Shown here: positions 1 to 64,000 of the stretch, piece by piece
How the letters are laid out: each line of letters opens with the position of its first letter
Numbering within the stretch: position 1 is the first letter of the stretch
Assembly: GCA_051362555.1 (NCBI GenBank)
Contig: CM120643.1
Span: forward strand, 4,960,001-5,024,000
Length of the DNA stretch: 64,000 bases
Reading direction: 5' to 3'
DNA from: Lingula anatina
Lineage: Eukaryota > Animalia > Brachiopoda
Made by a program: the position numbers and the translations under genes
The notes under the pieces: model-generated
What the model saw: the letters and a program-made list of their open reading frames with translations, nothing else
Told to the model about the DNA's origin: nothing
Database searches by the model: none

Positions 1-393
1 ATGTAGACATATACGCTAGTTACAACACATACATCTCTCTAACTCACGCACACACACACGAACCCTTCTCTCTTTCTCACACACACATTCACACAGAGAA
101 AGAAACACACCAAGACATCAATGAGATTTAATGAAGACTTCAGCTCCACTGTAAGGTGCTGCCACCAAGTGGATAAAGCAAGCACTTATATATTATACAT
201 ACAGTGACAATAAAGACATAGACAGTGATCAGAATACATACAGACACATTCAATATCTCAACAGACAATGCAAAGTCATCAAGATGTATACATGAAATTT
301 TGTTTATATTAAGAGTTTTGCCCAGCGAACCCTCGCCCCCCCCAACTCCAAACAGATAACATTAACTCTTGTCACTTTGAACATAACTAACTG

Positions 394-426
<33 letters not shown>

Positions 427-2779
427 TTTTCTATCTTTCTCACAAACACACACACACACACACACACACATTCACACAGAGACAGAAACACACAAAGACA
501 TCACTGAGACTAGCTGAAGACTTCAGCTCTACTGTAAGGTGCTGCCGCCAAGTAGATAAAGGAATCACTACATTGTAAAATGCAGCAATGGGAAGAGCAT
601 CCCCAAGCAGTAAAGTATCACATATTGAAATATAAAAATATGTAACAAACCAAAGGAAAATTGATTTCTATAATTCATTCAAATAAATTGTTCACACAAT
701 AGCACAGGATTCAAACGATTGCCCATGTGCGAAAAGTGCATTGTTTGAAATAAACAAGTTGGTGAAATTGATAAAGCCTGCCGGTGTTTAGCCACTGGTT
801 GATTTGATTTAATTTGCCCTCTGGTGTTGTTTTGAAAATAGATATTACAAACATTCTATTGATTTTATGTTTTAAAAAGTAAATCCATTGGAATTTCTTT
901 AGAATAACAGGGATCTTAATTCATGGGTCAAAATCTGGTAGGGCCATGTTGGCCCACTTGGTTAAAAAAATTTGGGCCATTTTTAAAAAATGTGTAACAC
1001 AGTGATCAAAATATATGATACATACAGTGACAATAAAGACATAGACAGTGATCAGAATACATACAGACACATCCAATATCTCAACAGACAATGCAAAGTC
1101 ATCAAGATGTATACATGAAAATTTGTTTATACCAGCGAACCCTCGCCCCCCAACTCCAAACAGATAACATTGACCCTTGTCACCTTGAACATATCAAAAA
1201 CTGATTTGGATCTCAATGACCCATTTACAAATGATAATTTCCCAGTAACAACATATAGTGGCGATGGTCACAATGGGATTGAAAAGAATCACCAGTGTAG
1301 CAATATCGTTGTTGCACTGACCTTTGCTGATATTGTGGGGTTGTAGAACGAGATGGTGAACAGAGGAATTCAACTGTCCTCAGTGTGATGATAATCCAGG
1401 AAACACGCCTTCATTTCTACTGAAAACAGATACTAAATCATCAATAAAAAAAAAAAAATACATATATATATATATATGTAGACATATATGCTAGTTACAA
1501 CACATACATCTCTCTAACTCACACGCACACACACACGAACCCTTCTCTCTTTCTCACACACACATTCACACAGAGAAAGAAACACACCAAGACATCAATG
1601 AGATTTAATGAAGACTTCAGCTCCACTGTAAGGTGCTGCCACCAAGTGGATAAAGCAAGCACTTATATATTATACATACAGTGACAATAAAGACATAGAC
1701 AGTGATCAGAATACATACAGACACTTCAATATCTCAACAGACAATGCAAAGTCATCAAGATGTATACATGAAATTTTGTTTATATTAAGAGTTTTGCCCA
1801 GCGAACCCTCGCCCCCCCCAACTCCAAACAGATAACATTAACCCTTGTCACGTTGAACATATCAAAAACTGATTTGGATCTCAATTACCCATTTACAAAT
1901 GAAAATTTCCCAGTTACAAGATATAGTGCCGATGGTCACAATGGGATTGAAAAAAATTACCAGTGTAGCAATATCGTTGTTGCACTGACCTTTGCTGATA
2001 TTGTGGGGTTGTAGAACAAGATGGTGAACAGAGGAATTCAACTGTCCTCAGTGTGATGATAATCCAGGAAACACACCTTCATCTCTACTGAAAGCAGATG
2101 ATAAATCATCAATAAAAAAAATATATATATATATATAGACAATGCTAAGGCATCAGAATGTATACATAAAATTTTGTCTATATCAAGGTTTTTGCTAAGC
2201 GCACAACTCTCTCCCACCCCCACCCAAATATCAACAGTTCACATTAACCCTTTATTGTCACTTTGAGCATATCTAAGACCCATTCCCATAGATATTTAGA
2301 TCTATCTATCCCCCTGGGGAGTCTCAGCTCAACAGGCTTAAATGTTTGTCCCACCCACTAAAAGCTGTAAGGGGGTAATTAACTATGGTGCGCGCTCGGC
2401 TGACTGCAATTTAGCATGAACCCCCAGGGAGTTAGGTCGATCTAAATCTGCATTTCTGGATCAATCTAAATCTCTGGGAATGCACTCTCAAACTGAGTAT
2501 GCATGATATAATGGCACAATATTAAAGATATAAAGAGATTTTTCCCCTGATCATGTGTGTGTTATGTAATTTTTTATTATTTTTAAAATACTGGATAAGC
2601 TGAACACTCCTTTGTTTTAACAAAATGTCAAATTTTTCTGTTTTTGTATTCTAAAAATAATACAACTTTCAAAATTGGCATAAAATTGTGTTTAGTTTTT
2701 TAAAATCAATTTTGAAGTTCTTTGAGCTTTTTTAATACTAAATTCTCTATCTCTCTTACCACACAATCCCAAAAACAAG

Positions 2780-2819
<40 letters not shown>

Positions 2820-5232
2820 AACTAACTGACACACACACACACACACACAAACTTTTTCTATCTTTCTCACAAACACACACACACACTCACACACACACAT
2901 TCACACAGAGACAGAAACACACAAAGACATCATTGAGACTTAATGAAAACTTCAGCTTCACTGTAAGGTGCTGCCGCCAAGTGGATAAAGGAAGCACTAC
3001 ATTGTAAAATGCAGCAATGGGAAGAGCATCCCCAAGCAGTAAAGTATCATATTTTGAAATATAAAAATATGTAACAAACCAAAGGAAAATTGATTTCTAT
3101 AATTCATTCAAATAAATTGTTCACACAATAGCACAGAATTCAAACGATTGCGAATGTGCGAAAAGTGCACCGTTTGAAAGAAACAAGTTGGTGAAATTGA
3201 TAAAGCCTGCCGGTGTTAAGCCACTGGTTGATTTGATTTAATTTGCCCTCTGGTGTTGTTTTGAAAATAGATATTACAAACATTCTATTGATTTTATGTT
3301 TTAAAAAGTAAATCCATTGGAATTTCTTTAGAATAACAGGGATCTTAATTCATGGGTCAAAATCTGGTAGGGCCATGTTGGCCCACTTGGTTAAAAAAAT
3401 TTGGGCCATTTTTAAAAAATGTGTAACACAGTGATCAAAATATATGATACATACAGTGACAATAAAGACATAGACAGTGATCAGAATACATACAGACACA
3501 TCCAATATCTCAACAGACAATGCAAAGTCATCAAGATGTATACATGAAAATTTGTTTATACCAGCGAACCCTCGCCCCCCAACTCCAAACAGATAACATT
3601 GACCCTTGTCACCTTGAACATATCAAAAACTGATTTGGATCTCAATGACCCATTTACAAATGATAATTTCCCAGTAACAACATATAGTGGCGATGGTCAC
3701 AATGGGATTGAAAAGAATCACCAGTGTAGCAATATCGTTGTTGCACTGACCTTTGCTGATATTGTGGGGTTGTAGAACGAGATGGTGAACAGAGGAATTC
3801 AACTGTCCTCAGTGTGATGATAATCCAGGAAACACGCCTTCATTTCTACTGAAAACAGATACTAAATCATCAATAAAAAAAAAATACATATATATATATA
3901 TATGTAGACATATACGCTAGTTACAACACATACATCTCTCTAACTCACACGCACACACACACGAACCCTTCTCTCTTTCTCACACACACATTCACACAGA
4001 CAAAGAAACACACCAAGACATCAATGAGATTTAATGAAGACTTCAGCTCCACTGTAAGGTGCTGCCACCAAGTGGATAAAGCAAGCACTTATATATTATA
4101 CATACAGTGACAATAAAGACATAGACAGTGATCAGAATACATACAGACACTTCAATATCTCAACAGACAATGCAAAGTCATCAAGATGTATACATGAAAT
4201 TTTGTTTATATTAAGAGTTTTGCCCAGCGAACCCTCGCCCCCCCCAACACCAAACAGATAACATACCCTTGTCACGTTGAACATATCAAAAACTGATTTG
4301 GATCTCAATTACCCATTTACAAATGATAATTTCCCAGTTACAACATATAGTGCCGATGGTCACAATGGGATTGAAAAAAATTACCAGTGTAGCAATATCG
4401 TTGTTGCACTGACCTTTGCTGATATTGTGGGGTTGTAGAACAAGATGGTGAACAGAGGAATTCAACTGTCCTCAGTGTGATGATAATCCAGGAAACACAC
4501 CTTCATCTCTACTGAAAGCAGATGATAAATCATCAATAAAAAAAAATATATATATATATAGACAATGCTAAGGCATCAGAATGTATACATAAAATTTTGT
4601 CTATATCAAGGTTTTTGCTAAGCGCACAACTCTCTCCCACCCCCACCCAAATATCAACAGTTCACATTAACCCTTTATTGTCACTTTGAGCATATCTAAG
4701 ACCCATTCCCATAGATATTTAGATCGATCTATCCCCCTGGGGAGTCTCAGCTCAACAGGCTTAAATGTTTGTCCCACCCACTAAAAGCTGTAAGGGGGTA
4801 ATTAACTATGGTGCGCGCTCGGCTGACTGCAATTGAGCATGAACCCCCAGGGAGTTAGGTCGATCTAAATCTAAATTTCTGGATCAATCTAAATCTCTGG
4901 GAATGCACTCTCAAACTGAGTATGCATGATATAATGGCACAATATTAAAGATATAAAGAGATTTTTCCCCTGATCATGTGTGTGTTATGTAATTTTTTAT
5001 TATTTTTAAAATACTGGATAAGCTGAACACTCCTTTGTTTTAACAAAATGTCAAATTTTTCTGTTTTTGTATTCTAAAAATAATACAACTTTCAAAATTG
5101 GCATAAAATTGTGTTTAGTTTTTTAAAATCAATTTTGAAGTTCTTTGAGCTTTTTTAATACTAAATTCTCTATCTCTCTTACCACACAATCCCAAAAACA
5201 AGCTCTCTCTCTCTCTCTCTCTCTAACTAACT

Positions 5233-5272
<40 letters not shown>

Positions 5273-7639
5273 TTTTCTATCTTTCTCACAAACACACACA
5301 CACACTCACACACACACATTCACACAGAGACAGAAACACACAAAGACATCATTGAGACTTAATGAAAACTTCAGCTTCACTGTAAGGTGCTGCCGCCAAG
5401 TGGATAAAGGAAGCACTACATTGTAAAATGCAGCAATGGGAAGAGCATCCCCAAGCAGTAAAGTATCATATTTTGAAATATAAAAATATGTAACAAACCA
5501 AAGGAAAATTGATTTCTATAATTCATTCAAATAAATTGTTCACACAATAGCACAGGATTCAAACGATTGCGAATGCGCGAAAAGTGCACCGTTTGAAAGA
5601 AACAAGTTGGTGAAATTGATAAAGCCTGCCGGTGTTAAGCCACTGGTTGATTTGATTTAATTTGCCCTCTGGTGTTGTTTTGAAAATAGATATTACAAAC
5701 ATTCTATTGATTTTATGTTTTAAAAAGTAAATCCATTGGAATTTCTTTAGAATAACAGGGATCTTAATTCATGGGTCAAAATCTGGTAGGGCCATTTTGG
5801 CCCACTTGGTTAAAAAAATTTGGGCCATTTTTAAAAAATGTGTAACACAGTGATCAAAATATATGATACATACAGTGACAATAAAGACATAGACAGTGAT
5901 CAGAATACATACAGACACATCCAATATCTCAACAGACAATGCAAAGTCATCAAGATGTATACATGAAAATTTGTTTATACCAGCGAACCCTCGCCCACCA
6001 ATTCTCCAAACAGATAACATTGACCCTTGTCACCTTGAACATATCAAAAACTGATCTGGATCTCAATGACCCATTTACAAATGATAATTTCCCAGTAACA
6101 ACATATAGTGACGATGGTCACAATGGGATTGAATAGAATCACCAGTGTAGCAATATCATTGTTGCACTGACCTTTGCTGATACTGTGTGGTTGTAGAAAG
6201 AGATGGTGAACAGAGGAATTCAACTGTCCTCAGTGTGATGATAATCCAGGAAACACGCCTTCATTTCTACTGAAAACAGATACTAAATCATCAATAAAAA
6301 AAAAATACATATATATATAAATATACAGGTATGTAGACATATACGCTAGTTACAACACATACATGTCTCTAACTCACACGCACACACACACGAACCCTTC
6401 TCTCTTTCTCACACACACATTCACACAGAGAAAGAAACACACCAAGACATCAATGAGATTTAATGAAGACTTCAGCTCCACTGTAAGGTGCTGCCACCAA
6501 GTGGATAAAGCAAGCACTTATATATTATACATACAGTGACAATAAAGACATAGACAGTGATCAGAATACATACAGACACATTCAATATCTCAACAGACAA
6601 TGCAAAGTCATCAAGATGTATACATGAAATTTTGTTTATATTAAGAGTTTTGCCCAGCGAACCCTCGCCCCCCCCCCCCCCCCCCCAACTCCAAACAGAT
6701 AACATTAACCCTTGTCACGTTGAACATATCAAAAACTGATTTGGATCTCAATTACCCATTTACAAATGATAATTTCCCAGTTACAACATATAGTGCCGAT
6801 GGTCACAATGGGATTGAAAAAAATCACCAGTGTAGCAATATCGTTGTTGCACTGACCTTTGCTGATATTGTGGGGTTGTAGAACAAGATGGTGAACAGAG
6901 GAATTCAACTGTCCTCAGTGTGATGATAATCCAGGAAACACACCTTCATCTCTACTGAAAACAGATGATAAATCATCAATAAAAAAAAAAATATATATAT
7001 ATATACAATGCTAAGGCATCAGAATGTATACATAAAATTTTGTCTATATCAAGGTTTTTGCTAAGCGCACAACTCTCTCCCACCCCCACCCAAATATCAA
7101 CAGTTCACATTAACCCTTTATTGTCACCTTGAGCATATCTAAGACCCATTCCCATAGATATTTAGATCGATCTATCCCCCTGGGGAGTCTCAGCTTAACA
7201 GGCTTAAATGTCTGTCCCACCCACTAAAAGCTGTAAGGGGGTAATTAACTATGGTGCGCGCTCGGCTGACTGCAATTTAGCATGAACCCCCAGGGAGTTA
7301 GGTCGATCTAAATCTAAATAACTGGATCAATCTAAATCTCTGGGAATGCACTCTCAAACTGAGTATGCATGATATAATGGCACAATATTAAAGATATAAA
7401 GAGATTTTTCCTCTGATCATGTGTGTTATGTAATTTTTTATTATTTTTAAAATACTGGATAAGCTGAACACTCCTTTGTTTTAACAAAATGTCAAATTTT
7501 TCTGTTTTTGTATTCTAAAAATAATACAACTTTCAAAATTGGCATAAAATTGTGTTTAGTTTTTTAAAATCAATTTTGAAGTTCTTTGAGCTTTTTTAAT
7601 ACTAAATTCTCTATCTCTCTTACCACACAATCCCAAAAA

Positions 7640-7677
<38 letters not shown>

Positions 7678-9845
7678 AACTGACACACACACACACACAC
7701 AAACTTTTTCTATCTTTCTCACAAACACACACACACACTCACACACACACATTTACACAGAGACAGAAACACACAAAGACATCATTGAGACTTAATGAAA
7801 ACTTCAGCTTCACTGTAAGGTGCCGCCGCCAAGTGGATAAAGGAAGCACTACATTGTAAAATGCAGCAATGGGAAGAGCATCCCCAAGCAGTAAAGTATC
7901 ATATTTTGAAATATAAAAATATGTAACAAACCAAAGGAAAATTGATTTCTATAATTCATTCAAATAAATTGTTCACACAATAGCACAGGATTCAAACGAT
8001 TGCGAATGTGCGAAAAGTGCACCGTTTGAAAGAAACAAGTTGGTGAAATTGATAAAGCCTGCCGGTGTTAAGCCACTGGTTGATTTGATTTAATTTGCCC
8101 TCTGGTGTTGTTTTGAAAATAGATATTACAAACATTCTATTGATTTTATGTTTTAAAAAGTAAATCCATTGGAATTTCTTTAGAATAACAGGGATCTTAA
8201 TTCATGGGTCAAAATCTGGTAGGGCCATGTTGGCCCACTTGGTTAAAAAAATTTGGGCCATTTTTAAAAAATGTGTAACACAGTGATCAAAATATATGAT
8301 ACATACAGTGACAATAAAGACATAGACAGTGATCAGAATACATACAGACACATCCAATATCTCAACAGACAATGCAAAGTCATCAAGATGTATACATGAA
8401 AATTTGTTTATACCAGCGAACCCTCGCCCCCCAACTCCAAACAGATAACATTGACCCTTGTCACCTTGAACATATCAAAAACTGATTTGGATCTCAATGA
8501 CCCATTTACAAATGATAATTTCCCAGTAACAACATATAGTGGCGATGGTCACAATGGGATTGAAAAGAATCACCAGTGTAGCAATATCGTTGTTGCACTG
8601 ACCTTTGCTGATATTGTGGGGTTGTAGAACGAGATGGTGAACAGAGGAATTCAACTGTCCTCAGTGTGATGATAATCCAGGAAACACGCCTTCATTTCTA
8701 CTGAAAACAGATACTAAATCATCAATAAAAAAAAAAAATACATATATATATATATATGTAGACATATACGCTAGTTACAACACATACATCTCTCTAACTC
8801 ACACGCACACACACACGAACCCTTCTCTCTTTCTCACACACACATTCACACAGAGAAAGAAACACACCAAGACATCAATGAGATTTAATGAAGACTTCAG
8901 CTCCACCATTAACCCTTGTCACGTTGAACATATCAAAAACTGATTTGGATCTCAATTACCCATTTACAAATGATAATTTCCCAGTTACAACATATAGTGC
9001 CGATGGTCACAATGGGATTGAAAAAAATTACCAGTGTAGCAATATCGTTGTTGCACTGACCTTTGCTGATATTGTGGGGTTGTAGAACAAGATGGTGAAC
9101 AGAGGAATTCAACTGTCCTCAGTGTGATGATAATCCAGGAAACACACCTTCACCTCTACTGAAAGCAGATGATAAATCATCAATAAAAAAAAATATATAT
9201 ATATATAGACAATGCTAAGGCATCAGAATGTATACATAAAATTTTGTCTATATCAAGGTTTTTGCTAAGCGCACAACTCTCTCCCACCCCCACCCAAATA
9301 TCAACAGTTCACATTAACCCTTTATTGTCACTTTGAGCATATCTAAGACCCATTCCCATAGATATTTAGATCGATCTATCCCCCTGGGGAGTCTCAGCTC
9401 AACAGGCTTAAATGTTTGTCCCACCCACTAAAAGCTGTAAGGGGGTAATTAACTATGGTGCGCGCTCGGCTGACTGCAATTGAGCATGAACCCCCAGGGA
9501 GTTAGGTCGATCTAAATCTAAATTTCTGGATCAATCTAAATCTCTGGGAATGCACTCTCAAACTGAGTATGCATGATATAATGGCACAATATTAAAGATA
9601 TAAAGAGATTTTTCCCCTGATCATGTGTGTGTTATGTAATTTTTTATTATTTTTAAAATACTGGATAAGCTGAACACTCCTTTGTTTTAACAAAATGTCA
9701 AATTTTTCTGTTTTTGTATTCTAAAAATAATACAACTTTCAAAATTGGCATAAAATTGTGTTTAGTTTTTTAAAATCAATTTTGAAGTTCTTTGAGCTTT
9801 TTTAATACTAAATTCTCTATCTCTCTTACCACACAATCCCAAAAA

Positions 9846-9884
<39 letters not shown>

Positions 9885-9892
9885 ACTAACTG

Positions 9893-9925
<33 letters not shown>

Positions 9926-11368
9926 TTTTCTATCTTTCTCACAAACACACACACACACTCACACACACACACATTCACACAGAGACAGAAACACACAAAG
10001 ACATCATTGAGACTTAATGAAAACTTCAGCTTCACTGTAAGGTGCTGCCGCCAAGTGGATAAAGGAAGCACTACATTGTAAAATGCAGCAATGGGAAGAG
10101 CATCCCCAAGCAGTAAAGTATCATATTTTGAAATATAAAAATATGTAACAAACCAAAGGAAAATTGATTTCTATAATTCATTCAAATAAATTGTTCACAC
10201 AATAGCACAGGATTCAAACGATTGCGAATGTGCGAAAAGTGCACCGTTTGAAAGAAACAAGTTGGTGAAATTGATAAAGCCTGCCGGTGTTAAGCCACTG
10301 GTTGATTTGATTTAATTTGCCCTCTGGTGTTGTTTTGAAAATAGATATTACAAACATTCTATTGATTTTATGTTTTAAAAAGTAAATCCATTGGAATTTC
10401 TTTAGAATAACAGGGATCTTAATTCATGGGTCAAAATCTGGTAGGGCCATTTTGGCCCACTTGGTTAAAAAAATTTGGGCCATTTTTAAAAAATGTGTAA
10501 CACAGTGATCAAAATATATGATACATACAGTGACAATAAAGACATAGACAGTGATCAGAATACATACAGACACATCCAATATCTCAACAGACAATGCAAA
10601 GTCATCAAGATGTATACATGAAAATTTGTTTATACCAGCGAACCCTCGCCCACCAATTCTCCAAACAGATAACATTGACCCTTGTCACCTTGAACATATC
10701 AAAAACTGATTTGGATCTCAATGACCCATTTACAAATGATAATTTCCCAGTAACAACATATAGTGGCGATGGTCACAATGGGATTGAATAGAATCACCAG
10801 TGTAGCAATATCATTGTTGCACTGACCTTTGCTGATACTGTGTGGTTGTAGAAAGAGATGGTGAACAGAGGAATTCAACTGTCCTCAGTGTGATGATAAT
10901 CCAGGAAACACGCCTTCATTTCTACTGAAAACAGATACTAAATCATCAATAAAAAAAAAATACATATATATATATATGTAGACATATACGCTAGTTACAA
11001 CACATACATCTCTCTAACTCACGCACACACACACGAACCCTTCTCTCTTTCTCACACACACATTCACACAGAGAAAGAAACACACCAAGACATCAATGAG
11101 ATTTAATGAAGACTTCAGCTCCACTGTAAGGTGCTGCCACCAAGTGGATAAAGCAAGCACTTATATATTATACATACAGTGACAATAAAGACATAGACAG
11201 TGATCAGAATACATACAGACACATTCAATATCTCAACAGACAATGCAAAGTCATCAAGATGTATACATGAAATTTTGTTTATATTAAGAGTTTTGCCCAG
11301 CGAACCCTCGCCCCCCCCCAACTCCAAACAGATAACATTAACCCTTGTCACTTTGAACATAACTAACT

Positions 11369-11404
<36 letters not shown>

Positions 11405-12169
11405 TTTTCTATCTTTCTCACAAACACACACACACACACACACACACATTCACACAGAGACAGAAACACACAAAGACATCACTGAGACTAGCTGAAGACT
11501 TCAGCTCTACTGTAAGGTGCTGCCGCCAAGTAGATAAAGGAATCACTACATTGTAAAATGCAGCAATGGGAAGAGCATCCCCAAGCAGTAAAGTATCACA
11601 TATTGAAATATAAAAATATGTAACAAACCAAAGGAAAGTTGATTTCTATAATTCATTCAAATAAATTGTTCACACAATAGCACAGGATTCAAACGATTGC
11701 CCATGTGCGAAAAGTGCATTGTTTGAAATAAACAAGTTGGTGAAATTGATAAAGCCTGCCGGTGTTTAGCCACTGGTTGATTTGATTTAATTTGCCCTCT
11801 GGTGTTGTTTTGAAAATTTATATTACAAACATTCTATTGATTTTATGTTTTAAAAAGTAAATCCATTGGAATTTCCTTAGAATAACAGGGATCTTTATTC
11901 CTGGGTCAAAATCTGGTAGGGCCATTTTGGCCCACTTGGTCAAAAAAATTGGGCCATTTTTAAAAAATGTGTAACACAGTGATCAAAATATAATATTTCA
12001 TTATAATAAACACATACAGTGACAATAAAGACATAGACAGTGATCAGAATACATACAGACACATTCAATATCTCAACAGACAATGCAAAGTCATCAAGAT
12101 GTATACATGAAATTTATATCAAGAGTTTTGCCAAGCGAACCCTCGCCCCCCAATTCCAAACAGTTAACA
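1..12169. repeat. Complex tandem array, left homogeneous part: ~2.2-2.4-kb units built from exon-like modules, (CA)n/(CT)n/(TA)n microsatellites and one MITE
   Basis: Embedded MITE recurs at 2277, 4700, 7143 and 9347. Near-identical ORFs recur at 5769/10424 and 2706/7570/9776. The sequence at position 1 restarts at 10976, including the same deletion junction (TTGAACATAACTAACTGACAC). Confidence 0.95.
2277..2487. mobile_element. PIF/Harbinger-like MITE, family A (~210 bp); array copies also at 4700-4910, 7143-7353 and 9347-9557
   Basis: Imperfect TIRs (GACCCATTCCCATAGA...TAGATCGATCTA / TCTCTGGGAATGCACTC) with TAA/TCA flanks. Sister modules show the empty site CATATCTAAAACTGA. Confidence 0.75.
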
Positions 12170-12439
12170 TTAAAGATGCATACAAACCGAGTGGGAATCC
12201 CCACTAACGCATATAAACCACTTCTACTAGCTGCTAATACGACGCAAGTAATGCCGACATGCCAAAGGATTAACCTCATTAATCTCTCGTTCGGCTAAAA
12301 AATAGCTGTAAACCTGCAGTTTTCTTAAATTTATGGTTGTAAGTTTAACCTATTTTTCCGACCTCCTGTTCGTAAAAGTCCGCTGAATGACGTAGTAATG
12401 TATGACGTATTGCTGATTTGCATACCCATCAAAACAAAT

Positions 12440-15400
12440 ATGGCGGACGAGGCGGGAGGGAGAAAGAGGAGAGCGAGGAGAAACTTGTTAACTTTATCTG
12501 AAAAAAGAGAAGAAAGCAGGCTTCAGCTCTGAAGATCGCAAAAAGCAGAGTGTACATTGGAGTGGAAATAGAGAGATGGAAAGAATTGAAAGGCAAAATG
12601 GAAGCAAAGACGGACGAAGCGGTAGCCACGTTTCTGCTAGATCGGTAAGTCGTATTTGTCGGCTTTGTTTATGATGTAAATTGGTATCAAGACCACCGAG
12701 TAATTTATCTGGTACACAAATTTCATACGAATATGCTTTCTGTCTTAATAGAATGAGAGAGAAATAGTTCTACCGTCTAGGGCAACCGATGTGTACAAGT
12801 AGTCGTAGTAATACTAGATGACACGTGCAACGCTTTGTTCTCATAAAACCATACGTAGCAGAATCTTATAGATTGCATTCAGTGTTTTACAACGAATGAG
12901 AAATCAGGGTGAGGAGAAGAGGAAGAGCTTGCATTTTAATTGACTGTAACACGGCTGACATAGAAATAGTAATCCCAAACAATATTTAAATTCCCTGCTT
13001 GACAGAGTTCTCATGTGAATTCTAGAGATCTCATCTAATGCATCATATGTATGTCAACATATACCACAAACCACTGACATTAATATATGAATCATATGTC
13101 ATAAAAGCCACATAATATATATCCTGTAAGCAAATAAATGTCAGCGTTTATTACAAATAAAAATATGTTGATATTTGTGATCAGAGAGAGCAAATTAGCT
13201 TTGCCCACATGCTTAGAATTGCACATTTTCCAACATTTGAATGCATTTGCATTCCAATTTCTGACAATGAAATGTTATAAAAAGGTCTAGTAACTGCTTT
13301 TATTATGGAAACATAATATGTATGAATTACTTTTTAAAGAAAATTTTTAAAGGATAATAATTTTGGGAAAAAATAATAAAGCATTGGCAAATATATATTG
13401 TTTTAGGTATGACCTCTCTCAAGCTGCAGTATCTGAGGATCCTGCTGTACCATCTACATCTGGTTTCTCACAGGAGAAGCAGATGCTTTTGGGTCCAGTC
13501 GCCACAGCTGTACCATCAACCTGGGCCAAAACATCTACACCAGACATGAAGATGAAAGGCAAACACATGGTGGAGAAAACACCGTCAGCCTCAGAAATAT
13601 CATCTTGTGAATCAGAGCCGTAAGTTTATCCTTATAAAATATTCTAATTTCAAAATTATGTCTGGCCCTCATAATTATTGTTATAACTCAATCAATGTTG
13701 TCCATCCAATGTTGTTCATCTGATTTTTTTTCTTTAATACATTCAAGTTTCATTTTCCTAATTTTTTTTTAGAATGATGGTGTCAAGATTGGAGCACCTT
13801 TCAAAAGAAGCTGGATCAGATAAAGAGTAGGTTTACATCAAATGAAGTCTTCCTGTTATCAAAGAAAATAATCAGAGCTTTTTAAACTACACTTTAAATG
13901 TGTTTCCTTCCGTGAATCCAGACAAACCCCCTTTCTGCCAATTTTAATTGGTCTTTTTTTCACTTATATAGCTAAATATTAGAACGACCATATAATTCCT
14001 GCTTTGTCTCATTGGTTAATCCTAGATAATTTGTAATTTAGGATATAGGTGCTTATTTCATTGCTGTTTCATATGATGTTTAAAAATCCATTACAGGAAA
14101 AGTGAAGGAAAAGCTCAAGCCTCTGGCATCCGTGCACATAAACCTACTGAGCTGTCTGATTCCTTCTGTGATCCCTTCAAGTGAGTTTTTTTTTAATCTT
14201 GTGAAGAGAGAGGTGTAGAATCCTACAATATTTACACATTAGAAATCATTAATTTGTGTTGATTGATAGTGACATATACTGAATGATGATTTGTCTCATT
14301 TTTGCTAATTGCAACACCTTATAATTGCAGTTTGTCAATAGACATTCATGTGGAGAATCCTGAAATTGAAGTTAGTGGTGATGATGAAGAGGAGGACCCA
14401 GATTACGACCCAGCTATTGACATTTATGCTGTATTGTAAGTATTTTTTATGTATTTTTCAAGTAAAAGATTACAATGCCAAATAAATGATAGAAATACAG
14501 TTCGAAAGATTTATGTCATGCAATTGCCTAATGGGCTCAGGTATTGCACTAAATGTTTACAGGAAAAATGTCCCACTTTTTTATTCTTATTTCTTTGTAA
14601 ATTTGCGCAATTCACCAAGCATCTCCTCAATTACCATGAAAGTGTGTATATAAAAATTGAATGTTAGTATTATCATTAAAGATGCTTGACTAATGTCATT
14701 CATTCTCATTTTAGTAAAAAGATGTAAGTACATTGTTTAATATAATGATTTATAACATTTACACAATCAGACCTGATGGCGTAGTCCAGATAGCACCTGA
14801 TGTATCCTTTGAGGAGATGGATTTTGGGTTTGAGATCCCAGGAGGTGATGGAATTATAGAGAATGAAGAGGACACTGCACCATCTCCACCAGGAATCAGG
14901 CGTATTGAAAGTGACGAGGACTGTGAAGATATAGTCAATGCAACAAAATGTTTTGTCTTCGTGGAACAGTTGATGCAACTGGCTAGAATATACATTCCAA
15001 ATTGTGCATCTTGTAAGAAACCCACAGAGATAAAGGAATCTTACGTTGGTTCAGCCTTATACCTCAAGTGGGTATGTATTTACCATAAATTTGAAAGTCA
15101 CCCTGTTTTTAACATGTGCATTTTATGACTGTTGTTCATGTAGGAATGTTCCTTGTAGGCTGCTATGAAAATATATCAGCAAAATTTAAGTTCTTTAGCC
15201 CTGCATAATGATTCTCTACACATTAACCACTCTAGTACGTCTATTTCTATGGAAGTTGGAGCAACCATTGTGCACATTATTTTGTTATTATGGACCAGCA
15301 GAAATGAAAGTGTAATTTATTTATAGGTATGTGACTCTGGGCACTTAAGTGGTCAGTGGTGCACACAGCCGCATCTCAACCGCAGACTTCACAGCGGAGA

Positions 15401-18042
15401 TTTTTTAATGTCGGCAGCCATACTGACCTCCGGCAACAATTTTAGCAAGATGTCTATGTGGGCTGACATGCTGAATGTTAGATTCACGTCTGCTGATCAA
15501 TTCATGAAGATCAGCAGAACATACATCATCCCAACTATTGACAAGCACTGGGAGGAACACCAGAAACAGGTGTTGAATGAAATGAAAGAAAAAGATGTAG
15601 TTGTTTTAGGTAGGTACAGATTTTATATGCATGGTAGCAAAAACAAATGTTCTGATAACATTGGCTGTATAATGATTGTTAGTCTTTTAGATGAGTTCAG
15701 GCATTGCATTTCTCATATAATCATAAATCAGCAAAGACTAAAGTTTATTTTAGTATACACTTATAGAAATTATGAATCATAATAAAAAGAATGTTTTTGT
15801 GCAAATGAAACAATTTTTATTAAATATATTATTGAATACTATAACGATCTAAGTGGCAATGAAATGAATGTTTTAATTTATGATTTTTTATTGAATTGTG
15901 TTATCTGCATATGCGTTATAATCTTGTTTTGTAGGTGATGGCAGAAACGATACGCCAGGTCACAGTGCTCAATACTGCACGTACACACTTATGGACAATG
16001 ACACAAAAAAAATTCTCACGGTCCATACGTTAGATAAAAGAATGACGGACCGTAAATCAGCAAACATGGAAAAGGCTGGGTTTATTGCCGCCATGAGAGA
16101 GTTACAAGCCAAAGAAATAAAGATTGTAGAGGCTGTTACTGATGCCCATATTGGGATAGGTGCAGTAATGAGTAAGCACTTTTTCACTAACACTTGTCAC
16201 TGAAATTTTGATCTGTATATATTCTGCGTTCACAAAATTTAGTATTAAATTATTCATGCGAAGGGTAGTATTTTTTTTGTCCTCTTACACATTTGGTTAC
16301 ATGACTTTATTTTGACATTGTTCAATTTTATTTTCAGAAAGTGAATATCCCGGCATTAAACACTCACATGATATTTGGCATGTGGCAAAGAATCTGGGAA
16401 AAAAACTGGTCAAGGTATGTCAAAAGTACACGCACCTGTGTTGGATTTCTAACATGGTCAACATGTAAATTGAGTAATGTTATATTTATGAATAACTATC
16501 CAAGAAATTATCCCTCTCTTCTTGCTCAATTATAATCGAAAGTAATGTAAATGCCTATACCTAATAAGGTGCACCCATGCATTTGTGTTTCTTGTAATAG
16601 GTCGCTCAGAAGAAGGGTAATGGTGTTCTCCTGAAGTGGTGTAGGGATATTGTTAACCATTTCTGGTTTTCTTGCAAAAAGGCTGAAAGCTATCCATCAT
16701 TTGTGGTGAGTAATGTTAGGTTACTTTCATGTCAGTTTTGCTCATGTCATTTTCCCATTAGTAAATTATATTGATGTTTTGAGATCAATTATTCAGATGG
16801 AAGTTGCATTGAAGCGAAATCATTTTTTTTCTTTTCAAAAAGGTTTTATTCTAACATTTGTATGTTGCAATGTAGTTTTTAAGACGCGCTTGTAAGTGTA
16901 TGTTATAAAATATAATCTCTGTGCATGTCTGTTGCACTAAATCCCCATGAATCTGGTGTTCTGCCTATGACTGCCAAAACTAAAGAATCAGGTTATTTTA
17001 AATCTTAAATTTTTGTAATATCAATGCATTGTTTTTCTATTGTGTTCACTGAGTAATTGTAAGTTTAAATTGCTTGTTATAGAGTATCTGGAGAAGTGTG
17101 CTTAACCACATCACAAACCAACACGAGTGGATTTTGTCTTACGGAGGAGTGAACCATTGCCTCCATGAGCCACTTACAGAAGACGAAGTAAGGGACAAGG
17201 AGTGGCTTTCCCCTTCAGAACATGCCCATGTGTTGAAAGACTTGGCTTCAGTTGTCCTAGATAAAAGGCTTCTGAAGAATGTTGGGTATTATCTCAATTT
17301 TAGGTAAGCAATCCACATAGGGCACGGGAAAGTAGAAGCTTATGATAATTTTTGTAAAATTGGTTTGAGTCAAAGGATATCAAATGTCATAAGCACTATA
17401 ATGCACCCGTTATATATTTTATATATGTATTACAGCTTCAGTTAATGGTAGACTATAAATTATCTTTGCTTCCCTTTTAGGAGTACAGCAGAGTTGGAGG
17501 GTTTCCACCAACATCTACTAATGTATTGTGCCAAGCGCTTTGCTTACACACCACCCGTGTACAGGGCACGCAACAGGTTGGCTGCACTGGACCATAACTT
17601 AAATTTGGATAGGCCAGTGGAGGTGAATAGAAATGGAGAAGTAAGGTAAGAAAATTGATTTGCTGTAGACATCTCAAGGCAATATTTCATTAAAAAGACT
17701 TGATTTTTTATGCAAATCTAGAAAAAAATGAATGCAGTTTTATTTACAATCTTGACACATTTATTGGAGTTCATATTTCTTTCAAGGTACCACAGAGTGT
17801 ACAATAAAAAAAGTGGACGCTGGACAGTGCACCCAGTCAAGTCCAGGAAACAGTATGGATACATCAAGGCTCTGCATTCTGACGCTGTCAAAATGAGGAT
17901 TCAGGATCCCATTGGAATGCAGAAGACAGTTTTAGAAGAAAATGACCCCAGGCGCATTTCCAAAGTCCTTGCACCCATTCAGCCTCCTCCAACTCAGCAG
18001 CTGGTGCTGGAGAAGAAGTCCAGATTTACTGTCAATGAGTAA
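12440..18042 (+). CDS. Kolobok DDE transposase, 13 exons, ~768 aa; one 1-nt frameshift in exon 1 (A6 run at 12501-12506)
   Basis: Manually spliced GT-AG exons with matching phases: 12440-12644, 13407-13619, 13773-13826, 14097-14180, 14331-14435, 14771-15071, 15327-15609, 15935-16171, 16338-16414, 16601-16705, 17083-17303, 17481-17645, 17787-18042. Motifs: CxxC...WVCDSGH zinc-binding module, GDGRNDTPGHSAQYCTYT (D1), VTDAH (D2), HDIWH, NHFWFSC, STAELEGFH (E), YCAKR, LAALDHN. Confidence 0.9.
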
Positions 18043-18331
18043 AAGGTTCTAAGACCTTTTTCAACTGAGAACAAATGACACAAACACAAGGAGATCTTGA
18101 GCAAAATGTTCATAAGTTTGGCACTGGAATCATATAACAGTAATTGTGTAGCACAAGCTGTATGTTTTCCTTATTCTTAGCTTACCACCGCCTCACATCA
18201 TTCAGAGGAGAACCTTTCAGCAGTTAAAATAGTGAATCTGAAGAGGTGATTTGGTTGTGACTGAACAAACATAACACACAATATGTTTATGAGATGTGTG
18301 GGTCTATCACATTAAAAACTTTAAAAAAAAC

Positions 18332-18458
18332 TGTGCTAAATAATTACTAAGAATTGAGGGAGTTCTAACTAGCTTGTGCTAAATAATTACTATTAATTGA
18401 CAAGAGTTCTAACTAGCTTGTGCTAAATGATTACTACTAATTGACGGAGTTCTAGCTA
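18332..18458. repeat. 44-bp tandem repeat (3 copies) immediately downstream of the KolX stop codon
   Basis: TGTGCTAAATAATTACTA...GAGTTCTAACTAGCT is repeated three times. Confidence 0.8.
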
Positions 18459-20390
18459 GCCAATCCTGTTAGGAATAAACCCCCTATAATGTCCATAGGC
18501 ATCTGGAAATTTGTCTCTAATTGCCCACACAGAGCAGGATGGGATTACTCTCCTGTTGCCAGCCCCTAGATGACCGTGGACCCACAGCGTAAATTGTCTA
18601 TACGCTTGATATCTGTTAGCTTTTGTGTTGTTTTCTTCATCGTCTAGAGCCAGAACATCCCTTCTGTAAAGTCTTGCAAGGTTCAATACCCCCTCATCTA
18701 AGTTGAGAACAGAGAAGTCCTGTAAAATACAAGAACATTACATTACTTAACTGGTAGATGTGATGATAAGGTTTGCAACTGTATGTAAGCATATGTACAC
18801 CACTGAAAACGAGTATGTTCAAGTCACAAGTGGTTTAAGTCAACTCAGCAAATTGTATTTAGTCTGTCTCACTTAATTTGAAAAAAAACTTGTCAAATAT
18901 GCCTTAAAGTAATGTTTATTTTGAATAAAATATTTTGCTGAAATTTCACTTACTGGTAATAATGTAATGCAGTTTTCCTTTCCACAACACTGTTTTTCAA
19001 TGTCTGTTGGCATCTCTCTACATTTCTGGCACACACACCAGGATGGTGATGCCACATCAGGCTGTGGATGGTATCCACCTGGCTGTGGCACTGGAGGCTG
19101 TAACAGGTCAAATACAAGACTGGGATGCTTCTCAGCCATAGACAAACATATGTCCCTTAACTGGGCAACATCCATTTTAGAAATAGCATTCTGAAAAATA
19201 AGCAGTAGATTTAAAAATAAATAGTTTATGCAAATCTGCCTTGCCAAATGTCTTATTCATTCTTGATTTTCCTTAAGATCATCAACATACAGTAATTCCC
19301 TAGTGCTCAAAACTTTTGGATAGTATTGGATTGCAATCTATGTCATTAATGAGTTCTTCTCAACTATAGCAGGGATTTTAGAGAGGTGTGTTATTCAGAG
19401 ACAAATCAGATGATGTTTTCATTGCAGATTACCCTGCCTTTTTGCCAAATTACAAATAAATAAATACATAAATAATTTTAAAAAACAGTTTAGCAGAACA
19501 TATACCTAATACAAATTACCAAAATTGAATAACCTTCTCTTACCCTCATTGTTTCTTGTCTTTTCAAAAGATTTTCCGCAGCAACTTCTGCCACCTGGTC
19601 CCTCGATGATCTCTGTGAAGATCTGCTTCTACTAGATAGCCTGCTAACTCCTCTTCCTCTTCTACCTCTTCCACCCCTTTCTCTACCACCTCTGCTTCTA
19701 CCTCTTCGCCATCTACCTGTACTTGGTCTTACAGCTTCCTCAGTACTCTCTGCACTACTACTAGTACTACTTGATCTAAAACCTGGCAAAATTTCACTTT
19801 CCTGAAAAAAAGTCCAATAATGATTCAAATAGTAGGTTAACAAAGAATGTACGGTTATGAGAAAATACACGTACTTTTGTACATAAATCTGCATTTTGCC
19901 CTTAATCCAAAATAATAATAATAATCATAATAAATGGTGAGAGAACACTGCTGAATTCAACTTCAGCACGATATTATATAATGTACTATGTTACAACTAC
20001 ATGTAATTGTGGTACTTAGCGTGCGATGGTACGTTACCCGAGGGATATACATATATATCAGAGCAGAATCTACTCGTTTTTCACAGAAAAACACCCCTCA
20101 AGCCCCCAAAATGCGTATATCGCCACGCTCACATAACATCTCTTGATATTTAATTCTTACATGTATTCTTCCGTAAACTTCGCAGCCATTTACTTGTAGA
20201 ACCCAAAACACATTTCTATCGATAAATTGCAGAAACACAAGCTCTTGTGTGTGAATGTTTCTGAGAAGACCTACCAGACTTTAGACAATAATGCTGGCTA
20301 CTAAACTACTGATTTACAACGATCAAACGTCTACGCATTAAACGTATTCGTGAACAAAACAACGGAGAAAAACATTGTACTCACCGCCAT
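18456..20390 (-). CDS. KolX-type accessory protein with a P2X7 intracellular (ballast)/nanor-like Cys-rich domain, 4 exons, 254 aa
   Basis: Phase-0 exons: 20390-20385 (ATGGCG|GTGAGT), 19801-19544, 19190-18954 and 18719-18456, giving an uninterrupted ORF. Motifs: [61 protein letters not shown], and GHYRGF. Confidence 0.9.
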
Positions 20391-20585
20391 GCTTGCCTTT
20401 ATTTTCGTTTACCTAATATGGAACTAGTTGCGCGCGCATCAACTCCATCTATGGACATAGCTGCGCGCGCTTATTTAAATAAGCCTTTACGGAAACTGCC
20501 GAGAGTTATTAATAGCATAGAGAAAAATGCAGAAAAAAGCTGTTTAAATGCTATTTTCCGGAAATATTAAGCGTTATATCTCTAA

Positions 20586-20800
20586 CACCCCATTCTCATA
20601 GATTAGATCGACCTACATTGGATCGACCTAACTCCCTGGGGATTCACGCTAAATAGCTGTCAGCCGGGCGGACACGAAAGTTAATTACCCCTTAAAGCTT
20701 GTAGTAGGCGGGGACGGACACTTAAGAGGGATTATCTGACAGTAATCTAGTGAGACTCCCCGCGGTGATAGATCGATCTAAAAGTTGTGAGAACAGAGCC
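20586..20800. mobile_element. Family A Harbinger-like MITE nested in the Kolobok right subterminal region
   Basis: TAA flanks at 20583-20585 and 20801-20803, TAGATCGA subterminal motifs, and homology to 2277-2487 in the opposite orientation. Confidence 0.75.
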
Positions 20801-21757
20801 TAAGATATGCTATATGGAACTATGTGGTGGCATTTGGACGGGATTTATGGCACAAAATTTGGCTTAGTATGCATCTTTAACCCTTGTAACCTTGAACATA
20901 TCAAAAACTGATTTGGATCTCAATGACCCATTTACAAATGATAATTTCTCAGTTACAACATATAGTGGCGATGGTCACAATGGGATTGATTAGAATCACC
21001 ATATTGTAGCAATATCGTTGTTGCACTGACCTTTGCTGATACTGTGTGGTTGTAGAACGAGATGGTGAACAGAGGAATTCAACTGTCCTCAGTGTAATGA
21101 TAATCCAGGAAACACGCCTTCATTTCTACTGAAAACAGTTAATAAATCATCAATAAAAAAATACATATTTATATATATGTAGACATATACGGTAGTTACA
21201 ACACAGACATCTCTCTAACTCACACGCACACACAAACCCTTCTCTCTTTCTCTCACACACACACACATTCACACAGAGAAAGAAACACACCAAGACATCA
21301 TTGAGACTTAATGAAGACTTCAGCTTCACTGTAAGGTGCTGCCACCAAGTGGATAAAGAAAGCACTACATTGTAAAATGCAGCAATGGGAAGAGCATCCC
21401 CAAGCAGTAAAGTATCATATCTTGAAAAAGAAAATATGTAACAAACCAAAGGAAAATGAAGAAATTGATTTCAATAATTTATTCAAATAAATTGTTCACA
21501 CAATAGCTCAGGATTCAAACGACTGCGCATGTGCAAAAAGTGCACTGTTTGAAATAAACAAGTTGGTGAAATTGACAAAGCCTGTCGGTGTTTAGCCACT
21601 GGTTGATTTGATTTAATTTGCCCTCAGGTGTTGTTTTGAAAATTTATATTACAATTTTACAAACATTCTATTGATTTGAATTCAGCTGTTCTCAGTGTGA
21701 TGATAATCGTGGATATGCACCTTCATCTCTACTGAAAACAGATAATAAATCATCAAT

Positions 21758-21798
<41 letters not shown>

Positions 21799-22135
21799 AG
21801 ACACATACAGAGACAATTAAGACATTTTATCTATATCAAGATTTTTGCTAATCAAACCGTTGTCCCCAAAGGCCGAAAATTTTACATTAACCCTTGTGAC
21901 CTTGAACATACATAAAACTGAGTGGGATATATAAGTGACCCTTTTCCAAAATGATAATTTTTCAGGTACAACATATAGCGGCAATGGTCACAATGGTCAC
22001 CTGTGTAGCAATATCCTTGTTGCACTGACCTGTGCTGATGATGCTGTGAGGTTGAGATGGGTTCAGCTATCCTCAGTGTGACGATAGTCCAGGAAACACA
22101 CCTTCATCTCTACTGAATCAGATAATACATCATCA

Positions 22136-22448
22136 ACTAAAAAAGCACACCGAGAGCATAGACCTCTGCCAAGGCAGCAAAGTCTCCACCCAATGCCTTT
22201 CACCCCTAAATTTTAATTCTATAATGATAAAGTTTTTTGATTTTTGATTATTGATTGACTAATGATCCAGATCACCACCAAAAAGTAATCATCTGTTCCT
22301 TGGCCCACTTCTGACAGTTCCAGAAAATTTCATCAAAATCGGTCCATAACTTTTTCTGTAACGTTGCTAACAGACAGACAGACAGAAAGACAGATAGACA
22401 GACAGGCAAACTAACAGAACCAAAAACATAACTTCCTTGGTGGAGGTA
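22136..22448 (+). mobile_element. Short non-autonomous Helentron/Helitron2-type element (HINE-like)
   Basis: Inserted in the array motif CATCAA|TAAAA without a TSD. It has an (ACAG)n microsatellite followed by the terminal hairpin ACTTCCTTGGTGGAGGT. Confidence 0.7.
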
Positions 22449-22754
22449 ATAAAAAATAAATATGTAGACACATACACTAGTTATAACACAGAAATATCAC
22501 AGTGATTAAAATATATTATTATATTATATAATAAACACATACAGCAACAATAAAGACATAGACGGTGATGAGAACAGTACAGACACATTAAATGTCACAA
22601 CAGACAATGCACAGGTATCAGAATGTATATATGAAAAAATTTTGTCCATAAAAATAATTATGCTAAGCAAACCCTCACCTCCCCAACTTCGAACAGTTCA
22701 CATAAACTCTTGTCACCTTAAAAAAATATATATATATAACTGAGTGGGATCTAA

Positions 22755-22952
22755 TACTGAATTCCCAATGATTTAGATCGATCCATCTGGATTGACCTAA
22801 CTCATTGGGGGTTCACGCTAGTGCGCACAGAAGTTAATTACCCCTTACAGCTTTTAGTAGTCAGGACAGACATTTAAGCCGGCTAATCTGACAGTAATCT
22901 AGTGAGACTCCCCACGGGGTTAGATCGATCTAAAATCTGTGGTAATGCACTG
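22755..22952. mobile_element. Family A Harbinger-like MITE
   Basis: TAA flanks on both sides; homologous to 20586-20800 and 39696-39921. Confidence 0.7.
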
Positions 22953-22955
22953 TAA

Positions 22956-23118
22956 GGCTTCATTCACATGGAAAATCTATTTTCTAAAAATTGAGAATTA
23001 ATTACAGCTTTGGAAGTAACTGGGTCGCGCTGCCAGTAATTATGCCGCGGGGTATTCAGGGCACAGACCGTGATCACAAGATACCGCAAATAGAAAATAG
23101 GTTCATATGAACGGCCCC
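22956..23118. mobile_element. Second Harbinger-like MITE (family B, 163 bp)
   Basis: TAA flanks and imperfect TIRs (GGCTTCATTCACATG..CTATTTTCTA / TAGAAAATAG..CATATGAACGGCCCC). Confidence 0.65.
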
Positions 23119-25400
23119 TAAGTGACCCTTTTCAAAAATAATAATTTCTCAGGTACAACATATAGTGGCAATGGTCACAATGGGATTGAAGAGAATCGCC
23201 AGTGTAGCAATATCGTTGTTGCACTGACCTGTGCTGATGATGTAAGGTTGAGATGAGTTCAGCTGATCAGAATACATACAGACTCATTCAATGTCACAAC
23301 AGACAATGCATAGGCATCAGAATGTACACATGAAATTTTGTCCATATAAGGACCTTTGCTAAGCGCACACCAGCCCCCAATTCCCAACAGTTCACATTAA
23401 CCCTTGTCACCTTCAACATATCTAAAACTGATTTGGATCTAAGTGACCAAAATGAGAATTTCTCTGGTACAACATATAGTGGCGATGGTTGCAATACGAT
23501 TGAGAAGAATCACCAGTATGGCAATATCGTTGTTGCACTGACCTTTGCTGATACTGTGAGGTTGAAGAACTAGATGGTGAACAGATGAGTTCAGATGTCC
23601 TCAGTGTGACGATAATCCAGGAAACACACCTTCATCTCTACTGAAAACAGATAATGCATCATCAATAAAAATATATATATGTAGACACATACAGTAGTTA
23701 TAACACAGAAATAACACAGTGATCAAAATATATTATTATATTATATAAATAACACATACAGCAACAATAAAGACAAAGACAGTGATAAGAATACATATAG
23801 ACACATTCAACGACAAACAGACAATGAACAGTCATGAGAATTTATTTATGAAATTTTGTATGTATAAATATATTTGCTAAGCGCATCCCCCCCCCCCAAC
23901 CCCGAACAGTTTACATTAACCCTTGTCACCTTGAATATATATAAAACTGAGTGGGATCTAAGTGTCCTTTTTCCTAAATGATAATTTCTCAGGTACAACA
24001 TATTATAATAAACACATACAGCAACAATAAAGACATAGATATTAGAATACATACAGACACATTCAATGTCTCAACAGACAATGCACAGGCAGCAAGGTGT
24101 ATACTTGACATATTGTTTATATCAAGATTTTTGCTAAGCAAACCCCCCCTCTCTCAACAGTTCACATTAACCCTTGTCACCTTGAACATATTAAAATCTG
24201 ATCTGGATCTCGATGACCCATTTACAAATGATAATTTCCCAGTTATAACATATAGTGGCGATGGTCACAATGGGATTGAATAGAATCACCATATTGTAGC
24301 AATATCCTTGTTGCACTGACCTTTGCTGATGCTGTGAAGTTGAAGAAGTAGATGGTGAACAGATGAATTCAGCTGTCCTCAGTGTGATGATAATCCTGAA
24401 TATGCACCTTCATCTCTACTGAAAACAAATAATTAATCATCAATAAAATATATACATATATAAAAGACATATAATGTCCTTACAACACAGACATAACACA
24501 GTGATTAAAATATATTACTATACTATAATAGACATACTGGTATATACAGCGACAATAAAGACATTTTGCCTATATCAAGATTTTTGCTAATCAATCCCTT
24601 GCCCCCAGAGGCCGAAAAGTTTACATTAACCCTTGTTACCTTGAACATATATAAAACTGAGTGGGATATATTAGTGACCCTTTTCCAAAATGATAATTTT
24701 TCAGGTACAACTTATAGCGGCAATGGTCACAATGGGATTAAAGAGAATCGCCAGTGTAGTAATATCATATTGTTGTAGTGACCTAGCTGTGATGAGGCTG
24801 CGAGGTTGAGATGAGTTCAGGTGTCCTCAGTGTGATGATAATCCAGGAAACACACCTTCATCTCTACTGAAAACAGATAATATATCATCAATAAAAATAT
24901 TTATAGACACATAATCTTAAAAAACTTTCTTTAGTAGGGTTATTCACTTGCAGATATTTTTCTCTTAATTCTGTATATGCTACACGTCATTAAAAAATGG
25001 TATTCGTCTTCAACATCATAAATATTATGTTTTTTACAGATGAAACAGAGTCTATTGCATCTTTCTATACCTCACCATTTAGTAGGTGATTTGCACATCT
25101 GAATCTTGCTAGTGAGGTTCTGTGTTTTACATTTTTAACGCTTAATAAGTAACACTCCAGTGTTAATGTACTCTTAAATAATGAATAAGTATCCAGTTTG
25201 CTGCTCCTACATATGTCACTGTGCCATATTTGGCCAGCATAATCTACTAATCATTCTCTGAAAACTTTAATAAATAAAACAGAATTTCCCACATCCTGAG
25301 CCTCCGAGACATATCCAAATCCATATCTGTATAACAGTGTTTTAACATCTGTGGCCCAAGTGGGCCTTCCACTTGAATCTAATTTAAATAGCATATCATA

Positions 25401-26410
25401 GATCGCATTCACAACGAGTTGAGCCAGGCTTTACAAATCCTGGGGACTAAATATGGCGGTCGTACATGAAAGAAAAACCGCCTAATCTTTTAATAGTCCT
25501 CCGCCTCTCACACGCCTCCCCACACGTCATTAAATCTCGGCTCCATTAGGACGACACATGGGGAGGCGTGTGAGAGGCGGAGAGACTATTAAAAGATTAG
25601 TCGGTTTTTCTTTCATGTACGTCCGCCATATTTAGTCCCCAGGTCCCCGTTTCACAAAGAATCTTAAATCCGTAGTCGACTAGCTCGGGCTGGGTGACCT
25701 AGCTAGGTCGACTACGCTGAAGTCGACTAGGAGTGTTTCACAAAGAATCTAACGTCTTAGCTTGGCGTGCTTACCGTAGTCAATGTGCACGAGAAACTCT
25801 TCAAGAAAAAAAAATTTCAAAAGTTTCACAAGACATGACATTTCATGGCCTGTTTCGGCCGAGAACGATCATTTATCAACAATAAAAATCAGCCAAAACA
25901 CAAACAAAGTTTATTTTTGAACTTTACTGATTAGTTTAACTTCGATACAACTTCAAAGTAATAGTTAAACATTAACATGTCGTGTAACACTGCTGACGGA
26001 CGTCTAGCGGTCAAAATCATAAAGAAACACGCGATCGGCTGGGTGAAGTGGCATTTTATTTTTTATTTCAATATTCCATAAATGTCAGTGTTATTCAAGG
26101 ATATTATGACACAATATCTTGAAGGAGGTATGTTCTTTCCAAATTTTTGTTGTTTATGCTCTCATTTACCGACTTTTAGTTGAGCTTGCCGACTTAAGTC
26201 TCCTCCCGAGGAGGCTAGACATCGTCGACTAGCAGCTAAGAAAAAACGATGTAAGCGACCTTTTAGATTCTTTGTGAAACGGGACTTAGTGACGTAACGA
26301 CTTAATTACGTTGGTAACCAAGCTCTTAGTCGGGGAAACCGACTTAAGTTTTTTTGTGAAACGGGGGCCAGGATTTGTAAAGCCTGGCTCAACTCGTTGT
26401 GAATGCGATC
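25401..26410. mobile_element. Foldback MITE (family C) inserted in the LINE, with a 3-bp ATA TSD
   Basis: TIR GATCGCATTCACAACGAGTTGAGCCAGGCTTTACAAATCCTGG at both ends. ATA at 25398-25400 and 26411-26413. Excision restores the LINE codons RVYDML. Confidence 0.9.
25643..26368. mobile_element. Harbinger-like non-autonomous element (726 bp) nested in the family C MITE, with a CAG TSD
   Basis: TIR G(T/C)CCCCGTTTCACAAA. CAG at 25640-25642 and 26369-26371. Excision restores the right arm of the host MITE. Confidence 0.88.
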
Positions 26411-28987
26411 ATATACACGAGCAGGATAGCGATCTTCATTCACATGTACAAGCTTTAACCAATATTTAATGCTATTTACCATATAATTGGTATACAAATT
26501 ATGGATATCTTCCGCATTCGCCTAGTACAGCTTCCGTCACAGTATTTGAACTAACACCTAATAAATATCTACAAAATTTTGCTTGGAAGATTTCAATACT
26601 TTCTACCGGTTTATAACCCCATATCTCAGCACCATAGAAAAGAATGGGTGTTATCATTCTATCAAAAAGAAAGAAAGCTTCCTTAAAGGAAATACATTGT
26701 TTTTTTTTCAAATATAACTTAACAACAAATAATGCTTTATTGGCTTGGTTGATTTGATGTTGGATAGTTTTACCCCAACCAAGGAAGGCACCAAAATATG
26801 TTCCTAAGTATTTATATGCAGGTACTGCTTCTAATTTTTTTGCCCTTGAAAAACCACCTTTCATTTTTCTTTATTTTACCGCCTCTCCTAAATACTACTA
26901 TTTTTGTCTTTTAGACATTTACTATCATACCATACTGGCTGCAATATTTTTCTAATTGATGGATTTTTTTTTCTGTAACCCCCCAACAGTGTCTGAAATG
27001 CATACAATGTCATCAGCATAAAGCAAAGACATGAGATTTGGAAACACCTCATTTATGTAAATACCCTGACATCCAGCCTTGTGCAAACTATGATAAAATT
27101 CATTTAAAGGACTTAACATGCATCCTTGTCGAGTGCCCATGTTACATTAAAAATACTCAGTAAGGCCTAAATTTGTTAGAACACATGATTGCAGTTGGGA
27201 ATACATAGAGCGTAAAACTGTGACGACATGTCCGTTTACACATTTTTTTGCAAGTACATACCATAATAATTTGTGTTGAACACTATCGAAAGTGGCTGAG
27301 AAATCTATAAAAATACAGTAGCATCTGCCTTTTCTTCGACTTAAGTATTTTTGTACGCAACCCTGCAATGTAAAAATGTGATCGACAGTGGAGTAACCAA
27401 TTTTATAGGTGGCCTGAGCTTCAATCGTTATTTTCCACTGCCCAATTATTAAATCTGTTACTCAAAATTTTCATAAATATTTTTCCCATGACATTCAAAA
27501 GCGCAATTCCTCTATAATTTGTTGCCACATTTACATTTCCTTTTTTGAGCAATGGGTACAGAATGGCATTGCACCAGCTAGAGGGAAATTTTCCACTTAT
27601 TAATACAGTATCATAAAGATTTAACAACAATGGTGATAAATGGTTGAAGCCATATTTAAACATTTCAATCACTAATCCATCTGGACCTGGAGATTTTCCA
27701 TTTTTCATGGTGCGTACAACATTTGATGGTTCATCCATAGTGAATGGCTCATTTAGAGTATTGCAACTGTTTAAAGGCTGTATGTGCTCAAACCATTCAG
27801 TATACTGTTCGATATATGTTACGAAGCTCTTTTCTATGTCATTTACGTTTTCATTTAAAAACTTGTAAAAATGATTTTGCCATGCTTGTGGGTTGATATT
27901 ATTCTTTTTAATAGACTGAGCACTTTTCAGAGACTTTATATAATTCCACATTTCCTTTTTGGTTTTTAAAGCGTGCAATTGCTTGACTTCCTTTGCAGTG
28001 TAAGAATTTTTCTTCATTTCACACAGTGCCTTAAACTTACTCTTACATTCCTTATATTTTTTTAAATCATTTCGATTATTTGACTTCCTGAAATCATTGA
28101 GACATTTGAATTTAAGTTGTTTTAATAGATCACATTCTTGATCCCACCACCTAGGTTGATTTCTTTGAACTTTGCTTTCCCTGGCTAAAAAGAGAGTACC
28201 TGACCGTTGTAGTAGACCCTCTAACATTTGTTCAGCATTGTTCACATCATTCATCTGCAATAAGTAATTGAAATGGCCTAAACTAAAGATATTATTGTTT
28301 TGTAAATTATCAAGGAACCTATTTGCTTTTTTGTTGTTCCATTTGTACAGTTTGGGCTTGCATGTGCTTATTGCATTTTCGGGTTCATTTGAAACATCCC
28401 TGCACTGGACTTGACATGAGATGGGGAAATGATCTGATATATTTAAAGGTAGAACCTCAAATGCATCTACACACATGAAAAGGTCTGTATGTAACAAAAT
28501 ATATGCTCTAGAGATGTTATATGGAATAAACTCGTCCACGTGATGTTTGCTGGTCAGAGACATGGGTCAGTTGTTTTCCGTGAATAGTTGACCGATCCCT
28601 GCCTATATAATGCACATGGCAGTCCTTCCCGTCCATTGTTCAGTCATGGCAGATGTCTATACAGCAAGGAGTGGATATTGCGACTTTCAATATAAGAATG
28701 GATAGCCAGTCTACATATAGTTATCCCTATTTTTTGGACATACCTGACAATGGTGCATTTATAATACTGTATTAATAAGAGCAGGTAGAAAATTGTGTAG
28801 AAATTTCACAGCTTTACTTTGACATTTCGGAAGATGAATTTCTGAACGCAAGCCAGGCAGCAGAGCTTTCGTATTTGGACTCAAGCAGACGCAGGTTGCC
28901 ACAGCTGATAAGGTGAGCATATCAAAAATATATACGGTAGATTAAATATCTGAAATCCCCAGGAAAATAGGGTATACTTATTACACT

Positions 28988-29027
<40 letters not shown>

Positions 29028-29169
29028 TCCACACGTGCTCTATTATATTGCTTGTAGGCATATGATACACGTGGGTGGGGCGTAGACTACTGTACAGATA
29101 CAAGGCATATTACAAAAGTTGTTGTCAAATGTAGAATTAACTATAACTATAACTATTAACTGTATTACT

Positions 29170-29600
29170 TCCTATTCAAGTTCAATAGTAATTATGGACC
29201 TACAGGTATCTCTACCAGTTTTAGAGATAAAAGGGAACCAAAATTTGCAAAGTTCAGTTCATGGAAAAAGTAGGTCAAAGGTCAATTTTAAGGTCACAGT
29301 TAGATTGCCAGTATATGACTTCCTATTTAATTTCAATAGTACCCGGTAACTATGGGTATTTCTTTGCCAGTTTTGGAGATATAATTAAGGGACTTAAATG
29401 TTGCAAAGTTCAGTTCATGGTGAAAAGTAGGTCAAAGGTCAATTTCAAGGTCACAGTTACATTGCCAGAATGTAACTTCCTATTCAACTTAAATAGTAAC
29501 TATGGACCTATCTCTGCCAGTTTTGGAGATATAAGGGACTAAATGTTACAATTTTGGAGTTACAATAATGTACCATAAATTTCCTACAGAAAAAATTGAT
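29170..29600 (+). repeat. 146-bp repeat units (partial Helentron-type element)
   Basis: Same unit as at 30.0-30.7 kb and 36.2-37.4 kb, containing AGTAGGTCAAAGGTCAATTTCAAGGTCAC. Confidence 0.8.
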
Positions 29601-29603
29601 TAA

Positions 29604-29779
29604 AACTAGAGGATCAGAGAGGCGATACCGCCTCTGGATATTGTACCACCAGCTGGAGTAAGCACATTCGTAAGGACACCCCCCAAAAAAAAATAATAAA
29701 AAAAAATTGGACACCACCACCAGTCTTGTGCTTGACAAGCTCTATAAAATGCAATAAACAAGAGTTCTCAAAATATGCA

Positions 29780-29821
<42 letters not shown>

Positions 29822-31550
29822 AAAAAACATAACAGTTAAAATGGTCCAATCAAGGAGATGTTCAAATTGACCTATATTTTCCTAACACTGATCACTCCTG
29901 TGATTTTCTAGACAATAGGCCTATTGGTTTTCCTTGAAATGCATTATCAGTATTGCATATACCGGTATGCTGACAAAAGAGAAAACCTAGGGACAACACT
30001 GAGCAGATCTCTGCTAGTTTTGAAGATATGAAGGGCACGAAAATATGCAGAGTTCAGTTTGTGGTAAAAAGGTAGGTCAAAGGTCAATTTCAAGGCCACA
30101 GTATATGACTTCCTATAAAGGTTCAATAGTAGCTATGGGCATTTCTTTACCAATGTTGGAGATATGAAGGCCAGGAAACATGCAAAGTGCAGTTCAACAT
30201 AAATAGTAGGTCAAAGGTCAATTTCAAGGTCACAGTAAGATTGCCAGTTTATGACTTTCTATTCAAGTTCAATAGTAACTTTGGACCTATCTCTGCCAGT
30301 TTTCGAGATATAAGGGATAGAAAATTTGCAAAGTTCAGTTCATGTTGAAAAGTAGGTCAAAGGTCAATTTCAAGGTCACAATAAGAATGCCAGTATATGA
30401 CTTCCTATTCATGTTTAACAGTAACTATGGGTGTATCTCTGCCAGTTTTGGAGACATAAGGGCTGGAAAATTTGCAAAGTTCAGTTCATGGTGAAAAGTA
30501 GGTCAAATGTCAATTTAAAGGTCACAGTTAGATTAACAGTATATAACTTCCTATTCAAGTTCAATAGTAACTATGGGCGTATCTTTGCCAGTTTTGGAGA
30601 TATAAAGATCAGAAAACTTCAAAGTGCAGTTCATCATGAAATGTAGGTCAAGGGTCAATTTCAAGGTCACAGTTAGATTACCAGTATATGACTTCTTACT
30701 CAAGTTCAATAGTAACTATGGGCATATCTCTGCTAATTTTGGAATATTTATCATTTTCCCCACTGAATATTGCAATGTTGTAATTTTTGATATAGCGCAA
30801 TGCCTAAACCATATCGAAAACAAAAAAATGGACACCACCTCCAGTATTGCACTTGACAAGTTCTACAAAATGCGATGAACAAAAGGTTTCTGGCATTTAC
30901 CATTCCAGAATAAAAACAAGTTTTCAGTTTCGGGATCTAATGGCTGCTTCTCCCGTGAAAATGCACCGATTGACCCCAAACTCCCAAAGATGAAAGGAGT
31001 CCCCAATTGTAACCCCTCACTGTAACAGGAGAGCTTAGATCTGTGTAGTTTCCAAAAAATAGCACAAACAAATATTTTTTTGCAGAAAATTCCCATTTTT
31101 TAGAAAATTTTGGCTTGTTTGACCTTGAAAAAAAGGTCAAAAGTCAAATCCAAGGGCATATTTGGAATCTCCACATATGAGTTTCGGTCAGACTTCTGTA
31201 GTAATTTTTCCCATAATTCCTTTGGTTTGGGAGATATTTAGCCTTGAATTTTCAAAAATTTTGACAAGGGTGCGTTTCAACAAGTGTCACGCCCAGGCCA
31301 ATGCACCGACAGAGATAAAAAAAACAGGGTGTTCAAGTTGAGATTATATGTGACCTAAATCCAAGAGATGGGGACACAGGTCCTGGCGGTCTAGGAGGAG
31401 AAGCGGTAACGGTGACTTGTTTCCGGCGCCCGACTGCGGAGCCGCAGGAGCCGGCGGAGCCGCAGGAGCCGGCGTGGCCCGGCGGAGCTGTACGAGATGG
31501 GTCGGGACTAAAACCATGAGTACCGCCAGCGTATACGCTGGTGGTACTAA
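29604..31550 (+). mobile_element. Non-autonomous Helentron/Helitron2-type element with an internal 146-bp tandem array
   Basis: Head AACTAGAGGATCAGAGAGGCGATACC is shared with 36072. About 5 array units are followed by a GC-rich (CGGAGCCGCAGG) mini-repeat and the terminal hairpin GTACCGCCAGCGTATACGCTGGTGGTAC (31520-31547). Confidence 0.7.
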
Positions 31551-32365
31551 TAAAGAAAAGGTCATTTTGGTTGAAATTCTTGAAATGGGAGGTGCTCAGA
31601 AGTTCCAGATATTCACATTTCATGAAATAATGTCATTTTTGACCAGAAGTTGTCTGCCTCGCCAAGCCTTATGTTTTATTTTCCAGGGGTTCCAAATTTA
31701 TTATCCATTACAGTATTGCACATTTAGCTTTCACCACCACAATACAGAATAACTCGAAAACCGTATGGAATACAAAAAAACGGAGACCACCTCCAGTGTT
31801 GGGCTTTACATGCTCTACAAAATGCAAAAAAAGAATGGGTCTCTAGCATTAACGGTTCCCGAATTAGACACAGTTTTCAGTTTCCGTATATCTTATGGCA
31901 GCTACTCCCGTGAAAATGCACCGATTGACCCCAAATTCAGGGAGATGAAAGATGACCCTAAGGGTAACATTTTCCAATAGTATTATTGGTTAAGACTGTG
32001 TAGTTTCTGAATATCAGCGCAGAAAAAATTTTTTTTCGTAAAAAATTTCGTTTTTTTGAAAATTTTGGCTCGTTTGACCTTGAAATAAAGGTCAAAGGTC
32101 AAATCCAAGAGTATATTTGAAATCTCCACATGTGACTTTCAGTCAGCTGTCTGTAGAAATTTTTCCCATAATTCCTTCCATAAGGTAGATAATTAGCATT
32201 TAATTTTGCCATTTTTGGACAAGGGTGCATTGCAATGAGTGCCACACCTAGACCACAGCACCAACAAAGCCCAAATTTTACATGGAACGAGTTGAGATTA
32301 TAGGTGACCTAAATCCAAGAGATGTGTATGGGGGCCCTTACCGTCTAGGAGGAGAAGCGGTAACG
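31551..32365 (+). mobile_element. Partial copy of the same Helentron-type family
   Basis: Closely matches 37427-38231 and is related to 30760-31410. Confidence 0.7.
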
Positions 32366-34441
32366 CAGTCTTCATGAATAAATTTTCAAGCTAGTGGACA
32401 TTTGGTCCACCAAGACTGCAATTCCTACTGGACCGAACAAACTTTTATTGGACCAACTCTTTATAATTTTTTTTAAAAGAAAATAATAAATAAGGTGCTG
32501 ACGTCTTTGTACCAAATTTATTTTTCAACAGTTTGTTTTGTTTTTTGTAATATTCCCTGCAGAACATTGACAGCATAGAAAATACATGGTTGTATGACAT
32601 TTCATCATCAGCCTCATCAAATTTCATTAAATATACAGGCAAAAAGCAGAAAAACAAATAATGCACATAATAGGAGACTGCCATTTCTGAGGCAATAATA
32701 CACTACGGTAAAAAACTTGAAAATTTCGTCACTTAAAAATAAATTAATATTTTAATGTGTGTAAATCCGACAAATTTTTCAAAGTTACGTCTCCCCAACT
32801 CCTGGGTATGACAAAATTTTCAGAACTCCGACCTTCGGGCTTTTATCCTTACCTGCTTTTATCCTTGTCTCTCATATATTGTGGCATATTTATCACTACT
32901 AGTACTTCTTAAGTCATTTTCTGGTGGTAAATAATAATCTATTTATTAGTGTACATGTATCTAGATTAACTTATATTAATTTATCCGAAAATTAAGTTGA
33001 GAATTGTCTTTTCAGTAAGAAACATACCTCCTGATAGAGGAGAGGGATTAAGATAAGCCTAATTGCAACCTTGCATTATAAACTGGATGTGGCATATTTC
33101 ACAAATTAAGCACCTCGCAATGTTTGTTGCATGCAGGGCTTTTCCAAAGATTGCATGGGTACGTGTCAAACCTTCTAAAATTACCATCTGTAACTTCCTA
33201 AGAAATTAGAGGGAGTCCAACTTTTCCAAGTGCTGTGAGTGTGGGCAGGGGGGAAGTATATATCTTCTTAACCAACCAAGCTAGATAATCACACAACATG
33301 ATTAAGTATATCAATAGAAAGGCTAAACTTGACATCTTTATCTATGGGTATGCGGCATATATGTAAACCTGGGCCGTCAATCTATAATCCTCATATTGGT
33401 CAGCTGTGTCATACTGTAGAAATAACCCAGAGATAAGGTGTTCAGAAATTTGTCCTATCTTCTTAACCGATATTCTCAAAAAGCATGTTGCAAATCAATA
33501 AAAGCTTAATTAATTTCAGATCATTATTTAAAAACATATTATAATCGTTACAAAAGAGATCTAACGCATATCTTAGGCCTCGTCTCTATAACCTTAGAAC
33601 TATAAGTTTCCCACAAATACACAAGTTTAGACGGCATAATCCGTTAGCACTCTTTGGCAGCAACAGAATTGCATCAAAAATCTTAATCTGTATTAAATTA
33701 TCAAAGACATCCCAATTATAATTGATACATAAACCATAACCCCTACCAAGTATTAATCCATGGCAAAGCTTAGATCTAACGAATGAACACAATCTTCCAG
33801 TGCTTGAAAGCTCTAATTAGTATTGATGCTGTTCTAATCTTTCCCTTGAAGTGGTAAATTGGAATGGGGATATTAGCCTTAAATTTTGCCAAAGTGAGTA
33901 TGACGTTGTATAACAATAAATCGCATTGGTATGCTTAGTTATACTAGAAGTCATACTGGATCTGTCCTCTACCTTTAGTCACTCAAATTGATTGGAACGG
34001 GATAAATAACACACCACTATGGGAGTGAATGAGGAGCCCCCCCAACCCAGCCCCCACCCCCCAAACACACAATCACCCATATCATAACAATGATGCAAAG
34101 TAGTGATACTAGTAAAATCCTACAATATTTTTTTTTTCAATATTAAATTTTATTAGATGATTGAATACAACAATAATTAAAGAACCATATGATGATACTG
34201 AATTATTATAAAGACATGGAGGAAGCAGGGTGAGCATATATGCTCGAAGTTTTGTCGGAGAGTTCAACTCACTGCCCTGTGAAGCATGCATAGTTTTGTG
34301 GCCTGAGGTGCCGTATCCGTTACTTTGTGACCTGACCTGCCAAAAGCAAGGCTCATTGCACATTGAACAATACACTTACGGTCATCACGCGACAACGCAA
34401 GGCAATCCTGTGATACGGAGTACAGAGCTGTGAAAATTGAT

Positions 34442-34615
34442 GGGGGCGTCTCGATAGTCCGAAGGTTCATTGGTCCGAAGGTTCATTGGTCCGAAAAGTG
34501 GTAACATTTTCATCGATTTTTAAATCAAGGGTTCATTGGTCCGAAGGTTCTATAGTGAACATTCGGACCAATGAACCTTCGGACTATTGAACCTTCCGAC
34601 TATCGCTATGGCCCC
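34442..34615. mobile_element. MITE (174 bp) with an 8-bp TSD (AAATTGAT) and internal GGTTCATTGGTCCGAA repeats
   Basis: AAATTGAT at 34434-34441 and 34616-34623. The arms are inverted (CGATAGTCCGAAGGTTCA / TGAACCTTCCGACTATCG). Confidence 0.8.
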
Positions 34616-35394
34616 AAATTGATAAGCCTTGATTACATCTGCCACAGGTGCAGCAAGATATAAGTGTATATATTTTTCCGTATGATTTTTTTTTTTCAAA
34701 ACTGTAAGTATAGTTACGGGCTACAGCTAATACAACGTGCAGGATCCGTGCCATTTCCCCAACATTATCTCAATATATCATGTGTAGAAAATTGTATTTC
34801 ATTTGAAAAAGGATAATCCGGAGCCCTTTCATTCTCATTGCAGTTGTCGCATGATTAAGATCAACATGCTGTTGATACAGCCCCTACGATTTTTTTCAAC
34901 CTTGTATTCAGATTTAGAAAAACTGCAATTTCACATTTATGCAAATGAATTATACCAAGCAGTTGTACAACTCCTTTATTACAATAACATTTAAACATCT
35001 TAACTATTCTTATATCTCCTAAACCACTGAATAAGGAAGGGAAAGAGACCTACAACAGGTTCTACTATTGTCACAATCGCCTCAAGTCCACCGAATATTC
35101 CCTGTGCAGGAACTGCGCAATGACATCTACGATATTGTTGTGGTCTACAGGCTTATGATTGATAAAAGTTTGACAAAATCGTAGAGGCTATGGAGGCTGT
35201 GAATCTGTACGATTTTGATGAGCTTTGCATGGTCACCGTCTGCCTCCAAACAGACACCGTACGATAACAGATTTACCATCATTTTTATATAATCAACTAC
35301 CAATATTGTTAAGATTTAAAAAATGCTAAAAGATCATTTTCACGTATCTAATTAGTTCAATAATGAGACTGTTAACATGCCTAAGAATCAAATC

Positions 35395-35970
35395 TGGGGA
35401 AAAACTTTTATAAAAAAGGCATAACTTCATCAAAATTAAACCAATCAAACTTATTTTCAAACTTGATCTGTATATTAGTAAGACTGATCACTCCTGTAAG
35501 TTGCAAGACAGATTGGTTTTCCTTGCAGGCTGATTGGTTTTCCTTGAAATTTGTTATCAGTGCTATATGCTAAAGAAGCGAAAAAAACAGCATAACTTTT
35601 TTAAAAATGGCCCATTTATGCTGATTTTCAAATTCCACTTGAGTTTTATAAAAATTCATCAGTTCTGTAAGTTTGCAGCCAAAAGGTTAAATGGTTTCCC
35701 ACTTATTGTGTTATCGGTGTTGCATATATGCTGAAAAAAAGTGAAAAAAAAGCATAACTTTTGAAAAAATGCCCCAATCCTGATGATTTTCGAACTTGAC
35801 CTGCGTTTTATAAATATTCATCTGTAAGTTTCAATAAAGAAAGAAAAAAAAAAAAAAAACTGTGTTCCACTTAATAGTCTTATCCTGTTATCGGTGAAAG
35901 TGCATGGTGACGACAGACACAGGTGATGGCTATATGTACTAGTACAGACACATATCTGTGTCTGTACATA
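35395..35970 (+). mobile_element. Degenerate HINE-like element with ~120-bp repeats and a terminal hairpin
   Basis: Repeated GCATAACTT...AACTTGA units and the hairpin GTACAGACACATATCTGTGTCTGTAC. Related ends occur at ~39290 and ~42840. Confidence 0.5.
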
Positions 35971-36071
35971 TAACTTTCACTTATATGAAATCTATATGTG
36001 CACTAAAATGCAGCAGAGGTTAAGGCATGCAAAACTGTCCCAAGGCAGTAAAATATCACATGGAAATAGAC

Positions 36072-38231
36072 AACTAGAGGATCAGAGAGGCGATACCACC
36101 TCCAGATATTGTACCACCAGCTGGAGTAAGCGCATTCGTATGGACCCCCCCCCCCCCCCAAAAAAAAAGGGACACCACTACCGGTCTTGTGCTTGACAAG
36201 AGATAAAAGGGAACCAAAATTTGCAAAATTCAATTCATCATGAAAAGTAGGTCAAAGGTCAATTTCAAGGTCACACTTAGATTTGCCAGTATATGACTTC
36301 CTATCCAAGTTCAATAGTAACTATGGACCTATCTCTGCCAGTTTTGAAAGTATAAGCATTAAAAAAGTTGCAAAGTTCAGTTTATGGTGTAAAGTAGGTC
36401 AAAGGTCAATTTCAAGGTCAAAGTAAGATAACAAGTATACGACTTCCTATTCAACATCAATAGTAACTATGGACCTATCTCTGCCAGGTTTGGAGTTAAA
36501 AGGAAAAGAAATTAGCAAAGTTCAGTTCATGGTGAAAAGTAGGTCAAAGGTCAATTTTAAGGTCACAGTAAATTGCCTCTAATGACTTTGTATTCAAATT
36601 CAATAGTAACTATGGGCGTATCTTTGCCATTTTTAGAGATAAAGGGAACCAAAATTTGCAAAAATAAGTGCATGGTGAATAGTAGGTCAAAGGTCAATTT
36701 CAAGGTCACACTTAGATTGCCAGTATATGACTTCCTATTCAAGTTCAATAGTAACTATAGACCTATCTCTGCCAGTTTTGGAGATAAAGGGGAACAAAAA
36801 TTTGCAAAGTTCAGTTTATGGTGTAAAGTAGGTCAAAGGTCAATTTCAAGGTCACTTAGATTGCCAGTATATGACTTCCTATCCAAGTTCAATAGTAACT
36901 ATGGACCTATCTCTGCCAGTTTTGTAGATAAAAGGGAACAAATATTTGCAAAGTTCAGTTCATGGTGAAAAGTACTTCAAAGGTCAATTTCAAGGTCACA
37001 CTTAGATTGCCAGTATATGACTTCCTATCCAAGTTCAATAGTAACTATGGACCTATCTCTGCCAGTTTTGTAGATAAAAGGGAACAAAAATTTGCAAAGT
37101 TCAGTTCATGGTGAAAAGTAGGTCAAAGGTCAATTTCAAGTTCACATTTAGATTGCCAGTATATGACTTCCTATTCAACTTCAATAGTAACTATGGACCT
37201 ATCTCTGCCAGTTTTGGAGATAAAAGGGTACCAAAATTTGCAAAGTTCAATTCATGATGAAAAGTAGGTCAAAGGTCAATTTCAAGTTCACATTTAGATT
37301 GCCAGTATATGACTTCCTATTCAAGTTCAATAGTAACTATGGACCTATCTCTGCCAGTTTTGGAGATATAAGGGACTAAATGTTATAATTTTGGAGTTAC
37401 TATAATGTGCCATAAATTTATTAAAATAAAGAAAAGGTCATTTTGGTTGAAATTCTTGAAATGGGAGGTGCTCAGAAGTTCCAGATGTTCACATTTCATG
37501 AAATAATGTCATTTTTGACCAGAGGTTATCTGCCTCACCAAGCCTTATGTTTTATTTTCCCAGGGTTCAAAATTTAGTATCTATTACTGTACTGCACATT
37601 TTGCTTTCACCACCAATACCTACTTTTTGATACAGCGTAACTCGAAAACCGTATGGAATACAAAAAAACGGAGACCACTTGCAGTGTTGGGCTTTACATG
37701 CTCTACAAAATGCAAAAAAGATTGGGTCTCTAGCATTAATGGTTCCCGAATTAGAGACAGTTTTCAGTTTCGGTATCTTATGGCCGCAACTCCCGTGAAA
37801 ATGCACCAATTGACCCCAAATTCACGGTGATGAAAGATGACCCGAAGGGTAACTCTTTCCAATAATATTATTGGTTAAGTCTGTGTAGTGTCTGAATAAC
37901 AGCGCAAATAATTTTTTTTTCATAAAAAATTTTGTTTTTTTGAAAATTTTGGCCCGTTTGACCTTGAAATAAAGGTTAAAGGTCAAATCCAAGGGCATAT
38001 TTGAAATCTACACATATGACTTTTGGAAAGCCATCTGTAGAAATTTTTCCCATATTTCCTTCCGTAGGGTAGATAATTAGCATTTAATTTTGCCATTTTT
38101 GGACAAGGGTGCATTGCAATGAGTGCCACACCTAGACCCCAGCACCGACAAAGCCCAAATTTTACGTGAAATGAGTTAAATTATAGGTGACCTAAATCCA
38201 AGAGATGGGTACGTAGGCCCTAGTAGTCTAG
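36072..38231 (+). mobile_element. Helentron-type non-autonomous element with ~8 copies of the 146-bp unit
   Basis: Same head as 29604. Unit spacing is 146 bp (GGTC at 37121 and 37267). The 3' body is homologous to 31551-32365. Confidence 0.72.
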
Positions 38232-38234
38232 TAG

Positions 38235-38563
38235 TAACACATGTAAACCACTTCTACTATTTTCTTATATCACTCAAATAAATTCGACATACCCAGGAAT
38301 AAACTGAATAAATCACTTGATCAGCCATAAAAGAGGCTTTAGACTGCTCCTTTCTTTAAATTTTTGGTCGGAAATTTAACCTACTTTCGTGACCTACTTT
38401 TCTTCCCCATTGACGTACAGCATAGAATGCTAGAAGAAAAATCCGTTCAAACATCATTTTCGGGTAAAACTTAACAATGGTAATTCTCTTAGTTATACTA
38501 CTTGAAACTATATGCTGGCATTTGGTTGGTTTTTGTGGCAAAAAAATGAGTTTGTATGCATCT
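38235..38563 (+). mobile_element. Non-autonomous Kolobok derivative with a truncated left tip
   Basis: Ends in TTTGTATGCATCT followed by TTAA (38564-38567). 38419-38563 aligns with the right end of 12174-20876. TAAACCACTTCTACTA matches the left subterminal region at ~12214. Confidence 0.75.
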
Positions 38564-38567
38564 TTAA

Positions 38568-38780
38568 GGGCGCATTCCCATAGATTTTAGATCGATCTAT
38601 CCCCGTGGGGAGTCTCTCTAGATTACTGTCATATAATCCGGCTTAAATGTCCGTCCCGCCTACTGCAATCTGTAAGAGGGTAATTAACTTTCGTGCCCGC
38701 TCGGCTGACAGCTATTTAGCGTGAACCCCAGGGAGTTAGGTCGATCTAGTTGGATCGATCTAATCTCTGGGAATGGGGTC
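38568..38780. mobile_element. Family A Harbinger-like MITE
   Basis: TAA TSD; ends GGGCGCATTCCCATAGA / TCTCTGGGAATGGGGTC. Confidence 0.8.
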
Positions 38781-38951
38781 TAAGATTTATTGAGCTTTTT
38801 AAACACTAAATCCTTTTTCTTCTCACACCCACCCACAAACACACAAATGCACACTCTCTCACACATACACAATAATTTTCTTCTACAGACACATGATTTG
38901 AAAAATGTGGAGATTTTACATTAAGTGTGGTCTCTCTTTTCTTTCTTCTCT

Positions 38952-38985
<34 letters not shown>

Positions 38986-39695
38986 GTGACACTGTTTCAC
39001 TTTCTCTCTCATAAACACACAAACATTCAATCTGGATAGACACCAATCCCTTCTCCCCCAGAAGGAACACTACCGTATTCAAAATGATTCTATATTGCAA
39101 TTATAAATAAATTTCACCCCAGGTGAAGTATACTGTCGATATGTGTCCTTGGGACTATCATCAATACAGAATAGGCTTTTCAATTATTTTCTATACACGG
39201 TACATAATTTGATACCTATTTTTTCATAGTCCTCCATCTGATTTATTTTTATTTATTTATTTATTTATTTTTTGTATCAAATTGAAGATACATCTGTGTC
39301 AGTACATAAAAATCTGTTCAAAAATCATTTTCGGGTAAAATCAAACAATCAAATTTTAATTATGCACAACAGGTAATACCAATTAAAGTAAAAGCAGTGC
39401 CAAAAATAGAGTTCTCTTCAATTTTGATGCAATATTACATAAAGCTTAACAGCTAAATGACCATCAATATTTAATGGTAATATAAAAGTATAATGGATAT
39501 TCAGAAAATGTGACTTACAAAGGTCTTCAAACCAATGGAAGTTCAAGGTCACATCTTGAAAATGTTGTTAAGTGAAAAATTAAATTTTCACAAAAAACTG
39601 TATAACTTCCAGCAAATTAACTAATGAGACAGATTTTCCAACTGAAGCTGTATTTCAGTCCTATGTTTATTTCCTGTAAGTGTGAGAGAGAATAA

Positions 39696-39921
39696 GGGTG
39701 CTTTCCCAGAGATTTAGATCGATCTAAAGATTAAGTTTTAGATTGACCTTACTCCCTGGGGGTTCATGCTAAATTGCAGTCAGCCGAGCGGGCACCATAG
39801 TTAATTACCCCCTTACAGCTTTTAGTAGGCGGGACAGACGCTTAAGCCGGCCAAGCTGACAGTAATCTGGTGAGACTCCCCACAGGGATAGATCAATCTA
39901 AAAATCTATGGAAATGGGGTG
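39696..39921. mobile_element. Family A Harbinger-like MITE
   Basis: Homologous to the other family A copies; TAA/CAA flanks. Confidence 0.75.
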
Positions 39922-41719
39922 CAAGTGACATGGTTTTCCTTTAACGGTCACTATGGAGGTTCAGCAGTTAAAAGTGCTTGTCAATTCAGTGTACACAATG
40001 GATAGTGTTCCATCTAAAAAAATTGCAAAAATTGAAAGATTCAGTGTTTTCTACATGTAAATTAGCAATGCATATTATGAAAGTCAATGTGTAGTTGACT
40101 TGAAATACTAGTCAGTATGAAAGTATAAAATCTTAAAACATTCAGTCTGTTAATAGACATGAATATGATCAGAAACTTATAATATACTTTTACATGCAGG
40201 TTGGTTTCCACAGTCTTTTTTCCATCTAATACGTGAACATTAATTGGCAGATTTAGAATATTAAAACTTCTAACTGTTACAGTATACACTGAGAGTCAGT
40301 ATTATGTATTTCAATTTAGTTTGGAAAAAATTAATATATCAACATTTATTACCAGTATACTATTACTAAGGACCCAAATATTGACTGGGCTGGCTCATGG
40401 ATAAAACCTTTTTACCTAACTGATGGAATTTTAACTTTTAACTACTGCTAAATGAGAATGTTCAACCAAATAAATTGATAATTTTAGCAAAAAATTAAAT
40501 CAATCAACATGATAATGTGGTTTTATGTGCCGGATGAAACCTACTTCAATGTTTAATCTTTGGTCTGTTTTTCTCCCTTTTTGTAAAATCTATAAACGCT
40601 CTATCTACCCTGTGTGTGTGTGTGTGTTTTGAGGGGTGGGTGGGGGATGGAGGGGGTTGTCCTCAGGTCCTTGGTCCATCATCAGCCTATGCTGTACATG
40701 GATGAATTCAGGATATACTGTCAGTCAATGAAAACGCATCAGAAAACTTTCTTGTATTTTTTTACTGAGAATCGATTCCAACCATTTAAACGAGTACAAA
40801 TGCACTTGTTTGGTCATAAGACAGTGGGCTGACCACTCGGATGTTTAAAATTTACGCTTGATTGACTTTGTGACCAGCTGTTACAAAATCATGTGTTTTT
40901 CCTGTCTCATGATTGTTGTGAATTAATCAGGTTCAATATATGGTGATTAATTAAGCCTATTTAAGGTAGTCACCAAATCCAGTATGACACATGACAAAAA
41001 AGCTCAGTGATGCCACATCTGACACTGAAAGAGTGACTGCGGGCCCTGGGGATGCTGGAGGATGGGTGGAACAAAAGAGATTTGATTACGTGACCTTGTA
41101 TTTTAATGATCTTTTCTGACCTTTATTTCACCTTATGTAACTTAATAATGGGTCATATTTCACGCGTAAACTGTTATTTTCTTAATGTGCCAAAGAAACA
41201 AAAATATTATTTGATAAATAAATGATGCGTTTTCATTGACTGTCAGTCTTTCCACTTAATATTTGTTTTTCTGCCATCACCTACTAAGTCTTTTAGAGCT
41301 ATCCCCCACCCTCCAAGAGAAATAATAAAAAATAAAATTATGACAAACAATGCGCAATTTAGTGCATTTTAAAGGATGAAAAACACGCTTGCGTGACCTT
41401 AGATGGCACCAAGACAAATATATTGTAGTGAACCATTAATAATACTGATAAGTTTAAATCTGCATGTATATGATTTGCATATTTGTTTAATTTATTCAGA
41501 TGTATTTAAGCATGGCAGCTTGCATGTGGTGAACCATTAATAGTACTGATATTAGTAGTTAGATTTCCATGTATGTGATTTGCATATTTGTTTAATTTAA
41601 ATGTACCTACAGTTAAGTTTTAATCTATTCAAATGCGTGTTGCATGTCAGTTATGGAAGTTCATTTAAAATGTAAATTAAGATCGAGTATAAAAACAGCA
41701 ACCGAGCCTCAGAGAGGGC

Positions 41720-41765
41720 GAGATAGATAGAAGAGATATGGATAGAGAGACATAGATATAGGTAG

Positions 41766-41810
<45 letters not shown>

Positions 41811-41877
41811 GCAGAGACTTGAAACAGAGGTTGAGACATAGGAGAGACATACATAGATAGAGACCTAGATATAGAAT

Positions 41878-41920
<43 letters not shown>

Positions 41921-41985
41921 AGAGACTTGAAACAGAGGTTGAGACATAGGAGAGACATACATAGATAGAGACCTAGATATAGAAT

Positions 41986-42018
<33 letters not shown>
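41720..42018. repeat. (GA)n microsatellites within a ~108-bp tandem duplication
   Basis: Three GA tracts separated by the repeated spacer GCAGAGACTTGAAACAGAGGTTGAGACATAGG. Confidence 0.9.
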
Positions 42019-42019
<1 letters not shown>

Positions 42020-43097
42020 GAGTTTTACAGTCAGTCAAATAAACCATGTAGCAGAAAACTACACCTGCCTGTCTCAGTTGCCCCACTGGTGAAAAAGAAA
42101 ATCTAAGAACCTGAATAACCAACTGATGAGTTATTACAGTATATTATCATTCTAAAGATATTCTGAGTATAATGTGTACATGCCCACTTTATAAAATTTT
42201 GAGAATTTGGTGTAAGTTCAAAAATTTTAGCAGAAAATGAAAGAGCTAATTGTGGACCTCACTGCACTTTCTTTCAGGACTACATTCAGAACATAAACTA
42301 CCCATCCTGAATCTGCTAACATTATATATGAAAATTGAAACTATAATAATATCTCCGAAAGTTCAGCTTCATGAGAGGACTGCTCAATATTTTGATACAA
42401 GATTAAAATAACTTTGATTAAAATATAACTTTCAACTAACTAGTACTAAAATCCTCTTGTTGTGGTATTGGTGGGACTTAATTCATGACATGATTCAATC
42501 TTAAAGGACTAGGAGTGAATGAGGCTGAAGGCATTTTCATATCTTCTCTTCATACCTGATATATCAGACATACACCTGTAGTCTGAATTTATGAACTTTA
42601 ATCTCCTAATGGGACTAGAATGAAGAAGACTGAAATGTTTTGTCATTTTCAAAGGACAATGGCAATATGATACACACATTTTAAATCTTTCAAAAATATA
42701 TGAACTCGGCCAGCCTTTTATGAATATTCATCAGTTCTGTAAGTTTCAAGCCAAAAGGTAAAACCTTGTTCCACTTATCATGTTTGGTAAAAGTGCACAG
42801 CAACGACGGCATCAACAGACGCAGCTAGGTAACGGTGACACATCTGTGTCTGTACATAAAGATTGCTTTTAATTCATGAAAAATCTGTAAAATATGACTT
42901 CTTGTGACATTTGACCCCGTATCAGTGGCACTTGACTAATTGTCATACATTCAAGATTTATAAAATTGATTGTTCCATCCTTTGCAAATTGCCTCTATAA
43001 AGATGTATAATGCATTGTGATATTTTTAATCAAATTGATATGGCAAGCATTTTCTCTCCCCTACCCCCCTTTCAAAGAACCCACATTTTGAATGTTA

Positions 43098-43507
43098 GAC
43101 CGCATTCTCAACGAATTGAGCCATGCGGAAGCTACCTGAGAAATAGTAAGTGCGCATGCTCATCAGTTAAACTTGTGGTGAAGAAAGCATGGCGGCTGAA
43201 GGCGATCGAAGGAAAAAAGCTCTTCTGTTCTATTATCTTTCAAAACAGAGACGAAAAAGGAATGAATTGGCCCGTAGAGCAGCAATGAATCGACTATCTA
43301 CAGAGATAATATCACCAGAGATATTCATGGAGATATTCATGTTCGGAGCCGAGATTTAATTACTGCACCCCGCAGGGACGACGTGTGGGGAGGCGTGTGA
43401 GAGGCGGAGAGACTATTAAAAGATTAGGCGGTTTTTCTTTCATGTACGTCTGCCATTTTTAGTCTCAGGATTTGTAAAGCCTGGCTCAATTCGTTGAGAA
43501 TGCGGTC
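43098..43507. mobile_element. Harbinger-like MITE (family C, 410 bp) with a TTA TSD
   Basis: TIR GACCGCATTCTCAACGAATTGAGCCA. TTA at 43095-43097 and 43508-43510. The paralogous flank at ~43880 is empty. Confidence 0.88.
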
Positions 43508-45679
43508 TTAGGCTCACATTTTTTTTAGTTCGCATGACTTTTTCAAATAGGACAGTTGAGAATCCAAATTTTGTTCATAAGCATTAGACTATACCATGTT
43601 TAAAAACAGTAACCAAATTGTAATTTCTTTCTCAAACAACATTTATTAAAAAGATTTTGGTTTTAATTTATAAAAAAAATTCACAAAATATGACCTTCTT
43701 GTGACATCTGACCCATCATCAATTACCTTGACTTATTATCATGCATTCATAACTTATGAAATTAAATTGTCCCATCCCTTACCTCCATAAGGATATATAT
43801 TTTATTGATGTATCTTAAATCATATTGATATGGCAAGCATTTTCTCTCCTCTACCTCCACTTTCAAAGAAGGCATATTTGGACTGTGAGGTTCACATTCT
43901 TTTACATAATTTTCTAAATTAAGACAGCTGATGCTCCAAATTTTAGTAATTTAATTAATTAATTACTAATAGCTTTAGACTATACTATGTCATTCACCAA
44001 ATACCATATTCTTATTATTCCAACAATGATTTTAAAAAGTGGTTTTAAGTTTTGAAAAATCCCTGGGGCCCTCTAAAGAGCCCCCAAAAATGTTGGTATT
44101 TTAGAGGACAAACAGTGCCATTTGGTAAGTATGATTCAGCTACTCAATATTCTAATTTCAAGAGCGGACCGTTGCTGTGATTTTTTTTTTCAGACAGTGA
44201 AAGGGGGGGGGGGGGGTCAGGACCCCCCTGACCCCCATCTAAATCCGTCACTGCATTTAACCCATTACCAATGACCCTTGACCATGCATTCATGACTTAT
44301 GAAATTAATTGTCCCATCCCTTGCCTCCATAAGGATATACAATGTATCGATATATAGGAGACATATAGGCCTTTCTAAATATCACTGTTTCGTCCCTTTT
44401 TTGGTAAGTGTCAATATAGCTGGCTCATGGGCCAATATTGAATATATGCCAATTAGGATGTTTTTACAGATATGTAAAGATGTGGGTGCTTTCCTTGAAA
44501 AAACTAGGTCTGGGTAATCCAAAGTAGAGAGAATAATCTAAAAATATAATACCCAAAGCAAAAGACTTGAAACAAATAGCCTTCACCAAACCAACCAATG
44601 AATATAATACCTATTCATCATGCGCAAGCTAGCATAGCTAGGTGAACATCAAGGAAATGTTTGTTTAGTTAAAGTTTAACTGTAAATTCCAACTTAATTA
44701 CTTATACCCGTAAAGTGACATATTACTATTTCACAATTGGTCATCATAATAGCATTTAATATATCTTATACATAATACATATGAAGAACTACTAGTACTA
44801 GTACTCACTGTAGGGGCAAGCTATAGTGCTATGATCTAAGTATCAAAGTTTGAGTTTGTTGACAAAATATTGAAGTGTGAATGGTTTGAAAACACATGCC
44901 TTAGTTACATCAGGGGCCACTAAGTGCCACAGTTTTTCTTTGCTCCAAAGCATGTGTATCAGAACTACAACAAGTTTATCTGTAATGTTGGTGTAATTTG
45001 TAAAGGACTCTACAATACTATGAACTGGTATTCTTTCTGGTTTATGAAAAGCCAGACTACATTAAACCAAAATAAAAAAAGAAGAGGTGTGTAGATACAA
45101 CTGCCAAAATGATGAGATAGCAAATGCATGATAAAAACCTTGCCAGCTGTCGTCCATCAACAACTAGTTTACTGAAAACTGGTCAGGTTACAATTCAAAT
45201 GTTATTTGATGCTTCATGCTGATGTCCATAAATTTGGATACATGCAAATGCAGTTTTTTTTATAGCTCATACCCGTTATGCTCATCATGCAGTCTTGTAC
45301 ACAGCAATCACTGAATCTAGGAGTCCCTTAGTATAAAATGTTTGATGGTGCAGCAGACCAGCCCTAATAGACTTAATTAAAATTCCCAGCAATACTTTAA
45401 TATTTCATGAATCAAACCACTGCATGTGTCTTCTTCAGTTGAAGGAGACAAAAGTACTTGCATTGGAAAGCTAGTTACAATGACTTCCACCTATTAAGTT
45501 ATTGGCTGTAATTATTTCCCTGTGTGAAGATTTGTATTGGGGATCACTACACTTCCCAAAAATTCACTTATTTTTACTTAAAGCCCACATAAAAATAATG
45601 ATTAAGTATTATAAAATATATGGATGATTAATTTTAAAAAGTTGTGTGTGCATGCTTGGTGCCCATTTGTGTTCAATAA

Positions 45680-47035
45680 TATTTGTTAAAGAAGTAGATC
45701 TAGTACTTGTTTGAGTTCTTTTTTTTTTGGTCATTATGCTCAAAGCAATATACTTTTCTTTATATGCATGGTTAAATGTATACTTTTCTTTATGTGGTTA
45801 AATATATAAAAAATGTGGGTTTTTGTTGTTTTATTTTCTGAATTAATTTATTTAGACTAATTTTATTTTAGATTAATTCTGTAAGCTATAGTATTAGTCG
45901 GAAAAGCACTGCCAGTTGTACAATCACATTATAAGCAATTGAGCAAAGAGTGGAAATGTGAGGCAAGTAGCAGGTTGAAAAGGGTTAATGTCTTTACCAA
46001 CACTACATAAATTTTATGTAGCCATTAACAAGGACCTCTTCTAGTGGGTATATGACTCTTTGAAATCTCCAAGCTCAAACTTGTTTTTTTTTCTTTTTTA
46101 AGGCGTGGGGCTACAAAAATATTTGTTAAAGAAGTAGATCTAGTATTGTCTTAAATTTTTTGGTCATTATGCTAAAAGCAATATACTTTTCTTTATATGG
46201 TTAAATACCTAAAAATATGGTTTTTTGTTGTTTTATTTTCTGAATTAATTAATTTAGATGTGGGTTTTTTATGTGTTAAATGTCCACCTCTAGTACGTGA
46301 TAATGTTGCCGATGTGTAGCACACAATAAGCATACATGTAGTATGTATGGATGGACGCATGGATTTGCGGGTGAAAGTATTTCTGTATATTCATGTTCTT
46401 TTTTATTTATCTGTATTTAATTATTGTAATTATCATCATTATTATATGCATTTAATTTTTGATTATTTGTTTAAATATTTTACTTTATATATATATTTAC
46501 TTTTTTTCACTGAGTGAATAAAGTTTTTTAAAAATGTGGGTTTTTATAGTTTTATTTTCTGAATTAATTAATCTAGACTTATCTTATTTTAGATTAATTC
46601 TGTAAGCTATAATATTAGTAAGAAAAGCACTGCCAGTTGTACAATCACATTGCAAGCAACTGAGCAGAGTGGAAATGTGAGACAAGTAGCAGGCTGAAAA
46701 GGGTTAATGTCTTTACCAACACGACAATAGTACATACATTTCAATAATAAACCACCAAAAAAGAGTATGAAGGTTTAAATCCCAAAGGTAGGCTGTGTTA
46801 GAGGACACTGTTCAACACTGCACGATTAGAAGAAATGTGCAGGTATCACCGGCCAAGACTGTAGAGCAACACCAATCTAACTTAACACATTTTCATACAT
46901 CAATATATCATCAACAAAATAAAGGGCCACCAGGATCTCCTTTGTATTTTACCTCCCTAATGTACAGGTTTAATATCCATTGAGGACCTCTTCTAGTGGG
47001 TATATGACTCTTTGAAATCTCCATGCTCAAACTTT
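45680..47035. repeat. Local segmental duplication (45680-46080 repeated in pieces at 46120-46725 and 46983-47033)
   Basis: Repeated blocks AATATTTGTTAAAGAAGTAGATCTAGTA, GAAAAGCACTGCCAGTTGTACAATCACATT and AGGACCTCTTCTAGTGGGTATATGACTC. Confidence 0.8.
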
Positions 47036-48059
47036 TTTCTTTTTTTTTTTTTTTTTTTTGGGGGGGGGGGGTTACAGGTATATTTTTTGTTTAAATGTCT
47101 TGAGGAATCAGTCAATATTGACCAACAAAATACATCACATAGGTATATTGTAACTATATATATATATAACTAGAGCGGGGGGGGGGGGGGGGAGCATATA
47201 TACCGAGTTGCATATCTGCTGACTGAAAATCTGCTTTGAAAACTAAAAAAAAAAAAAAACGAAAATTAACCATACATCCCTTGAAATCGGTGCAGGCAGT
47301 ATAGGAATGTAGCCTCTACGGTTATGAGATTTTGCCATTCAGTACAACCTGACCAGCACTCCCACTTCTTTAAAACTTATCACCAGATTTAGACGACTTG
47401 AGAAAACTCTCAAAAAAAAAAAAAAGAAAAAAAAATCCAAAACTCTGGAACACTTTCGTGCATTCACGTATCATATATAAGATTAATATTCCAAAAACTG
47501 AAAAATGACGTAAATTTTGCTGTCCTTGTGACTTAACAAAACTTACCTTTTCATCGTTGTTGGCATGATCCGTCTGTACACTTTCACACTTGCTGTGCAT
47601 CAGCTACTCTGGAATTCATATGGAAAATGAGCAGACTGGACACCGCCCGCATGTAACTCTGCAACTCAGACGTTCAACATTCAGCTGTTCCAACATCGAT
47701 GTACGCCCATTTATATAAAAAAATTCCTTAAACTCAAGTAGTTTACTTAAAAATTTACCAGACTGAAACTAATATAGTGCGTTTCAAACAAATCTAGATT
47801 TAGGCAATACAATTTACAAGCTGCTTTGACAGCAAGAAAGCAGACGACCTCGGCATCTATGCAAGACAAGCCCAAAAGGCTCACTCACAGCGGTGAGTGT
47901 CAGCGTTAAAAGTTATATTTTGACAAGGACGATATTTCATTACTTTAGTAAATCTATGTATAAAAAAAAGGTTATCACAAAATACTTACATTTAAAGAAT
48001 CGCCTTTTTATTTATTTATTAATTATTATTATTATTATTATTATTATTATTTTTATTTT

Positions 48060-48240
48060 TATTTAAGAGTTTTGCACTCTGACTCGGAACCACTTGGATG
48101 TCTCCGCACTCGACAATAATGTATGGAGCTTGCAGAGTCAGCCGAGGATTGCCGATTGGCACTCTTGAGAAGTGACCTGGGAAACTGACCTGGGGCCGGA
48201 AGAGCACAGGTCTCAAACTACTGCGCATGCGCAAAAGTAC
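48060..48240. promoter_or_regulatory. Candidate promoter/first-exon region with a perfect NRF1-type palindrome TGCGCATGCGCA (48222-48233)
   Basis: CpG-richer patch. Minus-strand GTAAGT donors lie at 47989 and 47546, with an AG/GT-bounded exon candidate at 47608-47547. Confidence 0.4.
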
Positions 48241-48785
48241 GCTGTTTGCAATAAACAAAAGCCTGTCGGTGTTTACCGTCTGGTTGATTTGATTTAATTG
48301 CTTTCTGGCGTTGTTTTAAGAAGTCATATTAGAAATATTCTGTTGATTGTATGTTTTAAAAAGCAAATCCATCGGACTTTCCTTTGATTAACATTCATTT
48401 TGCCCTCATTGTATAGTGTTATATGTGGCCCCAAGGGATTTTACACCCCTCCCCCCACTCTTGATTAATACAATTCTTCGTCGGGCAGATTGAAAATTAT
48501 ATCGCAAAATACATTAAAAATCGTAGGAAGGTTAATTGCAGATAATGTTGTGAGGATATTCTAGTCGAACTCGGCTAATATAAAAACTTTAACTTCGTCT
48601 TACGATATATTGGAGCGTCTGTACTAATTTTTGAAAGCGAGGCAAAGGAGCCAAACAATACGATACAATTTGTAATCTCATAAAAATGGATATTTTTAAA
48701 TATATTTTATAGCCGGGCGTACATCAAAAGGCGACTCTTTTATGTGATATTTAATAATAATTAATTTAAAAGATACGATATAATA

Positions 48786-51700
48786 CCCAGATAGCATGTC
48801 GCCGGTGGGCCGACGTTGGGCCGCCGACTGCAACTACGTCGGCCCACCAGCTACTGTCGCTGGTGGGCCTACGTTGGCCTGACCATCGGTCCAACGTTGG
48901 CCCACCAGCGACATACAACTTGAGCGGCCCAACGTCGGCCCACCAGCGACAAGTAGCTGGTGGGCCGACGTAGGTCCACCGCTTTTATCTATTTTTTATT
49001 TTCTTTATTATTCATTAATTCATTGATTTATTAATTTTTTGATAATTATATTATCATTATTTTTGTCATATATAATGGACAAAACACAATGTAAATTTCA
49101 AGAGTGTTTATTCTTCTGTAATATTTCTTCCTTACAATACAACAACGTGGCAAGTTATAATTGACCTTCAGATAAATATTTAAAAAAAACATAAATTCTA
49201 TTTCTTAAGTATAGAAAAATAGGTAATCTTCCACTATGTGATATGGCCTCACCCCCTCCCCAAGCCATACCAGTTACAACTATCTTTTCTTGCAGTGAGT
49301 AACACTTTTAAAGTAACAAAAAAAAATCATCTTACAAATCTTCAAACAACAGCATATATAAAATACTTAAGTTAACTCCATTCAACACTGTCAGTGTTAC
49401 TGTAACATCAATAATTCACCTCACAAACTTTCTAACAACAACATCATATAAAATACTTAGTTAACTATTCAAAAACTGTTTCTAGTACTGTATCTGGTAA
49501 AATATTCATTTAAATGAAACATGCTTGTCCAGTATAATGCTTATATAGCCAAACAAGTTTAACTGTCATAAAACATATGCATATATACCGGTACGTCCAT
49601 TAAGCAGTACAGGGAAATAAATTTTCTTATATTTCCAAAGCCATACCAGTCTAATGCAGTCTTTTCTTGCAGTAAATAACACTATGTTGGAAAAATATTG
49701 TTCATATCACAAAGTGTACAAACAACAACATCAGTCTGAATCCGAGGATTATGATACAATTGTCTCTTGGAAAGCCTGGACTCTGTCTTTTTCTGAAAAA
49801 AAAAAAAAAACACATTGAAGTGATTGCAAGTGATTGTCCATCATATCCCTATTAAATTGAAGTGTTAACATGTAAATTCAACATAAGTAAAAGGATTGGC
49901 ATGGAGATCGACATCACCAGAATGAGAATAAACTGATCTATTTAAGAAACCAACTGATACAGGTAGTGCAAACATGGAAAATAATCTTATTTTTGTATTA
50001 AAACAGTAATTAAAACAGTATTTTTAATATGTGTAAAAAGAGACAAAAGAAAATAAATATGATTAAATACAAGGATGTAATACATACCAATCTTCTTCAA
50101 CAATCTTCGCTGCCTTCATCCCTCCCTTTCACTGGCATTCTTCAACCACACGTCTTCATGATCCTTTCTGCGTCACTTTCCATTATACCATTTTTTGGGC
50201 AGCATCTGTTAAAGTTAAAACATTATTAAATATATTTCAGTGTCATTACAATCAAATTAAGGTGTGAGAGGTGACAGAGTGGGAAAATATTACATCATGA
50301 AAATTATTTTGACTCACCAGCAGACAAATAAATTTGACCTGTCCACAAACCATTTTTTTTTTATTATTCATACCCCAGAAAGTGGGGAGGGGGTACTGTT
50401 AAATTAATTTTATTAAAATATTCAATATTTATAATATTTGAATAAAGTTCAATGAAAACTAAAGAATATTCATTTTATAATACTAAACTTATATTTATGT
50501 TAACAATTTAACTTCTTAAGGGGCTATGATGTGTTTGATTTTTTAAAAATATGAATTAAATGAAATCAGTATAAAAAAAGTTCCCCTCTTTTTATTTAAA
50601 TTCTCATATTTGGTATTACTAATTTCTTCCTTACATCAATATCACACTGGTATATTTGTTAATTTATCATATTCCAACACTAAATTTTAAACTGTAAATA
50701 ACAGAGGTGATATATATGCTAGAGTCATTAAAGAAAACATCATGCAAAATTTCAGGTTATATCTTGGCAAATAAACAACATTTCAACAAGAACTTCAGTC
50801 CCAAAAGATTTCACTTTCTATAGTGAGTAGATAGCATACAACGTATTTGATTGATAGGCAGTATGTTGCCTGGACAACGAACTAGATATAGCCAGTTCAT
50901 CTAGTCCAATCTGGCTTTGTAACCATGCAGCACAGTACGTGTGTGGTTTCTGTTTTTGGAAGGGTCTTTATTACTAGAGCACGTAGATTTTTAACTTAAT
51001 AAAAATTCAGTAGTGAACCTGATATGTGAATAAATTTTGTCTGATGAAGTTCTGGAGGGTGTTCACTTTCATGATTTGGCGGTAAGTTTGCTCAGACTTC
51101 GTTTTGCGACTGCATGTGTTTTGTGCCAAAAGTAGGTCATTCTTTTCAATGCCGTCTAGGAAGTGACAAAAAGAAGTCAGTATGCAACAGATAATGATTT
51201 TTTAAGATGTTTGCTCCACATTACTAAAAAAAACAGGACATGTTCGTCGGACAGCCAACCCTGCAACTTCACCTGTCCGAACTGAATATTTACCTGTCCC
51301 GTACGGCGGACAGCCGCTGATGTCGATTCGACACAAAAGCACAATCCCTGCAGAACATACCCTTTAATAAAAATATACTATGTATACAATTTAATCGCAC
51401 AGTATGCCTACAAGTATTTACATTGTATTAAAGTAGACCTACCTTCTTACAAAAAGCACAGCATTACCATAGAAGTACTTCTATGAGCATACATCCAACT
51501 CGGTGGGAGAGCCTGAAAGACAACGCAGTCGTCTCGCGACGTCGCCGCATGCTTTTGTAACGTGCATCCGTCGCGTGTTGGACGTCATGTGATATTTAGA
51601 AGCCAATAAAAAATGCACATTCCGTAACAGGTTAAAAGGACCTTAGAATCGTTTGCGTCGCTCTGGGGGTAACGCAATAAGCAGCCACGTACACAAATTT

Positions 51701-51924
51701 GGCGTGTATTTAAAATTTGACCGTATAACAACTACGTCGCTGGTGGCCCGACGGTGGGCCACCGGTGGCTATCGACGAAAAGTAGCGCTCTTTCCGTCGT
51801 CGGCCCGCCAACTACACGTCGCTAATGTATAGACAGCGGGCCAACAGCGGCCAGCTAGCGACGTATCGTCGTTATATGCGTAGCTCGAAATCGACGTCGG
51901 GCCGACGACGTCATGCTATCTGGG
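48786..51924. mobile_element. Non-autonomous CACTA/EnSpm(CMC)-like element (3139 bp) with a TA TSD
   Basis: TIR CCCAGATAGCATG / CATGCTATCTGGG with TA on both sides. Dense GC-rich subterminal repeats (GGGCCGACG, GGCCCACC) at both ends and minus-strand exon remnants inside. Confidence 0.82.
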
Positions 51925-52029
51925 TAGCTTCTTGCCGACGGCTTTTTTTTTAGCTTTATTGATTTTTTTAAAAGTATTTGGAGATAAAAAACACAAAAGC
52001 TGTATGGTTTCAAATCGAGGCCCCACATA

Positions 52030-52561
52030 TTGCTCGTGTGCTGACCGGAAGACGAGCGACACTAGCGGGAATTATGAAACAAAGAGAGGGACAAAGAGAG
52101 ACGGTTGAGTCGCAGGAGAGAGACAGAAATCCGTCGATATCTGAACTGTAGTCTTATACAATAGTGGGATTTCTACGACATCAGAGGTAAGAGATATTAT
52201 ATTTATTTAGCTAGATTAAAGAGTTCATTTATTCTGTAATTCGACTTTTGTAAGATGAATCTGGCGGATAATAATCTCTTTTTTATTGAATAAGCCGGAA
52301 ACAAAGACTTTTTTTATTCTCCATATATTTTCATATAATAATGCCACCTTTCACCTTTTAATTGTTTCATTAGAGAAAAGCACCTTGTATAGTGGCAGCA
52401 TATATGCCATATTGATAATTACCTGTAAAGGGTTTATGTATTTATTTGCTTATTTATTAATTTTATTATAATTTGTTTTTTATACTTGAAGTCACAATTA
52501 AGTAGTTAAAATTATTACAATCATTTAACACAATTCATCACAAATACCGGATAACACACAT

Positions 52562-52598
<37 letters not shown>

Positions 52599-53369
52599 AA
52601 ACAAATAAATAAATAAATAAATAAATAAAAATATATTTTATACTGATAAGAAACAGCTAAGAAAGAATTTATTTATGTAACTTATCTAGAAGATAAGGCA
52701 AATGATCTTGTAATAAATTTAACAAGTTTATATTACCTAAAGTTGCCTATAGAGTGCACTTCGCACTGCATATTTTTTTAATCTACTTATCAGAATCATG
52801 TCATTGTGAGCACTCCTGGTACTGAACTGCCAACATTTACCAAAGCAATGGCATCACATGTAAACCACTGCATTAAGTGTTGCCATATATGAATTTTGTA
52901 TCATCATAGGATAAATTTTCCAAACTGATAACTGCTGAGTAAAATCTAAGCTCTAATAAACAGGTATATTAGATCTTGGGTAAAATAAAGCATTGCCAAA
53001 AAATTATTTTCAAAAGAGGTACCAAAACAATCACTTTAAATTGAAAACACAACTTTGAAAGATGTTACTATGACAAAAGGATAATTTTGAGGATTTATGA
53101 TTTAATTTTTTTGTTGTGCTACTGGTTATTTGCATGACATGAGGTGTACCTATTTTAAAAGACATTTTATTTTGGTGTGAAACATTGTCTAGAAGAAAGA
53201 GAAATCCTAAATTAAACATACAAATGAAAATTTACCATTTTACAATTTCTGCATTATTAGGCTGCCCAGGGATTTGTGGATGATGGACAGCAATCTCACC
53301 TCAGGCACATCAACACTTCTAAAATTCTCCACTGACCATACTGGTACAAGTAAAGCACAGACATAGAAA
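52030..53369 (+). other. Candidate spliced transcript 5' exons (ending at 52186; and 53261-53369), no recognisable product
   Basis: A CpG-richer patch ends in GAG|GTAAGA. The second block is bounded by ATTAG| and |GTAAGT. Confidence 0.35.
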
Positions 53370-54599
53370 GTAAGTACTGCACAGCATTATTAATATTAGC
53401 AAGAAAATTTATACTTTGGCACTCCCATATTAAAGTTTTATTAATATTTTTATATGTGCTATCACATGAACAATGTAGGTGTAGTTAACTACAAGTTTAT
53501 ACAGCAAATCGAGCCCAGTCATCGAATGCAAGAGCACTTGAATGTTTTTCTTTCCAATTCAGTACCAGTACATATTTTAATATGCATTTTAAGGAGTGCC
53601 AAGGCATACATTTTTGTGCCAATATATATATATTAGTTAATTGTTGATCAGCTTTAGATTCTTTGTGTAACACAACTTGGCCAGAGCTTTGTAAACTAAG
53701 CTTTTAGACAAAACTGACTTCATATTTTTTGTTACAGAATTGTGCCACAGTTTCACATAAAATATAATATTGACTTATCTAAACTCTAAGGCACTCAAAA
53801 CTTACTGGCTAACTATGTGTGTTTTGCAAAGAAACTAACATATTTGTTTTGAATGCTATTGATTGCAATGTACACTCACATGTTTGAAGAACTCTCTAAA
53901 ATGACACGTGGGAAATTTTGCTGGATATGATGGCCCATCATTGTATTGTATTGTATATTGGCATCTTTCAAAAGTAAATGGTTGTTTATTGACAGTGAAG
54001 TTAATAAAAACAAGGTTTTTAACAATACCTTAATAGATCCATACGATTTGTATTATAAATCAAATCAAAGCATGAAAGATGTTGGCTAGTTGAATTGAAC
54101 AGGAATTTAGAGTTCCTGGGGGTGGGGCTGCTCCTAGGGGTGGTTGATTTCAAGTTTTTGCATTGTAATATACTATCTTTTCTTAGACTATAAAAATTAC
54201 AGAATTGGAATTTTGGAAATTGATCAACCTTTTATCAGAATAAGGCATAAGCCTTTTTGAATTTTGGCATATCTGGGATTGAGGTTGCCCCTGGGGGCGC
54301 ATGATTAAATTTTCACATGATAATCCATGCTAGACTCAGCTCTCCTTGTACATTTCAACTTCTGACACTCAGTCTCTCTAAAACAAATTAATTTCTTCCC
54401 ATAAGTTTTTTTTTTAAAGGCAAAATTATGTTCTAGAACAAACCTTTTTTTTTTTTTTGCCCCATCCATTGTCAGTAAGCTGTCATTTACAACTGAAAGA
54501 AAATGTGAGCTGTCATATCTTGCAAATTGTTTCACCTTTTTTCTTGAAGTGATGGGTTTAGACTGCAACTGACAACATACGATTAAAAAATTGACAATA

Positions 54600-57500
54600 A
54601 TGTCATCACTCAGTATAGTTGGGCTGTCCCTGGGGGTAGTTGTTTCTGAATTCTTCTCACATTGTAATTTCCTCTATCTCCTCCTAGATCATTAGACAGG
54701 AAGTTGAAACTTGGGTGATTGGAAGACATATCAGGGATATTTGGGGCTATTTCTAAATTTTAGTGCAACAAGGGGTTTCTTATTCTTATGAATCCTTATC
54801 ACATTATGATTTGTCCTATCTCCCCCTAGACCTTAAGATTATGAAGTTGAAACTTTGGTGATGGGTAAAGCTGTTGTAAGGGATGTACATAGGCATTGCA
54901 GAAATTTAGTGCAACAGGGGCCAGGCTGCCCCTGGGGGAGGGGGGGGAGGGGGGGGGGAGGGAGGGCATTAGATCCTGAACAGATCCCGAATTACTTTTT
55001 GCTGTCTCCTTGTAGACAATTGGACTTAGGTAGTTGAAACTTTGGTGATTGGTTGAACTGTCATCAGGGATGTGCATGGGCATTTTGGAATTTTAGTACA
55101 ACAAACAGGGGGTTGGGCTGTCCCCGGGGGGGGGGGAGGGGGTGAATCTAAATTCTTTTTGCTTTGTATTTTCTCTGAACTCCTCCTTATATCAGTTGAG
55201 TTGAATAGTTAAATTTTTGGTGATTGGTTTAACTTTTTGCTTTTTGCAGGGATGGGCAGTGGTGTTTCAGAATGTAATCATGTCTGGGGGTTGGACTGTC
55301 TCGGGGGTGGGGGGGGGGGAATTGATTCTAAATTTTTATCACATTATGATTTGTCCTATCTCCCCCTAGACCTTAAGATTATGAAGTTGAAACTTTGGTG
55401 ATGGGTAAAGCTGTTGTAAGGGATGTACATAGGCATTGCAGAAATTTAGTGCAACAAGGGCCAGGCTGTCCCTGGGGGGGGGGGGGGGTAGATCCGGAAT
55501 AGATCCAGAATTACTTTCCGCTGTCTCCTTGCAGGGGCATAACCAGACCTTTAAAAATTGTACGCACAGATTTTGAAAATTCCTAGGTACGATTATGTTC
55601 CGTGAAAAATACATTGAATTTATGGAGAATAATATCATGTTTGGCTCAAAAAATTGTACGCACAGTGCATCCGTGCGTATGCCTGGTTACGCCCCTGCCT
55701 TGTAGACCATTAGACTTAAGTAGTTGAAACTTTGGTGATTGGTTGAACTGTGGTCAGGGATGTGCATGGGCATTTTGGAATTTTAGTACATCAAACAGGA
55801 AGTTGGGCATACCACTGTCTCCGGGGGGGGGGGGGGGGGGGGGGGTTGAATTAAATTTTTTTTACTTTGTATCTTCTGTGAACTCCTTATATCAGTTGAG
55901 TTGAATAGTTAAATTTTTGGTGATTGGTTTAACTTTTTGCTTTTTGCAGGGATGGGCAATGGTGTTTCAGAATTTAATCATGCCTGGGGATTGGACTGTC
56001 TTGGGGGGGGGGGGGGGAGGGAATTGATTCTAAATTTTTATCACATTATGATTTGTCCTATTTCCCCCTGGACCTTAAGATTATGAAGTTGAAACTTTGG
56101 TGATGGGTTAAGCTGTTGTAAGGGATGTACATAGGCATTGCAGAAATTTAGTGCAACAGGGGCCAGGCTGTCCCTGGGGGGGGGGGTAGATCCCGAATAG
56201 ATCCAGAATTACTTTCCGCTGTCTCCTTGCAGGGGCGTAACCAGACCTTTAAAAATTGTACGCACAGATTTTGAAAATTCCTAGGTACGATTATGTTCCG
56301 TGAAAAATACATTGAATTTATGGAGAATAATATCATGGTTGGCTCAAAAAATTGTACGCACAGTGCATCCGTGCGTATGCCTGGTTACGCCCCTGCCTTG
56401 TAGACCATTAGACTTAAGTAGTTGAGACTTTGGTGATTGGTTGAACTGTGGTCAGGGATGTGCATGGGCATTTTGGAATTTTAGTACATCAAACAGGAAG
56501 TTGGGCATACCACTGTCTCCGGGGGAGGGGGGGGGGTTGAATTAAATTTTTTTTTACTTTGTATTTTCTGTGAACTCCTTATATCAGTTGAGTTGAATAA
56601 ATAAATTTTTGGTGATTGGTTTAACTTTTTGCTTTTTGCAGGGATGGGCAATGGTGTTTCAGAATTTAATCATGCCTGGGGATTGGACTGTCTTGGGGGG
56701 GGGGGGGAATTGATTCTAAATTTTTATCACATTATGATTTGTCCTATCTCCCCCTAGACCTTAAGATTATGAAGTTGAAACTTTGGTGATGGGTAAAGCT
56801 GTTGTAAGGGATGTACATAGGCATTGCAGAAATTTAGTGCAACAGGGGCCAGGCTGTCCCTGGGGGGGGGGGGGGTAGATCCGGAATAGATCCAGAATTA
56901 CTTTCCGCTGTCTCCTTGCAGGGGCGTAACCAGACCTTTAAAAATTGTACGCACAGATTTTGAAAATTCCTAGGTACAATTATGTTCCGTGAAAAATACA
57001 TTGAATTTATGGAGAATAATATCATGGTTGGCTCAAAAAATTGTACGCACAGTGCATCCGTGCGTATGCCTGGTTACGCCCCTGCCTTGTAGACCATTAG
57101 ACTTAAGTAGTTGAAACTTTGGTGATTGGTTGAACTGTGGTCAGGGATGTGCATGGGCATTTTGGAATTTTAGTACATCAAACAGAAAGTTGGGCATACC
57201 ACTGTCTCCGGGGGGGGGGGGGGGGGGGGGGGTTGAATTAAATTTTTTTTACTTTGTATTTTCTGTGAACTCCTTATATCAGTTGAGTTGAATAGTTAAA
57301 TTTTTGGTGATTGGTTTAACTTTTTGCTTTTTGCAGGGATGGGCAATGGTGTTTCAGAATGTAATCATGTCTGGGGGTTGGACTGTCTCGGGGGTGGGGG
57401 GTGGGGGGGGGGGAATTGATTCTAAATTTTTATCACATTATGATTTGTCCTATCTCCCCCTAGACCTTAAGATTATGAAGTTGAAACTTTGGTGATGGGT

Positions 57501-58080
57501 AAAGCTGTTGTAAGGGATGTACATAGGCATTGCAGAAATTTAGTGCAACAGGGGCCAGGCTGTCCCTGGGGGGGGGGGGGGGTAGATCCCGAATAGATCC
57601 AGAATTACTTTCCGCTGTCTCCTTGGAGACCATTAGACTTAAGTAGTTGAAACTGGTGATTGGTTGAACTATGGTCAGGGTTTGGTTGTTTCTAAATACT
57701 TTTTGAAATATAATTTCTGCTATCTCCTCCTAGACCATTAGACATATGAAGTTGAAACTTTGGTAATTGGTAAAGCTATCTTCATGGATGTGCATGGGCA
57801 CAAAATTTTATAATGCCTGGGGATTGGGCTGTCCCTGGGGGTGGTTGATTCTGAAATGTTATTACTGCTAGACCATAAGTGTCGAAAGTTGATACTTTGG
57901 GGGGGTGCCAGACCTATCTTCAGGGAACTTTATTGCATAAATGTAGAAAGTTAATTGATACTTCAGGGATTACTAGACATATCTTCAGGGAACTTTATTG
58001 CACTTGGGCTGTCCATACAGGGTGGGTTATCCTAAGGGACCATTTCCCAAACCCTATCATACCAACTTTGGATTGAACTA
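54600..58080. repeat. ~520/690-bp tandem repeat with poly-G tracts, built from shorter diverged subunits
   Basis: ATCACATTATGATTTGTCCTAT recurs at ~54798, 55338, 56040, 56726 and 57432. Confidence 0.9.
55532..55697. mobile_element. 166-bp MITE with CAGGGGCGTAACCAG TIRs and a 5-bp TSD (CCTTG); copies at 56230-56395 and 56919-57084
   Basis: CCTTG is directly repeated on both sides. Empty sites GCTGTCTCCTTG(T/G)AGAC occur at ~55001 and ~57614. Confidence 0.85.
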
Positions 58081-58929
58081 TTTCAGAGGGGATTCTCGTT
58101 TAATTGCAATTAACTTGGATGGCTTAGATGTCTGTCACACCTGCTGATGCTGATAAGGGGTAATTAACTATTGTTTAGCAGCTTTAGTGGGTATCCCAGA
58201 TGTCTAAGCTGTTTGGGCTGAAAGCAATTTAGTGAGGGACCCCATGGAGATGGACTGATCCTGTTAGATCGATCTAGGGATGGGAACCCAGTCAAATTTC
58301 TTTTCATCTTTGATAAGTGCATGGGGAAGTGGGGGGATTCGTGATGGCTATCCATCAACACCATCTAGTTTATTTATATATTTATTTATTTATTTTTAAC
58401 AAGTATAAAACAATTTTTTACCTAATATTAACTGAGTGACTTTGTCCTTCATTTTTTCCATATAAGTTTTGCTACTTTTTTCATATTTGATCTACATGTG
58501 AGTGTCCATGATGGTTACTGCACTAGGGGCAGTAATTAAGTGCCTTAATATTTTGAGAAGACATTGCGAAGACTTGTTTAGTTAACAAATACCTGCTTCT
58601 TTTACACTTGTTTAGATGTGTGACGATTCTAACTTGACTCAACAATTCTCTGCCGAACAAGATCAGAAAAAAGAGTTTTATCTAAAATAGGGGTAATACT
58701 TCAGAAAATGTCTTCTTATTTATTATAATCACATATATTCAAAGTATATTGAATTCATCACTACCTGAGATCATTTTTAATATTGATTTTTGTATTTTAT
58801 ATTGAATTGATATTTTATTGTACCACCAGTACGAGTACTGGGGGTACCACAGTGTTGTCTTTAAACTGCCATGATCATGTTGACATTACAGACAGACAGA
58901 TTGAATTACTATAGGTGGACAGATTCGAA

Positions 58930-61900
58930 AAATTTTTAAGTACTTTAAAGGGGACTTGAGCTTATCTTGACTGCTTCGACTTTCTGATTGAGGTAGTTCA
59001 GCTGGACCAGTTTAGATCACCAATTGCGATAGCTGCCACAAATTTGAGAATTTCAAAAGTACTTTTAAAGGGACTAGAGCCAATTTTGAGGGATTCGACT
59101 TTCCGATTGCGGTAGTTGAGACAGACCTTTCGGGACAATTTAGACCCACCGTTTGCGATGGAGTCCATGATTTTTAAAGTACTTTTAAAGGGACTAGAGC
59201 CAGAATAGTTGAGGGCTTCAACTATCCGATTGTGTTAGTTGAAACGGACCTTTCAGGACCCTTAAGACCCACTGATTGCGACAGTTGCGACGGAGTCCAT
59301 GGTTTTTTAAGTACTTTTAAAGGGACTAGAGCCAATTTTAAGGGCTTAGACTTTCCGATTGTGCTAGTTGAGACGGACCTTTCAGGACCCTTAAGACCCA
59401 CCGATTGCGACAGTTGCGACGTAGTCCATGATTTTTAAAGTACATTTAAAGGGACTAGAGCCATTTTTAAGGGCTTCAATTTTCTGATTGCATTAGTTCT
59501 GACGGATCTTTCGGGACCCTTAAGACCTACCGATTGCTACAGTTGCAAAGGAGTCCATGATTTTTAAAGGCTTCGACTTTCCGATTGTGGTAGTTGAGAC
59601 GGACCTTGCGGGATTTTAAGAGCCACCTATTGAGACAGTTGCGACAGAGTTCATGATTTTTAAAGTACTTTTAAAAGGACTAGAGCCATTTTTGAAGGAT
59701 TCGACTTTCCGATTGCGTTAGTTGAGACGTACCTTTCGGGACCCTGAAGACCCACCAATTGCGACAGTTGCGACGGAGTCAATGTTATTTAAAGTACTTT
59801 TAAAGGGACTAGAGCCATTTTTAAGGGCTTCGACTTTCCGATTGCCTTAGTTGAGACGGACCTTTCGGAGCCATTTTTGAGATCTTCGACATTCCGATTG
59901 TGTTAGTTGAAACAGACCTTTCGGGACCCTTAAGTCCCACCAATTTTGACAGTTGCGACAGAGTCCATGTGTTAAAGCACTTTTAAAGGGACTAAAGCCA
60001 TATATTTGAGGGCTTCGACTTTCCAATTGCCTTAGTTGAGACGGACCTTATGGGACCCTTAAGACCCACCAATTGCGACAGTTGCGATGGAATCCATGAT
60101 TTTAAAAGTAATTTTAAAGGGATTAGAGCAAATTTTGAGATCTTCGACATTCCGATTGCGTTAGTTGAGACAGACCTTTCGGGACCCTTAAGACCCACCG
60201 ATTGTGACAGTTGCGACGGAGTCCATGTTATTTAAAGTACTTTTAAAGGGACAAAAGCCATTTTTGAGGGCTTTGACTTTCCGATTGCATTAGTTGAGAC
60301 AGACCTTTCGGGACCCTTAAGACCCACCGATTGTGACAGTTGCGACGGAAGTCCATATTATTTAAAGTACTTTTAAAGGGACTAGAGCCATTTTTGAGGG
60401 CTTTGACTTTCCGATTGCGTTAGTTGAGACGTACCTTTTGGAACCATTTTGAAGGCTTCGACTTTCCGATTGCGTTAGTTGAGACGGACATTTCGGGACC
60501 CTTAAGACCCACCGATTGTGACAGTTGCGACGGAGTTCATCTTATTAAAAGTACTTTTAAAGGGACTAGAGCCATTTTTGAGGGCTTCTACTATCCGATT
60601 GCGTTAGTTGAGACGGACCTTTTGGGACCCTTAAGACCCACCGATTGTGACAGTTGCGACGGAGTCCATGTTATTTAAAGTACTTTTAAAGGGACTAAAG
60701 CAAATTTTGAGGTCTTCGACATTCCGATTGCGTTAGTTGAGACAGACCTTTCGGGACCCTTAAGACCCACCGATTGTGACAGTTGCGACGGGGTCCATGT
60801 TATTTAAAGTACTTTTAAAGGGACTAAAGCAAATTTTGAGATCTTCGACATTCCGATTGCGTTAGTTGAGACAGACCTTTCGGGACCCTTAAGACCCACC
60901 GATTGTTACGGTTGCGACGGAGTCCATGTTATTTAAAGTACTTTTAAAGGGACAAGAGCCATTTTTGAGGGCTTTGACTTTCCGATTGCGTTAGTTGAGA
61001 TGTACCTTTCGGGACCCTTAAGACCCACCGATTGTGACAGTTGCGACGGAGTCCATGTTATTTAAAGTACTTTTAAAGGGACAAGAGACATTTTTGAGGA
61101 CCTTGACTTTCCGATTGCGTTAGTTGAGACGTACCTTTCGGAACCATTTTGAGGGCTCTGATTTTCCGATTGCGTTAGTTGAGACGGACATTTCGGGACC
61201 CTTAAGACCCACCGATTGTGACAGTTGTGACGGAGGCCATGTTATTTAAAGTACTTTTAAAGGGACTAGAGCCATTTTTGAGGGCTTTGACTTTCCGATT
61301 GCGTTAGTTGAGACAGACCTTTCGGGACCCTTAAGACCCACCGATTGTGACAGTTGCGACGGAGTCCATGATTTTTAAAGTACTTTTAAAGTGACTAGAG
61401 CCATTTTTGAGGGCTACGACTTTCCCATTGTGGTAGTTGAGATGGACCTTTCGGGACTCTTAAGACCCATTGATTGCGACAGTTGCGATGGAGTCCATCA
61501 TTTTAAAAGTTCTTTTAAAGGGACTAGAGCAAATTTTGAGAGCTTCAATTTTCCGATTGTGTTAGTTGAGACGGACTTTTCGGGACCCTTATGACCCACC
61601 AATTGCGACAGTTACGATGGAATCCATGTTATTTAAAGTACTTTTAAATTGACTAGAGCCATTTTTGAGGGCTTCGACTTTCTAATTCGTTTGTTGAGAC
61701 GGACCTTTCGGGACCCTTACGACCCACCGATTGTGTCAGTTGCGATGGAGTCCATGTTATTTAAAGCACTTTTAAAGGGACTAAAGCCATTTTTGAAGGA
61801 TTCGACTTTCCGATTGCGTTAGTTGAGACGGACATTTCGGGACCCTTAAGACCCACCGATTGTGACAGTTGCGACGGAGTCCATGTTATTTAAAGTACTT

Positions 61901-64000
61901 TTAAAGGGACTAAAGGAAATTTTGAGGTCTTCGACATTCCGATTGCGTTAGTTGAGACAGACCTTTCGGGACCCTTAAGACCCACCGATTGTGACAGTTG
62001 CGACGGAGTCCATGTTATTTAAAGTACTTTTAAAGGGACTAAAGCAAATTTTGAGGTCTTCGACATTCCGATTGCGTTAGTTGAGACAGACCTTTCGGGA
62101 CCCTTAAGACCCACCGATTGTGACGGTTGCGACGGAGTCCATGTTATTTAAAGTACTTTTAAAGGGACAAGAGCCATTTTTGAGGGCTTTGACTTTCCGA
62201 TTGCGTTAGTTGAGATGTACCTTTCGGGACCCTTAAGACCCACCGATTGTGACAGTTGCGACGGAGTCCATGTTATTTAAAGTACTTTTAAAGGGACAAG
62301 AGACATTTTTGAGGACCTTGACTTTCCGATTGCGTTAGTTGAGACGTACCTTTCGGAACCATTTTGAGGGCTTCGATTTTCCGATTGCGTTAGTTGAGAC
62401 GGACATTTCGGGACCCTTAAGACCCACCGATTGTGACAGTTGCGACGGAGTCCATGTTATTTAAAGTACTTTTAAAGGGACAAGAGCCATTTTTGAGGGC
62501 TTCTACTATCCGATTGCGTTAGTTGAGACGGACCTTTTGGGACCCTTAAGACCCACCGATTGTGACAGTTGCGACGGAGTCCATGTTATTTAAAGTACTT
62601 TTAAAGGGACTAAAGCAAATTTTGAGATCTTAGACATTCCGATTGCGTTAGTTGAGCTGGACATTTCGGGACCCTTAAGACCCACCGATTGTGACAGTTG
62701 CGACGGAGTCCATGTTATTTAAAGTACTTTTAAAGGGACAAGAGCCATTTTTGAGGGCTTTGACTTTCCGATTGCGTTAGTTGAGACGTACCTTTCGGAA
62801 CCATTTTGAGGGCTTCGACTTTCCGATTGCGTTAGTTGAGACGGACATTTTGGGACCCTTAAGACCCACCGATTGTGACAGTTGCGACGGAGTCCATGTT
62901 ATTTAAAGTACTTTTAAAGGGACTAAAGCAAATTTTGAGATCTTCGACATTCCGATTGCGTTAGTTGAGACGGACATTTTGAGACCCTTAAGACCCACCG
63001 ATTGTGACAGTTGCGACGGAGTCCATGTTATTTAAAGTACTTTTAAAGGGACAAGAGCCATTTTTGAGGGCGTCTACTATCCGATTGCGTTAGTTGAGAC
63101 AGACCTTTCGGGACCCTTAAGACCCACCGATTGTGACAGTTGCGACGGAGTCCATGTTATTTAAAGTACTTTTAAAGGGACTAAAGCAAATTTTGAGGTC
63201 TTCGACATTCCGATTGCGTTAGTTGAGACAGACCTTTCGGGACCCTTAAGACCCACCGATTGTGACGGTTGCGACGGAGTCCATGTTATTTAAAGTACTT
63301 TTAAAGGGACAAGAGACATTTTTGAGGACCTTGACTTTCCGATTGCGTTAGTTGAGACGTACCTTTCGGAACCATTTTGAGGGCTTCGACTTTCCGATTG
63401 CGTTAGTTGAGACGGACATTTTTGGACCCTTAAGACCCACCGATTGTGACAGTTGCGACGGAGTCCATGTTATTTAAAGTACTTTTAAAGGGATAAGAGC
63501 CATTTTTGAGGACTTTGACTTTCCGATTGCGTTAGTTGAGACGTACCTTTCGGAACCATTTTGAGGGCTTCGACTTTCCGATTGCGTTAGTTGAGACGGA
63601 CATTTTGGGACCCTTAAGACCCACCGATTGTGACAGTTGCGATGGAGTCCATGTTATTTAAAGTACTTTTAAAGGGACTAAAGCAAATTTTGAGATCTTC
63701 GACATTCCGATTGCGTTAGTTGAGACGGACATTTTGAGACCCTTAAGACCCACCGATTGTGACAGTTGCGACGGAGTCCATGTTATTTAAAGTACTTTTA
63801 AAGGGACAAGAGCCATTTTTGAGGGCGTCTACTATCCGATTGCGTTAGTTGAGACAGACCTTTCGGGACCCTTAAGACCCATCGATTGTGACAGTTGCGA
63901 CGGGGTCCATGTTATTTAAAGTACTTTTAAAGGGACTAAAGCAAATTTTGAGGTCTTCGACATTCCGATTGCGTTAGTTGAGACAGACCTTTCGGGACCC
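58930..64000. repeat. Satellite DNA with a 129-bp monomer and a 184-bp variant (partial internal duplication); continues past the window end
   Basis: TTTAAAGTACTTTTAAAGGGAC...GACCCTTAAGACCCACCGATTGTGACAGTTGCGACGGAGTCCATG is repeated over 30 times. Measured spacings are 60665->60794 and 61052->61236. Confidence 0.95.

What the first reader, a model, noticed from the sequence alone, without database searches (positions are those of the whole stretch)
12174..20876. Complete two-gene Kolobok transposon: DDE transposase plus a convergent P2X7-ballast-like protein
Seen: a TTAA TSD, short AG...CT TIRs, an empty-site motif recoverable from neighbouring array units, and two tail-to-tail spliced genes whose starts lie near each terminus. 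Known: Kolobok elements have TTAA TSDs and RR..YY ends and encode a transposase plus a second protein (KolX) of unknown function. Inference: this is a young, nearly autonomous, probably uncatalogued family. It is a two-component mobile system in which the accessory protein's role (regulation, targeting or host manipulation) is unresolved. It is hidden in the ORF track because it is split over 17 small exons.
Basis: partly seen in the sequence, partly recalled or inferred. Interest (0 to 1): 0.85.

Follow-up and report, generated by a model that had tools for sequence, protein, structure and literature searches.

The report
Kolobok transposon with ribbon-helix-helix-like head
This is a complete but frameshifted copy of a known two-gene jumping gene (Kolobok, whose helper gene's kinship to the P2X7 receptor tail is already published); the new point is that its transposase starts with a small domain predicted to be a paired DNA-gripping fold known from bacteria and plants rather than animals.

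Summary
In detail: an 8,703-bp element with TTAA duplication, AG...CT inverted ends, a 13-exon DDE transposase gene and a convergent 4-exon gene for a 254-aa P2X7-ballast protein. It is a Kolobok element of the KolX-carrying (Kol0) type. KolX = ballast fold was published in 2022, and this scan has noted such elements before (21 notes, at least 7 other genomes). The KolX gene matches an NCBI Lingula anatina model.

Corrections: the transposase has a one-base frameshift in exon 1, also in a second sample's contig. A 215-bp Harbinger-like MITE sits in the right end. The insertion is shared by 4 of 4 DNA runs, with no sign of an identical second copy. None of the 15 splice junctions appeared in four RNA runs. 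So this copy cannot supply full transposase.

New point: the transposase has no THAP domain. It begins with a conserved 48-aa module predicted to form a ribbon-helix-helix (TCP-like) homodimer (complex score 0.58, best control 0.08; fold matches weak). It likely binds the element's ends. KolX keeps all seven zinc cysteines but only 2 of 5 GDP-site residues; its role stays inferred.

The parts
12170..12173 (.). Left TTAA target-site duplication
   Evidence: flanks rejoin as an array unit
12174..12187 (+). Left terminal inverted repeat (starts AG; holds the palindrome ATGCAT at positions 3-8)
12440..12644 (+). Transposase exon 1; ATG 266 bp from the left end; one-base frameshift in the A run at 12501-12506
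   Evidence: no gap here in contigs of X1 and X7
12502..12645 (+). 48-aa N-terminal module: basic helix, strand, two helices; predicted ribbon-helix-helix/TCP-like homodimer
13407..14435 (+). Transposase exons 2-5 (13407-13619, 13773-13826, 14097-14180, 14331-14435): acidic, mostly disordered linker
   Evidence: low pLDDT in the homologue's model
14771..15609 (+). Transposase exons 6-7 (14771-15071, 15327-15609): conserved Cys/His region (CxxC...WxCxxGH) before the core
15935..18042 (+). Transposase exons 8-13 (15935-16171, 16338-16414, 16601-16705, 17083-17303, 17481-17645, 17787-18042): catalytic D 15937, D 16141, DxxH 16370-16381, H2CH finger in exon 11, E 17497, stop 18040-18042
   Evidence: RNase H fold of a homologue's model
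18043..18455 (.). 413-bp gap between the two stop codons, with three 43-44-bp tandem copies (18317-18445) and an inverted partner at 18130-18159
18456..20390 (-). KolX gene, 4 exons (20390-20385, 19801-19544, 19190-18954, 18719-18456), intact, 254 aa: Ser/RG-rich basic N-terminus, helical linker, ballast domain with 7 Cys
20586..20800 (.). Nested 215-bp MITE with TAA duplication (20583-20585, 20801-20803), Harbinger/Tourist-like ends, decayed
20863..20876 (-). Right terminal inverted repeat (ends CT; 12 of 14 match the left)
20877..20880 (.). Right TTAA target-site duplication
38203..38563 (+). Gene-less 361-bp relative of the element: 72-75% to both ends, perfect right TIR plus TTAA, decayed left end, no nested MITE

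Best explanation
It is a full-length, KolX-carrying Kolobok DNA transposon inserted at a TTAA in a tandem array, whose transposase gene is frameshifted in this copy, and whose intact form likely moves by cut-and-paste, gripping its ends with a predicted ribbon-helix-helix dimer while KolX likely acts as a zinc-stabilised nucleic-acid-binding helper. Shown: ends, target duplication, both gene models, DDE residues, frameshift, ballast match (about 0.95). Predicted: the head module folds as an intertwined two-strand, four-helix dimer in place of THAP (about 0.7). Inferred: the dimer reads two-fold sites in the ends, such as the ATGCAT palindrome in the TIR, and helps pair the ends (about 0.45). 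Inferred: KolX works in the nucleus on the transposition complex, using a conserved arginine pocket and its RG-rich tail to bind DNA or RNA backbone, much as the second protein of Harbinger elements does (recalled analogy; about 0.4). This copy could move only with transposase from another copy, but can still supply KolX.
For: Ends and empty sites. Transposase: 44% over 769 columns to an oyster protein, 63-72% in the core to clam and oyster proteins; DxxH in 115 of 120 homologues; a homologue's model matches ISCth4 (IS256/Mutator-like), Hermes and P transposases, E 3.5e-6 to 8e-4. Its first core segment has 37 of 55 residues identical to Kolobok_1_PiPr, counted by eye. KolX: PF20478 E 8.8e-17, P2X7 structures E 1e-8, 7 Cys kept in 94-100% of covering rows among 160. 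Head module: found in 41 of 48 long homologues, and in 12 homologues outside the training set; monomer pLDDT 88; 10 of 10 Foldseek rows are TCP or VapB chains; all 8 of 50 VIA rows with rmsd up to 2.4 A are NikR, MazE, PcfF, VapB or StnY (their RHH class is recalled, TCP = RHH is from a read passage). Homodimer score 0.58 against best control 0.08, runs share at least 97% of contacts, pLDDT at least 81, closest contacts 17-17, 16-18 and 45-45, as in an RHH dimer (the mark was reached by 21 of 30 solved microbial homodimers and 0 of 23 monomers; in eukaryotes 17 of 29, animals 7 of 16, and 0 of 30 monomers). KolX pocket: R203 97%, R208 90%, R223 92%, R235 94% conserved; N-terminal 88 aa pI 11.9.
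Against: The fold matches of the head are not significant on their own (Foldseek E 5-9.9, VIA Z at most 3.9, top rows are unrelated helices). The dimer pass may come from memory of solved RHH dimers: only 1 of 7 eukaryotic pairs without an older solved relative reached the mark. No DNA binding was tested. The ends share nothing beyond the 14-bp TIR (score 26.5 against shuffled 25.3 +/- 6.5), so no array of binding sites was found. Only 24 of 70 long KolX relatives have an RG-rich tail. No KolX-transposase fusion among the 15 longest relatives scanned. No splice junction in RNA. The place in Kol0 rests on motifs read by eye, not on a tree with Repbase rows.
Confidence: 0.7

Rival explanations
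1. KolX is a guanine-nucleotide-binding cofactor: it supplies in trans the GTP dependence that P-element transposase has built in (recalled), tying transposition to cell state.
For: P2X7 ballast binds GDP through R546, H547, R574, R578, K583 (passages of PMC7016195). Across 160 relatives the first, second and fourth are kept (R 97%, H 74%, R 94%). P transposase is among the fold neighbours.
Against: This copy keeps 2 of 5 (H547 is Y, R574 is V, K583 is D); V and D are the family norm (85%, 65%), so half of the phosphate cage is absent or acidic.
Confidence: 0.2
2. KolX acts on the host, not on the transposase: a chromatin anti-silencing or copy-number control factor, helped by the tail-to-tail layout.
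For: The stops lie 413 bp apart with an inverted repeat between them; KolX has stayed intact while the transposase broke; the zebrafish relative nanor was proposed to act in transcription control (passage).
Against: No transcript of either gene was seen. One intact 765-bp gene beside one hit in 2.3 kb is what chance allows.
Confidence: 0.25
3. The head module is just a helical nuclear-localisation and oligomerisation segment, not a DNA-reading RHH domain.
For: No Pfam family, no named Atlas cluster, fold scores at noise level; the first helix is a basic NLS-like run.
Against: The alternating R-V/I-x-I/L-G strand and both helices are conserved from bivalves to fish; predicted contacts centre on the strand; no other DNA-binding domain such as THAP was found.
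Confidence: 0.25
4. The locus is an active young autonomous element and the frameshift is an assembly slip or a private allele.
For: The break is in a six-A run; contigs of X2 and X3 over this region carry a net 7 and 1 extra letters at places not shown; samples differ by about 0.1%.
Against: Contigs of X1 (possibly the source) and X7 have no gap there; the left junction is bridged without a break in 4 of 4 runs, against identical extra copies; no spliced reads.
Confidence: 0.2

Closest known systems
Kol0 (Kolobok0) lineage of Kolobok DNA transposons, type Kolobok-1_XT; nearest listed row Kolobok-1_PiPr (Kojima and Bao 2022, PMC9587614; I saw abstract, background, section 10, passages, and parts 104-106 of supplement 3)
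   Same: TTAA duplication, RR..YY ends, DDE with DxxH, zinc finger before the last E, no CCHC finger after the first D, second gene for a ballast-fold KolX.
   Different: 17 exons; no THAP; predicted RHH-like head; exon-1 frameshift; nested MITE. Lingula does not occur in that paper's text-readable supplements. Figure 4 and Figure S6 are pictures and were not seen.
Xenopus XKol transposases (PMC6004289; passages seen)
   Same: AG ends, TTAA, DDE and H2CH motifs, similar length (about 730-800 aa).
   Different: [quoted passage not shown]
P2X7 cytoplasmic ballast / nanor / ZCD proteins (Pfam PF20478; PMC7016195, passages seen)
   Same: Seven zinc cysteines, R546 and R578 equivalents, 32-38 bits to solved P2X7 chains.
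   Different: Free-standing, no channel; RG-rich basic N-terminus; G-x-L-G-x-G-x-R loop; H547, R574 and K583 replaced.
Ribbon-helix-helix DNA-binding domains: plant TCP (5ZKT), NikR, MazE, VapB, PcfF
   Same: Predicted strand-helix-helix chain and strand-centred homodimer; like TCP it has a basic segment in front.
   Different: No detectable sequence homology (3-21% in the fold rows); fused to an animal DDE transposase; DNA binding untested. A plant classification preprint lists RHH among classes absent from mammals.

Membership tests
Kolobok superfamily | TTAA target-site duplication | tested here: met
   12170-12173 and 20877-20880; single site in sister array units
Kolobok superfamily | 5'-RR ... 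YY-3' termini (unlike piggyBac) | tested here: met
   AG...CT, 10-bp perfect TIR
Kolobok superfamily | DDE triad with C/DxxH between second D and E | tested here: met
   D 15937, D 16141, DIWH 16370-16381, E 17497
Kolobok superfamily (all but Kolobok1) | Zinc finger between DxxH and last E | tested here: met
   H..H..C.H in exon 11, aligned with homologues
Kol0 lineage | Second gene for KolX with 7 zinc cysteines of the ballast fold | tested here: met
   PF20478 E 8.8e-17; C140, 142, 145, 156, 157, 162, 229
Kol0 lineage | Placement of the DDE core in the Kol0 clade | tested here: inconclusive
   Signature shared with Kolobok_1_XT, _1_BF, _1_NV, _1_PiPr rows, read by eye; no tree with those rows was built; my tree holds unnamed-family homologues only
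KolobokP, E, D, 5 | CCHC finger after the first D; nuclease accessory or long direct repeats | tested here: not met
   No such finger in exon 8, no long terminal direct repeat
THAP-bearing Kolobok transposases (XKol type; usual, not defining for the superfamily) | N-terminal THAP domain | tested here: not met
   No Pfam hit in exon 1 or THAP in 6 homologues; THAP-like pattern in 0 of 120
piggyBac | YY..RR ends and DDD triad | tested here: not met
   Ends are AG..CT and the triad ends in E
MULE/Mutator | 8-11-bp variable TSD, long TIRs (recalled), Pfam MULE above cut-off | tested here: not met
   4-bp TTAA, 14-bp TIR; homologues score 12-24 bits, below cut-offs
Ribbon-helix-helix domain | Strand-helix-helix chain forming a homodimer through an antiparallel ribbon | tested here: inconclusive
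   Prediction supports it (0.58 vs 0.08); fold scores below significance
Ribbon-helix-helix domain | Ribbon reads DNA in the major groove | not testable with these tools
   Needs binding assay or structure
P2X7-type GDP-binding ballast | R546, H547, R574, R578, K583 | tested here: not met
   2 of 5 in this copy, 3 of 5 in the family consensus
Autonomous element | Unbroken transposase reading frame | tested here: not met
   30-aa product from the ATG; next ATG at 12598 lies inside the head module

The most novel reading that the evidence does not exclude
A large clade of animal Kolobok transposases has replaced THAP with a ribbon-helix-helix (TCP-like) dimeric DNA-binding head, a fold class not listed for mammals, and has handed it to host zinc-finger proteins: fish fusions of this transposase with C2H2 arrays appear in my hits, and from recall the N-termini of human ZNF692 and ZNF653 show the same pattern, which would make them Kolobok-derived RHH factors (untested here).
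Probability: 0.45. Interest if true: 0.75.

Novelty: new variant of a known kind. Interest (0 to 1): 0.5.

Why it matters
As an element it is an ordinary new family of a described lineage, and this copy is disabled. Two things give it value. First, it supplies clean ends, an intact KolX and a nearly whole transposase, so the open question of what KolX (the source of the P2X7 ballast) does can be tested directly. Second, the predicted RHH-like head would explain how THAP-less Kolobok transposases from bivalves to fish recognise their ends, and would place a bacterial/plant-type DNA-binding fold in animal genomes by way of a transposon.

Tried and rejected
No whole genome is held, so no genome-wide copy count. 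RNA: 4 raw-read runs (6-26% of each read) gave 0 of 15 junctions; nearly all reads fall on the nested MITE, and a few unspliced reads come from 90-95% relatives. No RNA holder was listed in the index. Rfam: 0 matches in 11000-23500. Profile of 71 transposases against PDB sequences: nothing real; the 39-row profile only pulled C2H2 fingers from fused rows. Atlas: unnamed small eukaryotic clusters only, no named hit. Rescue of the frameshift by a cryptic intron: no consensus donor between ATG and break. A composite element 12174-38563 (14 of 14 TIR match) was rejected because only the 20877 flank continues the array. Shared subterminal motifs: none above shuffles. Tree: quick method only, 25 of 31 chosen rows (6 dropped for lack of a parsable core), no outgroup, so horizontal transfer was not tested. 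KolX was not folded and a KolX-transposase complex was not run. Literature searches: Kolobok+KolX 1 paper; Lingula anatina+Kolobok 0; Kolobok with ZNF692 or ZNF653 0 of 9 listed; RHH/TCP with transposase or transposon, no listed title on a Kolobok link (listings only, 25 of 341 shown). The P2X7 structure paper is not held. Repbase and Dfam could not be searched; Figures 4 and S6 of PMC9587614 may bear on clade names.

Full report
Ends and site. The element runs 12174-20876 between two TTAA copies; it starts AG, ends CT, and its first 10 bases form a perfect inverted pair, 12 of 14. A 10-base pair next to TTAA is not rare alone (8 pairs among 621 TTAA sites). The proof is the flank: left and right sides rejoin as one unit of a tandem array of about 2.4 kb, 91-95% like its neighbours. 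The empty motif occurs 8 times by exact pattern, 3 with TTAA and 5 with TTGA. Beyond the TIR the two ends are no more alike than shuffles.

Transposase gene. Thirteen exons with GT-AG introns give one open frame of 747 aa behind a break in exon 1. Read through with X, the 768-aa protein aligns end to end with oyster and scallop proteins at 44%, starting at the same Met, which shows that the break is a one-base frameshift in the A run at 12501-12506. As it stands the ATG gives 30 aa. The catalytic D, D, E, the DxxH motif and the H2CH finger are intact. tblastn of homologues marks exons 1 and 6-13 independently; exons 2-3 have no such support. A model of homologue P0019 (pLDDT 81) matches ISCth4, Hermes and P-element transposases, the group that shares DxxH with Kolobok. 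The core carries the signature of the Kolobok_1_XT group in Data S5 of PMC9587614, with 37 of 55 identities to Kolobok_1_PiPr in the first segment, counted by eye. In a quick tree of 25 cores it groups with clam, mussel and snail proteins (67-70% identity) and then Priapulus.

Second gene. Four exons on the minus strand give an intact 254-aa protein. It equals NCBI model XP_013391824.1 of Lingula anatina except that this model keeps 27 aa of intron 3, which full-length homologues lack; this names the likely host. It hits Pfam P2RX7_C and solved P2X7 chains. Kojima and Bao (PMC9587614, passages) already report that KolX of the Kol0 lineage has the ballast fold and gave rise to the P2X7 tail and nanor. 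The family is large: 3,370 representatives at E 0.001. All seven zinc cysteines are kept. Of the five P2X7 GDP residues (PMC7016195) this copy keeps two; R574 is V and K583 is D in most relatives, while four arginines and a G-x-L-G-x-G-x-R loop are 84-97% conserved. I read this as a phosphate-binding pocket that need not be GDP-specific; that is inference.

State of this copy. One 8,484-base contig of run X1 (possibly the source) covers 12086-20569 without a difference; X2, X3 and X7 also bridge the left junction, so 4 of 4 runs share the insertion and none shows a break there that an identical second copy would cause (inference from contig structure). Listed pieces differ by 10 letters in about 8,100 (X2) and 10 in about 7,700 (X3). 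X7 shares the frameshift; X2 and X3 have 7 and 1 gap letters in that contig at places not shown. Short pieces at 86-91% point to older relatives, and depth near the left end is far higher than inside, fitting many gene-less derivatives. One lies at 38203-38563. Its right end aligns across the position of a 215-bp MITE nested at 20586-20800 with a TAA duplication (score 113 without the MITE, 83 with it). Without the MITE both start codons lie 266-268 bp from their ends. Four RNA runs showed 0 of 15 junctions; the tissues are unknown and only 6-26% of reads were read.

The head module. Kolobok transposases usually carry THAP (PMC6004289, passages). This one does not. Exon 1 instead codes a conserved basic helix, an R-V/I-x-I-G strand and two helices, present in 41 of 48 long homologues, partly by construction, and in 12 homologues outside the training set. 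The monomer model has pLDDT 88. Fold matches are weak, but all 10 Foldseek rows and all 8 low-rmsd VIA rows of 50 are TCP or bacterial RHH proteins (class of the bacterial rows and identity of the 7VP entries as TCP recalled). Two copies were predicted to pair with score 0.58 against a best control of 0.08, contacts centred on the strand and the last helix (counts and cautions under Best explanation). The TIR holds a six-base palindrome, a natural but untested site for such a dimer. My searches found no paper or earlier scan note on this point, but most subscription papers and Repbase notes were not searchable.

Verdict. The element is a new family of the KolX-bearing Kolobok type, noted by this scan in at least 7 other genomes, and this copy is frameshifted and apparently silent. 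The variant feature is the predicted RHH-like head in place of THAP. KolX most likely helps the transposition complex bind nucleic acid, with GTP cofactor and anti-silencing roles as rivals; none is shown.

Noticed in passing
window 38203-38563: Gene-less 361-bp relative of the element; its right TIR matches the element's left TIR at 14 of 14; a MITE has inserted directly into its TTAA (38568-38785).
   Followed up: yes
window 20586-20800, 38568-38785, 39738-39903, 22750-22941, 2266-2445, 4689-4868, 7132-7311, 9336-9515: A very abundant MITE family with TAA/TTA duplications and GG...CC-type ends (Harbinger/Tourist-like, label recalled); common in transcripts in many contexts.
   Followed up: partly
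window 1-24900: Tandem array of about 2.4-kb compound units with internal sub-repeats, some units carrying the MITE.
   Followed up: partly
window 18130-18159 and 18317-18445: Three 43-44-bp tandem copies with an inverted partner between the two stop codons; could fold in either 3' UTR.
   Followed up: no
proteins P0090, P0122, P0127, P0128: Fish proteins in which a whole transposase of this clade is joined to C2H2 zinc-finger arrays; may be true fusions or gene-model joins.
   Followed up: partly
proteins P0019 and P0295: Oyster transposase LOC111134747 and KolX LOC111134773 lie on contigs of identical length with close locus numbers, perhaps one element.
   Followed up: no
protein P0104: A second, more distant Lingula transposase of the same clade with the same head module, annotated as a 703-aa protein.
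   Followed up: no
protein P0244: Ballast domain behind leucine-rich repeats in a 624-aa protein, another possible capture of KolX.
   Followed up: no
window 15937-17499 versus P0075, P0087, P0092: Core identity of 67-70% to bivalve elements is high for a brachiopod; horizontal transfer is possible but untested.
   Followed up: partly
window 30099-30747, 36200-37375, 55474-57228, 59153-64000: 146-bp satellite blocks, a G-rich 353-bp array and a compound 55/129-bp array.
   Followed up: no

What the first reader, a model, noticed from the sequence alone, without database searches (positions are those of the whole stretch)
18456..20390. Transposon-borne ballast-domain protein with an RGG/RS-rich tail and a 6-nt first coding exon
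Seen: an intact 254-aa ORF with MA on a micro-exon, an Arg/Gly/Ser-rich low-complexity segment ([25 protein letters not shown]...[10 protein letters not shown]), a predicted helical linker, then WCxCxxCxxMP...CC...CIT and RYxAYRQF..W..G.LG...R.VIPSC....IR..FP...G.Y.GF. Known: this pattern characterises the cytoplasmic ballast of vertebrate P2X7, which binds Zn and GDP/GTP, and nanor-like proteins. Inference: a Zn/guanine-nucleotide-binding module joined to a nucleic-acid-binding or NLS-like basic tail could act as a nucleotide-sensitive transposase cofactor. It also represents the kind of mobile reservoir from which the P2X7 ballast could have been captured.
Basis: partly seen in the sequence, partly recalled or inferred. 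Interest (0 to 1): 0.8.

Follow-up and report, generated by a model that had tools for sequence, protein, structure and literature searches.

The report
Brachiopod Kolobok transposon's KolX helper gene
This is the known helper gene (KolX) of a cut-and-paste Kolobok jumping gene in a lamp-shell genome; its kinship with the zinc-binding tail of the vertebrate P2X7 receptor is real but was published in 2022, and its likely job as a nucleic-acid-binding aid to the transposase is untested.

Summary
Four GT-AG exons on the minus strand give a 254-aa protein whose C-terminal 119 aa are a P2X7 ballast domain (Pfam P2RX7_C E 5e-23; Z 13.2, rmsd 2.6 A over 117 residues to rat P2X7). The gene lies tail-to-tail with a 13-exon DDD/E transposase inside an 8.7-kb element with AG...CT ends and a TTAA duplication. 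This is a Kol0 Kolobok transposon with its KolX gene. Kojima & Bao 2022 already state that KolX has the ballast fold and gave rise to the P2X7 tail and Nanor. All seven cysteines are kept, but only 2 of 5 GDP-contact residues (R546, R578). The Arg/Gly tract is N-terminal and common in the family (21 of 61 long homologues, a biased sample). No spliced RNA read was found. The transposase has a 1-bp break in this haplotype that two other samples lack. The scan met the same system before in at least seven other genomes. Ordinary; only KolX's function remains open.

The parts
12174..20876 (+). Whole Kol0 (Kolobok0) DNA transposon, 8,703 bp
   Evidence: Ends AG...CT, TTAA on both sides; the joined flanks match uninterrupted host-repeat copies, e.g. 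8415-8504 at 86 of 90 bases without a gap
12170..12173 (.). Left TTAA target-site duplication
12174..12186 (+). Left terminal inverted repeat, 13 bp, starts AG
   Evidence: 12 of 13 bases match the right end
12440..18042 (+). DDD/E transposase gene, 13 exons (12440-12644, 13407-13619, 13773-13826, 14097-14180, 14331-14435, 14771-15071, 15327-15609, 15935-16171, 16338-16414, 16601-16705, 17083-17303, 17481-17645, 17787-18042), 768 aa when read with X at a 1-bp break in the A-run near 12500; D417, D485, DxxH 506-509, E635
   Evidence: All 12 introns GT-AG, one terminal stop; 42-45% identity to four mollusc proteins of 720-762 aa and 72% to an oyster core fragment. The break is absent from contigs of X2 and X3 and present in X1 and X7
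18456..18719 (-). KolX exon 4 (aa 168-254 and stop): R203, Y207, R208, GxLGxGxR loop, C229, R235
18954..19190 (-). KolX exon 3 (aa 89-167): helical linker and six of the seven cysteines (C140, 142, 145, 156, 157, 162); ballast starts at about 19049
   Evidence: (P2RX7_C 26.1 bits)
19544..19801 (-). KolX exon 2 (aa 3-88): Ser-rich start, Arg/Gly/Ser tract (19601-19717, aa 31-69), start of long helix
20385..20390 (-). KolX first coding segment (Met-Ala), likely the end of a first exon with 5' UTR
   Evidence: Only GTRAG donor among 16 candidates; same start in RefSeq model P0001; no RNA junction read
20581..20783 (.). High-copy ~200-bp repeat with inverted ends, inserted in the element's right subterminal region; a passenger, not part of KolX
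   Evidence: 7 other copies in the window at 74-88% identity; nearly all RNA reads laid on the element fall here
20864..20876 (-). Right terminal inverted repeat, ends CT
20877..20880 (.). Right TTAA target-site duplication

Best explanation
The gene is KolX, the second gene of a Kol0-lineage Kolobok DNA transposon, and its product likely works in the nucleus as a zinc-stabilised, nucleic-acid-binding helper of the element's transposase rather than as a GTP/GDP sensor. Shown (about 0.97): the element, its ends and TTAA duplication, the tail-to-tail transposase, the ballast fold and the seven cysteines. Inferred steps: (1) the cysteines hold two Zn ions as a structural core, as in P2X7; (2) the disordered Arg/Gly tract gives nuclear import and non-specific nucleic-acid binding; (3) four near-invariant arginines (R203, R208, R223, R235) and a Gly-rich loop form a basic site for a phosphate-bearing ligand, most likely a nucleic-acid backbone; (4) the helical linker docks on the transposase or on another KolX. 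In role it would resemble the Myb-like partner of Harbinger transposons. The confidence given is for this mechanism.
For: Element anatomy matches Kolobok: TTAA duplication, 5'-RR...YY-3' ends, two proteins (paper passages; window). Transposase motifs match Kolobok-1_XT and Kolobok-1_BF in the paper's Data S5 by eye (GDG..D.PGH.A.YC.YT.M, (H/F)D.WH, closing LE..H). Fold: Z 13.2, next hit 4.2; homologue P0002 Z 13.5. Seven Cys in 123 of 137 homologues. R203 150/155, R208 139/155, R223 141/153, R235 145/154. The GxLGxGxR loop is not in mammalian P2X7 (alignments). A basic run (10 or more R/K in 30 aa) is in 37 of 61 long homologues. The family is large: 3,370 clusters at 50% identity. No Pfam THAP hit in four full-length transposase homologues or in exon 1, although Kolobok transposases usually carry THAP (PMC6004289 passage); Rump et al. 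report one THAP-ballast fusion in Ixodes. Harbinger precedent: its second protein binds the transposase, co-imports it and binds the ends (PMC9179366 passage).
Against: No functional experiment on KolX was found in the library. Many Kolobok lineages have no KolX, so it is not generally required. The Arg/Gly tract is missing from 40 of 61 long homologues at the threshold used. The transposase has a conserved basic N-terminal region of its own that could bind the ends unaided. R546 and R578 equivalents are kept in 136 of 146 homologues, and 99 also keep H547, which fits a nucleotide site equally well. No spliced KolX read in four RNA runs (6-25% of each run read).
Confidence: 0.55

Rival explanations
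1. KolX binds GDP/GTP in the ballast pocket and makes transposition depend on guanine-nucleotide state.
For: Same fold as the GDP-binding P2X7 ballast. R546 and R578 kept; 98 of 146 homologues keep R546, H547 and R578. The invariant R223 lies next to the positions of A567/L569, which contact GDP (PMC9859053 passage), and could replace lost basic residues. P-element transposase needs GTP (PMC7776569 passages), and P and Kolobok share the C/DxxH signature.
Against: This copy keeps 2 of 5 contacts. None of 146 homologues has R/K at 574, and 1 has K/R at 583. In P2X7 the cavity is partly closed by a helix of the neighbouring subunit, from a region KolX lacks (match limited to 470-595). Rump et al. 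raised the same question in 2020 and left it open.
Confidence: 0.2
2. KolX does not act in the cut-and-paste reaction but protects or tunes the element, for example by countering host silencing or binding the element's RNA.
For: RG/RGG tracts commonly bind RNA (own knowledge). Other Kolobok lineages carry unrelated accessory proteins and some piggyBac families carry a KolX-like protein, so the function is portable between transposases. Anti-silencing accessory proteins are known in the related MuDR superfamily (VANC; recalled, no call).
Against: No chromatin or RNA-binding family was detected (Pfam; atlas hits for the linker all under 0.9).
Confidence: 0.2
3. This copy is a domesticated host gene like Nanor and no longer serves the transposon.
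For: The insertion is at the same site in all 4 samples laid. Contigs run unbroken for kilobases, so no near-identical copy shows. The long contigs over KolX show 0-2 differences each.
Against: Ends, TTAA duplication and transposase are all still in place. The whole element, introns included, is similarly invariant, as expected of a young insertion. It sits in a host tandem repeat. No transcript was seen.
Confidence: 0.05

Closest known systems
KolX of Kol0 (Kolobok0) transposons, type Kolobok-1_XT (Kojima & Bao 2022, PMC9587614; passages, section 10, supplement 3 parts 104-105 read)
   Same: Second gene beside a Kolobok DDD/E transposase; TTAA duplication; AG...CT ends; ballast domain with 7 cysteines.
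   Different: New host family (RefSeq names the protein in Lingula anatina; 'Lingula' has 0 hits in the paper's 4 supplements). No THAP domain was detected in this transposase clade. The N-terminal Arg/Gly tract is not mentioned in the passages read; Figure S6 is an image and could not be seen.
Cytoplasmic ballast of vertebrate P2X7 (PDB 6u9v; Pfam PF20478)
   Same: Fold over residues 470-595 (Z 13.2, rmsd 2.6 A, 33% identity); C477/479/482/498/499/506/572, R546, A549, Y550, R551, P570, R578 and P582 equivalents kept.
   Different: No channel or membrane part; H547, R574 and K583 replaced; GxLGxGxR loop instead of the P2X7 loop; basic disordered N-terminus.
Free-standing ZCD / Nanor-like proteins, PTHR36981 (Rump et al. 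2020, PMC7016195; outline and sections 9, 11, 13 read)
   Same: Short protein with the domain at the C-terminus; only R546 and R578 kept, as reported for most invertebrates.
   Different: Rump et al. treated them as host genes. Here the gene lies inside transposon ends. His547 is commoner among homologues (114 of 155) than their sample suggested.
Myb/SANT-like partner of Harbinger transposons (PMC9179366, passages read)
   Same: A two-gene DNA transposon with a small second protein; this is the proposed functional analogy.
   Different: Unrelated fold and superfamily; function shown for Harbinger, not for KolX.

Membership tests
Kolobok superfamily | TTAA 4-bp target-site duplication | tested here: met
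   12170-12173 and 20877-20880; empty site matches host repeat
Kolobok superfamily | Termini 5'-RR ... YY-3' with short inverted repeats | tested here: met
   AG...CT, 12 of 13 bases
Kolobok superfamily | DDD/E transposase with C/DxxH signature | tested here: met
   D417, D485, DIWH 506-509, E635, conserved in homologues; weak Mutator/MULE Pfam hits below cut-off in homologues
Kolobok superfamily | N-terminal THAP domain (usual, per PMC6004289) | tested here: not met
   No THAP hit for exon 1 or P0019/20/22/23 at E<=10; no cysteine in the first 68 residues. 'Usual', not listed as defining in PMC9587614 (0 occurrences of THAP)
Kol0 (Kolobok0) lineage | Second gene encoding KolX | tested here: met
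   Ballast-fold gene inside the element
Kol0 (Kolobok0) lineage | Transposase groups with Kolobok-1_XT in a tree | tested here: inconclusive
   Of the rows in Data S5 parts 104-105, the motifs are closest by eye to Kolobok-1_XT, -1_BF and -1_AP; no tree with Repbase sequences was built
KolX / ballast (PF20478, ZCD) | Profile match above cut-off | tested here: met
   82.4 bits against 23.5
KolX / ballast (PF20478, ZCD) | Seven conserved cysteines | tested here: met
   C140, 142, 145, 156, 157, 162, 229 align to P2X7 C477, 479, 482, 498, 499, 506, 572. That these seven are the Zn ligands is recalled from McCarthy 2019, which is not held
KolX / ballast (PF20478, ZCD) | Ballast three-dimensional fold | tested here: met
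   Foldseek probability 1.00 for 14 P2X7 chains; VIA Z 13.2. Model of the RefSeq form with its 27 extra residues; an insert-free homologue gave Z 13.5
P2X7-type guanosine-nucleotide site | R546, H547, R574, R578, K583 | tested here: not met
   2 of 5 kept: R, Y, V, R, D
P2X7-type guanosine-nucleotide site | Measured GDP/GTP binding | not testable with these tools
   Needs purified protein
P2X7 receptor (RefSeq label 'P2X purinoceptor 7-like') | P2X channel domain PF00864 | tested here: not met
   Pfam finds only P2RX7_C above cut-off in P0001
KolobokP / E / D / H lineages | Long terminal direct repeats or a nuclease/helicase accessory gene | tested here: not met
   Self-BLAST of the element shows no long terminal direct repeat; the accessory gene is KolX

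The most novel reading that the evidence does not exclude
KolX is a soluble guanine-nucleotide cofactor subunit of the Kolobok transpososome: its four conserved arginines and Gly-rich loop hold GTP/GDP, supplying in trans what the P-element transposase carries as an inserted GTP-binding domain. The GDP site of P2X7 would then be an inherited transposon feature, and KolX a small stand-alone model for the ballast's unknown function.
Probability: 0.15. Interest if true: 0.7.

Novelty: new member of a known kind. Interest (0 to 1): 0.13.

Why it matters
As a discovery it matters little: the transposon link and the P2X7/Nanor origin are in print. What remains useful: (1) a cleanly bounded element with both genes modelled and open-frame alleles in other samples, suited to the first functional test of any KolX; (2) a correction of a 'P2X7-like' host-gene annotation; (3) family-wide counts showing that the zinc cysteines and four arginines are nearly invariant while R574 and K583 are not ancestral features of these homologues. 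The function of the P2X7 ballast sites was called unknown in 2023 (PMC9859053 abstract), so a ligand for KolX would bear on it.

Tried and rejected
No whole genome is held for this window, so copy number and dN/dS across copies could not be measured. The run index listed no RNA holder. Four raw RNA runs were laid: no joint matched a predicted intron; the few internal reads (mostly X17) were unspliced, with many differences. This neither confirms the splice model nor shows silence in embryos or germ line. A complex prediction of an oyster transposase (P0019) with an oyster KolX (P0180, residues 60-254; both on a 37,762,054-bp contig, so possibly one element, not verified) gave 'no answer', score 0.02 against a mark of 0.34, without alignments or controls; it is not evidence either way. 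The cognate transposase was not among the 17 hits. A quick tree of 56 ballast domains (careful run unfinished) had 5 of 53 branches well supported; the Arg/Gly label needed 11 changes (shuffles 16), and the single P2X7 row was on a very long branch, so it says nothing on the direction of capture. A second, ~91% identical KolX copy in X2/X3 shows 8 amino-acid-changing and 1 silent difference among the 9 coding rows displayed (40 of 60 rows shown): consistent with neutral decay, too few to test. The atlas search on the linker gave only hits under 0.9. No other fold match stood out: 1 of 48,161 chains had Z>=5. Rejected: piggyBac (also TTAA, but the ends here are RR...YY); a truncated P2X7 receptor gene; an SR splicing-factor reading of the tract (RS-rich in 5 of 61 homologues). 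McCarthy 2019 could not be read.

Full report
1. Observation. The minus-strand exons 20385-20390, 19544-19801, 18954-19190 and 18456-18719 splice at GT-AG in phase 0 to a 254-aa frame. Exon 4 is 100% identical to a RefSeq protein named 'P2X purinoceptor 7-like [Lingula anatina]' (P0001, XP_013391824), so the window is very likely brachiopod DNA. That model has the same start but 27 extra residues read from intron 3. Homologue spacing favours the 254-aa form: 40-48 residues from C162 to R203 in 123 of 134 homologues, against 42 here and 69 in RefSeq. The Met-Ala segment has the only GTRAG donor among 16 candidates. It probably ends a first exon with a 5' UTR, and an in-frame ATG at 19894 is an alternative. 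Four RNA runs gave no spliced read, so the model rests on sequence and homology.

2. The domain. Exon 4 alone finds only P2X7 among 177,635 PDB sequences (E 1.1e-9). Pfam P2RX7_C scores 82.4 bits against a cut-off of 23.5. An AlphaFold2 model of P0001 on a 112-row alignment (mean pLDDT 75.8) matches 14 P2X7 chains with Foldseek probability 1.00. It matches rat P2X7 470-595 with Z 13.2, rmsd 2.6 A over 117 residues, the only one of 48,161 chains with Z>=5. An insert-free homologue gives Z 13.5. The seven cysteines align to P2X7 C477, 479, 482, 498, 499, 506 and 572 and are all present in 123 of 137 homologues with those columns filled.

3. The context. The gene lies in an 8,703-bp element (12174-20876) with 13-bp inverted ends beginning AG and a TTAA on each side. 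The joined flanks match uninterrupted copies of a host repeat in the same window (86 of 90 bases at 8415-8504), which fixes the boundaries. On the plus strand a 13-exon gene encodes a 768-aa transposase, 42-45% identical to four mollusc proteins, with D417, D485, DxxH and E635. The two genes are tail to tail with 413 bp between the stops. The transposase has a 1-bp break in an A-run near 12500. Contigs of X1 (possibly the source of the window) and X7 share it; those of X2 and X3, from two other studies, have the open frame. All four samples carry the insertion at this site, and contigs run unbroken for up to several kilobases, so no near-identical copy shows; contigs drop rare variants, so this is not a copy number. 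X2 and X3 also show a ~91% identical second copy of part of KolX.

4. What is known. Kojima & Bao 2022 (PMC9587614; passages, section 10 and two parts of supplement 3 read) define Kolobok by TTAA duplications and RR...YY ends, and the Kol0 lineage by a second protein, KolX. They state that KolX adopts the ballast fold, that P2X7 arose by fusion of a P2X4-like gene with KolX, and that Nanor is likely a domesticated KolX. Rump et al. 2020 (PMC7016195; sections 9, 11, 13) described the free-standing domain across animals, including molluscs, and asked whether it binds GDP. The finding is therefore a new member of a described system. A profile search finds 3,370 clusters at 50% identity. This scan noted the same system 12 times in at least 7 other genomes; I had stated this reading before that look-up.

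5. The nucleotide claim. Of the five rat GDP contacts this protein keeps R546 and R578 and has Y, V and D at H547, R574 and K583. I examined 160 homologues (12 and 148 from the top 150 of 3,370; one is a true P2X7). Among the 146 with all five columns filled, 98 keep R546, H547 and R578, 37 keep only the two arginines, 1 keeps four and none keeps five. So the P2X7 site is not reproduced, but a basic patch is conserved. R208 (139 of 155) and R223 (141 of 153, in a GxLGxGxR loop absent from mammalian P2X7) add to it. A phosphate-bearing ligand is likely; whether it is a free nucleotide or a nucleic acid cannot be told from sequence. P elements give a precedent for GTP in transposition (PMC7776569 passages). 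In P2X7 a neighbouring subunit helps close the cavity (PMC9859053 passages).

6. The basic tract. It is N-terminal and predicted disordered. Of 61 homologues with 90 or more residues before the first cysteine motif, 21 have 4 or more RG in 30 residues, 17 have an RGG, 5 are RS-rich and 37 have 10 or more R/K in 30. The profile included this region, so these shares are biased upward. An oyster KolX of the same length has the same layout (P0180). The tract is a common family trait, not a peculiarity of this gene.

7. Mechanism. Most likely KolX is a nuclear accessory factor: zinc core, basic tract for import and nucleic-acid contact, basic patch for a phosphate backbone, helical linker for docking (0.55; all inferred). 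The analogy is the Myb-like partner of Harbinger (PMC9179366 passage). No THAP domain was detected in this transposase clade, though Kolobok transposases usually have one (PMC6004289 passage). That fits an accessory DNA-binding role, but the transposase has a conserved basic N-terminus of its own. Rivals: guanine-nucleotide sensor (0.2), silencing or RNA-level protector (0.2), domesticated host gene (0.05). Literature searches found no functional study of KolX in the held library, which lacks most subscription journals and Repbase Reports. Figure S6 of PMC9587614 is an image and could not be read.

8. Verdict. Real, well bounded and ordinary: new member of a known kind, interest 0.13.

Noticed in passing
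window 38203-38568: About 360-bp non-autonomous relative of this Kolobok: 72% match to the left subterminal region (38235-38402) and a right end with the same 14-bp terminus plus TTAA (38551-38568); the left end looks degenerate.
   Followed up: partly
window 12440-12644: The transposase N-terminus has no THAP cysteines but a conserved basic stretch followed by a short 'vYIG...rW.elK..l....lA..LlD.Y' motif shared with mollusc homologues; no Pfam hit. It recalls a ribbon-helix-helix layout (recalled, untested).
   Followed up: partly
window ~12500: The transposase frameshift is polymorphic: present in X1 and X7, absent in X2 and X3.
   Followed up: yes
window 20581-20783, also 2295, 4718, 7161, 9365, 22750, 38585, 39738: An abundant ~200-bp repeat with inverted ends, heavily represented in poly(A) RNA reads from many loci; family not identified.
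   Followed up: partly
window 18330-18460: Three ~42-bp head-to-tail repeats directly after the KolX stop, in the gap between the two convergent genes; X2 and X3 show a 192-bp back-jump at 18299-18108.
   Followed up: no
window 1-12170 and 20881-24800: The element sits in a ~2.4-kb host tandem repeat with CA/CT microsatellites.
   Followed up: partly
window 26300-28570 (minus): Broken ORFs, the longest 381 aa (27421-28566), that look like a LINE reverse-transcriptase gene (family recalled, not tested).
   Followed up: no
window 58900-64000; 30099-30690 and 36287-37456: A 129-bp satellite array with recurring 55/184-bp steps, and a 146-bp repeat at two places.
   Followed up: no
proteins P0058/P0187: A second, divergent KolX from the same species (313 aa, long Arg/Gly tract, annotated with two isoforms), so more than one KolX family is present.
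   Followed up: no
proteins P0129, P0103: Ballast domain annotated in longer proteins with leucine-rich repeats (624 aa) or RT-RNase H pieces (1083 aa); may be real fusions or merged gene models.
   Followed up: no
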